A DNA stretch of 64,000 bases. It comes from Vitrella brassicaformis CCMP3155 (lineage: Eukaryota > Protista > Chromerida). A program made the translations under genes and the position numbers. Below, piece after piece: positions 1 through 64,000 of this stretch; positions within the stretch are counted from its first letter, which is position 1; each line of letters opens with the position of its first letter. The stretch covers positions 62,001 to 126,000 of the forward strand of contig CDMY01000022.1 of assembly GCA_001179505.1 (NCBI GenBank), in the 5' to 3' direction. The notes under the pieces are model-generated. The model was not told where the DNA came from, made no database searches, and was given only the letters and a program-made list of their open reading frames with translations.

Positions 1-860
1 CAGGCACTCGAGTGCACACACGGTAGCTAGTCTGCAGCACAGGAAACCTAAATTCATGACAACACGTTTATCGGCGGCATGCATATGGAACGAACGGGTG
101 AGCGAGGGAGGCAGCCGGTGTGTGTGTTTATGTATGTAGTGGTGATCAGTGATTATATACGAAACGGCTGGACAATCATCGGTCGGCCACATGCGGGGAT
201 GGATGGATGGACTGTGGGTCGTCGCCACACACACACAGACAGACTGGGTCAATGGGTGGGTGGGTGGGTGGGTCGGTGGGTGGTGCGTGCACATACAAGT
301 GAGACGTGTCGGTCAACGAAAATTGATTTGAGATGAAAGGGAGGCAGACACAAGTGCGTTTCGCGCTGCTTGAATATGCTTATATGCTGTCTCAAGAGCG
401 TTCCATCTCGCGACCAGTGTCCTTATTCCTGCTCGGATCGCAACACGCGGGGGTGGCTCGAACAGGAGGAAACCCGACGTGTCCTGCTCGACCGTCGCGT
501 TTGCTCGTCCTCGAGCGGCCCGCCCCCCGCACGTCACTCAAGGCACAGCACACATGCACCCAAACCTCACGTTGCCTTCTGCCTGCCTCCTCCCTCCCTC
601 CCTCCCTCCCTCTTGCCGTGAATCGAATCAGTCAAGCCAGTAGTCTGCCCAGCTGTGCCTGCCTAAAATTGCCGCTCAGCAGACAGCACCTGACCAGCAA
701 ATCGGCCCGTGGCCAAACGACGCCAACGTATTTTCCTCCAGTCGGGGCCTCGGTTGCACAACCGAGGTGCCCTCTCGCAGTTCGCTGTACACCAACACAC
801 ATGGGCGCTCGGACGGTCGTGAAAAGGGTCACAGTAGACCCGGCAGCCACGGCACACCAA

Positions 861-1406
861 TCAGCTGGTGAGGTCGAGTCTGCCCTCCTCCTTGGCTCGA
901 GCCACAAGGTACTCGATGGCGCTGCGGACGAAGTAAAAGTTGGAGCTCTCATAGTCGTCCTCAGGGATAGTGATGTCAAGCTCCTCCTCAACCCTGCAGC
1001 ACACACACAGACGGACACACACACGGTGGCATGCAATGCCACGCAGTGGGGCGCTGCACTGCAACTGGTTGTGCAGGTGACTTCCCCCTCCCTCTCCCTC
1101 TCCTGCCCACCTTGCGAGCGCCTCAACCTGCCCGACACTATCGAGCATGAGGTCGAAGTTGATGTGGTCCTCCTCGCTGATCTCGTCGACGCTCTTGCAC
1201 GACACGTCGGCCAGCACCTCCTTGACAGTGATGACGATGTCAGACTCTCGCAGCACCGGCTTGCTGCTCGTTGCTGCCAGAAGCCTCAGATGCGTCGGTC
1301 GAGGGGGCGAGGGAGGGGAGGGGATGAAAGATGGAGCCGCCGCCGCATCAGAAAGGCTCAGGATAGAGAGGAAAGAGGAGAGAATCAGATGCACGATGGA
1401 GACCAT
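861..1406 (-). CDS. Plastid-targeted acyl carrier protein-like, divergent (2 exons: 1406-1111, 993-861)
   Basis: Signal peptide plus transit peptide (MVSIVHLILSSFLSILSLSDAAAAPSFIP). After splicing GTGGGC...CTGCAG the core reads FDLMLDSVGQVEALARVEEELDITIPEDDYESSNFYFVRSAIEYL, an ACP fold with the Ser of the D-S-x phosphopantetheine site intact. Confidence 0.8.
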   Translation of the reverse strand: MVSIVHLILSSFLSILSLSDAAAAPSFIPSPPSPPRPTHLRLLAATSSKPVLRESDIVITVKEVLADVSCKSVDEISEEDHINFDLMLDSVGQVEALARWAGEGEGGGSHLHNQLQCSAPLRGIACHRVCVRLCVCCRVEEELDITIPEDDYESSNFYFVRSAIEYLVARAKEEGRLDLTS

Positions 1407-1578
1407 GTTGAGTCACGTCACCATGGGGGACCACGGAATGCTGGATGTCTCTCAAGCACGCGCGGGGGGAAGGGAAAAAAAGGAAACAGGAAGGCCACGT
1501 ACGACGGCATCGGGATGCCTTGAGGCTTTAATGCGGTTCGGGAATGAATGCTCTCCGAGATCTCCGCCAGCTGCAGGC

Positions 1579-3175
1579 ATGGCAGCGCCGCTGCTGAGCG
1601 CTCTCATCTGGTCCCTCGTCATCTGCCGCTGTGCAGACGCCTACCTCTCCCCTCTCCCTCAGATCATGATGCCGCGACTCATCCCGCGACGACCCGCCTC
1701 GCTGACTGTCCTCCAGCAGCAGCAGCCGCCTGTGAATGAACCAGGTGACAACTGGCTGGCCGACAGGGAGACGGTCGTCAAGGCGGCGCTGATCCGTGAC
1801 ATTATCGACCATTATGAGGCGGCGAGTGAGCTGGATCCGTTTGACACTTCGCCGATCCAGAAGGAGCTGCAGCTCTTCACCAAGGGCAAGCTGTACGAGA
1901 GCGTCATGATCAAGGCCCAGGACAACCAGCGCACCAAGCCGCGGCGGCTCGAGAAGCTCAAGCAGATCGACAAGAGGATACTGCGGTATATCAAACCCAT
2001 CCGCAGCAGGAACGCCAGGATGAAGGTCGAGCGCATCATCAGGGCGCTCCAGGCAAGCAGGGACACACACACACACACACATATATATGTGTGACGTGTG
2101 TGTCTATGTGTGTGTATGCGTGTGTGCAGGAGGGTGCGGGCAGCGTCGATCTGGAGCTGGAGCGGATGATGGAGGCGGGGGCGTTCGACTCGAACCTGAT
2201 AGACTACCTGGACGAGACCATCCAGCGGGCCAGCGGCCTCAGCGGCAACGAACAACACGACGCACTCACCGCCGCATTCCTCAAAAACATCAAACTCAGG
2301 TACGTGTGTGCGTACGTGTGAATGTGTGTAATGGGTGCAGGTGCGCACAGCCAGCCAGACAGAAAGAAAGACAGACATCACTCAACGACGGCGGGCGGGC
2401 GGGCGGGCGGGAGGGAGGGAGGGAGGGGAGACCATCTGCTTGCTTTTCTGGGCAAATGTCATCCATATGTGTGCGCAGGATCTTGGCAGAAGTGCAGATG
2501 ACTGGGAAGGGCAATGAGCGATACGTGCGCACACTGGCGTTCGGCAAAAAGGTCAGTCAGGACGACGGAACGGGACGGGAGAAAGAAGAACACCAATGTG
2601 ATGTGATCTTGTGTGTGGTCGGTGCAGATTGACAACAAGCACCAGAGGAGGGAATTCATGCAGGTAAACGAACGAACACCGGCACCGGCAAAGGCTTGCT
2701 TGATTGCGGCTTCGATTGGCCGCCTGTCTGTCTGTCTGTCTATCTATGTCGCTGTGTGCGGTGTGTGTATTCCGTCCCCCTCAGCAATCGATCGGCAGGA
2801 TAGAGGGCCTGGAGGAGTTCAAACAATTCCTCCAGGAGGCCATCCAATACAACGGTCAGTCAGTCATGGATGGATGGATGGAGGGAGGGAGGGAGGGAGG
2901 GCGAACTACCTGACAACACACACACACAAACGCCTGTCTGTCTTTCTGTCTGTCTGTGTGTCCATCGATCAGAGCACAGCGACAAGCCCATCTTCAGCGA
3001 CTCAGAGGTATCGCGGATCCGGGAGATGATAGCCGACTGCGACCTCATCAACCCCCTCATCACCAAGCCGCGCGTCGACTTCCCCGGCATGCACGGCGCA
3101 GACAACCCTCTCAACGAGGCAGAGGACAGGCCCTACTCGTTCCCAAGACCAGCACCGCGGCAAGCCGCCGGCTGA
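1579..3175 (+). CDS. Hypothetical plastid-targeted protein (about 6 exons; first intron GC-AG, 2053-2129)
   Basis: MAAPLLSALIWSLVICRCADAYLSP is a bipartite leader. Exons chain in phase (...RALQ|EGAGSVDLEL...IKLR|ILAEVQ...GKK|IDNKHQRREFMQ|DRIEGLEEFKQ...|EHSDKPIF...QAAG*). No family recognised. Confidence 0.75.
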
Positions 3176-3382
3176 GAGAGTGAGGGAGTGAGCCAGCGAC
3201 ACAGCCAGAGAAGGACGGAGCGAGACAGGGGAGGGAGGGAGGGAGGGATGCGTAGTCATGAGGCTGCATGTGTGTGTCGATAAGCAAGGTGGATGTATGC
3301 TTTTAAGGGTCGGCGGCAAACTGGCAAGATGCTGGTGTGACGTCAAATGATATTTTGCGGGTGGGTACGCAATGCGGGTTCA

Positions 3383-3521
3383 AAACCCTACAACCTGACA
3401 AACCTCAACCAACACCTTCAAACCCCAACCCAGACGATTTGAACCCAAGGCGCTGAGCTCGCAGATCCCAAGGCAGATCTCGAGGCATCCTCAGCCTTGT
3501 TTTCTTTTGGCTGAGGATGCC
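3383..3521. other. Structured non-coding element: AACCC(T)-like repeats, short direct repeats and a perfect 13-bp hairpin
   Basis: Clustered aaaaccct/aaacct/aaacccc/aaccc motifs at 3383-3448; cccaaggc x2 and gcagatc x2; inverted repeat ggcatcctcagcc (3484-3496) / ggctgaggatgcc (3509-3521) around a 12-nt T-rich loop. Confidence 0.6.
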
Positions 3522-4301
3522 ATCGGCTTCCCCTTCCTCTGGGGGTCATGTTGGTCCTCGTCCGGTCCTCGTCCGTGCCCATTTGGCTGTGGTTGGCGTC
3601 TCCGATCTTTCCTCGTGATGCTGCCCGCCGCAGCTCATCATACCGCTCAGCCTTATTGGCTCTTCCTCTGGCGTCCTTCTCGCCCCCCCGGCACGCTCTC
3701 CCACATCCCCCCGAGCCTCAATTGGGTCTCCATCGTGAAGATCTGCTTGACGACGCCGTCTCAGCGGACCGACGTGACGAGAACTGCCCTCGCTCCTGCC
3801 TGGGACATGCGGCTTCCCCCCCGTCCCCGTTCGTCAGGGTGTGCTGAACCGCTGGTGTTGCCGTGGTGAAGCTGCAATGATGCTTGCGTAGGGATGGGAG
3901 GGCATCTGCTTTATTGCATGGTTCGCTTGTTGCACTGGCACCGTGATCATGATGTGCTCTGTGTGGTGTGGGTGGAGGCGGTCTGTCATGTCTTGTCATT
4001 TGGATGGTCTCTGTGTCTGAGGTAGCCATCACGTGAGGTCGCACGCCGCCATGTCTTTTCTTTTGCGTGCACATGATTACGCGTGTGGTTATACTTCGGC
4101 GTGCCTCTGTGTATTGAGACCAGACTCCTGTCATTCATGGTGCTGCCTCTGTCCGTCTGTGGGACCCTTCTTGCCTCTGTCTGTCTAGCTTGCTTCCCCC
4201 GCCTTCCCCCTGCCTTTCATGTCCTCGTGCTCATCATCTTCGTTTGAGTGCTTGGTGGTGGGGGTGAAGCGGCTGGTGATGTCTTGTCATTGGTGTGGTC
4301 T

Positions 4302-4601
4302 NNNNNNNNNNNNNNNNNNNNNNNNNNNNNNNNNNNNNNNNNNNNNNNNNNNNNNNNNNNNNNNNNNNNNNNNNNNNNNNNNNNNNNNNNNNNNNNNNNN
4401 NNNNNNNNNNNNNNNNNNNNNNNNNNNNNNNNNNNNNNNNNNNNNNNNNNNNNNNNNNNNNNNNNNNNNNNNNNNNNNNNNNNNNNNNNNNNNNNNNNNN
4501 NNNNNNNNNNNNNNNNNNNNNNNNNNNNNNNNNNNNNNNNNNNNNNNNNNNNNNNNNNNNNNNNNNNNNNNNNNNNNNNNNNNNNNNNNNNNNNNNNNNN
4601 N
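4302..4601. other. Assembly gap (N run)
   Basis: 300 N. Confidence 1.
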
Positions 4602-5229
4602 GAAGGGATGGAGTGCACCTTAGGTATTGTCTATCATATGTTGCAGGGCCTCATGGCCTGACTAACTGTTTCCTTCTCTCTCCCTTTGCTATCTTCCTCT
4701 CTTCCTTCCCTATGGGTCCCGTGTGTGTATGGTGGTGTATTCATGTGATTGGCTGATTGTTGCTTTGGTGGTTCAGAGGGCGCTCATTTTTCTACTTCCC
4801 CCTTCTGGCTTCTGTACACTTGCCATGGCTCTTGCTGGGCGACAGCGCCCGTTCTTGTGTATGTAGCCGGAATCGGTGTTTGTCAATGTTCTATAAGGCA
4901 GCCAGTGCTCTCTGTTGCCATCTGTTTGTCCGCCGGTGCCAGTGCAGGGAGGGGTAGACAGGCCGTGTGCATGCTTTGCATGTACATGCTGCTAGTTTAG
5001 TGCGTGAGACAACAGGATCCCTCCGGGGTTACAGACACGAGTCTCGTTAAACACACTAACCAACCAACCACTGGCACGACCGCACAAGCAAAAACACACG
5101 TAAGCACGTGGCAGGGAGCAGCAGGACACCTACATCTTCTCCTTGACATTGATTGATGTCTATTGCGCATGTGTGCAGGCATCGCATCTGTCACTGAGTT
5201 CCAGACCCGCCCGGCTTTCCATTTCATCG

Positions 5230-5837
5230 ATGGCACCGTCTGTGGCGTTTGTCGCCCTCTTGCATCTCTCGCTGAGCACGGCGTTCTGCCCTCCCCACGC
5301 CACACACATACGCACACGCCTCACCCCACCCCAGCCACTCCTCTCCCACACACAAGGGGACCAGACCAATGTAAGGCAACGCACACGCGCCTGGCACACA
5401 CAGACATGGAAAGCATCGCTGTCACGGCTGTGCTGTGCTGTGCTGTGCTGTGTTGTGTTGTGTGTGTGTGACCATCCATCTATCCCTCCCTCCCTCAATT
5501 GACCATATGTCAGGCGCTGGCCAAGTATGGCCACCTTCAGGCTGAGATCGACGCCTTGAAGCGGAAGGAGGCCGAGATCATGGGGGTGATCGGGGGGGAG
5601 CAGAAGGACACGCTGCTGTCGTTCTTCCCGTGGCGCAAGATCCTCTACGCCAACCAGCTGAGGGAGATTGAGAAGGAGATCGACTGGCGCAGGGAGGAGC
5701 AGCGCCAGCTGCAGATGGTATGTATATATGGTCATTTCTGCGGCCAACAAGAGGGAGGGACACGGCTGTGTGTGTGCCTGCGTGTGTGTGTGTGTGTGTC
5801 TTCTCAGGAGTACTACGAATTGTTGCCAAGCGAGTGA
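5230..5837 (+). CDS. Small plastid-targeted coiled-coil hypothetical protein (exons 5230-5370, 5514-5717, 5808-5837)
   Basis: MAPSVAFVALLHLSLSTAFCPP has a signal peptide with an AF cleavage motif. Phase-0 GT-AG introns give ...GDQTN|ALAKYGHLQAEIDALKRKEAEI...RQLQM|EYYELLPSE*. Confidence 0.7.
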
Positions 5838-6619
5838 CTGGACACGTACACACACATCTAATCTGGGTTGGGTGCTCGGATGAGATGAGACTTCGGTGCA
5901 GGGCAGAGGCAAAGAGACGAGGGCGTATGTTGCTTAGGAAGAGATTGGTATCGTATCTATTAGATAGATTGATGAGTGAGGGAGCCAAGAGGGAGAGCGT
6001 CCCTCCCTCAACGAAACACGACAAGACTGAGTGGATCGATCAGTAAGGAAGGTGGGATGGGCCGGCCGGGGAGTGCGTGGAGCCACCGGATGGTTTGCTT
6101 GTTTTTCCGACTGACATCTTTTGTACATACGTCTGTCTATCTGTGTGTGTATGTGTCTGTATGGGTCACAGAGAGAGGGAGAGAGAGAGAGAGAGAGAGG
6201 AGCCACACGCACGACGCCTACTTAGTCAGTGGCTGTCTGTGTGGCCTTGAGCTTTTTCCTATCCTCTGCCTGCGACTGACTGAGCGAGAGAGAGAGGGAG
6301 AGAGTTGCCGGCTCGATCTTTTTGGTTCTGACATGTCATGTGTGTACCGTAGGTATGTGGCGAATACGAGCTCGGGGCAGAGACCCCCAGACGGACAGAC
6401 ATGAGTGAGTGTAGCTAACTCTTTTTCCGTCCCGACACACACGAGCGCTCATTGATTGATTCATCGACACGGCGCGATGCAATCAGTGTCCTCTCCGCCA
6501 CACAAGCGATTGAATGTACACCTTGAATGTATTGTATCCACAGCCACAAACGCGTCACGAAAGCAGACAGACCAGATCGTCCCTAGCTGCAGCCATATCC
6601 ATCCATCGGTTGGCCTCAG

Positions 6620-8531
6620 TCAGTCGGAGTGCCTCTCCCCCACTCCCTCAAGCGAAGAGGAGGTGGACTGCGGGGCCAAAGAGTCGACGACACTGCCGTG
6701 CTCATCTCCTCCTGCTGCTGGGGGGCCGGGGGCCGACGATGGTGGCGGGACTGAGGTGGGCTGGCCGGCGTGGGAGATGGTCTTGTAGATGCCCATCGCC
6801 TGGGCGACCTGACACACGCACACCACACACGCGAGACAGACAGACAGACAGACAGGGATGGATGGATCCATGTGTAGGGAGCTGCGTGTCAGTGAGGGAA
6901 AGAAGGTACCATCGATGCGGGGTCTGAGGCGTTGGCGGGGATGATCATAGTGGAGCCCTCCTTGGCTATCCGACTAAAGGCAGCCACGTACTGCACATAC
7001 GCACACACAGACACACACACACACGCACATGTCTGCCTTCTGTGAGTGGGGTGTGTGTGCCTGCCTGTTCTGCGATCCTGAGTGCGACTGCGTCCCGTCC
7101 GCCCGACTGGAGGATGGCCTTGGAGAGCTGGTTGATGCCGTCGGCTGTGGCCGTGGCGCGCTGCCTTATCGCCTCGCCCTCACCCTGAACCACACACACA
7201 CACACACAGCATCTGTGGGGGGGCAGCGTTGCTGGCTGGCGGGCTGGCTGACCTCTGCTTGTAGTATGACGGATCTGCTGCGGCCCGTGGCGATGTTGAT
7301 CTCGCTCTCGCGCTCGCCCTCACTCTGCACACATGACACACACCATCCATCCGCTGATCCATTGATCTGTACCAATTCACCCGCACGCCCACCTGCAGGA
7401 TCTCTGCTCGTTTCCTCCTCTCGGCTTCCGCCTGGACGGAAGCGATCCAGACAGACAGACAGACATATGTCGTCTGTCTGTCTGTCGGTCGGTCGGTCTG
7501 TCTGTCTGTATGTCTTTGGGGTCGGTCGGCTCACCTCCATTTCCATGGCGTGGCGGACACTTTTCGGGGGCACGATGTCACCTGGACCCCGCAGGCAAGC
7601 GAATCGACGCCATGTCATGCAGCCGCTGCCTGTCTTTGTGTGCGCTGTGTACTGCTTACGGATTTCGTATCTCATGCACTTGATGCCCCAGGAAGACGCT
7701 GCATCGTTGATGGCCTGACACACACAGACAGACACACACACACACGCATAAGGGCTTCATTCGGTGCCTGATGGCCCTCCATCTAGCAGCATACCTGGAC
7801 AATGCCGAGGTTTAGCGAGTCCCTCTCTTGGAAGGTCTTATCGAGCGTCAGCTTGCCTGCATCCATCCATCCATCCATCCATCCATCCACACGGCACACA
7901 CAGGGACGAATGGACGGCCTTGCTCTTTCCTGCACTGCCCCCACCCACCCAGCTCTGAGCGCATCGTGGTCTGGGCGAGCTGAGCGATTCGATCAACACA
8001 TCAACCAACCGATGAATGGACGTGATCGCCTGCTCCCCTGCCCCCGGTCTGCTGTGCCCCTCCTCACCTGTGTGAGCGCATAGATGGGGCTCTCGACGCC
8101 ATAGGATGCCTCATAGGCATTGACAATCCTCACGTAAAGCACGCCGTCGATCTGTATCGTCACGTTGTCCTTCGTTATCGCAGTCTGACCACACAACACA
8201 CCAAACACACACACACACACACACACACGCACACTCTCTCTCTCTCTCTCTCTCTCTGCCTGCCAGTCAGACAGCCTGCCTGGTTGGGAATGGGTATGGC
8301 CTCCTCCTTGAGGTTGTGTATGTAAGATATCTTGTCGACCAGCGGTATGAGGAAGTGCAGCCCCGGCTCCAGCACCGTCTTGAACTTGCCGAACCGCTCC
8401 ACCACCCACGCCGTCTGCTGCGGCACCAGCACGAACCCAAAGTGGTGCACGTCGATGCGCTGTGAACGCTGCACTGAAGACGCGAAGCTGCGACCGAGTC
8501 GGAACGGGATCAGACCCATCAGGCTCGTCAT
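6620..8531 (-). CDS. STOML2: Stomatin-like protein 2 (SPFH/band 7, mitochondrial), multi-exon
   Basis: VLVPQQTAWVVERFGKFKTVLEPGLHFLIPLVDKISYIHNLKEEAIPIPNQ, TAITKDNVTIQIDGVLYVRI, LAQTTMRSEL, AINDAASSWGIKCMRYEI, SEGERESEINIATG; N-terminal presequence MTSLMGLIPFRLGRSFASS. Confidence 0.95.
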
Positions 8532-9312
8532 AGCTAATAGTGAGGGTGGGAGGGATTGATGGATGCCTTGGTTGTTGTCTTGGCAATTGTCTTGGCCGCC
8601 CCTTCGGAAAGACAAACAACTGGATGTGACAGATCTCAGAGATCTCTTCGAGCTGGTGGCCCTGCCGGCTTCCTGCGTGTGTGGGAGGCCTGCACGCGCC
8701 CTTTCTCTGCGTGGACAGTCGGCTCCCGAATTCTTCGGCGATCCATTTTCGGCTTAGCTCGCTGATCTTCGGCATTTCTCCCGCCCTTGGAAGGGGTGTT
8801 GGGATTTGAGTCAGAGCTGAATCAGAGGAAGAAGGTACAAAAGATCCATGACGACGGGAGCTGTGTGCGTGAATTGGTTTGGCAGATGCGTGTGTCGAGG
8901 AGGAGTCTAGTTAAGCTTACGGGTCCGTCGAGCAGCGCCGCACACAGACAGATCAGATGCACACACACAGACTGTCTGTGGTAGAGATTTCACTTCTCGT
9001 TTGTTCTGTAATGCATTCGATGCAGGCGTGATGAATGAGATGAGTGAGGTCCACGCACCTGCGGCTGCGGCAAGTCTGCACAGGGGGTGGCCCACAGTAC
9101 ACACACAATGGGTACGTGGGTGCGGTTCGGTGCGGTGGATACACATCGCATCCGCAGGCAGGCAGACAGGCAGACAGACACACAGACAGACGAACAGGCT
9201 GACAGACAGGCATAAGACGATGATTGAGGTCCCACCCACACGTGCGTCTGTCTGCATTGCCCACATCCTTTCATCTGTGTCGTGTGTGTCACTCACTGAC
9301 CGCATGGCATGC

Positions 9313-9880
9313 AGGACGGTGTACGGGCGATCGAGTGCCAAGTCTGACGGTGCCGATTCGGTGTATGAAGACTACGTGCTTGTCCCGGCCGCCCACGGGG
9401 TGACCGCTCACTCATTCGTCGTCCCCGTCAACAACACAGACGCACAAGTGGTCAGTCAGCACACCAACTAACCAAACCTGCCTGCCTGTTACATATGTAG
9501 CTGCATGCAGACGGTTTTGATGTCGTTCCGCAAGGATGGCGCCTGTGTTGTACCCTTCAAGATCGCCGGCCTCGACAAGTCCGTGACCGACCCCTCAGTC
9601 GTCGACCTGAACGAAAACGCGGCGCCGCGACCGATGGCCGACAAAAGTCTTCACCGGGGCGGCCCCTCCGCACTCCAATTCTCCCCCTCCCCGTCCTGGC
9701 GCCATGGCCACCTTCGCCGCCTACAATCATCTTCCCAGCCTCCCTGAGGAGCAGGCAGACATGGCCAAGCGATTGGTCGACGGCATCCGCCAAGCCAACG
9801 ACACGGCCGGCATGTCCGAGAGCAGCGGCCTGGACCCGTGGGAGGATCGACTCGCGAAGAACGTTTTTGTCGGCCCCGCA
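9313..9880 (+). pseudogene. Exon-like fragments of an unknown gene, probably frame-disrupted
   Basis: Exon-like blocks bounded by cag/gtcagt (TVYGRSSAK...NNTDAQV, then TVLMSFRKDGACVVPFKIAGLDK...). The coding-like frame switches to MATFAAYNHLPSLPEEQADMAKRLVDG near 9700. No clear start. Confidence 0.3.
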
Positions 9881-10406
9881 CACCCACCCACTGACTTACC
9901 ACCAGACACACAATCTCGAGGGTCTTCACTGGCCTCACGCTTCAGACAGGCAGACAGATAGGGTGCTCTTCGGAGCTGGCTTTGTCTTGTGAGAGGGTGT
10001 GTCTAAGGCGTGAATGCGACGAGACTTGACTGACAAGCTTTGTTCATGCAAGCAGACGTTGAATGGTCCACGCCTCATGTTGGCCACAATATCGGCCAGT
10101 TGAGGACTTACACTGACAAGACATTGCACAAGCTGACAAGACTTGCACGTGACACTTACAACTGCATCGGCACACAGAAGCTCGAGGCACGTGAATAACA
10201 AGGCAGATAAAAAGCCTCCACGCATCAGTCACATAAAAATCAGATGCAATCAGATAAACACCAGATGCAATAAATCCCCACCACACGACTACGTGCAAAC
10301 ACACCGACGCCCTCCACCCTCTCTGTCTGAATGTCTGGTTGATTCACAAATGCCATTTACCCCCCTTCACCCTCCCAACAATACACCGAGTGACTTGGCC
10401 TATCCA

Positions 10407-13558
<3,152 letters not shown>

Positions 13559-13568
<10 letters not shown>

Positions 13569-13662
13569 GCTCTCACGTCTAGTGGCTGGATGCCGGTGCC
13601 GATATCTGTGTCGCAACATGCTCTCACGTCTAGTGGTTGCATGCCGGTGCCGATATCTGTGT
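13559..13662. repeat. 51-bp tandem duplication (2 copies, 2 mismatches) at the CDC48-like start
   Basis: cgcaacatgctctcacgtctagtgg(c/t)tg(g/c)atgccggtgccgatatctgtgt repeated with period 51; it creates two in-frame ATGs (13568, 13619). Confidence 0.95.
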
Positions 13663-13719
13663 TACGTGACGGAGATCTTGGTAAGAAGAGCGGCAAAACC
13701 GGAAAAGGAGGCCAGAAGA

Positions 13720-13755
13720 AACCCTGAACCCCGGAACCCTGAAACCCGACCCTTC
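13720..13755. promoter_or_regulatory. AACCCT(GAA)-type motif cluster in the bidirectional intergenic region
   Basis: aaccctgaaccccggaaccctgaaacccgaccct lies between the divergent CDC48-RING and PUF6 starts. Similar motifs occur at ~3383, ~49476-49502 (reverse) and ~57491. Confidence 0.4.
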
Positions 13756-13861
13756 GCGGCGATCTACTCATGTAGCGCTTTCCTTTCTCATCTTTGCGCG
13801 AGTACACCAGGACGAGATCTGATGAGTGAGGACAGCCAGAGATCCCGCTGAGCATCAAATC

Positions 13862-16526
13862 ATGCGCAAGACGAGCATCAGAGGCAACGAGAGGGGCGGA
13901 GGCTCCAAAGGAGGGAGAGGAGGCGACAAGGCCGCCAACAGCAGCAGCAGTGGCCCGAGGAAACCCATTCAAAAGGCAGCAACAAAGGGGAGAGTCGGTG
14001 GGAGAGGCGGCATCAAGGGCCCAATGGCCACCAACAAGAGAGCCAAGCCAAAGCAGAAGCCAAAGCAGAAGCAGAAGCAGAAGCAGAAGCAGCACCAACA
14101 GGCGAACAAGAAGTTGCCATCCCCCTCCACACCCCGTCAACAGCATGAGCAACAGCAGCAGCAGCAGCCCAATAAGGCCACTGATCAAGGGAACCGAGAT
14201 GCGTCGCAATCGTCATCGAGTGGGCCAAAGGGGAGGAGGGTGGTGGGTGTGGGTGTGGCGAAGAGGAAGGCGCGGCCTCGTCCCCCCGACGGTTTGTCCA
14301 AGTCGCAGCAGCGCAAGTGGGTGCTCAAGGAGAGGCTCAAGCGGTTCAAGGGCGACTATGAGTTCGCACACACATGCAATGTAGGCCTCGTGTGGCGGCT
14401 GGGGTGGGGGAGGGGAGGCTCTCATTTGTGTCTGTGTCTGTGTCCATGTGTGTGTGTGTGTGTGTGTGTGTGTTTGTGTGGTTGGTTCAGCTGCTGTATG
14501 CTGGTGTGTTGGGCGCGCACAAGACACACGACAAGGCGCCCGACGAGGTGGCCAAGCTCATGGCCCATATCGACAAAGACATGGAAAAGGTCAACAACAC
14601 GTGTGTCATGACACACGCCACCAGGCCACACGAGTGTGTGTGGTGTTTTGCTGTGTGTGGGATGGTGTTCAGATGACCAACAGCGCCCCCGTGTGGCGGG
14701 CCATCCAGGCCTGCCTCAAGTTTGGCAACCCACAGCAGCAGCGCCAGATCGTCGACAGACTCAAACACAAAGGTAGGTGCAGTGCCCCACAGCACAGCAC
14801 AGCGCAGCACAGCACAGCCCCCACCAACACCAGCAGCAGCGGCATCATCTCTCTCTGTCTGTCTGTCTGTGTCCTTCGACACAGATCAGGTGGTGCGCAT
14901 GTTGGAGGGCAAGCTGGCGCACAAGCTTGTCATGAAGTGCTACTTGTATGGGTCTAAAGAGCAGAAGGCCCACATACTCAAGGGGCTCATGGCGCACCCC
15001 GAACTCTTCTACTCCAAGGTGAGCGGCGGGGTGGGGTGGGGGTGGATGGGGACGTGTGTGTGTCAATCCATCCATCCGTGTGTAAGTGTCTGCCTTGGTT
15101 GTCAGTATGGCGCCACTGTGTGGGAGTATATCTACTGCATGGACCTCTCAAGCAAACAGTAAGTCACCGACACACACACACTCACACCCGGCCGGACACA
15201 CCTCTGTCTGTCTGTCTGTCTGTCTGTCTGTCGGGTTAGGCAGCGTGGGATGCTCTACAAGCTGGTCCTGCCGCGGACGATTGAGCTGAGCCTCCCCTCG
15301 GTGCAGGATGTCCCCTTCGCAAAGCTCTTTGACGCCATCCCGCCAGCCGAAAGGCAGCTCCTCATGGGTAAGTAGCACAGGCAGGCAGGCAACCTTAGTG
15401 TGTCGAGTGTGTGCGTGCGTGTGTGTGTGGTTGATAGATTCGTTGGCTAAGGTGTTTGAGCGGTGTGTGGACAAGGAGCTGCTGGACAAGGTGATCGTGC
15501 ACCACCTGCTGAGACACTTCACCGTGTAGGCAAACCACCGACCCACACACACACACTCACACACACACACACACACACAAGTGTGTGATGATGTGTGTGT
15601 GCTCTGCACCATTTAAGCCACGCGAGTGCCGAGCAGCTGGCGGACTACTACGAGCGGCTGGAGGACGGCTCGCCACACCTGCTCGAGTCGAAGGAGGGCA
15701 CAGAGGTAAGAGAGGTCACACCGCCCCCCCCCCCTCCCCCCCACACACACACATCCATCCATCCATCCCATTGCGCGTCCACAGATGCTGGTGCGTATGG
15801 TGGGTGTGGCGACCGCCAAGCAGAGGAAGAAACTCGTCAAGAGCATCAAAGCCAGAGGGGTCAGTCAGTCTGCTGCACAACATTCGCATGGGAGAGAGAG
15901 AGGGGGGGAGGGAGCAAGTGAATCTCTCTCTCTCTCGCTCTCCCTGTGTGTGTGTGTGTGGTGTCATCTGTGTGTATGCAGATGGCCGAGCTAGCCACCA
16001 ACCAGGCGGACTACCTGCTCATAGCGCGGCTGCTGTCGATCGTATGATAAATAAGCACATCGTGAGTAGTGTGGTCCTGAAGTGCATGTGTGTGTGTGGG
16101 TGTGTGGGTGTTCATTCAGGTGGACGACACTGTGCTGCTCAACACGACCGTCCTAAAGGTGCAGCACACCCACCACCCCATCCATCCACCCACCCACCCC
16201 TGCACGCCTCATGTGTGTCACAATCAGGACATATTCCCCTCACTGTCGCGTGTGTGCTTCGACAAGTACGGCAAGAAGGTCATACTGCAGGTGCTGTGCC
16301 CGCTGAGCCCGCACTACTTCAACGCTCACGAGAGGCTGTTGCTCACGGCCGACGCGCCGGCGAGGTGGGTGGGTCGGTGGGAGGGAACACAACACCCTCA
16401 GAGAGGCAGGGAGGGAGGGAGGGAGGGTTGTGATGATGCATTCGTTAGTATTAGCTCTATCCGACCGGCTCGCTTCTCGCTGGCCGCTGAGCTGAGAGTT
16501 CAAACACTACTGAACGACCTTCCGCG

Positions 16527-16570
<44 letters not shown>

Positions 16571-18150
16571 GAGAGAGGGGGAGAGGCAGCCACAGAGAGA
16601 GGGGGTTGGGTGGCGATCGCTGTGATGAAGCACACGATTACCTCTACCGAAGGGGCCCACTTAGGTCACTGTAGACAACTCGTTTCAGCCTTGGCTGAGC
16701 AAAGGCCACACCACCCCCTCTCCTCCACCCCCACATATAACACATACAAACAAACACACACACACGATGAGTGACTGAATGAATCGACGAAATGACACCC
16801 TCCATCCCTGTCTGTCTGTCTTTCTGTCTGTCTATGTGCGTGTGTGTCTCACACAGTGTCAAGGACCCCCTCCAGCGGCGGAAGGAGCTCCTCCAAGCCC
16901 TCATACCCAGGCTTCATGACGCCATCCTGCACCCACAGCCATCCACAGCCGCAGCCGCAGCCACAACCCCCGAGCAAGCCGAAGAGCAGAAGAAACACAA
17001 GGCAAGCTTAGCTTATCCAGAGGGTTGCCAGGGCAGGGGGAGACCCTCTAATTGTGTCTGTGTTTGTGTTTCTTGTGTGTCTCTCTGTCTGTCTCTCTGT
17101 GTCAGGCGCGGAAGGAGAAAGGTCTGCGGCTGCTCCGTGGACAGGATGAGCATGAGCATGAGAAGGGGAAGGAGGAGGAGGAGGAGGCGGCGGCGGCTGC
17201 CGCTGCCGCTGGTGGTGATGGTGGTGGAGGTGGTGGTGTCCCGTCGCTGCCTTCTCGATCTGTCGATTGGCTCACTCACGCACAGTACGTCCCACCCCCA
17301 CTACCACAGCAGACACACAGACAGACACACAGACACACAGACAGACAGACAGACACACAGAGAGGGGTGCTATGCTATGCTGTGCTATGTGGTGTTATCT
17401 ATCTGTGCAGTGCGCGTGACGTGCTGATCGAGTATCTTCGGCTCACACGGGGTGAGTGGCGTGGTGTGTGGTGTGTTATGGTCGGAGTGTCGTTCGTGAG
17501 CTCACCTGTCTGCCTGTCTGTCTGCCTGCCTCTGTGTGTCAGACGCTGCTGTGGTTCGGAGGATGCTCGACGAGATGCGGCAAGAGGTCAGCGCGTGAAC
17601 GGGTCATAGTGACCCCCCCCCCACCCACCCACACGAGATTGCTCTGTCCCTCCCTCTCGCTCGCCCACTCACTTCAGGCATCCGACAACCCCCACACAGA
17701 CACAATCGGCGACAAGTGAGCAGCCAGATCAGCAACCCACGAGCAAACCCACACGCACACTCCACTCCCCTCCCCGTTGTCCCTCTGTGTGTGTGTGCGT
17801 GTGTGTGCAGGGTGGGCCATTTCACCCTGGTCGCACTGCTGCGCCTCAACGCGTCCCTGAAGCAACGAGCCGACCACCACCAGCAGGAGCAGCATCATGA
17901 GACGCTTTTCAGCCCCGACACAGGCATTGAGGCGGCCGACACAGACGCAATAAACGACTTGCTGCTGGGAGGTGAAAGCGATCATGGTGGCGAGGAGAGT
18001 GGGAGTAGCGGGTCATTTGAGCGCGCTGTGTGGGAGGTGATGGTGCGGCGGGGGGTGGGCCGGGTGCTGGCCACGAGGGGCGTGTTCGTCCTGATCGAGA
18101 TGCTCAGGCAGACACACCTCCCTCCTGACCTTGCACACGAGGTGAGACCA

Positions 18151-18186
<36 letters not shown>

Positions 18187-18455
18187 TGGACCTTGGCACA
18201 TCCATCCATCCATCCATCGGATGTGTGTTGTGTGTTGGCTGGCTGCAGATCCGCCGTGTGGTTGGCCGGGGTGCGCTGGACGAGGCGCGTGCCGCACTCG
18301 ACCAGCGGGGTGAGAGCCGCAAAGGGCTCGACCTGCTGGGGGAGCTCATCGAGGAGAATGACGGCGGCGACAACAAGCAGCAGCACAAGAGGAAGCGGCA
18401 TAATGACAGCAGCTGCAGCGATGAGGGGCGGGGGAAGAAACACAAACTGCCTTGA
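13862..18455 (+). CDS. PUF6: PUF6/PUM3 (CPL-domain) nucleolar Pumilio-family protein, many exons
   Basis: Basic K/Q-rich N-terminus; RAIQACLKFGNPQQQRQIV, AHKLVMKCYLYGSKEQK, YGATVWEYIY, LLESKEGTE, ATAKQRKKLVKSIK, VDDTVLLNTTVLK, CFDKYGKKVILQVLCP, SVKDPLQRRKELL match the Puf6/CPL repeat pattern. GC-AG intron at 17002-17105. Confidence 0.88.
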
Positions 18456-18886
18456 GTGAGCGAGGGAGGGCGGGAGGGTGGGAGGCAGGCGTCGGATGTA
18501 TGGTACCATTCGGTGAGTGAGTGGATCAGTCGGCCAGCTAGAAGGAAGGAGTGGGTCTCTCTCGTCAGTCACACCATTCAACTTAACTAACTTGCACGAG
18601 AGAGACAACGCATCAATGTGCGCAGCTATCAGATCAAACATGCCTTAGTCGGTCGCATCCACACACACACACGCAATCACTCACTCACTCACTACACACA
18701 CGTTCGGTTCGGACGCCCGCAAATAAAGAGAGCCTCAGAGCCACCGAGAGAGACACACAGAGAAAGGTCTACAGAGAGGGAGACCCTCACACAAGGACAT
18801 AGGACAATCCAACACAGTTACACTCTCTCGTGAGCCCCCCACCCCCACCAGCCAAGCCCCCCACCCAACAGACACACAGACGCACA

Positions 18887-21284
18887 TCATCGCTGGCTGT
18901 CCGTCTGATGATTCTCCGAGAATGGTGGCGGCGGCGGGGGCTCGACCACCCCAACCAGCCTGTTGATCTGGTGGAACAGCAGCCGCCCCGCCCCCCCACC
19001 CCCGCTCCCACTCCCACCGTCATGCTCATCTCCCGCCTCACCACTCGCAGTCTGTGAGTGTGACAGCGGAGTGAGGTAGACGGACGTGGCCTGGCTGAGC
19101 GTCCGGGACCGATGCTGCTGCTGCTGCTGCTGGGGGGTGCGGCTGCCGTGGTCGGCGAGGTGCTCGTGGTGGCTCTCGTCGATCTTTTCCAGGCTGATGG
19201 CCTGGAGCTCTGTGTGGTTGCCGGCAGATGACTTGCGCTTCGCCTTTTGACTTGTGGTGCGGATGGGCGAGAAGCCCCCGGCGCTCGAGTTGCTCTCCTC
19301 GTGCTCGAGGGTCAGCGGGGCCAGCGAGCCCCTCTCACTCAGCGACGCGTTGCTGCCGCCCCCCAGCCCGTCGGGTGAGCCCAGCGGGGCACTCGCCACG
19401 CTCCTCGACGCGGGAGGAATTGACATTAGCCGGGGCACCACCGGTCGAGGCCCACCACCCACACAAATGCCTTCCGCCGGGGAGAAGAACGAGGGGTCTT
19501 GCGACAGTCGAAGGCAGAGGTCGGGGTGGCTGGAGCTGTGGTGGACCGCCGGGCCGTCCGACCGCTCTTGCTGTCGTTGCTGCTGTGTGTTGGCGGCATG
19601 CACATGCCCATGCCCCTGGGCGGCGAGGGAGGTCCGCAGCCGCATGGCGGGGGTGCGGCTGGTTTGCCCCGGGAGCCGCCAGGATGATGATCCAGGTGTG
19701 TGTCGGTGTGGGTGTAGGTGTGGCATCGGCAGCACCAGGTGGTTCCGCAGCGATGGGTCTGACCTCGACAGAGGGATGGACGATGACCCAGCCGATGAGC
19801 CCGTGGTGGCAGTGGTCGTGTTGGTAATGGCAGCGGTGTGCTGCCGGTCTCTCTCCCGCGCTGCTGAGGCTGACGAGTGGCGCGTTAGTGAGGGGGGATG
19901 GGCGGTGGTGAGCACCTTTGCGACCTGCCGGCGGTGGTGCTGTTGAAGTGTGTGGCTGTAGGAAGCCAGCGAACGACGGTCACCGCGGGAATCGTCCTGC
20001 GAGATGTGTCAAGCAAGACACACAAGACACACACACACACACACACACACACAGGGGGAGAGAGCCCGCATGTGTGCGTGTGGGTGTGTGGGTGTGTGGG
20101 TGGATTGGATCTTGCCTGTGAGTGCGAATGTGAGTGCGACGAGGCGAACGAGAACCGCAGCTGCGGCGAGGAGCCGCGGTGGGTCAGCAGGGGGGAGAGT
20201 CCCACACTGACACCACTGCTGGCTGGCGTCCCGCTCGCGTGTTTCCTCCTCCGGGCCCATGCCATCGATCGGCTCACGTGCTGCTGGTGCTGGTGGTGCT
20301 GGTGGTGCTGTTGTGGGTGTGGGTGTGGGTGTGGGCGTTGTGTGTCGCGGATCATGCTGGCGAATGAGGAGTAGAGCATGAGATGGCCGCCGCAGTTCTG
20401 ACACTTGGGGGCACACACACGCACCAGGCGGTTCCAGAACTGACCGACCAGGGCACAGACAGACAGACAGACAGACAGACAGAGAGAGAGGGAGGGAGAG
20501 GGATGGAGAGCTCACACCAAGTCTGTGTGTGCGTGTGTGTGTGTATGTGTATGTGTGTGTCTGGGAGGGGGGAGGGGGCAGGTACATTACCTTGTCGAAG
20601 TCCCTGACGTCATAGCAGTGGAACTGGACGGTCCTCGGATATGCCGCAACCTGCACAGACAAACGACCCATTCCCACCCACCCCACACAGCATGACCATG
20701 ACCACACACGCTTCGCTTCCTCCCTCCCCACCCACCCACCGCCCCAGCTCACATCACCTCGATGGTCCGCAAGGTCTCGCTGCTCCGGCCCCCACAGATG
20801 TTCCGAACCGGCCGCTCCCACACGGTCAGCCGGCAGCCCGGCCAGATGTACCTGATTGCAATCCATGCCATGGCATCTATCTCTCCAGTCAGTCAGTCGC
20901 TCATCCCTCACTCACAGTCGTTCGCTGGGCGTGAAGTCCATGTAGGTTCGGTAGGAGAGCAGCTGGCCGCCGCCGCAGGGCGAGTCGAGGATAACCATCC
21001 ACCGCCGGCGCCACACCCCCAGGTAGCGGCTCTTCTTCGCCAGCCACACACCCTTCGGCAAACGAACTATCGAGCTGCTCTGAGGACCTGGTGTACCAGG
21101 TCAACAAACAAACAGACAGACAAACAGACAACACGAACCACACATGCCATGCAGCCGACCGATCTTCTGTCTGTCTGCTTGGATCATTGATGATGTGGCT
21201 GGCTGGCTGACCTTCGTATAGCAGTTCGACGGGGTTGACCTCTGTCCACAGTAGCGACGCATCCGTGCAGATGAACGACGTCAT
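18887..21284 (-). CDS. PH-domain protein with long S/Q/H-rich disordered C-terminus
   Basis: Spliced N-terminus MTSFIC...YEG|PQSSSIVRLPKGVWLAKKSRYLGVWRRRWMVILDSP...|YIWPGCRLTVW...|VAAYPRTVQFHCYDVRDFDK|FWNRLVRVC follows the PH pattern (GWLxKK...WRRRW; C-terminal W helix). Long final exon ~19990-18887. Confidence 0.75.
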
Positions 21285-21578
21285 TTGCGGTCACCACGAT
21301 CTGCTTCTCCAGCTCAGCTCAGCCGCCGACGCTCCTACATCACACAGTTTAGGCGCACGGTGGCCAGCGATCTTCACATCTGCGAGCTCAGAAGGAGAGA
21401 GAGCGAAAGGGAGAAGACAGGAGCTAAGCATATACCCAGCCAACCGACCAGCAGCGAATGTGCAGCTAGCTGCCCATTTCGGTCTGGGGCTTGATTGATC
21501 TCTCCAGCTGTGCTGCACCGAAGAAGCAAAGCATCCATCCTCATCGATTCGTGCTTTGCTGACCCTCTTGAATCCATC

Positions 21579-24555
21579 ATGGCTCTGTTATCTCACTGGC
21601 GCTCGTCAGCCTTTGTCAGGCCGGCCCTCGTTGGCGAGCCTTCTGCAGCAGCATCCCGCGCAGCCTCCTTCAGCCATCGCACACAGCCCCATCCATCGAG
21701 GCGGCCGCCGCCAACACACCTCAACAGCACACGCAGTGATCCACCCACGCCGCCTGTCGATGGCTACGATGTGAATCGTCTGCAGTGGCACTGGAGGAGG
21801 GGGCTGGCGGGCCGGCATCACGATGATGGTTTACGTCGCCTGCCAGTGGATGGACGGTTGTTGCGGTGTGTGCGGAGGAGGGTGCACAGTGCATCGTCAT
21901 CCGGAGCGTCGAATGTGATAGGGGTGTCCAGCCTCGTGGGGCGCACAACCAACCCTATACGGTCCGCCAGGGAGGGAGCAACCGAGGGAGGGAGGGAGGG
22001 ACAGAGGGAGGGAGGGATGCTTGATTCGATTAATAAGTGTGGTTGCTGTGGTTGCTTTGCCTGTGGGCCTGCCTGCCTGCCTGCCTGCCTGTCTGTATGT
22101 GTGCAGTGAGATCGTTGACCGGATGCACACCACTCCCAACCCCAACAAGGAACTGTGAGCTGCCCGCACACACACACACACGCGCACAGACACACACACA
22201 CAGACAAACAAACTTGTGCCTGCCTGCCTGCCTGCCTGCTTGGTTGCTTGGTTGTGTGGCCGGGCGGCGTTGCAGCATCCCCCTGTCCATCGGAGGTATG
22301 GTGCTAGACAGACAGACAGACAGACAGCAAGCACAGCACAGCAGACACCGCGCAGTGCAAGCTTCCTGCCTCCCTCCCTCCCTCCGTGTGTGTGTGTGGT
22401 AGACCCCACTGTCTACGGCAACTTCAAGGCCCCCCAGAGGATACAGCAGAGGTTCACCCAGCTGGTGCAAGACCTCGAGCACAACGGCTACGTCCACTCG
22501 GCCGGCATCCCGGCCGTCCGCGAGACAGTCGCCAAGAAGTTCTCACCGCCACCGCCACTCAGACAGCTGTAAGTGCGTATGTGCGTGAGTGAGGCGCGCT
22601 GCTGCACAAGTGTGTGTGTGTGTGTGTGTGTCTGTGTGTGTGTGTGTCTGTGTGTTTGGATGCAGCACGGCTGAGGATGTGGTGCTGACGTGGGGGTGCA
22701 GTCAGGCGCTGGAGTTCGCCATCAGTGTGCTGGCTGAGCCGCACAAAGACGCCATCATACTGCCCAGACCTGGTAGGGGTGGGTGGGTGGGTGGCAGGCC
22801 AGCCACACAGACAGACAGACAGACACAAGTCGATCTCTCTAACTGTCTGACATATACGTCAAACGTGCCTGTGTTTCCTCTGTCTCTCCTGCCTGGGTCG
22901 GTCCAGGATTCCCTCTATATGCCACTGTGAGGAATCCTTCCATCCATCCACACACACCAGGCACGGGCCCGACTGTCTGCCTGTGCCGTCTTGTGTGTGT
23001 ATGTGTGTGTGAGCAGCTGTGCCGTCAGCGAGAGATCGGCTTCCGCTACTATGACCTGAAGCCTCAGCCTTCGCCCGACGGCACAAGCCTCCTGTGGGCC
23101 ATCGACCAGGACAGCCTGGCGCGGGCCGTCGAGGACGACTCGTCAGGCACGGCGCGGGCGATACTGGTCAACAACCCCGCGAACCCCACCGGCAGCGTCT
23201 TCTCGCGCACGCAGCTCCAACACGTCATCGGTGTCGCCGAGAAATACGACCTGCCCATCGTCGGGGACGAGATTTACGCCAACATGGTCACACAACCACT
23301 GCACGCCATTGACCCGTTGGTTGACTCATTGACTCATTGACGGATGGATGAATGGATGGCTGGGTGGCCCCGTCATGTCATGTCAGGTGTTTGATGGGTG
23401 TGAGTATCACTCGCTGAGTTCGCTGTCGGCGTCGGTGCCGGTGCTGGAGGTGGGCGGCATCGCCAAGCAGTACATGGTGCCGGGCTGGCGCGTCGGGTGG
23501 GCTCTCGTCCACGACAGGGACGGCAAGATGCACCAGGTCAGGGCAGGGGGCTCGACTCACTCGTGGCTGGCTGGCTGGCTGGATGGATGGATGGATGGCT
23601 GGATGGATGGCATGTCTGTGTGTGTGTGGTGTGGGTGCGCAGGTGCGTCGTGGGCTGCACACGCTGGCCACTGTCACCCTGGGGCCGTGCTCCCTCGTGC
23701 AGCCTGTCGTCGAAACGTGACCTAAGCAAACACACCACCCGCGACCGGCCAGCAGTGGTCGATCGGGTCTGCTTGTGTGTGTGTGTGTGTGAGTGGTTGG
23801 CAGGCTGCTGATGGAGACGCCCGAGGATTACTACAAGGAAACCATGGTAGGCACGGCACACACGGAGCACCAGCCGACATACAGAGAGACAGACAGACGG
23901 AAGCAGCCTTCTGTGTCTGTGCTGTTGGTTGTGTGTGCAGCTGCTGCTGGAGGAACATGCCCGCGTCTTCGCGTCTGAACTCAAAGGTCGCCGGCCACTC
24001 ACTCTCGGACACACACACCCACCCCACTGCGCGCGTGTGTGTGTGTGTGTCAGGTGTGCAAGGTTTGGAGGTGGTGTCCCCTCAGGGCGCCATGTACGCC
24101 ATGGTAACCGATTGACTGACGAATGAATGGCCTGGCTGCATGCAGAGACATTCTGCCCTCTCTCTCTGTCTGTCTCTCTTGGTGTGTGCGTGTGTGTGTG
24201 CAGGTGCGTGTCGACTGTGGTCTGCTCGGCTTCGATAGCGATGTCGACTTGAGCAGACAACTGCGTAGGTTGATTACACACACAAACCGCCAGACGAACA
24301 AACCCCTCTGTGTGTGTGTGTGTGTGTGCAGTTGAAGAGGAGTCTGTGTTTGTGTTGCCGGGTCAGTGTTTCGAGAGCCCCGGCTACGTCCGGGTGGTCC
24401 TCTCGCCGCCTCTCGACAAGCTCACGGAAGCAGCCAGGTACACAAACCCACCCACACCACACAATCCATCCATCCATCCAGAGGGGTGTGGTTTTATGGC
24501 TTGTAGGAGGCTGCGTGAGTTTTGTGCTCGTCATCGAGCTGAGCAGAGGGGCTGA
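21579..24555 (+). CDS. TAT: Tyrosine aminotransferase (PLP-dependent class I) with N-terminal extension
   Basis: TTNPIR|EIVD...NKELIPLSIGDPTVYGN, GCSQALE, PRPGFPLYAT, LVNNPANPTGSVFS, IVGDEIYANM, GGIAKQYMVPGWRVGW (PLP lysine), PQGAMYAM, EESVFVLPGQCF. Confidence 0.95.
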
Positions 24556-24935
24556 TGCGTCCGTCCGTCCGTCTGTCGTGTGTGTGTGTGTGTGATGTGT
24601 GCCAGCCAGTGCGTACGAAGGCAGTAGACATCTAGATGGTGCATGCGAAGCAGAGGGGTGTCCCATGTGACCTACCTGAATTAATTAACTGACCTGTCCA
24701 TTGGTGCACTCCCTCCCTCCCTCCCTCCCCCCCCTCTCTCCTTCAGGTCACGTCACCTACCGACGCCCCTATCGACCCACACAGACAGACAGACAGACAG
24801 GCGGGACGGATGCCTCAGCCAGCCAGCCAGCCAGGCCGCTCCAAGCCGCCTAGCTAGACCCACCACCAACCATCCCATGTCGATGGCATGGCATGCAGCC
24901 AAGCCAGCCATCTCAAGAACTGAATAGTGAGTCGG

Positions 24936-26124
24936 TCAGTAGAGGACGCCCAGGTACTTGGCGCGTGTGTATCTGTGGGTGAGAGCCTCCCAGCTGACGA
25001 TAAACTCGTCGGCCAGGGGGTACAGCAGCCGCCCACTCAGCGACAGACTCTTGACGCGGCAGAAGCTCTCGACAAACACCAGCTTCTTACGGTGGTAGCA
25101 CACCAGCTGCACACACACACACACGCACACACACAAGTGGAAGTGTGGGCTGGTGTGGTGTGCAGGCCTCTGCCTCACCCAGCCCCCCGGCCGCCCACCT
25201 CGTGGAGCAGGGCAGCACAGCACACGGGGATGCAGGTGCCAGGACCGTTGACCAACACCTGACACACGGAGGGATGGACGGATGGATGAGCGTCATTCAG
25301 TGACCCGTTGATTCGTTCGTTCCTTACCAGGTCAGGTGGGTCGTCAAAGACCATCCTCACACTCGCCCAGAGGCTCACCAAAGACGTCCAGCCGCTGCTC
25401 AGCCACCTGCACCAACACACACACACACACACACATTCGACGCACGATATAAGGAACCAGATCAAATGACAGCAGAGCAGAGGACCGCCAGTCTGTGGTT
25501 CTTACGGCTGCCCAACCTCCCGGCTCCTTGGTATGACCCGGAAGGAGAACAGACGCTCGATGTCCTCCTCCTGCCGTCCATCCATCCATCCATCCACCCG
25601 CACAGCGGCCGGCCGGCCTGCCTGCCTGACTAAGTGGGTGAGTGATTGCTATCTGACTCACGGGCAAGTGTCGTGTCCTGTGGATGAGTTTGCCAAGCTT
25701 CTGCTTGCTGGTGTGATCGGTCTCGGCCATGACGAACGTGATGCGGTACACGTCGAACCGCCACTGGTGCACCAGCTGCAGCATCTCCATCGTGTGACCC
25801 CCTGCATGCAGCAATCACATCAACCAACCGTGGCACTCACTGCAGGATGCCGTCGGTTGCCCGGCCCGGCCGACCTGATCCGAGCACAACCATGGTCTTG
25901 ACGATTCTCTTGCCGTCGTCGCACACGCGGCCGACGGGCGGGGAGGCGTCTGAGCTGCCCCGGGCCAACCTCTTGAAGAGCCATGTGACCGCCCGCAGGC
26001 AAATCGCCAACAAGACGACGAGGGCGAGGTTGGCGACGACTAACAGAGGGAGAGAGTAGCTGCTGCTCACGCTGCCGGTGCTGCTGCTGCCGCTGGAAGT
26101 GCTCGGAAGGTGTGGATCTTCCAT
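24936..26124 (-). CDS. ALG14: UDP-N-acetylglucosamine transferase subunit ALG14
   Basis: N-terminal TM; TMVVLGSGGHTMEM, IPRSREVGQPW, PDLVLVNGPGTCIPV, VFVESFCRVKSLSLSGRLLYPLADEFIVSWE, KYLGVLY*. Confidence 0.95.
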
Positions 26125-26381
26125 GGTCACGGCAGATCATTGCAGTGCCTGAATCGGGGAGCGAGCAAACAGCGCGGCATTAAGCACATGAGTTGATTGT
26201 TTCCATTCCTCGCGCGAGCTCACAATCGTCTGCGAGCTCAGCCCTCCCTCAGGAAAGATCCTGTTGAGAACAATTGGTTGAGAAACCAAATAGGCTATAG
26301 CCGAGGTTATACCTCTGCGGGCCGACACATCATTTCCCCAGGCAACAGGAGAGGAGGCGGCCTCGGGCCTCAACGTAGCCG

Positions 26382-28329
26382 ATGCGGCGATTGGCGAGAG
26401 ACCTGAGGCTTGCAAGGCCTTCACGCGATGAGCTGTGGTCCCACTACAGGAGGAGGCCGCATCGGCATGTCAGCATCCCGGCGGCCAAATCAACACCATC
26501 GCATGGGCACCAGCAGCTGCCTCTGCTGCGTCTGCACCACCGGCAGCAGCGCGGATCTGCCCCGTGCCCTTTTCCCGACGACGGTAGATTGATGACCGAG
26601 GCGGCCTGGACGACACTGTCAAGCCGACCTGTCACTGCACCAGGTGTCCAGCTGTCAGCAGCAGAGGCACCATGCGCCTCGCGCGCACCAAGATCCCCCC
26701 TCCCTCCCTCTCTCCACCACCACCACCCGCCACGGCGGTGGCCAGTCCACCACCGCTGCCACGGCACATTTGTCAGCCGTCGGCTGATGTCGTCGTCATC
26801 AGCCGCAGCCGAGCGGCGTGGTGAGCCAGATGCCGACACGGACGAGGGCGCGACGCCTTTCCGTGAGAGGCTGGCGGGGGACGTGGGTGTGTCGAGTGAG
26901 CATGACGCGAAGCGGCTGGTGCTGGGTTTGTCATCCGACGAGCGGCTGATGTTCGAGCGTGCGCTGGTCAAGGTGCGGGAGGACGAGGCGTGGCGCGCGA
27001 GGAAGGGCGGCGGGCAGCTGCACCCCGTTGAACACGAGTGCCAGGCCGACCAGATATTTCAGACCATTGACGACAACAAAGGCAAGCCACCCCACCACAC
27101 ACCACGCTCAGCACACGCAGCGCATCGTTGTTCCTTCCTTGTGTGTGTCAGATGGGTTCGTCTCTCGTCGGGAGTTCCGCAACTTCTACAACAGCATCGT
27201 GTTGCCGGCTCGTGAGGTTCAGCAGGCCAAGGTGTCTGAGCTGAACCACCAGCTCAACCAGCTCAAGGCCTGGCGCGACAGACAGGGGGAAGGGGCCCAT
27301 GCCGCCCCGGGAGCCGATGGCTCAGCAGGGGAGGGCATCACGTCCAACCAGCTGGCACTGGTGCTCATCAGGGGCATGATTCCCTATATCGGCTTCGGGC
27401 TGTGCGACAATGCTGTGAGGGAGATACACACACCACACATGGAGAGAGAGAGAAGAACGGCGTCTCTGTGTGTGTGTGTGTGTGTGTTTGGTCGATTGGG
27501 TCGTTTGCTCGTTTGTTGGTTTGGTTCCTTCAGCTGATGCTGGTGGCTGGTGAGTGGATAGACAAGACCGCTGGGGCCGCATTCTGCCTCTCCACACTCG
27601 CGGTGAGTGGGGTGGGTCAAGGGGTCGGTCGGCAACACAACACACGCAATCACAGGAACCGTCCGAGAGCTGCCCTTCCTGGTTTGTCCATAACGGTTTC
27701 CTTAATGAATGCAGTCTGCCGGCTTCGGCAACCTGATCAGCTGCGCGACCGGTGTGGTCACCGGCGGGTTCATCGAACGCTTCTCATACCAAATCGGTGG
27801 GTGAATGCATTGCCCGGCCTCAGTACTTGACCCGGGCGGCTGCACCGGTGCTGCCCTAGGCAGACACGCTTCGCTGTGTACCGGCTGTTCAGGTGTTCCG
27901 TCTCCCAACTTGACCCCCCAGCAGGCCGAGTCGCAGTCCGTCAAGAACCTGCACATCATCGGATCGGTGCTCGGCATCTGCGTCGGGTGAGTGAGCCGAC
28001 AGAGCCACACCACACTCTCAGCTTTGCACGGCACCTGTAAAACCAGGAATGCATAGCAGTGCTATGGACGCACTCTGTCGCACGAGTCAGTTGGTCTGTT
28101 GGTTGTTCTCGTCCTCTCCGTGGCTGGTCTGGTCGGTTCATTCAGGTGCTTCATCGGTATGTTTCCGCTGTACTTTCTCCCGACGGCCAACGGCAACGGC
28201 CATGGCAACGGCGGCCATGGCAGTGGCAGGGGGCACTGCACACTGGACAATGCCGCTGTCAAGGCGGGAGACGACGAGTGTGCCAAGGCTGCTGCTGGTG
28301 CTGCTGCTGCTGCTGCTGCAGAAAAGTAG
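26382..28329 (+). CDS. Mitochondrial TMEM65-family protein with an N-terminal EF-hand
   Basis: Arg-rich presequence MRRLARDLRLARPS. A GC-AG intron (27082-27151) joins IFQTIDDNK|DGFVSRREF into a canonical EF loop. TMEM65 motifs: MIPYIGFGLCDNALMLVAGEWID, LSTLAAAGFGNLIS, GSVLGICVGCFIGMFPLYFL. Confidence 0.85.
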
Positions 28330-28741
28330 CTAGGAGGTAGACTGGATGGGTGTGCGATTGATGTGCACAGCCAGTAGACGATGGACGGATGGACGGACGG
28401 ATTGGGCAGCTCGCCCATGACTGACGAATGTGCTGCTGATGTGACAGACACACAGACACAGAGACATGCGTGTGTGTGGAGTGAGTGGCCGAATGACAGA
28501 CCAGCTAACGTATCGATAGTTGGTCCTTCTCTCTATAAGTGTCTGTGTGTCACACGAGTCTTTTTGATTGATCTCTTTCTGTCTGACTCGACTCTGATGT
28601 TGATCGATCAATGGTAGCCAGCCGGATGGATGTCCACTCACGATCCAAACACGCTCAGCTCACGTGACTGACGTGGTTTGGCGTCTTCCCTGCAGACACC
28701 AACACGCCAACACGCAACACGCAACACGCCCCCCCCCCCCC

Positions 28742-29041
28742 NNNNNNNNNNNNNNNNNNNNNNNNNNNNNNNNNNNNNNNNNNNNNNNNNNNNNNNNNNN
28801 NNNNNNNNNNNNNNNNNNNNNNNNNNNNNNNNNNNNNNNNNNNNNNNNNNNNNNNNNNNNNNNNNNNNNNNNNNNNNNNNNNNNNNNNNNNNNNNNNNNN
28901 NNNNNNNNNNNNNNNNNNNNNNNNNNNNNNNNNNNNNNNNNNNNNNNNNNNNNNNNNNNNNNNNNNNNNNNNNNNNNNNNNNNNNNNNNNNNNNNNNNNN
29001 NNNNNNNNNNNNNNNNNNNNNNNNNNNNNNNNNNNNNNNNN
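28742..29041. other. Assembly gap (N run) flanked by poly-C
   Basis: 300 N. Confidence 1.
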
Positions 29042-29449
29042 CCCCCCCCCCCCCCACACAGTGCTCCAGCACAAGAAACACCAGACGGAGGGTGCGAGCC
29101 AGATGTCACGTCACAAACCGCTCCACTGCCTGTCTCTCCATCCCTCAAGCTCTCTACGCTAAATGACGACGACACACAACGCATCACATAGCCAGACAAC
29201 ACAAGACAACGATCCGTCCCCCTCTCTCTCTCTCTCTCTGTATCCCTCCCCACCGCCAAACATTAGAAAAGCCCACAAACGAACGGACTGAACTGACTGA
29301 GTGGTTCGTTGGGGCAGGCCTGGCTCCGCCACACATGAGACACTCGCGCGGTGATCCACCTCCTCTCCCCACTGCCGTCCGTCTTTGCAGTTCAAGATGG
29401 AATAGGAAGACTACTTTGGGATGACAACTGACTACTTGTGAGTGTCTTA

Positions 29450-32400
29450 TCAGGGGAGTCTACTCGGTCGGTCGTTGTACTCCTTCACTCCCCCGGCAGC
29501 TGCAGCTGCTTGACCGGCGTGGCCGTCCTCACCAACACCGTCAGAGACACAGCCTGGGTCGTCACCACGGACACACACACACACACACACACAGAGACAG
29601 AGAGAGAGAGAGAGAGAGGATTCCAGCGCGCGTCTTGTTGTGGGTGTGGGTGTCATATCTGTGGGTGTGGGTGTGGCTGCCTACGGTGGTGAGGATGGTG
29701 CATGCGATGCAGGGCACGAAGGCCACTATGGCCAGGGCCATCACCGCCACCGCACTCCGGTCCTGACGCCACCACTGAATGCGCACCCACACCGACACTA
29801 CACACACACACACACACAGCCAGAAGATCCCCGAGCTGCAGCGATTGTGTTCGTGTCTGTCTGTCTGTGTGTCCTACGCGAGAAGGCCAGCCCGACGATG
29901 CCGGCCAGGCATGTGCCCAGCAGAGTGGTCAGCTCCACGACATGAGGGATGAGCTGCGACACCACCACGGGCACACCCACAACAAACAGGGTCGAGGCGA
30001 TGTACTCTAACACCTCCAGCGCTGGTAGGACAGACAAAACACACACACACACACACACACAGAGAGATAGAGCGAGAGAGGTTCGCTTATTCGCTCCCTC
30101 TGTCGTGTCTTTTCTCCCGTGCGTAGCTTACGCTGCAGGTCTTCAATGGGTTCGATCATATCCATGGCGATCCCATGCCACCCCCCGCTCCCACTGGCCG
30201 TGTGCGTCAGCCCACAGCTGCCGTTCAGCCCCGAGCTGCTCGCACTGACCCCGCTGCTGCTGCGGGCAAACCCGCCCTCGCGCCGCCCCTCCCGCCTCAC
30301 CGAGCGCTCGAGGTGCGGCAACAAACTGTCGCTCACAGTGCGGACGGGGCGGTCGGCATCGTCGGGGTGCTGGGTGTCTCTGTCTCGTGGCAGCAGAGGC
30401 TCCCTCGGCCCCTCACCGCCCTCGACAGGGGTGCGGCTTCTTGCTATGGGTGAGGTGGACAGCGGGCGGGGCCGCTCCCTCTTGGACGCGCGAAAGATGC
30501 CGCGTGAGTTGCGGATGCTCGTGGCGGTGACGCCCCGGCGCTTGAATGAGGGCCTGGAGAGAGAGGCCGGGAGAGAGGCCGCACCCGGCTGGCTGGCCGT
30601 GCCGTTAGAAGGTGTCCCCTCTGCGTCCCCTTGGTCGAGGGGGAATGGCGGCAGCGCCGGCACTCCTGACCCACCCTCGCCCTCGCCCCCCTCCTGCCCG
30701 ACCAGACTGGCCTCACTGCCGCTGTGGCTGCCGGGGAGTGGCCCGCCTCGTATGGCCGCCTCGAGGGCACTCATGACGGGCTGCATCCGTCGCATCGTCT
30801 CGCTGTTGATGCTGCCCTGACCAGGGCTGCCCAGACCAGACGAGGGGCGGACGGGGGCCGCGCCAGAAGCCGAGTGCGGCGACTGACCTGAGCCGTCCTG
30901 AATGAGCAAGTCGATTGAGCTGCCGCCACCGCTGGCCACTACCCCGGCGCCAAGGTCCCCTGGACGGGTGTGGCCACGACCCTGCACAAACACACAGCAC
31001 ACAACAGACAGACACACAGAGACACACACGTGGTGCGTGCGCATTGAAGAGAGAGGGAGACAGTGTGATGAATCCATCCATAACTTGATGATACCCACCC
31101 ACCGGTGCTTCATCCCGCCGAGCAACAGCCACGTTGGATCCCCATGTAGCCGCGTCACTGTCATTGTTCTGTGACGCCCGCTGACGCAATGTGACGCCGC
31201 GGCGGTGGGAGGAGTGGCGTGTGCCGTGTGCGCGGTGGGGTGAGTCGGGAATGACGTCTAGGCGGGGGAGGGATGACGGGGCGAAAAAGTGTGGCGACCT
31301 GTGGTCGAAAGGCGTCGGCAGGGTGGCGGGGCCGCCAGCCAAGTACTCGACGGAGAGGTATGCTGAGTGGCGGTGGCTGTGCTGCATGGGCAGCTGGGTT
31401 GCCTGCGGGCTGGCAAGCACACACGTCTGGTCTATCCTGCGGGGGGGGACACACACGGCAGGCAGGGCACACACAGGACAGACAGGGGGATGGATCAACA
31501 CAAACACACAACACACACACACACAAACACACATCGGCCGGCGATGGATCTGATCACCAGGGCCACCCGACCCACCTGGTATCAGTGGCCGCCGTGTACA
31601 GCTCCCCGGTTCGCCACATTTTGCCGAAGAACATGAGTGTGGACCTCAGCATTTGGCTGCACAGCGCCAGGCTACTCACCATCCCGCAGCAGTACACCAC
31701 CCTGCCCACCGTAAGGCTGTACGCCCCCACTATCCACACCGCTCTCCGCCACCCCGTGGCCCAATCACCACCGGCACTCTCCATCTTCTTTTTCGTAATG
31801 GTCGACCCTCGCAGCAGCGGGGGCGGCGGCGATTGGTGTGCTTCCGACGGCACCACTGGCACCTCCTCCAGGTCTAGCAGGCTGAACGAGGCGGCCACGG
31901 CCAGTGCGACATAGAAGAGGGTCTGAATGGCTGTGCTGACGGCCAGGAGGCCGATCACCCGAGCCTTCGACGGGGAGGCGATCTGCCCGAGCACGTTGAA
32001 AAAGTGTCGGTGGCAGCAGAAGAAAAACAGGATCACGGCCAAGGCAGCGGCGTGGTCCATCATCAGCTGGAGGGGCCGCGGAATCCCCTTGACCGTCGGC
32101 AAGCGGCAGCCCTGATGGCCATCGCCATGATCGCTGGCGTGATCGTGCCAGTTCATCGTGGGGTCGGTGGTGCCGTCCTCACTGATTATGTCGGCGTACA
32201 GCCACTCCCCTCGTGTCACGTTCGCCGTAGTGCCGCCATGGGAGAAGCCGCCGCCAGTGCCACGAGGCATCCCCAGCCCCGTGGCGTCATCGAACGGCTG
32301 CCGATCCACTGCCGTATGAGAGGATGGCAGCGGGATGGCACTCACAATGACGGCGATGACAGCGAGCAGCAGCGTGGCGGCGAGGGTGAGCCGTCTTGTC

Positions 32401-32912
32401 CACCAGGTGAGCTTCGAGTAGTTGACCAGAAGCGTCAACGGGATGACCAGACACAGCGCCGCGATGAGGGACGAGATGAAGGGGATGGACAGAAAGGCCG
32501 CCATGGACGAGCTGCTGGAGTCCCACGGCATCATGTGCAGCAAGACACCTTTCCACACCACCCGAAAGAGGTCCCAGCACAGGCAAGCCGTCACCAAGGT
32601 CTCGATGAAGAGGAAGACATCCAGCAGCTTCGCGGCGGGGGTGCCGATGAGCGACAGGACGGTGTCCTGATAGCTCTCCCCTCCGATGCGCAGCGCAGCC
32701 GTGGCCAGCATCGCCAGCGACGCCAGAGTCACCGAGGCCGCCATGACGATGTACACGCAGCTGGCGGTCACGCCGACAGTGCGCACGACGTAGGGCATCA
32801 GGAAGAGGGCGAACCCCAGGCCCATGCCGCTGGATGTGCCCACGAAACTCAACACCGACGACACGGAATTCTTCCGCAGCATCATCCTCATGGTCGGATC
32901 CATCATGGCCAT
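29450..32912 (-). CDS. Amino acid transporter, AAAP/Aa_trans (SLC38-like) family, with large disordered insertion; 3' exons uncertain
   Basis: SSVLSFVGTSSGMGLGFALFLMPY, ESYQDTV, IPLTLLVNYSKL, LAVILFFFCCHRHFF, multiple TMs in exon 32912-31576. Low-complexity exons at ~31420-30130, then final TMs (LIPHVVELTTLLGTCLAGIVGLAF; AVMALAIVAFVPCIACTIL). I could not fix the phase of the last exons. Confidence 0.75.
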
Positions 32913-33452
32913 CGACGGACAGAGAGAACAGACACACAGGCGCAGGGAGAGAAAGAAACAGAGAGAGGTGGTTGAAAAGATATGCGGTGTGGACCGCCGG
33001 GCTAGCTTTGTGCAGGAAAATCGCCCGCGAGACCGTCTCGGAAAATCGCAGAGGAGATGGCCGGTAGCTACGCTAACAAGCTCACTCCTCCATACCACTC
33101 CCTTAACATGCACCAGAGAAGTAGGAGATGGGTGGGCCTTTTCGAATGTGGCCTGTCCACAGCGGCCGACTCAGCCAGCGCCACCCCGTCCATCCACCTG
33201 AATCACACACAGAGGGACAGACAGGCAGACACAAACAGGCAGAGAAGATCAGATGCACTGCGCGGATGGCGGTGATCTTTCCAAATACGAGTGCACTGAC
33301 TTACCAAAAAGCGGCAGCGGGCTGCTGGGGGGGGAGATGTAGGGGAGGGAAGAGGAGACTGCCTTTCAAATTTGAGCTCGCAGGCAGATCTGGAAGGCGG
33401 CGTCCTCCCCCGCTGGCCGCTGGAGTGGCAGAAGGTGCTCGTGGTTTGCACA

Positions 33453-34066
33453 ATGAAGTGTGCGGCAGCTGCCATCTTCATCGCCCTGTCCTCCGTACTC
33501 CGCGATGCCGCGGCATTCGTCGTGCCCACCCCCCTCTCCCTCCCCTCCCGCCAGCTGTCGCTGCCATCCCCCCTCCCGCCCTCCCCCTCCCCGTCCCCCT
33601 CTCGCAACTTGCTGACGATGAAGGCGCACCCCAACTTTCGCAAGGGCAACACGCAGCGGCTGGGGCGGGCTGCGGACCAGAGGAAGGCGCTCCTGCGGTC
33701 CCTCACGACGGCCTGCCTCAAGTATGGGAGCATCCGGACGACCGAGGCCAAGGCCAAGCAGGCGGCGCGGCACGTTGACAAGATGATTGGTCTGGCCAAG
33801 AGGGGGGACCTGCACGCATTCAGGCAGGCCCTCGGGTGGCTCTACGACAAAGATCTCACCTTCAGAGTCTTTGAAGCGGTCAGCCAGTCAGCCACACTGC
33901 ACTGGTCAGACAGTTGAGTCAACAGAGAGAGATGTGTGTGTGTGTGTGTCGTGTGCAGGCTCCGGCTCGTTATGCGGAGAGGCGGTGTGGTTACACGAGG
34001 GTGAAGCTGATACAGAAGCAGCGGAAGGGCGACAACGCAAGGATGGCCATACTCGAGCTCGTCTAG
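33453..34066 (+). CDS. rpl17: Plastid 50S ribosomal protein L17, nucleus-encoded (2 exons)
   Basis: Bipartite leader MKCAAAAIFIALSSVLRDAAAFVVP; RLGRAADQRKALLRSLTTACLKYGSIRTTEAKAK...APARYAERRCGYTRV...RKGDNARMAILELV*. Confidence 0.97.
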
Positions 34067-34490
34067 TGTGGCTGAGCTGCTGCATCGCCCACATGGGCAA
34101 TGCCATGTGGATGGATGGATGGATGATTGGATGCAGTGCACTGCTCTCCAAGAGAGACGCGCGACGGACCTCACCGCTGACCGAACCGATGGGACGGGTG
34201 TGATCTAACGTCATTTCAACCACCTCTGGGGCGTGTGTGTTGCAGTGCAGAGATCCCATCCATCGATGAGTCACCTTACCCACCCACCTGCCGGTTAATT
34301 CAGCTGAGTCTGCATGGCAACTGACTGACGACAAACACATTACACACACCAGCTGGCACCAGCCATCACCATGCACCACTCACCATGCGCACTGATCATC
34401 AACCAACCAACACATGAATGACGCATTTATCCAACTCACTCCAACCGAATCACTGCTTTCTTCCAGCTGCAGGCAAGACCCCTTCCCCCC

Positions 34491-34790
34491 NNNNNNNNNN
34501 NNNNNNNNNNNNNNNNNNNNNNNNNNNNNNNNNNNNNNNNNNNNNNNNNNNNNNNNNNNNNNNNNNNNNNNNNNNNNNNNNNNNNNNNNNNNNNNNNNNN
34601 NNNNNNNNNNNNNNNNNNNNNNNNNNNNNNNNNNNNNNNNNNNNNNNNNNNNNNNNNNNNNNNNNNNNNNNNNNNNNNNNNNNNNNNNNNNNNNNNNNNN
34701 NNNNNNNNNNNNNNNNNNNNNNNNNNNNNNNNNNNNNNNNNNNNNNNNNNNNNNNNNNNNNNNNNNNNNNNNNNNNNNNNNNNNNNNNNN
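34491..34790. other. Assembly gap (N run) flanked by poly-C
   Basis: 300 N. Confidence 1.
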
Positions 34791-35949
34791 CCCCCCCCAC
34801 ACAGAGAGAGAGAGAGAGAGGAAGAGAGAGGCGACGTAGCCTCCCTCTCGCACCCGCCCACCCCCACATCCATACCCACACCAGTTGAGCTCATCACGTC
34901 CGGCAGCCAGTTGTGGAAAATTAAAACTTACGCAAGAGAGAGGGGCAACACAATGAACGGCTGCGCCGGGGCGTGGTGGGGTTGAGGCAGACAGGCAGAC
35001 AGGCACACTCGGCAAAATCGTGCAGTGTCCGGTGTCAGTCGATCTTGTTACGAGATGGGGGGGATCGTGCGCAGGAAACAGCCGATACACATGCAAAAAA
35101 TACATGCCAGTGAGTGTGCACGGGGGGAGGGGAGGGGAGAGGGAAGGAGAGTAGGTACGCCTGTGGGGTGAGCACCTGTCGGCCTGGCCTCTCTGGGTGT
35201 GTGTGTGGGTGTGCCTGCCTGAATCCATCTGACTGTCTGTCTCCTCTCTGCGGGTAAGTGAGTGAGACAGCAGTGAGAGCACGCAGCTGTCTGTGCGTGC
35301 CCTTCTAATATGTAAGTGACTCCGTCCCCGTGTGCAAAACATACACAGTCGCCTGCCCGTCTGCCAGCCTGCCTGCCTGCCGTTTGTTCGCTAGCTGGAG
35401 TGAGTGGAGTCGTCATCCATCGGCGTGGCGTGGTGTGTGTGGTGCGTCTTGCGTGCCAACCACAGACAGCCTATGGATGGATGGATGGATGGAGGATAGA
35501 TGGACAGCCTCAATCGAGAGTCCTGGTCTTGACATGGTCTCATCCATCTCTCAAAATACGTAGAGAAGGTCGCCCCACACCCTCACACCACACGCCAACA
35601 GCACATCTCGCACTGCGTCCCTGCCTGCCTGCCTGGCTGGCTGCCCGCCTGCCTAGCGGGCTCAGCGACGGACAGGCACACAGAAAAAATGTGGCTGGCA
35701 AGTAGGTGGCTTGTGCCAGCTCTCGACCTTCGCACCGCACACACCGCAGTCCATCCCCCTCTCACCCCTGACTCCCTCCCTCCCTATACACGCACACATC
35801 ACATCTGTCATTGCATCAAATCACCCATATCAAGGACAGAAAAGAAGCCCCCGGCGCGCACAACAACAAGCACGCTGGTGCCACCCTTCATAGTCAGGTC
35901 AGGTAGCCAGCAGGGACCCCCACAATGGGCAGGCAGGAAGGAAAAGTCG

Positions 35950-38548
35950 TCACTTGGCTGCTGATGCCTTGGGGATGTACTTCTGCTTGGTGGACGATGC
36001 GGCGGACGCCTGGGAAGCGGCGGTATCGTGTTGGCCGTCGGCCGCCCCGCACACGTCAGCAGCAGCGCTGTCCTGCGTCCGGTGCCCACCGCCGCTGTTG
36101 TTGCCGTTGCCGTTGCCGCGCCCCCGCCCGCCTCCAGCCACACCCCCACTGCCGTTCCCCCTGGTGGCCACGAGACCCCTCCCCCTGCCGCCCCTGTATC
36201 CCCCGCCGCCCCCACCCCGCTGCTGGCCAGCGCCGTCATGCGGCCCTCCCTGCGGCCCCCATCCCCCTCCTGACCCACCCGCCAGGTCTGTGTCTTTTGA
36301 TGGCCACCCGGGATGGCGGTTCTTGTTAGGGGGGGGTCGTGGGTGGGGGTGGGGGTAGCCCTGCTGCTGGAAGTGGTCAGGGTTGGGGGACTGGTCGAGG
36401 GTGGGGGAGCGGTCTGGGCCGGTGGAGTAGATGGGCCGCAGGCGGTGCTGGTCGCGGGGGAAACGGGTGCGGCCTCGGGGCGGCTTGCCCGTCAGACCAA
36501 ACTGACGATTCACCTGACAGACAGGCGACACGCATGGCCAATGCAACGCAGACACTGTCTGTCTGTCTGTCTGCGTGTTGGTGGTGTGCAGTGCATGTCA
36601 TGTCACCAGTCAGTGCCTGTCTGTGCATACCATACCTGCTCCATCTCTTCGTCGATCTGGAAGAGGTCCCGCTCCATGTCAGAGTACACCTGCATGGATT
36701 GGATGGATGGATGGCCGACAGAGAGGCAGACGATGGATGGATGGATGGATGGATGGTTCGATCCCTCCCTCCCTCCCTCACTGTTTCTTGTGCTCACCTC
36801 TCTGTACTGGAGGTGGGTTTCAATCATCATCTTCGCCAGCGATACGTTGGCCCGCTTCCCGCACAACTCGTAGCTACACCGGTCGGGGTGGTACCTACAC
36901 CAACACCACACACACCACAAACACCACACAACACACGGCACAAAGTGCACAAACCCATCAGGCTTGCCCCGTCCCCCCCCTCCCTCCTTTGCAGCCGTAC
37001 GTACGTCATTTTGAAGATGCCGGACGTCTCGGCCACCTCCCTCTCAGACACCCGCCCCTTGTTGTGGTAGTGCATACGCCTGAACGGCCTCTCGCCACGC
37101 CCACCACCACCACCGTATGGGGGCGAGCCGTCATCGTCTCGCGGGCGGGGCGGGTTGAGCCACATGAACTCATCCTTGGTGAGGGTCACATGCTCGCTCA
37201 CGAACTCAAAAGCCGCCCTGGCGCGCTCCAGGGTGTCTTGGGAGGGGCCGAATATCCTGACCTTCGCCATGCCGTCAACAGGGTCCAACACGCGAATATC
37301 AACCTGACAATAGCGACAACGTGTGTGTGAGCATGTGTGTGATAGAACCGACCGATCTCGCCCACCCACCCACCTCGAAGTCGCTTTGGATCTGCTTGAT
37401 GTGCTCTCCGTTTTTGCCGATGTGCATGCCGACCATGCTCTCGGCCACCTCGAATTCGAGCTGCTCGCTCTCCTCGTACTTGGTGCGGCGGGTCTCGAGG
37501 GCCTTGAGCTGCAGCGCCCGGCTGTGGTTGTGCTTCTGAATGTGTGCCAGGTGGTTCATGTGGATATCCAGCATCATGAGCCCACGATCCAACGCCTTGG
37601 GGAAACCCAGCAGCACCAGGATCGGCACCTCACGAGTGCTGCCGCCCGACCCCTGGCTGCCGCTGCCACTGGTGGCAGCCCCGACCCCGCCCTCCTTGCC
37701 ACCATTGTCCTTGCCCGACGCCTCCGACCCGCCGTGAGACGCGCCAGACCGCTCGGGTGCGTGGTTGTCGGTGGCCATGGTGACGATGCGGGCCTGGCCG
37801 ACCCGCTTGTGGTGGTCCCCTCGGTGCCCCCCACCGGTAATGGGCGCGTGTTTGACGAGTATGCGGAGGAGACCGGCCTTTGCAGCGATCTGGTCGAGCT
37901 TGCCCCTGGCCTCCTCGGTGTCCAGCCAGTGGTGGAGTATCTCGGGGACCTCCCTGGAGCGTCGCTGAATCTTGGACCAGTCGACGCGCTCCATGGCGTT
38001 GAGCGGCCGCAGCCGATCCTTCTCGACGATCAGAGCTGGCGAGCCGTCAAACGAGACGAAGTAGAAGCCGTTCTTGATGTTCTGCAGGACGCCTTTCTGC
38101 CAGTAGGGGGGCGACTCGGGGCTGGAGGGGAAGGACACCTCGACACAGTCGCCCTCGTTGGGCTGCAAGTGCTGCGTGGCGATGGCGGGGTCGGACGCCC
38201 GCCGGATGGACGTGCCGCTCACCTCCCGCTCCGCCCACACGTCGCCCTCGAACCGAACCAACACCGTGTTGTCCGAGGGAAGGTCCTCAACAGTCACGGC
38301 ATACCTGCACACACCAGGCAGGCGGGCAGGTAGACAGACAGATGGAGACCATGACGTCATCCCTCCCTCCTCTGTCTGTCTGTCTTCTGCGTATCTGGCT
38401 GCCCTGCCCTGCCCACCGCACAGACCCATACGTACCAGCGGTCTCTTGTTCGCGTGGAGGCGGGGTAGGTGGGCGTGGAGGAGCCTGAGCCGGAGAGTGC
38501 GCCGCCTTCGAGGTCCAGGTTGACCTCGAACTTGGTGCTGCTCTCCAT
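35950..38548 (-). CDS. FMRP/FXR-like RNA-binding protein: tandem Agenet/Tudor, KH0, KH1, degenerate KH2, helix, RGG-rich tail
   Basis: Colinear by eye with FMR1: MESSTKFEV...YAVTVEDLPSDNTVLVRFE...NEGDCVEV...YWQKGVLQNIKNGFYFVSF...IVEKDRLR; REVPEILH; RGLMMLDIHMNHL; EFEVAESMVGMHIGKNGEHIKQI; RIFGPSQDTLERARAAFEF; YELCGKRANVSLAKMMIETHLQY...DLFQIDEEMEQV; GYRGGRGRG tail. Confidence 0.85.
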
Positions 38549-38882
38549 CACTCCAACAGCAGTTAACGCTGAGTGAATGGTCAGAGACGGAAGCCTGCTA
38601 CAGACGGTAGACAACGATGGGGGTGAAGAAGAACAGAATCGACGGCAGACACCGCTTCTCGCTCCCTCAGGCGCGAACCATTTGGTCTCGACTGCGAGCT
38701 AAGCAAGCGGGGGAGGGTCCTCTGTTCCTCATGGAATCAGGCTGTCTGCCACTCACTCAGCATCCAATCAGTCGCAGCATTCCAGCTCGTTATCCCGTCG
38801 CGTCTCACAGCCCGTCTTGAGTCAACATCCATCGGCCAAGTCAAGTCATCTGAGCGGCCTTCCCCCACATCACATAGGCGTC

Positions 38883-41800
38883 ATGTCCTCCATCATCAAT
38901 CAGCTGTCGCCCTATTTTTGTGCCGTGTGCACCCCCGTCAAAGGCAACACGCAGCTCGGCACCCTTGTCGACCAATCGGAGATTCAAATAAACGCCCTCC
39001 AGTTCCAAAACAGCCGCAGCCAACTAGAGGGTGAGCACACGACGGCATGCACAAGACGCAGGACACGCAGCCCACCTGATTGCGGCGAGGGGCAATACCT
39101 GTGATGTTTGTCAGCGATGATTGTTTGGTTGACTGTCCGTGTCTGTCTGTCTGTCTGCCTGTCTGTGCTGCAGAGAATCAGAGGTCTGTGGTGGAGAGGA
39201 TTGTGAACAGATGGGCGGCAATGCTCTACAGGGTGACAACAATTTCCACGTCGTTATAAATTGATTCTACACGGATCTGCAGACAAGCCATCCATCGAAT
39301 CGATTTGTGTCTCTCTTTGATCAGGGTAAGAAGTTGGAGGTGGTGCAGCAGATGATCCACGGCACGCAGGTTGTCCCGCTTGTCGTCACGCTGGACAAAG
39401 ACCTCTTGGTACACACACACACACACACACACACAGGGAGAGGGAGAGAGAGAGAGAGGGAGAGAGACACGCAGAGGGGGCGATCGATCGATGGATGGCC
39501 CGTCCATCCATTTCTCTTTCCCTCCCTCCCTGTCTCCATGCACTCCCTGGCTGGCAGACTCTGGACATCGGCGGCACTCGTCAGTACCTCCGCAACCTCA
39601 CCACCCTCAAACTCATCGACAACAACCACACCGCCACCGCACCACAGCCACCAGTAGCAGCAGCAGGAGCTGCAGCAGGAGCGAGTCGTGCCGCTTCGTT
39701 GCGTGGCACCCTTCCCCCGTCCCTCCCGTCGCGCGTCACACAAAAGGCACCGGTCGTGTATGAAGAGGAAGCTGAAGAGGGAGAAGACGATAAGCGAGCC
39801 GAGAATGCGCTGGGGCAGAGGCAGCAGCCGGCAGGGCAAGATGCTGACGGTAAGGGTGAGGCTGAAGGCGAGACACCGGTGGAGTCGCCAGTGCGCAAGC
39901 CGATGAAGCGTCAGGCGACGGGCGGTATGGCGCTTCTCAAGCGCCAGGTCACGGGGGGAGCCGCACTGGGATCCAGGTTCTCCAGGTTCAACCCTGACGA
40001 CGATGAGGACGAAGACGAAGATGAAGACGAAGACGACGAGGGTGAAGCCGAGGAAGATCAAGGCGACAAGCCGCCGTCCAGCTCATCGAGCGCCAGTGCC
40101 AGCAGCCGCGACGCGTCACGAGAGACACAACAGCAGCAGCAGCAGCAGGACTGGGCGGAATGGCTGCGCCAGAGCCGCACGCGGCTGGGCACCTCGCTGG
40201 GCTTCAAGACCATCGGGTCCACACTGGGTGGCTTCGACACAGGGCGGTTCTTCAGCGGCCGTCCGTCGCTGTTGCGGGTGCGGGTGCACACCTATGACCT
40301 GGAGGCGGTGTTCGCTGGCGCCCTCGCCTCGTCAACGGTGAGATGGCGATTCGGCAACAGGACCGACAGACTGCACTTTGCCCTCGCCTTGAAGGTGCGT
40401 CGAAAAAGCGGAATGAGTGAAACAGTGGTGTATCCCCTGTTGGCGGCACGCTTGCTTGCTAATGTGTCTTGCTAAGTCAGATTCTCCGTTCGAGAGACCC
40501 GCAAGTCACTAAGATGGGTGTGTGTCATGTGGAGAGGACTCACGTGCCGAAGGAGCTGCCATTCAGCCCCACACAGAGTGAGTGAGTGACTGACTGACTG
40601 ACTGAAGTGACACACAATACAGCACAGCAGAGAGCCTCTTCCTCTGTCTGTCAATTGGCGTAGGAGACCAGCATTTGTTTGCGCTTGCTCGCCGCGAGCA
40701 TTTCGATCCGCAGCACGGACACACTGTCGTCCTCTCGTGAGGAAAAGGGGAGGAGACACGCACGCATGGCATGAAACGCACACACTATTTAATTTGTGTG
40801 ACATACATATGCATGCATCGATACACGACATGACATAAATGAATCAGTGTAGTGGATCTGCTGGTGACCCGTGCTCTGCGCACGCCCTCGTCACAGCTCT
40901 ATGTGGAGCTCTACGTCAGGTGTGTGTGTGTGTGTGTGTGTGGACTGAGAGAGACAGGTCACCTCACCTGCCGATCGGTGGATGGAATCATTGTGTCTGT
41001 CTGTCTGTCTGGCAGGTATCCTTTGGTTGATAAGTATCTGTATGTCCGGTCCAAGCCCGCCCTGCTGCCAGCGTGGGCACAGGTCAGTTGGTCAGCCATT
41101 GCACAATGTTGGGGCCACACCACACAAATATGACTGACATCCCTCTCGCGATGTGTGCGGTGTCAGTGGGCTCACGGCCCAGGAGGCAGCCAAAGACACA
41201 GCAGCATGCAGGCACGTACATCATGATACGCGCCTGAGTGCGTCAGCCACTAGCACTTTTGTGCCTTTTTGGCGTGTGCCTTTCCCCTCTCTCTGTCTGT
41301 CTGTCCAGGTCGATGTGGCGATAGAGGAGATATCGGCTGCTGAAGTGGACAGCTACGACCCTCACAAAGAGTTTGGTACACACACACACACCAGATCACT
41401 CTCATGTGTGTCGGTCGTGTCGGTTGTCTCGTGTTGTGTTTGTGTAAGTTGGCAAGGAGGAGGCCGAGATGCGGTCGGTCAACTCTGTGGCGCGGATTGC
41501 CTTCAACCTGCACAACGTCAAGGTCAAGATCCCCAAGTGCCCTCACAGCATATTCGGCCGACTGATTGCTACGGATGAGTACTTCCCCACAGCCATCGGC
41601 ACATTCAGGGTCTGGAGACACACACGTGCACAGGGAGAGAAAGAGAGAGATGGCTGGCTGTTGACTGTACGCTATGCTCTGTGTCTGTCTGCAATTCTCT
41701 GGCTGCATGGACGAAATGCAGCTGAGTGTGGGCCAGCAGCATATGACGTACAAGTCAGTGGGGCAACACAGAAAGATGGAGAGCAGCTGTGAATGAATGT

Positions 41801-42762
41801 CTCCTTCACTCTTCAGGAGGCCAGACGACGAGCAATTGAGATCTCACGTTCGATTCGGACCAAGTGAGACGCAAATGGCCACCTGCAATCGATCTATTCA
41901 TCTAGATCTGTCCTCCTCCTGCTTGTGTGGTGCAGTTGGTGGCGGTGTTGATGACGGTGGGAGGGGTGTGGGGCTCCCCAGACCAGAGGACACCCCAGGG
42001 AGCTCGCTCATGGTGCCCAAAGCACCCAGCGGCGAAGGTCAGTTAGTCAGCCAGTCAGGCGCACAGACAGAAAGACACAAGGTGAGACACACTGCACACC
42101 TGAATGAGCTATCGTGTCTTTGTTTGGTGTGCGATGTCCACTGATAGCCTCGCCCGCCGATAGCCTCTGCAGCCCGCGGGGCCCCCGGGATATCCATCTC
42201 ATCGGTCGGCACATACATTGACTGACAGCAATCCATCCGTCGACGGATGCCGGCCGTGAGGTCTGTCTGACAGGTGTGTGTGTGTGTGTGTGTGTGTTGA
42301 TGCCTTCGATCAGTTCACAGCGCGTACAAGGTCAAGGTGCGTCAGCAAGAGCAGCAGGCCATGGAGCTGCCCAGGTCAGGTGCCGGCGAGCAAGGCCCTC
42401 TCGGCAAGGCCGGCTTGGCTGTGCCAGCAGAGCACCACGCTCATTTGGCCCCCGAGGGCACAGCGCTGAGCCCACGCACCACTGCTGCCAATGAGGCCGC
42501 TGGTGCTTCCAAACCCACACACGTAAGCGACGCAAGCAGGGACGAAGGGAGGGAACCAACGATTGACAGAACGACGACTCTCTCTCCTTTCGCGACTGAC
42601 TCTTACGGCTGCAGAGCACTGTCGAGCTGGGGCTCCTCAGTGTTCGGCTGTTGGGGTACTACAACGTTCAGTGACTGGCTGAGTGCGTGGGTGGTGCACT
42701 CAGCATCTCTTGGTTGGCTCCTGGTTCTATGCATGGCCGGCCTACCTGCCCGTCTTTCCTGA
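38883..42762 (+). CDS. Multi-exon hypothetical protein, possibly with an ISP-like PH fold near the N-terminus; 3' boundary uncertain
   Basis: Phase-consistent exons MSSIINQLSPYFCAVCTP...QLE|ENQRSVVERIVNRWAAMLYR|GKKLEVVQQMIHGTQVVPLVVTLDKDLL|TLDIGGTRQYLRNLTTLKLI; acidic linker; later beta-rich exons (LLRVRVHTYDL, ARIAFNLHNVKVKIP). Confidence 0.55.
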
Positions 42763-43170
42763 CAGTCGCATGTTCGATTGTTTTGCATGCCCTTCTGCCA
42801 TGGATGGAAAATGCATGGATTGCTGGACACCCCTCGAGCTCGTGTGTGTGCAATGCCATCACGGTAACAAGGCTCAACAAGGGATTGTATGCTGTGCGGG
42901 CGAGGGAGGGAGACAGTGTGTGAGCGTGGTTAAGTCCATTTTGAGCTGGTGCATCTCTCTGTCCCAGTGTCTCGTGTCTCTTCCCTCTCCCACAGTCCGC
43001 GACTCATCCGCACGAAAACATCAGAACAGGAGAGACAGGAGAAAGAAAAAGCCTCTCAGCACTAAAGAAAACCGAGGTGCCACGAAAAAAAAAACTCGAT
43101 TTCTTTGCTAAAAAACAAAAAAAAAATTGCTCACTGTACCCTTCTGGTCTCTGTTATCTGTTCTGTGTTG

Positions 43171-44241
43171 TCATGCACCCATCCATGGCTGTCTACTACA
43201 CTGCACCCTTCGGCTTGTCGGTTGTATCTTTTGGGCGGGCGGTTCACGTTGAGGCGAATGGCTTGTCGGCCCACTCTGCCCACTTCTTCGAACCTGCTCC
43301 ATACATGTCATGAATCCATCTGTGTCGTGCGGTGGATGACTCATTTTACCAGGAAGGTAGAAGTTGTATGCGGTCTCGGTGTCGCCCTCCACCACGTAGG
43401 CCGTGGCCGAGTAGTTTCCCGAAATGGAGCCGGTTGAGCCCTCCGGGAGGGTCGCCTTGGCAAGGTTCGGGCGCTCCCGGTACTAAATCCAAGCATATAG
43501 ACGCATTGCATGTGTGGGTAATCTCCTTTGACTCTCTCGCTGGGCACCTGGGGTTTCAAGGTGCACATCATTCCGCCCTGCTCTGCCGTCTCCTCGACCA
43601 CCCGCTGTTCGCCGCACATCTCCTCCGCGGTGGATTTGTCGATGCACTTGCCGCGGAATACCGGGCGAGTCTTGTAGAAATCCAACTGAATGATGTCAAA
43701 AGAGAGGAAGGGTCCCAGCGCGTGCATTATCAAACATGTGTGTGGACGGACCTCAAACTCGGTGTACGTGGGCCCAGTGTTGTACACAGCGCAGATCTGA
43801 TTCAAGCCCTCCTTGACTGTACAGGGGTCAACCATCTTGTGCGGGAGGTAGAAGAAGTTGACCGCACCCGGCGTCGTGGTGTGCTTCCGCGTCATCTGCA
43901 CGCGGCAGACCTGGACGGCCCCGGCATCGTCATGGTGACCTGCATCGTGCAACCATCAATTGCATGCATCACTTCCATGTCGTTGATTGTGGGCAGCAGC
44001 AATACTGCCGCAACCTACCTGCCTTGCCGGCCTCTGCAATGTGAGTTTCCGTGTGCAGGGAACCGCCCCATGCGGCAGCAGTGCCAACGAGGAGAACCAC
44101 CACCGCGACGGCGATCAACAGGCTCACGGGTTGTATTCTTACTGAAGATGGGCGAGCCAAACTAACACAACGGTGGCGACGAGAGACGAGAGAAGGCCCC
44201 CACGGCGTCGGGGCCTGCAGGCAGCCTCGCCGTCTCGACAC
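43171..44241 (-). pseudogene. Intronless, frameshifted relic of a secreted protein gene
   Basis: Signal-like LLIAVAVVVLLVGTAAAW, then coding-like text that hops frames (PTINDMEVMHAIDGCTMQV / VQVCRVQMTRKHTTTPGAVNFFYLPHKM...CVYMLGFS / PNLAKATLPEG...YNFYLPGK). No microsatellite introns. A-rich tracts at 43085-43126. Confidence 0.4.
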
Positions 44242-44928
44242 CTTTGGCCTCTTTGGAGGCCATATCCATGCTCAGATTGACCGATGAATCATTCATCCAT
44301 CGATCTTGGCAAGAAGGTCCAGAAGTGAATCATTCATTCAATCATTCGTTCATCACTGACTTATGCATCGGACGTGATTGAGAGACAAGAGAGACATGAA
44401 GACCGACAGTCAGAGACAGAGACAGAGACAGAGAGAGAGAATTACATACACAGAGAGAGAGAGAGAGAGAGAGAAGCGGGTCATTGCAGTTGTCCTCTTT
44501 GGCCTCTTCTGTGTCGATTCGTCGATTGCACATCATGATCATCTGGGAACGGACAACCTTCATACAATCGGACGTTGCCTCGGTGGGCAGCGAGGGCCTG
44601 GATAAAGGAGGGCAGGAGCCCACTGGCGGCCGGAAAATACCGGAAAACCGGAAACGGAGGCGCTCTCTGCCAGCCCAGCTGCCAAGAGACGAGGAGGCCG
44701 CATCGACAGATGAGGATGCGGGCGAGACGTGGGCCGATGCGCTCGACTTTGACGACTTGGAGCCAGATTACGATGCTGTAGATTGCTATAGTCGCCCGGC
44801 CTGTTTGCTTGCAGGATGGTTCCCCCGACGCTGCTTTGCTGCTGAACTGGGACAGGGATTTCTGCGTCTCTTTCTCCCTCTCTCTCTTTCTATGTGTGTG
44901 TGTGTGTGGGTGGGGGGGGGGGGTCTGT

Positions 44929-45228
44929 NNNNNNNNNNNNNNNNNNNNNNNNNNNNNNNNNNNNNNNNNNNNNNNNNNNNNNNNNNNNNNNNNNNNNNNN
45001 NNNNNNNNNNNNNNNNNNNNNNNNNNNNNNNNNNNNNNNNNNNNNNNNNNNNNNNNNNNNNNNNNNNNNNNNNNNNNNNNNNNNNNNNNNNNNNNNNNNN
45101 NNNNNNNNNNNNNNNNNNNNNNNNNNNNNNNNNNNNNNNNNNNNNNNNNNNNNNNNNNNNNNNNNNNNNNNNNNNNNNNNNNNNNNNNNNNNNNNNNNNN
45201 NNNNNNNNNNNNNNNNNNNNNNNNNNNN
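44929..45228. other. Assembly gap (N run); both flanks carry the same gtgtgtgtggg-t-poly(G)-tctgt sequence
   Basis: 44900-44928 and 45229-45258 are near-identical, suggesting overlapping contig ends. Confidence 0.95.
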
Positions 45229-46512
45229 GTGTGTGTGGGTGGGGGGGGGGGGTCTGTCTCTGCTGCATTGATTTGATTGACGCAGCTGGTGGAGTGGATG
45301 ACCAATGGGGTGCATCGAGTGCGTCAGTTCACTCAGCTGTGAATACCTGTCTGTCGTGGCCGGCCGGCCTGCGTTGTGCCGTCTTGTTTTCCGTTCTCTG
45401 TGCACTGATTGACGTGTGTTATCATACGCAGGTCGGTATGGGTGGATGTGACAAACACACGTGCTGGTTACTAACGTCAGTCTCTTCATGTCATGTTACT
45501 TACCATGCACCTCATGCACTTGACTTGATGTGCTTATGCGTCTATGGCCGGGTGGGTGCCTTTGGGACGTTCCCTCTCTTACACACTCACTCGATCGATC
45601 ATGCACACACACATCCAATCCATTGCTTGTCATCCATCCGATCTGGCAGCTTTCCCACCACACCCATCCATCACACACACCACACCCACCTACTTGCGCA
45701 CCGACCCTATCAGCCAGCCAGCCATGCAGGCCCATCCATCCATCCATCCATCCTGCGGGCATCACATCGAATGTGTACAGAAATACCAACCGAGAGAGAG
45801 ACAAGTGAGTCGACTGAATCCACCCCACCCCACCACACACAGCAACAGCAACGGCAAGCAGTGAGAGAGAGGGGTTCGTATGGAGTGGAGTGGGTGGCCG
45901 AGCGGGGTGAATGAGTGGGGAAGGAACGTGCAGACAAACACAACAGCCAGCCATTCGTGTGACCATTTTGCCCCTCCCTCCCTCCCTCCATCCATCCATC
46001 CACCCGTCGATCCCTGCTCAGTTGCGAGCAGAGAAGGAGAGGCCAGGCAGGGCAATCGATGGAAGAGGGCATCTGTGCAGTCATATGTGCGTTCTCTGCC
46101 TCGATATTCCTGAAGAAATCCGTGTGCATAAGAAAAGGACTTCTACGCTGTCTGTCTGTCTGTCTGTCTGTCTGACGGGCAGAAAAAGAGCTCGGATCGA
46201 TCAACGCAAAACGTAGCAAGTAAAAAGCAAAAATTTAGCAAGAGTGAGTGGTAGAGACAAAGAGACAGAGACAAAGAGAGAACGCCCGAAACAAAGCCCC
46301 CCAGATCGGAGAGAGCGACAGGGAGTGTAAACGACGCAACACATCCAGCCCCCATCCCATTCCTGCCTGCCACGCATCGCATCGCCGAACCAGCCAGCCA
46401 GTAAGTCAGTGGGTCAGCCCATTTGTTGCCCCTGCCTGCCCGCCCCGCCATATCCATGGTTATGCCTCCCTCTTTCGGCGGGTCCATCCAGCCAGCCAGC
46501 TCAATCAGTCAA

Positions 46513-48921
46513 TCAGTCAATCCCTCCCTCCATCCTGCCCAAATCGACCGGCCCCCTGTCGTCCCCCCCATCGCTGCCCTCTCGCCGCCTCCTTGCCGGC
46601 AGCTCCACAGACCGGATATCCCTCTCCCTCTCCCTCTCGCCCCGACCATCATCCAGCACCCACCTTCGCACATGCGTCACGCTGGTGCCGTCGTGATCAT
46701 CGCACTGGTGGTGCTCATGCTCAGGGTCATTTGAATGTGCCTCTCGCCTCAAGCATGGCATGCTCGCATAGTGGTAGATGGTCATGGGCGCACCGTCGTG
46801 CTCGTCGCCGCGTTCGGATGAGGCGTCGTCTGGCTCCTCGGGTATGGGCGGGAGACGGCATGATACACTGTGCAGGGGGTGAGGAGGGGGCGGGGGCGCG
46901 CTGGGCAGAGGCGATAACGGCGGCGGACGGGTCATGTTCCGACAAGGGGCCCTGCAGACAACAGACAGAGAGCACACCACAAGGGCGACAGACAGGTGCA
47001 TCCGGCCGTCAGAGTGTTTTCATTTATTGGTCTCTCTCGCGTACGTACCTTCTGCCCTTTGCCTGCAGGCCGAGCAGGGACGTCACCCCCGCCAGGCCGA
47101 CTCGCCCACCCCTCTCGTCGTCAACCTCACCTGCGCGTGACGGGAAAAACTGGGGAGAGAAACTCGACGTCCGCCTGAAGGGCGGCCGGGGCCCGCTGCT
47201 CGTCGTGCCGGTGTGGGGTGGTAGTGGGGGAGGGGGCAGGGGGTCCGGGAAGGCCACACATGGCATGTGCGGGGTGGGTGAGGGCGAGGATGCCTCGGAG
47301 TCCGACGCGACTGACGGCGAGAAGGTGACCAGCGGATCATTGGCCCAGTCTGCATCGCTCAGTGGATCGGACGAGGCAGCTGAATACGGGGAGGGCGCCA
47401 CGGTCGACGACGTGCTCGATTGAACGCTGGAGCCGCCATCGTCTCGCGTGCCGTGAAGCTTGACCACACCGCCGCTCACAACCAGCACGCCGCCCCCATT
47501 GGCTCTCGGCCCCCTGTTGCCGGCGCAGTCCCTGTGCGTTTGCCTCTGCGCCTCGACGTGGAAAGCGGCCCATTTCCTCCGCTGACAAATGTGAATGGCG
47601 GCCACCCCAACACCACACGACAGGATGCCGAAACTCACCACCGCACACACCAACACCACACTCCCTCCTCCCCCTGCCCCACCCCTGCCGCCATTCCCGC
47701 GGTCCTCAGAGCCGTCCATTCCCACCCGCCTCTGCTGCTGCTGCATCGCTTGCTCTTCCTCGAGAGAGAGGGGCATCCGCACAGCCGCCTGACATTCGCC
47801 GTTGAAGCACACGCCTTCTGGGCATGGAGCCCCCTCGTCCATGAATGCCCCGGGCTCGCATGCGCCTGTCTGAGGGTTGCACGCTGACGGGAGCCGGCAT
47901 GGCGGGGAGGGACAGACGACGTGCTCGCAGCGGTCGCCCCACCGACCCTGGCCGGCCATCAACAAGTGACAGTCGCTGACGTTGGACGATGGTGATGATG
48001 AAGATGGCGGGTCGGCACACGGCGCAGTGGCACTTCCCTCCTCCCTCCTGATGTTGTCGTGCTGCTGTGCGTGTGCTTGTGCGTGTGCTTGTGGGGGGAG
48101 ATGCAGAGGGCCCTCGTCCTTCGGACGCAACGATGGCGTGCTGGTGTCGCCCCCCCGTGCCCACCCCTTCCCCCACCTGGCCGCCTCTGCCGCCGCCGGC
48201 TCGTGAGTCAGCACGCCTCCCCCTTGACACGGCCATGGCCCCGAGATGGCCATGGGCCATGGGAAGGCCCCCAACGGCTCGGTGTCGTTGCGCAGCCAGC
48301 AGAGACCGACGGGACGGGTGCCGTTGGCCACCAGAGGGATCATGTGAGAAGGGATGGGGGGCTCGGCAAGGAAGAAGGTGAACGAGTGGCAGGACGGCAG
48401 GGTCTCACAGTGGTGGAAGCAGGTGAGTAGCGAGGGACAGTCCATCAGAGCGAGAGGGGCATCGGGGACACTCCAAGTGGAGTTGACTTCAAAACACGCT
48501 GGCATGACAACAGACGAAAGCAAAAGCAATCTTGATAGCCATTGTTGCGTGTACGTCAAGTTTGTGGGGCCCACCCACCTGGTCCCCACACTTGGTTCCA
48601 GCACAGCTCTAGTGGTTCCTCGTGCCCACCCTCTCCTTGCTGTCCCTTGCCGCTCCCCCGCATCCCACACACATTGCCCTGCCTGTGGTCGCCCCCTCTG
48701 TGCGTGGCTGCCGTCTCAACCCCCACCCCCAGCACCAGACGCTCCGTCAGCTCGGTCAATGCCAGCGTGACGATCAGCCAGACGGCAAACCACGCCACAA
48801 GCGACGTCCAGAAGGACGGGGATTGGGCTGCTCGGTGTGGTGGTCGGCCCAGTGCTCGGGTCTCCCGCGTGTAGTGGCGCTTCGCGTGCAGGATGGCTGC
48901 GTCGGGTGGGCAGGCAGACAT
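46513..48921 (-). CDS. Type I membrane protein with PAN/apple domain, Cys-rich module, TM and long S/P-rich cytosolic tail (3 exons)
   Basis: Hydrophobic leader WTSLVAWFAVWLIVTLAL. Splice WGP|ACFEVN leads to CPSLLTCFHHCETLPSCHSFTF...CWLRND...SGPWPC (PAN). Then CEHVVCPSPPCRLPSACNPQTGAC...CPEGVCFNGEC; TM VVLVCAVVSFGILSCGVGVAAIHIC followed by QRRK; last exon 46952-46513 joins in phase 2. Confidence 0.75.
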
Positions 48922-49554
48922 CGGTCGGTGGGTGGGTGGGCAGCCAGCTGCAGTGCTACTCACTTTGGAGCGGGGCGCGGCGTGTCATCGGGCCCGTGTT
49001 GCTCGCCTGGCAGTCGCCCTCCTTTCTGCCGGCAGTCCACGCGCCATCCTTCAATTGTCAGGCAGGCAGCACCAAGAGAGGAGAAAAGAGAAGAGAAAGC
49101 CGCCGTATGTAGTTCAAAAAGCCGCACGGGGGGGTCAGCCGGGCAAGCCGTGTTGCCCTGTCTGTCGACACTCTACCAACGCCAGACAACGCCTCAGTCA
49201 AATTTTCCACTGCAGAAAATGAGCCAGACAGCGTTTCCCGAAGGGTGATAGAGGGAGGAGAGAGGGAGCGAAATGACACCGGAGGATTCGGCGCTCTCAG
49301 TGATCGTGACGCCTTTTCGCCGCGTTGTACTATTATTCTTTTTTCGACCGAACTGCATCGCTATCGTGGACGGATGCGCCGCTGATGTGCCGGAGATAGA
49401 ATGGGTCGAGGACGTTAAGGGGCGCATCCTCGCCTGACTCATCCATTTCGGCTTCAATTCCTCAGTTGCAACTCCAGGGTTTCGGAAAGGTGCAGGGTTT
49501 TCCGAGAGGGAAATGAAACGAACAAACTTCCATATAGATTGGCAGCTTCATCTA

Positions 49555-50793
49555 ATGGATTCTCAGGAGTCTCAGCTGGCTAAGTACCGCAAGCGCCACA
49601 ATAAGGAGTACCTGAAGCGCAAGGCGGATGCTGCTGGGGATATCGATGGCGAGAAGGAGGCCAAGGCCGCCAAGACCACAACAGGCGCCACCTCATCCGG
49701 CGTGAGCGCATCGGCCTCTGCTGCAGCGGCCGCAGCGCCGGCAGGTCCCTCCCAGCCCACCGCCACGGACCTGGATGCCTTCATGACCGACGAGGAGCGT
49801 CGCCGCAAGCGCCAGGAGGAAGCCGACCACGCCCTGGCGATGCAGCTGTCGGGCGAGATCAACATTGAGACTGACCGCCGCGATGAGAGGGAGTCGCAGA
49901 TAGAGAGGGACGAGAAGCTGGCGAGGGACCTGTTCGCCAAGTGGCAGAGGGCCGACACCTCTCGCGAGACCGAGAAGCAAGATAGCAACCAGCAGCAGCA
50001 TGCCGGCCCTTCCCGTCGTGCCGTCCACATTGATCGTGACGAGGAGTGGGAGTGGGTGCGTCTTGTGAAGGCGACGGATGTCAATCGGTATGACACGGAG
50101 GAGGTCATGACGAGGGGTCGGCAGATTCTGGACAAGGAGGGCGACAAGGCGGTCATCAAGGAGCAGCTCACACAGCTGGCGGTCGAGATGGGGTGCCTTA
50201 CGGGCAAGTGGCTCATCAAATTCGGTGGGCCAGACGACTGGAATACGACAAGAGACGAGGCAGCTGCGTCACTCGGGCTCTCAACTTTCCTGTGTTCATG
50301 TGTTCATATGTGTGTGTGTATTGCCTTCAGCACCGGATCAGATTGCAGAGGCCTTCGACCGCGTGTGTGAAGCCATGCGCCAGGGCATGCTGGGCAGTGC
50401 TGCCAAGAGATCCCTCGAGCCCAAGGACAACCTGCACGTCATCTGTGTGTACACGAGGGATTTCAGGGATAAGGGCGACGTCCATCGTGTGCTCAACGCG
50501 CTGCGCGCCAAGGGGCTGGCGCCGCTGGTGGGAAAGGAGCAGCCGTCCAACTACATCTCGCCCTCGAAGTCGGTGACATACAAGACCGACCTCTACACGT
50601 AAGAAAACGAGACGCACAGATGCCTGCAAGGCACGATGAGCCGCGGATGAGCCGTATGTGTGTGTTGGTGTGCTTGCTGACGAATCCCCCTCCCCCCCTG
50701 CACAGGATAGTGGGCATCTACATGGGCAATCCGTGGCAGCTGCCGCCCACCATCTACCAGTCGAACTCGGGCGAGTTCCGCAAGTACACTTAG
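49555..50793 (+). CDS. DUF1917/C11orf68 (BLES03, eIF4E-like fold) protein with N-terminal helical motifs resembling UIM/MIU (exons 49555-50224, 50331-50598, 50706-50793)
   Basis: GKWLIKF|APDQIAEAFDRV...GMLGSAAK...LHVICVYTRDFRDKGDVHRVL...VTYKTDLYT|IVGIYMGNPW. N-terminal EEADHALAMQLS and IERDEKLARDLF. Alternative ATG at 49513. Confidence 0.85.
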
Positions 50794-51239
50794 ACAACAG
50801 GTAGATAGACACACCGACAGATACACAGAGAGACGTACGATGGGTATAGTCTGGAGGAGGCATGGATGTGGGTGTATGCCTGCTGCCTCGGCCTGCCTGC
50901 CTGTGTGCCTTTTGTTGATCGATGGACGGACCTGGTTGTGGGTTGGGGTTGGCGAATCGAACTGACTCGTTTCGTTCGTCTGTGTGCGCGTGTCGTGTAA
51001 ATAACTGAATGGTGCGTGCAAGCAGACTTCATTCATCCATCCAGCCAAGAATGGATGTCTCATCCATCCATCCATCCACGCATCAACACATCCACGCAGA
51101 CACGTTGCGATAGCACCACTGTCCGTCCATGTATGTGTGTCTCCGCCCATCTGCCTGCCTGTCTGTGTCGATCTGTCTGGCTGTCACGCAGAGTCCGCGT
51201 TGTGTTTTGTCTGCCCGTACACATCACACTTTCGGCATC

Positions 51240-53263
51240 ACCGTCCCCCGAAGCCGGCTGTGTGCGTCTCCTTTCGGCACAGGCCCTCCAAATCCTTCAA
51301 ACTCCAGACACACGACATCCACGCATCATCCATGCATTCGCTGTCTCAACTTGTGGGTTGCCTGACTGGTTTACCGTTCTGACGTCAGCGAGCATAGCGC
51401 AGCCGGGAGCTGAGCGCGCAGTGCTTTCTCCAAGCAACCTGATGGACACACGACACAAACACACAGATCCATTCACGCGCTGGTTGGTCTATGTGTGTGT
51501 GTGTTGGGTGTGGTGTGCCTTGAGGGCATTGCATCGCTTCTTGATGACATCAGTATTGCTGCACATACACAACACACAGCACACCCATTGCTGCCTGTCG
51601 ATCTGCCTCTCCCTGTGTGTGTGTGTGAACCGTCCATCTGCCGAGGTCATTGTGGCCGACATGTCGAGCAGTGACTTTTCGTGCTGGTCACGCTGCTCGG
51701 CATGCACACGATCACGATCCTGATCCATCCATCCATCCATGCATGGCCGCCTGCCTGTGTGTCTGTATGTCTGTGTGTCTGAGCGACGTGCCTGCAGTTG
51801 CTGTGCGTGTTGCTACTCGCGTGTTCGCATGTCGGCGTCTCTCTGCTTGATGTCGTCGCGGCAGCGAGACACCTCCACACACACCGACTCATACCTGCAC
51901 ACACATTGTGGTCTCTCATACAAACGCGACACACACGTCTTTACTTGGCGTGTGTGTGGTTGAGTTGCTGTTTGGTGTGGGTGAGCTGCGCCGCGAGTGT
52001 GGACTCGGCCTCACGCACACGCATCAGCTCGTCAGACAACTCACTCACCTACACGGAGAGAGAGAGAGAGAGAGGTCAATGGCTGCATCTGCCCGGTGTC
52101 TCTCTCTGTCTGTCTGTGTGTGACCTTCTTGTTGTGTTGCTGCTGGAGTGCATTGATTTGTGCGTCGTGTTGTTTGTTGAGGGTGGCAATCTGTCGGTCC
52201 ATCTGGGTGAGCTGATCGTGGAGGGCCGCTGATGTCTCCATGAAGCTCTTCTCGTGCGCCTCATTTCTCTCGTCCACTGACGTGCGACCACGCTTGCGCC
52301 ACACTGACATCCACACACACAGGCACACAGAGAGAAAGAGAAAGAGAGGTGTGAGTAAGCAACCAGTGCAGTGTGTCGGTCTGTGTCAATGGCGTGCCTT
52401 TGTCTTTGTCTTGTATGATTGCGAGCAGCTCTTGCCGCCCCTCGCCCTCCCGTATCTGCTTGTCGTCGTCCACCGCCGTGCGACCACGCTTGCGCGACAC
52501 TGACGGACGAGTGAAATGAGACGGCATCAGACGAGAGAGACACACAGTGGTGGTCCTTGTGGTGTGTGTGTCTTTTGTACCTTGTTGTTGCTGTGAGTTG
52601 TTGTGTGTGTGTCGCCGCACCATGGAGCCCTCGCTGGTTGAAGCGCTACTCAGCAAGCCGCTCTCCTGCAACCTGAAGACAGAGAATGACACGGCAATCT
52701 GTGTGTGTGTGTGTGGCAGTGACTCACAGCTCGATTATGCAATGTGCGATTTCCTCGTCCTGCCCGATCATCGCAGCCAAACTCACACGCGTCACCTGCA
52801 CACACACACACACACACACAGATGGACGGCTGGACGGTGTGTCTGTGTGCTCACATAGCGGATGTCGCTGTCGAGCAGCCTCTTGGCGGCCGTCGTCAGA
52901 AGCGCCTCAGCCACATCTAAGTGTGCACACACACGCGTCCAATGACACAGGTGAGTGTGGTGTGCGCTGGATCTCTCTGTGTCACGTCTGCCATACCAGC
53001 GGCCTCGACCTTGAGTGTCATCTGGTGGTGTTGAGTGTCGATGCCGCCACAGGCGCACTCGAGCGGAACTTCGTTGTAGTGAGCCGACGGGTTTGATGGG
53101 TTGCCACGCTCGGGGCGGAAGTGCCTTGAATCGTACGTGGCAGACACGCGCTCGTCGTAGTACCTGCACTCAGTGCAGGCAACATGCCAGCGAGACAGAC
53201 AGTGAGGCGGATGGTCAGTGGTCACTGTATCCGATGGACGAGAGCTGCTTACATCATCTTCAT
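51240..53263 (-). CDS. Coiled-coil hypothetical gene, copy A (multi-exon; possibly decaying; 3' end unresolved)
   Basis: MKMM|YYDERVSATYDS...TLKVEAA|DVAEALLTTAAKRLLDSDIRY|VTRVSLAAMIGQDEEIAHCIIEL|RLQESG...; later heptad exons AHEKSFMETSAALHDQLTQMDRQIATLNKQHDAQINALQQQHNKK and ELSDELMRVREAESTLAAQL. Confidence 0.5.
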
Positions 53264-53350
53264 CGTAAGCAGACACACACACACACACACACATGGGTGA
53301 TGCGCAAACAGCCTCTGTGTCTATCTGTGTCTGTGTGTGGGTAGGCTTAC

Positions 53351-55156
53351 ATCGACTTTGACGACTTCTCCCTGGCGCCAGGTGCCCTGGAGGGTGTGGC
53401 CCGTGGCCAGCTTCAGGATGCCGCTGTGGAGTGGGTGGTGGGCAGCACATCACATCACATCACACCACATCACAAAGCGGTAGGGTAGGGAGTGGGTGGG
53501 TGCATTCACTCACGGGTCCCTCCTTGCGGCCGTTAGCCCACTCGCCCTCATAGACGGTGCTGTCATCCTGCACACCCAGACACACACATCGGTGGTCGAT
53601 CGATGCGACATCAGTAAGTAGAGCTGTCAGACGAGCATCCATCCGTACCGCGCATGAGAAGTATCCCTGTCCGTGCCGTTTGTCGTCCTGCCACTGGCCC
53701 TCGTAGCGGTTGCCGTTCTGGTACGTGAACACGCCGGTCCCACACGCGCGGTCGTCCATCCACTGACCTGGGGATCGTCATACACCGTCACACACACAAG
53801 GGCATCCATATGCACGTGGTTTCACACACAAGGGAGGAGACCCCGCCACCCATCAACCAACCCACCCTTGAATCTATCTCCGTTTGCGTAGAGCAGCTCG
53901 CCATCGCCATGTTTCTGACACACGCACACCACAGAGGAAAGGGAAACCACAGATTGTCCGTCCGTCAACGGATGGTGGTGTCGGTTCGGTTGGTGTTGCT
54001 TGCCTCACCTTGGCGTCCACCCAGTCGCCGACGTATTTGTCTCCGCGCGTGTAGGTCAGCGTCCCCTTGCCGTGGACCTGCACATACAACAAACACAACC
54101 AGACACAATCAGGCCAGACAGTGGTTTGTGGGTAGTGAATGGGTGGCTGTGTGTGTGTGTGTGTTGGTGTGTGTGTTGGTGTGTGTGTTGGTGTGACCTT
54201 ATCGCACTTCCAGTAGCCCTCGTACTTCTCGCCATTCTGGTAGGTCAGCGTGCCGTAGCTGATGGCATGGAAGTGGGTGGGCACCACACAAAGACACACA
54301 CACAGAGAGAGAGAAATGGGGACGGTGTGTGTTCGTTGCCTTTTGTGTGTGCGCGTGGTCACCTACCCCTCCTTCATGTCGTTGACCCACTCGCCCTCGT
54401 AGACGTTGCCGTTGGGGAACATGTAGGTGCCTTTGCCGTGCATCTTGCCGTCCATCCAGTCGCCCTGGTACACCCCCCCGTCGGCGTACACGTACTTGCC
54501 GTGGCCGTGCATCTTGCCGTTGACCCAGTCGCCCTCGTACTTCTCCACCACGTTGCCCTTGGCGCTCACGTACGTCACCGTGCCCTTGCCGTGGCGCTTG
54601 TCGTCGCGCCACTCGCCGTGGTACACGTCACCCTCGGCGTAGCGGTACGTCCCCCGGCCGTGCATCTTGCCGTCCACCCAGTCGCCCTCGTACTCGTCGC
54701 CATTCTGGTAGGTCAGCTTGCCCTCGCCGTTGATGCGGCCGTTCTCCCACTGCCCCTCGTAGCGGTTGCCGCTCGCAAACAGCGCCGTGCCGTGGCCGTG
54801 GATGCGGTCATCGACCCACTGGCCCTCGAACACCGCACCGTCCGCGTAGCTAAACGTGCCCTGGCCCTCGCGCTTGCCGAACACGAACTCGCCCTCATAC
54901 TTCTCGTTGCCTGCACACACAGACCGACCCACCACACGCACACACACATACAACGGCACGTGGGTGGATGCATCAGTGGGTCGGTCCTCTCCCAGCCAGT
55001 GTGAGAGACCTACCCTGGTAGATGAGGGTGCCGCGGCCGTGGAAGAGACTGCAATGGCCACACAGAACGACAGAGAGCGTTTTGCGGTGGCCACTGGCGT
55101 CTGCTGTGCCTGCCTCACCCGTCCTTGATCTGGCCATGGTACGCGTTCCTAACGGC
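53351..55156 (-). CDS. MORN1: MORN1 (apicomplexan basal-complex MORN-repeat protein) copy 1; 5' end in gap, terminal exon not found
   Basis: NAYHGQIKDGLFHGRGTLIYQGNEKYEGEFVFGKREG...YVSAKGNVVEKYEGDWVNGKMHGHG...GILKLATGHTLQGTWRQGEVVKVD closely matches my recollection of Toxoplasma MORN1. No exon for the expected C-terminal FxFxxDSPW motif follows the donor at 53350. Confidence 0.85.
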
Positions 55157-55455
55157 NNNNNNNNNNNNNNNNNNNNNNNNNNNNNNNNNNNNNNNNNNNN
55201 NNNNNNNNNNNNNNNNNNNNNNNNNNNNNNNNNNNNNNNNNNNNNNNNNNNNNNNNNNNNNNNNNNNNNNNNNNNNNNNNNNNNNNNNNNNNNNNNNNNN
55301 NNNNNNNNNNNNNNNNNNNNNNNNNNNNNNNNNNNNNNNNNNNNNNNNNNNNNNNNNNNNNNNNNNNNNNNNNNNNNNNNNNNNNNNNNNNNNNNNNNNN
55401 NNNNNNNNNNNNNNNNNNNNNNNNNNNNNNNNNNNNNNNNNNNNNNNNNNNNNNN
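55157..55455. other. Assembly gap (N run)
   Basis: About 300 N. Confidence 1.
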
Positions 55456-57196
55456 NTAGGGAGTGGGTGGGTGCATTCACTCACGGGTCCCTCCTTGCGG
55501 CCGTTAGCCCACTCGCCCTCATAGACGGTGCTGTCATCCTGCACACCCAGACACACACATCGGTGGTCGATCGATGCGACATCAGTAAGTAGAGCTGTCA
55601 GACGAGCATCCATCCGTACCGCGCATGAGAAGTATCCCTGTCCGTGCCGTTTGTCGTCCTGCCACTGGCCCTCGTAGCGGTTGCCGTTCTGGTACGTGAA
55701 CACGCCGGTCCCACACGCGCGGTCGTCCATCCACTGACCTGGTGGTCGTCATACACCGTCACACACACAAGGGCATCCATACGTAAGCACGTGGCTTCAC
55801 ACACGAGGGAGGAGACCCCGCCACCCACCCAGCCACCCACCCAGCCACCCACCCTTGAATCTATCTCCGTTTGCGTACAGCAGCTCGCCATCGCCATGTC
55901 TCTGACACACGCAAACCACAGAGGAAAGGGAAACCACACACAGATTGTCCGTCCGTCAACGGCTGGTGGTGTCGGTGCGGTTGGTCTTGCTTTGCTTGCC
56001 TCACTCACCTTGGCGTCCACCCAGTCGCCGACGTATTTGTCTCCGCGCGTGTAGGTCAGCGTCCCCTTGCCGTGGACCTACACATAACACACAACCAGAC
56101 ACAATCAGTACAGACAGATGGCTTGTGGGTACTGAGTGAGTGGGTGGCTGTGTGCGTGCGTGTGTGTGTGTGTTGGTGTGACCTTATCGCACTTCCAGTA
56201 GCCCTCGTACTTCTCGCCGTTCTGGTAGGTCAGCGTGCCGTAGCTGATAGCATGTAAGTGGGTGGGCATCACACAAAGACACACACACAGAGAGAGAAAA
56301 ATGGGGACGGTGTATTGTGTTCGTTGCCTTTTGTGTGTGTGGGTGGTCACTCACCCCTCCTTCATGTCGTTGACCCACGCTCTCGTAGACGTTGCCGTTG
56401 GGGAACATGTAGGTGCCCTTGCCGTGCATCTTGCCGTCCATCCAGTCGCCCTGGTACACCCCTCCTTCGGCGTACACGTACTTGCCGTGGCCGTGCCTCT
56501 TGCCGTTGACCCAGTCGCCCTCGTACTTCTCAACCACGTTGCCCTTGGCGCTCACGTACGTCACCGTGCCCTTGCCGTGCCGCTTGTCGTCGCGCCACTC
56601 GCCGTGGTACACGTCACCCTCGGCGTAGCGGTACGTCCCCCGGCCGTGCATCTTGCCGTCCACCCAGTCGCCCTCGTACTCGTCGCCATTCTGGTAGGTC
56701 AGCTTGCCCTCGTCGTTGATGCGGCCGTTCTCCCACTGCCCCTCGTAGCGGTTGCCGCTCGCAAACAGCGCCGTGCCGTGGCCGTGGATGCGGTCATCGA
56801 CCCACTGGCCCTCGAACACCGCACCGTCCGCGTAGCTAAACGTGCCCTGGCCCTCGCGCTTGCCAAAGACGAACTCGCCCTCATACTTCTCGTTGCCTGC
56901 ACACACACACACATACAACGGCACGTGGGTGGATGCATCAGTGGGTCGGTCCTCTCCCAGCCAGTGTGAGAGACCTACCCTGGTAGATGAGGGTGCCGCG
57001 GCCGTGGAAGAGACTGCCATGGCCACACAGAACGACAGAGAGCGTTTTGCGGTGGGCACCGGGCCAGCGTCTGCTGTGCCTGCCTCACCCGTCCTTGATC
57101 TGGCCATGGTACGCGTTCCTAACGGCGCAGGAGATGAGGCATTTGGGGTGCGTGTGAGCCGACTGTGTGTGTCCGTGAGCCTCACCCGGCCTCCAT
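55456..57196 (-). pseudogene. MORN1: MORN1 copy 2, frameshifted
   Basis: Same exon structure as copy 1 with first exon ATG GAG GCC GG at 57196. A 2-nt deletion near 56379 (gagagcgtgggtc vs gagggcgagtgggtc) shifts the frame. Substitutions G>D and M>R; intron-1 polypyrimidine tract deleted relative to copy 3. Confidence 0.85.
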
Positions 57197-57607
57197 CTCG
57201 AATCAGCCGAGCCCACGCGAGAGGGGTGCGAGAAAACCTGAAAAAGACAAAGAAAACGACGAGAGAAGGCAAAGATGTGATGCGGAGGGCGTTCTGCTGC
57301 GTCATCTGTGGCACGGCACGGCACGGCATGTGTGTGCGTCCGCCATTTCATCATCCACATGTGTGTTCGTGATCCGTTACAGTTCGATTGCGTAGTTTGG
57401 CTGTCCTGCTCCTCACACAGCATTCAGACACATCGGCCGGGCGATGTGTCCTCACATTCGATCTACTGTTTTGTGGGCGGCGCCACACCGAAAACCCTCG
57501 AGTGTCTCCTTGCTTGTCTGTGTCAGTCATTGGTTTGTGTCTCATTGCTCGCCATCCCTGCATTCAATTGATAGTTCTCGTCATGGCGCATCTATCGCCG
57601 GCACCAG

Positions 57608-58106
57608 CTAAAAATGAGGCGGATCAACTCGACCGCTCAGTTTGTAGTGGTCCTCGGGGAAGAGATTGCGGATGTAGGCGATGCTCGAGAGGCTGGCGCG
57701 GAGAGCATTACGGATCACTGAACGAAAGATAAAGATTAGACAACACATGTACAGGCGTGAGTGACCACGTGTGCGTGTGGCCGGGTGATTGTGTGGTGAG
57801 TGATTGTGTGCCGACGGCATAGCGATTGCGTGCCGCTGATAGTGGATGCTCTCCGCGATAGGGACTGCATAGTGAGCACTGACACACAGACAGGCTGGCA
57901 GGCAGGCAGGCAGACAGGCACACAACGGTATGTGCCTTGAACCATCAGTGACGACATGATTGGTTCTGTGTGTGAGGAGAGCTGGAATGCTAGTCGAGGC
58001 ACGTGAATGAGAGTGGATGTGTGAATGACTGACTGACTGACACATCATGGCCATGAATGAAGCCTGATGGTGGCGACTTCTGCTGGGTGGCCTGAGCCGT
58101 TGCCAT
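57608..58106 (-). pseudogene. HOP1: 5' fragment of a meiotic HORMA-domain gene (HOP1/HORMAD-like): exons 58106-58044, 57864-57816, 57717-57634
   Basis: Spliced: MATAQATQQKSPPSGFIHGHD|SLSRRASTISGTQSLC|LIRNALRASLSSIAYIRNLFPEDHYK, matching the Hop1/ASY1/HORMAD helix A motif. No further HORMA exons; read-through stop at 57608. Confidence 0.7.
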
Positions 58107-58379
58107 TTGCACTCTTTCAATGCGACGCGACAAGAGAAGAAAGCCAATCAATCAATCAATCAATCGATCACTTATCACTGATCACTGAATGAATCGTTGC
58201 TCTTTGCAAAATCGATCTCATTAATGCGTAAGCGACACTGACGTATGCGACTAATCTAACGAATTCCCGATCGATCGTCCGTTGGTTGACCCAGCCTCCG
58301 TGTGTCTGTCTGTCTGTCTCTGTTCGTCACTTGTCTGTCTTCAGTCCATGGACGCTGGGCACTCCTTCGAACGAACGCT

Positions 58380-59084
58380 CACGTGTCGAGCTGGCTCTTG
58401 GGTGAGACACCTCCACACACACCGACTCATACCTGCACACACATACTTCCTCGTGCTGTGCTGCTCTCACACAAACACGACACACACGTCTTTACTTGGC
58501 GTGTGTGTGGTTGAGTTGCTGTTTGGTGTGGGTGAGCTGCGCCGCGAGTGTGGACTCGGCCTCACGCACACGCATCAGCTCGTCAGACAACTCACTCACC
58601 TACACGGACAGAGAGAGAGAGAGAGAGGTCAATGGCTGCATCTGCCCGGTGTCTCTCTCTGTCTGTCTGTGTGTGACCTTCTTGTTGTGTTGCTGCTGGA
58701 GTGCATTGATTTGTGCGTCGTGTTGTTTGTTGAGGGTGGCAATCTGTCGGTCCATCTGGGTGAGCTGATCGTGGAGGGCCGCTGATGTCTCGATGAAGCT
58801 CTTCTCGTGCGCCTCCACGGCATCCGCCCGACCAGCCAACGAACACAACACACCCAACTCTGCAGACACACACAAACACGCACACACAGAGAGAGGTGTG
58901 AGTAAGCAACCAGTGCAGTGTGTGTGTGTGTCAATGGCGTGCCTTTGTCTTTGTCTTGTATGATGGCGAGTAGATCTTTGTGGCGCCCCTCCCCCTCCCG
59001 GATCTGCTTCTGCAGATCGCACCGACGGCGGGCGGCGATGAACGAGGCGTGCAGCTCGTCCACCTCTCGCAGCACACCCGACGC
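58380..59084 (-). pseudogene. Coiled-coil hypothetical gene, copy B (partial; 5' end in gap)
   Basis: Near-identical to ~51865-52475 (AHEKSFIETSAALHDQLTQMDRQ..., ELSDELMRVREAES..., KQIREGEGR...LLAIIQDKDK) but with different exon starts and a divergent 3' end. Confidence 0.6.
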
Positions 59085-59384
59085 NNNNNNNNNNNNNNNN
59101 NNNNNNNNNNNNNNNNNNNNNNNNNNNNNNNNNNNNNNNNNNNNNNNNNNNNNNNNNNNNNNNNNNNNNNNNNNNNNNNNNNNNNNNNNNNNNNNNNNNN
59201 NNNNNNNNNNNNNNNNNNNNNNNNNNNNNNNNNNNNNNNNNNNNNNNNNNNNNNNNNNNNNNNNNNNNNNNNNNNNNNNNNNNNNNNNNNNNNNNNNNNN
59301 NNNNNNNNNNNNNNNNNNNNNNNNNNNNNNNNNNNNNNNNNNNNNNNNNNNNNNNNNNNNNNNNNNNNNNNNNNNNNNNNNNNN
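59085..59384. other. Assembly gap (N run)
   Basis: 300 N. Confidence 1.
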
Positions 59385-59833
59385 GGATGCGGTCATCGAC
59401 CCACTGGCCCTCGAACACCGCACCGTCCGCGTAGCTAAACGTGCCCTGGCCCTCGCGCTTGCCGAACACGAACTCGCCCTCATACTTCTCGTTGCCTGCA
59501 CACACAGACCGACCCACCACACGCACACACACATACAACGGCACGTGGGTGGATGCATCAGTGGGTCGGTCCTCTCCCAGCCAGTGTGAGAGACCTACCC
59601 TGGTAGATGAGGGTGCCGCGGCCGTGGAAGAGACTGCAATGGCCACACAGAACGACAGAGAGCGTTTTGCGGTGGCCACTGGCGTCTGCTGTGCCTGCCT
59701 CACCCGTCCTTGATCTGGCCATGGTACGCGTTCCTAACGGCAGAAGAGGAAAACACGGAGGGCGCAAGAGATGAGGCATTTGGGGTGCGTGTGAGCCGAC
59801 TGTGTGTGTCCGTGAGCCTTACCCGGCCTCCAT
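59385..59833 (-). CDS. MORN1: MORN1 copy 3, 5' part only (ATG at 59833)
   Basis: MEAG|NAYHGQIKDG|LFHGRGTLIYQG|NEKYEGEF.... Positions 59385-59741 appear identical to 54800-55156 of copy 1. Confidence 0.8.
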
Positions 59834-60079
59834 CTCGAATCAGCCGAGCCCACGCGAGAGGGGTGCGAGAAAACCTGAAAAAGGCAAAGAAAACGACGAG
59901 AGAAGGCAACGATGTGCCGTGGTGAGCGTTCTGCTGCGTCATCTGTGGCACGGCACGGCACAGCATGTGCGCGTGTGCGCCATATCATCATCCACATGTG
60001 TGTTCGTGATCCGTTACAGTTCGATTGCGTAGTTTGGCTGTCCTGCTCCTCACACAGCATTCAGACACATCGGCCGGGC

Positions 60080-63000
60080 ACGTCCACGCCCACTTTTGCT
60101 AACACAGAGTGCCCATTCGCGATCCAAGTACTGTTTGACAGGACCCCGCAACCCTTTGAGTTTTCCGATCTGAAAACGAAAGTCTTGGCGGCAACTCGTT
60201 GGCGAGTACGGCGACTCAGCTGGCTCCCATCGCTGCTCAGACGCATCAAGCGCAGCGGCCCGGCCTTCAAACAACTTTCTGAGCCCCCAATCAAGCTCAA
60301 CGGCCGTTGTGAATCGGAGCAGGATGATTATCTCAGCAGTATCACGGAAGGCCCGAAAGGCCGAGTGTCAGGAGAGGCGCAGCAAGTTGAAGTCCTCGAC
60401 ACGGACACAGGCCGACAACAACGAGGAGATCGATGACAAAGAGGCAATAGTTAGCGAAGAGGATGACCCGAGCTTTCCAAGACGGCAGACGGAGCCGCAG
60501 AGGAGAGCCTCGGAGGGTTCCCTGCCTGGCTCGGCAATACCGCAAGTCAGCAGGAGCCAGGGGCCGTCCCTAAGGAACAATCTGGACAAAGAGTCGGCGT
60601 GGAAGGCTGACAAGAGGCACGATGATGACTCCGGCCCCTTCGTGGGTATGCCAGCTTTGCCTGGAGCCACAGTCGACAAGGTTTCTATGGTGCCGGCCCT
60701 CCCTCCGCTGCCCAATGCTGGCAACAGGAGGAGACAGTCCACTTGCATTTCTTCTATGAGCAAGCTGCAGGGGCGGCGCATATCCGTCGAGCTATCTCGC
60801 GAACACCGAGAGATGCATGCCCGCAAAGAGCAGCACAGTGCTCGCGAAGCTGTCTCGCCGGCGGCCCGCCCACTCTCGAAGCGAAACAAAACCGTCGACG
60901 TCTTGGAGCTCGGCTCTTCTCCGCGAGACGTCCTTCTCGAGAGGACGTCTCCGGCGATATCGAGCCTCCACCCATTCCCAGCATCGAAGTCCATCGCGAC
61001 TGCGTCAGGACTGAAGAAGAGTACTTCAGGACCCCAGCAGAAGACAAGGAGCCTCCCGGACCGAGACGGAAACGCTGGTCCGCCAGTGGCCGTGCGAGCG
61101 TTGTCGGCATATCTCAATCCGAGGCGGTTGTGATCCCCATTCGGGCGGCAGCCAGGTCGAGGCGTTCCGGCTCTGTGGCGGCGAGCATCCGGGGTGTGTT
61201 TGGCGGCAATATGCCCGCTGCAGGCCATGCAGACAAGGATGGCCGGGGACAGAGGCGAAAGAGCTCGGTCTTCACGTTCCTTATTGGGCGGCTGGGGCTG
61301 CAAACACTCAGGGCATGAGCAAGGCCGAGATATCCATGAAGAGGTGAGAAGGAGGTGACTGGCTGGCCGATGAATAGATGGATGCTTTTTCTCCGTTCTG
61401 CGTGGCATGCGTTGCCCACGAGTGCAGTGTGGTGAACATCGTGAAGCAGATTGAGAGTCAAGTGACGATGCGGTCCATCGCCGAGGCGAAATCCGGCAAC
61501 TACTGCGCCAGGCTCTTCTACACATTCTTCACGTACGTATACCTACGTCCATGTGTAGCACACCAGCAACCATCCACCATCCGTGTCTCTCTGCATCAGG
61601 CGGTTTGACCCTTGGCTGGAAGAAGAATATCAAGGTGGATCGATCACCGCATTGTCATGGCTTGCCGCCCTTGTCTCATTTGGCCTGTCTGTGCATCTCT
61701 GTCTTGGGTTCCGTCAGACTATAAGAATGACTACACCCGCTACATTCTGTCGATCTTCCTGCTGGTGTTCCTATTGCTCTTCCCTGTACGCATGAATGCA
61801 CACAGACCGGCACAGCCAACTGAGCTCTCTCCCCCCCCCCCCCTCTCTCTCTCTCTCTCTCATGACTCTGCCCGTGTGTGTGCACAGGTGATCAATCTCT
61901 ACCGTTATTTTTTCGTCGCGGGCATCACGGAACGTGTGCTGCTATTTTTCCTCATCTTTGAGGTGCCAAGTCGGCCGATGTGCTACACTGTGCTGTCTGC
62001 AATGCTAGTGGATGGGTGCAGATCTTCATCTTTTGTCTGAGCCTGACCTTTACATTGCTCACGTCAACCTTCCCCTACCTGCAGAGGTACGTCGACCTCT
62101 TCGTCATCGCCATCGCCGCCGCATTCACCACCTACTCATCATTCACTCGCTCACGGGTTAACGTCCTATTCGAGTACGCGGGTCACACGAGCGTCGAGGA
62201 CATCAGGTGCGTGCCCAGTGGGGGCGCGCCGAGCGAAGAGGTGGCGAGCATATGCGAGGTGTTTCTCACCATTGTGGCCACGGGCGTGCTGGTGCCTCTC
62301 GACCCGCTGCACTACTTCATCTTTTGTCTGTACACTCCATCGGTGTACACGATCCTGTGCGAGGTGCTGGGGCACATGCTCTTCACCAACGAGGAGCTGC
62401 TCGACCTCCCAAAGGACAGCAGCCTTCAGGGGGGCATGGGATTGCCCTGCTCTACCAAACTCCTGCCGATACTCCTCGTCACATTCCAAATCGTGAGCTG
62501 AATGAATCAATGCAATGCACGAACAAAGCCAGCGAGACACGTAGGATGAATGGGGCACGCTCTGTCTGCCGCTCCCTCAGGTGATCGTCGAGTTTTTCTT
62601 GCTCGTGAGGCACGGCACGCACGCCCGTCTTTGCATATGTCTCCCAATCCCTGTGTGCTGTATCCTTGCTGTGTGCCGTGTCTGCAGCTGTCAGGGCGCC
62701 GCAACGACATCGAACGTACTCATGCAGATCACATGCGTTCAGGGCATTTAGCTACGGTGAAACTGACAGTGACTCTTATGTCATGTTGATTGCAGGTCAT
62801 ATGCAGTATCTGCAGCTCAAGACGAACAAGTCTCTGATGCGCAACCTCCTGGTGGAGCTTTCCACCAACCAAAAACCGCAACACGAGGCGCTGGGCACGT
62901 CGAGGCTAGAAGACACCGTCGGCTCACTGAAAAAGGTACGCAGATGCACACTCAGGCAAACTGCCTTCCGTATGTACGTGGCTGCGTTGGGTGTGTCTAT

Positions 63001-64000
63001 TGCCGTGTGCAGGTGCAGAATGTCATGTCTGCGTTGATCAGCCAGATGGGAGAAGACCCCAAGTACGGGCTGTCCGTCGGATTGTCATGTCTCGCTCCCC
63101 CTTTCTCTTCTGTGTCTGTGTGTGTCAGCCACCCGCTGCACGCGTACAGTGAGTTTTTCGACTTCTGCGAGAGCCAGCTCAACATCACCAGCCAGAGCCT
63201 CTCTCGCCTCCCCCTCAGAACCGTCTCAAACCTCAACAGAGCCAAAGTGGTCAGTCAAACAAACAATCAATCGATCAAGCAATCATCTAGTGAGCCAGTG
63301 CCATGATGCAACACACTTGTGTGTGTCGACGAACAAACAACGCAGGACGTGAATGAGGATTTCGGGCGGTTTCTGGACGAGGTGTACTTCGATGCGGGCA
63401 TCGAGGGCCGCAAGGCGTCCGTGCCAGCCGCAATCTCTGCACCCATCGTGCCGAAGCGGCGGGAGTCTCGCCTCGGCACCCTCGGCACCACGAGCGACCC
63501 AGGGCCGGAACCGCCCTCGCCAGCCCTCCTGCCACGCAACTTGGAGGACAAAGCTCACAAACAGATGGACCTCCTGATTCCCACAACACACACTGCCGCA
63601 GCAGTAGCAGTGACACCCGCAGACCAGCTGCAGCAGCAGCATGGGTCATCGCGTGATGAACAAGAGCTGGCCTCCGTCGTCGTGCCCTCGGGCGACAGCG
63701 GCTCCGTCGGTCTAGTCCCCAGCTTTTTCGGCGACCGAAGCTCGTCGCGTCACGTCACGGCCGAGATTGACAGCAATTCGGGCAGCACCAACGTCGTGAG
63801 CAACCTGATATCGTCCATCAACAGCACCACCAAGGTGGCTATCGACACGACTAAGGCGGCCATCGAGGGGCTGGGCACGTCACTGGGGCTCCGCAGCCGC
63901 GCCAGACACGGCTCTACCAACTCAACGAAGACGGCCAGGGAGGCGGCCGTCACGGAACCGTCGCAACGAGAGCACCAGAGGCATGACAGCGACCTGGGGC
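60080..64000 (+). pseudogene. 5'-truncated, frameshifted multi-pass membrane protein gene resembling the N-terminal TM module of alveolate cyclic-nucleotide phosphodiesterases; runs off the window
   Basis: Spliceable exons SVVNIVKQIE...FYTFFT|RFDPWLEEEYQ|DYKNDYTRYILSIFLLVFLLLFP|VINLYRYFF...|IFIFCLSL...|LSGRRNDIE...RAFSYG|HMQYLQ...GTSRLEDTVGSLKK|.... Coding-like frame changes near 60410, 60900-60940, 61313 and 62716. No catalytic domain within the window. Confidence 0.5.

What the first reader, a model, noticed from the sequence alone, without database searches (positions are those of the whole stretch)
35950..38548. Full-architecture FMRP/FXR (fragile X) homolog in an alveolate
The spliced product aligns by eye, in order, with FMR1: Agenet 1 and 2, KH0 (REVPEILH ~ LDVPEDLR; MMLDIHMNHL ~ MLIDMHFRSL), KH1 (MVGMHIGKNGEHIKQI ~ LMGLAIGTHGANIQQA; FGPSQDTLERARAAFEF ~ YGEDQDAVKKARSFLEF), the post-KH2 helix (LFQIDEEMEQV ~ RLQIDEQLRQI) and an RGG tail. 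FMR1/FXR proteins are usually discussed as animal translational regulators. A colinear homolog here would imply a much older origin or a transfer. Whether it has already been described in alveolates I cannot check.
Basis: partly seen in the sequence, partly recalled or inferred. Interest (0 to 1): 0.75.

Follow-up and report, generated by a model that had tools for sequence, protein, structure and literature searches.

The report
Fragile-X-type RNA-binding protein in an alga
The alga Vitrella brassicaformis, a relative of malaria parasites, has an intact gene for a true relative of the human fragile X protein, which shows this RNA-binding family is far older than animals, although papers describe it as animal-only.

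Summary
Confirmed. Window 35950-38548 (minus strand) holds a six-exon gene with GT-AG introns. Its 685-aa product is identical to the database protein CEL91788.1 / A0A0G4E989 of Vitrella brassicaformis, named only "KH domain-containing protein". A profile of its protist family matches human FMRP's Agenet1-Agenet2-KH0 structure (E 1e-36) and the FMR1 KH1-KH2 structure (E 3e-29). It aligns with animal FMR1/FXR1 in one colinear block of 371 columns, from Agenet 1 to the helix after KH2 (hhalign, probability 100%, E 9e-54). The predicted structure agrees.

Named relatives occur in chromerids, an apicomplexan, dinoflagellates, red algae and a cryptophyte; an Atlas cluster points to Perkinsus. In the tree, animals and myzozoans each form a separate clade with 100% support, so a recent transfer from animals is unlikely and an old origin is favoured.

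This copy is the most derived of at least three full-length Vitrella paralogs:
- KH1 and an RG/RGG tail are intact.
- KH2's GXXG loop reads NKGR behind a unique 30-residue insert.
- KH0 carries a 74-residue disordered loop.
- The animal C-terminal core is absent.

Two papers call FMRP animal-only, although database names for Porphyridium and Perkinsus proteins already hint otherwise. The scan reported the same conclusion earlier on two other stretches of this genome. Function is inferred from homology. Splicing could not be checked with reads.

The parts
38436..38548 (-). Exon 1. The ATG is at 38546-38548. It encodes residues 1-37 plus two bases of the Trp38 codon: the first strand of Agenet 1 and a roughly 20-residue disordered loop.
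   Evidence: The translation equals P0001 residues 1-37. Model strand E7-10 and low pLDDT at 14-32.
38305..38435 (-). Intron 1 (131 nt, GTACGT...CAG).
37374..38304 (-). Exon 2 (residues 38-348): the rest of Agenet 1, Agenet 2, KH0, the long helix CC1 and the first half of KH1.
   Evidence: phmmer against the PDB puts FXR1, FXR2 and FMRP Agenet structures on top. Pfam finds KH_1. hhalign. 100% match to P0001 residues 39-348.
38004..38536 (-). Tandem Agenet (Tudor-like) module: Agenet 1 at about residues 5-75 (crossing intron 1) and Agenet 2 at about residues 85-138.
   Evidence: Profile A3 against 4qvz, 3kuf and 3h8z, E 1e-36 to 2e-29. Foldseek gives TM 0.80-0.85 normalised to the FXR1/FXR2 Tudor structures.
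37548..37970 (-). KH0, a non-canonical KH fold without GXXG, at about residues 150-290.
   Evidence: The A3 profile aligns through FMRP residues 126-212. hhalign. Model pLDDT is above 90 outside the loop.
37650..37826 (-). Lineage-specific disordered Gly/Ser-rich loop inside KH0. The model is below pLDDT 50 at residues 198-256. The 74-residue alignment loop is the longest of 47 family members (next longest 56, median about 4).
   Evidence: loop lengths; pLDDT below 50 at 198-256.
37470..37601 (-). Long helix between KH0 and KH1 (residues 273-316), positionally equivalent to FXR1's CC1.
   Evidence: Model helix H273-316, aligned to the FXR1 region around residue 202. FXR1 CC1/CC2 roles are described in 10.1101/2023.11.05.565677.
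37407..37418 (-). KH1 GXXG motif, intact (GKNG, residues 334-337).
   Evidence: 41 of 47 family members keep GXXG here. Pfam KH_1 on P0001, E 1.9e-10.
37304..37373 (-). Intron 2 (70 nt, GTGGGT...CAG). It splits KH1.
   Evidence: The junction is gap-free against homologues.
37005..37303 (-). Exon 3 (residues 349-447 plus two bases of the Thr448 codon): the second half of KH1 and the first half of KH2.
   Evidence: The only PDB hit is FXR1 KH1 (2cpq), weak on its own at E 0.88. hhalign..
37064..37153 (-). Insert of 30 residues rich in Pro, Gly and Arg (residues 399-428) in the KH2 GXXG loop. It is unique among the 47 aligned members and is shared only with the truncated paralog P0011.
   Evidence: loop length 32 against 2 or fewer in the other 46; P0011 sequence; low pLDDT in the 401-430 blocks, below 50 at 412-427.
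37052..37063 (-). Remnant of the KH2 GXXG motif, now NKGR (residues 429-432).
   Evidence: Animal sequences have GKNG here.
36895..37004 (-). Intron 3 (110 nt, GTACGT...TAG). These were not sent to any search tool afterwards.
36798..36894 (-). Exon 4 (residues 448-480): the second half of KH2 and the start of the post-KH2 helix.
36690..36797 (-). Intron 4 (108 nt, GTGAGC...CAG), with GGAT and CCCT repeat runs.
36636..36689 (-). Exon 5 (residues 481-498): the core of the post-KH2 helix (CC2 equivalent, helix 462-502).
   Evidence: Model helix H462-502, aligned to FXR1 residues 347-383.
36514..36635 (-). Intron 5 (122 nt, GTATGG...CAG).
35950..36513 (-). Exon 6 (residues 499-685): the end of the helix and the disordered Gly/Pro/Arg-rich tail. 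The TGA stop is at 35950-35952.
   Evidence: pLDDT is below 50 from residue 510 on.
36112..36219 (-). RG/RGG box (residues 597-632: 2 RGG and 7 RG).
   Evidence: Homologues carry similar RGG tails.

Best explanation
This is a native, intact nuclear gene of Vitrella brassicaformis for a member of the FMRP/FXR (fragile X) family of RNA-binding proteins. Shown: the protein has, in the animal order, two Agenet domains, the non-canonical KH0, a long helix, KH1, KH2, a second long helix and a disordered tail with an RG/RGG box. It belongs to a large protist family that is homologous to animal FMR1/FXR over this whole core. Inferred from what is known of FMRP and FXR1: it binds mRNA through KH1 (GKNG intact) and the RG/RGG tail. 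It pairs up or builds larger mRNA-protein assemblies through the Agenet-KH0 module and the two helices, which sit where FXR1's coiled coils CC1 and CC2 sit. It thereby regulates translation or storage of bound mRNAs in the cytoplasm. In this particular paralog, KH2 has probably lost classical nucleic-acid binding, because its GXXG loop now reads NKGR behind a unique 30-residue Gly/Arg/Pro-rich disordered insert. That insert may itself act as an extra RG-type RNA-binding or condensation element. The family is therefore much older than animals and nervous systems and was lost in many lineages.
For: - **Gene model:** the model equals the database protein. The protein is CEL91788.1 / A0A0G4E989 of V. 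brassicaformis, on a 208-kb contig.
- **Single-exon search:** exon 2 alone finds FXR1, FXR2 and FMRP as its best solved structures.
- **Family search:** 112 relatives at E<1e-3, 45 of them below 1e-10, colinear over about 400 residues.
- **Profile against the PDB:** FMRP Agenet1-2-KH0 at 1.3e-36 (profile positions 5-222 on FMRP 5-212) and FMR1 KH1-KH2 at 3.2e-29. The best unrelated KH protein scores only 8e-14.
- **Profile-profile comparison with 12 animal FMR1/FXR1 proteins:** probability 100%, E 9.2e-54, 371 columns in one block covering FXR1 residues 4-383.
- **Predicted structure:** 325 residues have pLDDT of 90 or more. The top Foldseek hits are the FMRP N-terminal domain (TM 0.73-0.78 by target) and FMRP KH1-KH2 (0.66-0.69). 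The nearest Atlas clusters are all FMR1/FXR or the Perkinsus 'Fmr1-b protein' cluster.
- **Link to animals:** the phmmer search from exon 2 reached an animal-type FMRP directly (P0107, E 2.6e-4).
- **Tree:** animals 100%, myzozoans 100%, red algae plus cryptophyte 95%.
- **Paralogs:** three full-length loci and truncated copies in the same genome.
- **Motifs:** KH1 GXXG intact, KH2 degenerate with a unique insert, RG/RGG box.
- **FXR1 coiled coils:** their role in dimerisation and network assembly is reported in 10.1101/2023.11.05.565677.
Against: - Function is inferred only from homology. No RNA-binding, localisation or expression data were obtained for this gene.
- Pfam's FMRP-specific models (Tudor_FRX1, KH_9) and the animal C-terminal core (PF12235) do not hit this protein; only KH_1 does.
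- By alignment, Tyr103 of the animal Agenet 2 is not conserved (Pro127 in this protein, next to a gap). From memory, not checked here, Thr102/Tyr103 matter for methyl-lysine binding in FMRP, so the ligand of the Agenet module may differ.
- This copy sits on a long branch (1.65).
- dN/dS against its recent truncated duplicate is only mildly below 1 (0.66 overall, about 1.07 in the tail). Relaxed constraint on one of the two copies cannot be excluded.
Confidence: 0.85

Rival explanations
1. Convergent architecture: an unrelated Tudor/Agenet plus KH protein that only resembles FMRP because the same common domains were assembled independently.
For: Agenet and KH domains are widespread. Plant Agenet proteins and other multi-KH proteins also appear lower in the lists. 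Pfam's FMRP-specific models miss this protein.
Against: One colinear hhalign block of 371 columns at E 9e-54 includes the FMRP-specific KH0 and both interdomain helices. FMRP/FXR structures outrank all other Agenet or KH proteins by 15 to 30 orders of magnitude. A sister protist clade passes Pfam Tudor_FRX1 and KH_9, which bridges the two groups.
Confidence: 0.02
2. Recent horizontal transfer from an animal, or animal contamination of the assembly.
For: Papers treat the family as animal-only (PMC4216185; PMC8868631).
Against: The gene sits on a 208-kb Vitrella contig, has GC-rich Vitrella-type sequence with five short introns, and has paralogs on at least four other contigs. Pairwise identity to FXR1 is only 20-23%. 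Animals form a 100%-supported clade on a long stem, and all named myzozoan sequences lie on the other side of a 100%-supported branch.
Confidence: 0.02
3. The family is old, but myzozoans obtained it from their red-algal plastid ancestor by endosymbiotic gene transfer rather than by vertical descent.
For: Every named non-animal holder found here is a red alga or descends from a lineage with a red-type plastid: chromerids, an apicomplexan, dinoflagellates and a cryptophyte.
Against: The myzozoan clade does not nest within or beside the red-alga/cryptophyte clade. That clade groups with the animal-containing half of the tree across a 100%-supported branch. Only about 20 of 112 hits could be named, so the taxon pattern may be a sampling effect. 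The tree is unrooted.
Confidence: 0.12
4. Its main role is nuclear: the tandem Agenet module reads methylated histones or other chromatin marks, as in plant Agenet proteins and as proposed for nuclear FMRP, rather than controlling translation.
For: The Agenet module resembles histone-binding tandem Agenet/Tudor structures (AGDP1, ADCP1, SHH1). FXR1 and FXR2 Tudor domains bind trimethyl-lysine peptides weakly (PMC2970552).
Against: The full KH0-KH1-KH2-RGG RNA-binding part is retained, and it is the best-conserved part of the family. By alignment the Tyr103 position of the animal Agenet 2 is not conserved here. No nuclear localisation evidence was obtained.
Confidence: 0.1
5. This particular paralog is under relaxed constraint or is taking on a new role. 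It may be an assembly or scaffold subunit with reduced RNA binding, while the canonical Vitrella copy P0003 does the ancestral job.
For: It has a long branch (1.65). It has the longest KH0 loop and the only KH2 insert among 47 members, and KH2 GXXG is lost. dN/dS is 0.66 against its recent truncated duplicate and about 1 in the tail.
Against: The reading frame, all splice sites and the conserved core residues are intact. The folded domains are predicted with pLDDT above 90. dN/dS in KH1 and KH2 is 0.38-0.54, below 1, though based on few changes. Loss of KH2 GXXG is common in the protist family (30 of 47), so it is not a sign of decay in itself.
Confidence: 0.2

Closest known systems
Animal FMRP / FXR1 / FXR2 (fragile X messenger ribonucleoprotein family)
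   Same: Same order of Agenet1, Agenet2, KH0, helix, KH1, KH2, helix and a disordered RGG tail. One colinear profile alignment over 371 columns (E 9e-54). Best structural matches for both the N-terminal module and KH1-KH2.
   Different: Only about 22% identity. No FXMRP1_C_core (PF12235). Pfam Tudor_FRX1 and KH_9 do not fire. KH2 GXXG is replaced by NKGR with a 30-residue insert, instead of the animal KH2 variable-loop insertion. KH0 carries a 74-residue disordered loop, and Agenet 1 has an extra loop. Tyr103 and Arg138 of FMRP are not conserved by alignment.
Vitrella brassicaformis paralogs P0003 (CEM18671.1, 511 aa) and P0016 (CEM00681.1, 583 aa), and Chromera velia Cvel_18060 (P0009)
   Same: Same family and architecture in chromerid algae. 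They fall in the same weakly resolved group of the tree.
   Different: They lack the KH0 and KH2 inserts, and P0003 is compact and more canonical. Identity to this protein is only about 29-34%.
[quoted passage not shown]
   Same: Non-animal members of the same family that already carry FXR-like or Fmr1-like names in public annotation.
   Different: The red-algal proteins belong to the other half of the tree, together with a cryptophyte, unnamed protists and animals. I found no paper that discusses them.
Plant tandem-Agenet chromatin readers (AGDP1/ADCP1, AGDP3)
   Same: The tandem Agenet fold (Foldseek TM 0.63-0.69 by target; profile E about 1e-4).
   Different: No KH0, KH1, KH2 or RGG. Scores are some 30 orders of magnitude weaker than for FMRP.
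Other multi-KH RNA-binding proteins (FUBP/KSRP, IGF2BP, hnRNP K, vigilin)
   Same: Type-I KH domains with GXXG.
   Different: They match only the KH1 part, at E 1e-13 or weaker, against 3e-29 for FMR1 KH1-KH2. They have no Agenet or KH0 module.

Membership tests
FMRP/FXR family | N-terminal tandem Agenet (Tudor-like) domains | tested here: met
   Exon 2 alone finds FXR1 3kuf at E 3e-4, and FXR2 and FMRP next. The family profile scores 5e-32 to 1e-36. Foldseek TM is 0.80-0.85 by target to the FXR1/FXR2 Tudor structures.
FMRP/FXR family | KH0: a non-canonical KH fold without GXXG directly after Agenet 2 | tested here: met
   The profile alignment runs through FMRP residues 126-212 of 4qvz. hhalign. 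The model matches 4ova/4qvz, which include KH0, at TM 0.73-0.78 by target. This copy carries a 74-residue disordered loop. Pfam KH_9 itself does not hit P0001.
FMRP/FXR family | Tandem type-I KH1 and KH2 domains, each with a GXXG loop | tested here: inconclusive
   KH1 is met: GKNG, Pfam KH_1 at 1.9e-10. The KH2 fold is present and aligned to FXR1 KH2, and FMR1 KH1-KH2 2qnd scores 3e-29. However, the KH2 GXXG reads NKGR behind a 30-residue insert. Only 17 of 47 protist members keep GXXG in KH2.
FMRP/FXR family | Long helices after KH0 and after KH2 (CC1 and CC2 of FXR1) | tested here: met
   Model helices 273-316 and 462-502 have high confidence. They align to the FXR1 regions around residue 202 and residues 347-383. 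CC function is reported in 10.1101/2023.11.05.565677. Pairing itself was not tested.
FMRP/FXR family | Disordered C-terminal region with an RGG box | tested here: met
   Residues 597-632 hold 2 RGG and 7 RG. The tail is 23% Gly and 9% Arg and is disordered in the model. Homology of low-complexity tails cannot be shown.
FMRP/FXR family | Animal C-terminal core (Pfam PF12235 FXMRP1_C_core) and the family-specific Pfam models Tudor_FRX1 and KH_9 | tested here: not met
   There is no hit in P0001 or in any of 109 protist hits for PF12235. Tudor_FRX1 and KH_9 hit 10 and 6 of the 109, but not this protein. These models were built on animal sequences, so they define the animal subfamily rather than the fold order.
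FMRP/FXR family | Best reciprocal similarity is to FMR1/FXR and not to other KH or Agenet proteins | tested here: met
   Forward searches put FMRP/FXR first. An animal FMRP-type protein (P0107) found from exon 2 retrieves annotated FMR1/FXR1 proteins. The animal profile aligns back over the whole core.
FMRP/FXR family | Binds mRNA and polysomes and regulates translation | not testable with these tools
   This needs CLIP, polysome profiling or in vitro binding.

The most novel reading that the evidence does not exclude
The fragile X protein family, with its complete Agenet-Agenet-KH0-KH1-KH2-helix-RGG design, arose before the split of animals, alveolates and red algae, close to the base of eukaryotes. 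It was lost many times and expanded in myzozoans, organisms that rely heavily on post-transcriptional control. The window's paralog would then be a repurposed variant in which the RNA-binding loop of KH2 has been replaced by a disordered RG-rich insert, turning a KH groove into a condensation or RG-type RNA-contact element.
Probability: 0.45. Interest if true: 0.7.

Novelty: new member of a known kind. Interest (0 to 1): 0.6.

Why it matters
FMRP is one of the most studied disease proteins. A review (PMC4216185) says the family arose with the cnidarian-bilaterian ancestor and its nervous system, and an 88-taxon survey (PMC8868631) calls it a metazoan gain. A full-architecture family in chromerids, an apicomplexan, dinoflagellates, red algae and a cryptophyte, with an Atlas lead to perkinsids, moves its origin back by a very long way and separates its core job from neurons. 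It also offers single-celled systems for asking what the ancestral function of the Agenet-KH0-KH1-KH2-RGG machine was. Chromera can now be transfected (title of PMC12407925, seen). The protist sequences give natural experiments too: KH2 without GXXG in most members, and this copy with an RG-rich insert in that loop.

Tried and rejected
- **Reads:** Splice junctions and expression of this gene are therefore unconfirmed by reads. Those places were not sent to any search tool afterwards. Loci L005 and L009, which genome search created and which contain them, were not used further.
- **Sequencing runs:** two runs guessed to be RNA hold 0.39-0.42 of the sampled words. This is a hint only.
- **Joining exons:** Searches of my model were done exon by exon by reference. 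The full-length sequence used later is the database protein P0001 returned.
- **Word searches:** the search with exon 2 found nothing in its length range. The search with profile A3 found only Vitrella paralogs.
- **Pfam:** on single exons it gave only a partial KH_1 hit. A scan of all 112 hits was over the size limit and was repeated with 109.
- **Atlas feature search with exon 2:** the top score was 0.84, which is a lead only.
- **dN/dS against the truncated paralog P0011:** 0.66 overall on few changes, so inconclusive for constraint.
- **Unnamed protist clade nearest to animals (P0083 group):** neither cluster look-ups nor the Atlas gave its organisms.
- **Papers:** ten searches found no paper describing non-animal FMRP homologues. 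The library does not cover subscription journals.
- **Rejected readings:** convergence, animal contamination and recent transfer from animals (see rivals).
Full report
**Observation**

The minus strand of window 35950-38548 carries a six-exon gene. The exons are 38548-38436, 38304-37374, 37303-37005, 36894-36798, 36689-36636 and 36513-35950. The five introns are 70-131 nt long, all start with GT and end with AG, and keep the reading frame. I searched my model exon by exon by reference and did not join the exons myself.

The large protein search with exon 2 returned a database protein, P0001, of 685 residues that contains exon 2 at residues 39-348 with 100% identity. All six exon translations map onto it exactly and in order. 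P0001 is CEL91788.1 / UniProt A0A0G4E989 of Vitrella brassicaformis CCMP3155. It is named only "K Homology domain-containing protein" and lies on a 208-kb contig. The window is therefore from this chromerid alga, a photosynthetic relative of apicomplexan parasites.

**Is it FMRP-like beyond chance?**

Exon 2 alone, searched against all solved structures, finds FXR1 (E 3e-4), FXR2 and FMRP Agenet domains as its best hits. Exon 3 alone finds only the FXR1 KH1 domain, and weakly (E 0.88). Pfam sees only KH_1.

The exhaustive phmmer search found 112 relatives at E<1e-3, 45 of them below 1e-10. They are colinear with one another over about 400 residues. A profile of 47 full-length members (A3, this protein first) gave these results against the Protein Data Bank:
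- Human FMRP Agenet1-Agenet2-KH0 at E 1.3e-36, with profile positions 5-222 on FMRP residues 5-212.
- FXR1 and FXR2 Tudor structures at 5e-32 and 2e-29.
- FMR1 KH1-KH2 at 3.2e-29.
- The best unrelated KH protein (FUBP2) at only 8e-14, and plant Agenet proteins at about 1e-4.

A profile-profile comparison with 12 annotated animal FMR1/FXR1 proteins (A4) gives probability 100% and E 9.2e-54. It produces one block of 371 aligned columns from FXR1 residue 4 to 383, that is, from Agenet 1 through the helix after KH2.

An AlphaFold2 model built on A3 has 325 residues at pLDDT 90 or above. Its best Foldseek matches are the FMRP N-terminal domain including KH0 (TM 0.73-0.78 by target), the FXR1/FXR2 Tudor structures (0.80-0.85) and FMRP KH1-KH2 (0.66-0.69). 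The nearest ESM Atlas clusters by shape are all animal FMR1/FXR clusters or a Perkinsus cluster auto-named "Fmr1-b protein" (the same by features). The observation and the family assignment are therefore confirmed.

**Anatomy of this copy**

- Agenet 1 is at about residues 5-75, with an extra disordered loop at 11-32.
- Agenet 2 is at about residues 85-138.
- KH0 is at about residues 150-290. It is interrupted by a 74-residue Gly/Ser-rich disordered loop, the longest among the 47 members.
- A long helix spans residues 273-316.
- KH1 spans residues 318-388 and has an intact GKNG motif.
- KH2 spans residues 389-461.
- A second long helix spans residues 462-502.
- The tail of 183 residues is disordered and rich in Gly, Pro and Arg. 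It has an RG/RGG box at residues 597-632 (2 RGG, 7 RG).

In KH2 the GXXG position reads NKGR and is preceded by a 30-residue Pro/Gly/Arg-rich insert (residues 399-428). None of the other 46 aligned members has this insert. In the protist family as a whole, KH1 keeps GXXG in 41 of 47 members but KH2 in only 17 of 47. The animal sequences checked have GKNG in KH2 (consensus).

The animal C-terminal core (PF12235) is absent from this protein and from all 109 protist hits scanned. The Pfam models Tudor_FRX1 and KH_9 do not hit this protein, but they do hit 10 and 6 of the other hits.

**Distribution and origin**

Cluster look-ups gave organism names for about 20 of the hits.
- **Myzozoans:** Vitrella (P0001, P0003 and P0016 full-length; P0011 and P0119 truncated), Chromera velia, the apicomplexan Cardiosporidium cionae, and the dinoflagellates Yihiella, Polykrikos, Oxyrrhis and two Amoebophrya strains.
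- **Red algae:** Porphyridium purpureum and Erythrolobus madagascarensis. [quoted passage not shown]
- **Cryptophyte:** Hemiselmis rufescens.

One hit, P0107 (E 2.6e-4 from exon 2), is an animal-type FMRP. It passes KH_9 at 2e-22 and retrieves more than 2,000 annotated animal FMR1/FXR proteins at 37-50% identity among the best 120.

A quick maximum-likelihood tree of 52 sequences gives these groups:
- Animals form one clade (SH-aLRT 100) on a long stem.
- All named myzozoans lie on the other side of a branch with support 100.
- Red algae plus the cryptophyte form a group with support 95.
- An unnamed protist group (P0083 and relatives) lies nearest to the animals. Several of its members pass the FMRP-specific Pfam models.

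The Vitrella sequences do not nest inside animals, identity to FXR1 is about 22%, and the genome holds paralogs on at least four other contigs. Contamination or recent transfer from animals is therefore very unlikely, and an origin long before animals is the simplest reading. The tree is unrooted and most hits are unnamed. I cannot exclude that myzozoans got the gene from their red-algal plastid ancestor, but the tree shows no special affinity between the two groups.

**How it most likely works**

The fold order and the conserved motifs are shown. The rest is inferred from knowledge of FMRP and FXR1. The protein probably binds mRNA through KH1 and the RG/RGG box. The Agenet-KH0 module and the two helices probably serve for protein contacts and self-association. 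In FXR1, both coiled coils are needed for dimerisation, mRNA binding and network assembly (10.1101/2023.11.05.565677). The likely outcome is control of translation or storage of bound mRNAs.

In this copy KH2 has probably lost classical nucleic-acid binding, and its RG-rich insert may add a different kind of RNA contact. By alignment, FMRP Tyr103 in Agenet 2 and Arg138 in KH0 are not conserved (next to gaps), so the Agenet ligand may differ. That Thr102/Tyr103 matter for FMRP's methyl-lysine binding is my recollection and was not checked here.

I put membership in the family at about 0.95, RNA binding at about 0.85, and a role in translation or mRNA-protein granules at about 0.55.

**State of this paralog**

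It is the most derived of the Vitrella copies (branch length 1.65). A second gene, P0011 on contig C821, is a recent partial duplicate. It shows 210 of 270 identical residues from the end of KH0 to the start of the tail, with dS about 0.18. It shares the KH2 insert but lacks the Agenet and KH0 part. dN/dS between the two is 0.66 overall, 0.38-0.54 in KH1 and KH2, and about 1.07 in the tail, based on few changes. This is compatible with mild constraint and does not settle which copy is constrained.

**What is known**

[quoted passage not shown] A 2022 survey of 88 taxa, including 14 SAR and 6 Archaeplastida, lists FMRP as a lineage-specific gain of Metazoa (PMC8868631). Ten full-text searches found no paper describing non-animal homologues. 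The library lacks most subscription journals.

Public annotation, however, already names the Porphyridium protein and a Perkinsus cluster after FXR1/Fmr1. This scan reached the same conclusion earlier on two other stretches of the same genome, probably the other two full-length paralogs (s1-248723 and s1-221671). I therefore class the finding as a new member of a known kind. The point of interest is the family's age and range, plus the unusual KH2 of this copy.

**Limits**

Splicing and expression of this gene therefore rest on canonical splice sites, on identity with the deposited gene model, and on gap-free alignment of homologues across all junctions.
- Those places were sent to no search tool afterwards. 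Loci L005 and L009, which contain them, were left unused.
- No function was tested.

Noticed in passing
L008/L010 (G000:C821:4143-7714); protein P0011 (CEM34340.1, 1044 aa): A recent partial duplicate of the window's gene. 210 of 270 residues are identical from the end of KH0 through KH1, KH2 (including the same 30-residue insert) and the helix, with dS about 0.18. It lacks the Agenet and KH0 front, which is replaced by about 740 residues of low-complexity Ala/Pro/Glu-rich sequence. The deposited model may be a fused or mispredicted gene.
   Followed up: partly
Alignment A3 (47 protist FMRP-like proteins): KH2 has lost the GXXG motif in 30 of 47 members, while KH1 keeps it in 41 of 47. The animal sequences checked have it in both. 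This suggests that KH2 has a different role in the protist family.
   Followed up: partly
Proteins P0083, P0057, P0070, P0079, P0071, P0074, P0085, P0090 (Logan and JGI contigs): An unnamed protist group lies nearest to the animal clade in the tree. Several members pass Pfam's FMRP-specific Tudor_FRX1 and KH_9 models. The organisms could not be identified; they could be single-celled relatives of animals.
   Followed up: partly
window 36700-36790 (intron 4), 38320-38400 (intron 1), 36545-36580 (intron 5): The introns of this gene are full of short tandem runs: GGAT/TGGA repeats, CCCT repeats and GTCT repeats.
   Followed up: no
window 4001-6000, 28001-30000, 34001-36000, 44001-46000, 58001-60000: There are regular dips of G+C to 0.46-0.49 in a window that is otherwise 0.56-0.65. 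The dip at 34-36 kb lies just downstream of the gene's 3' end. These are probably intergenic stretches.
   Followed up: no
G000:C603:237609-237863 (L011; P0119, 372 aa), G000:C428:44639-44782, and G000:C385 and C677: There are further short matches to the KH1, KH2 or helix part of the family profile in the same genome. One has an in-frame TGA. They may be additional truncated or decayed copies, or unrelated KH genes.
   Followed up: no
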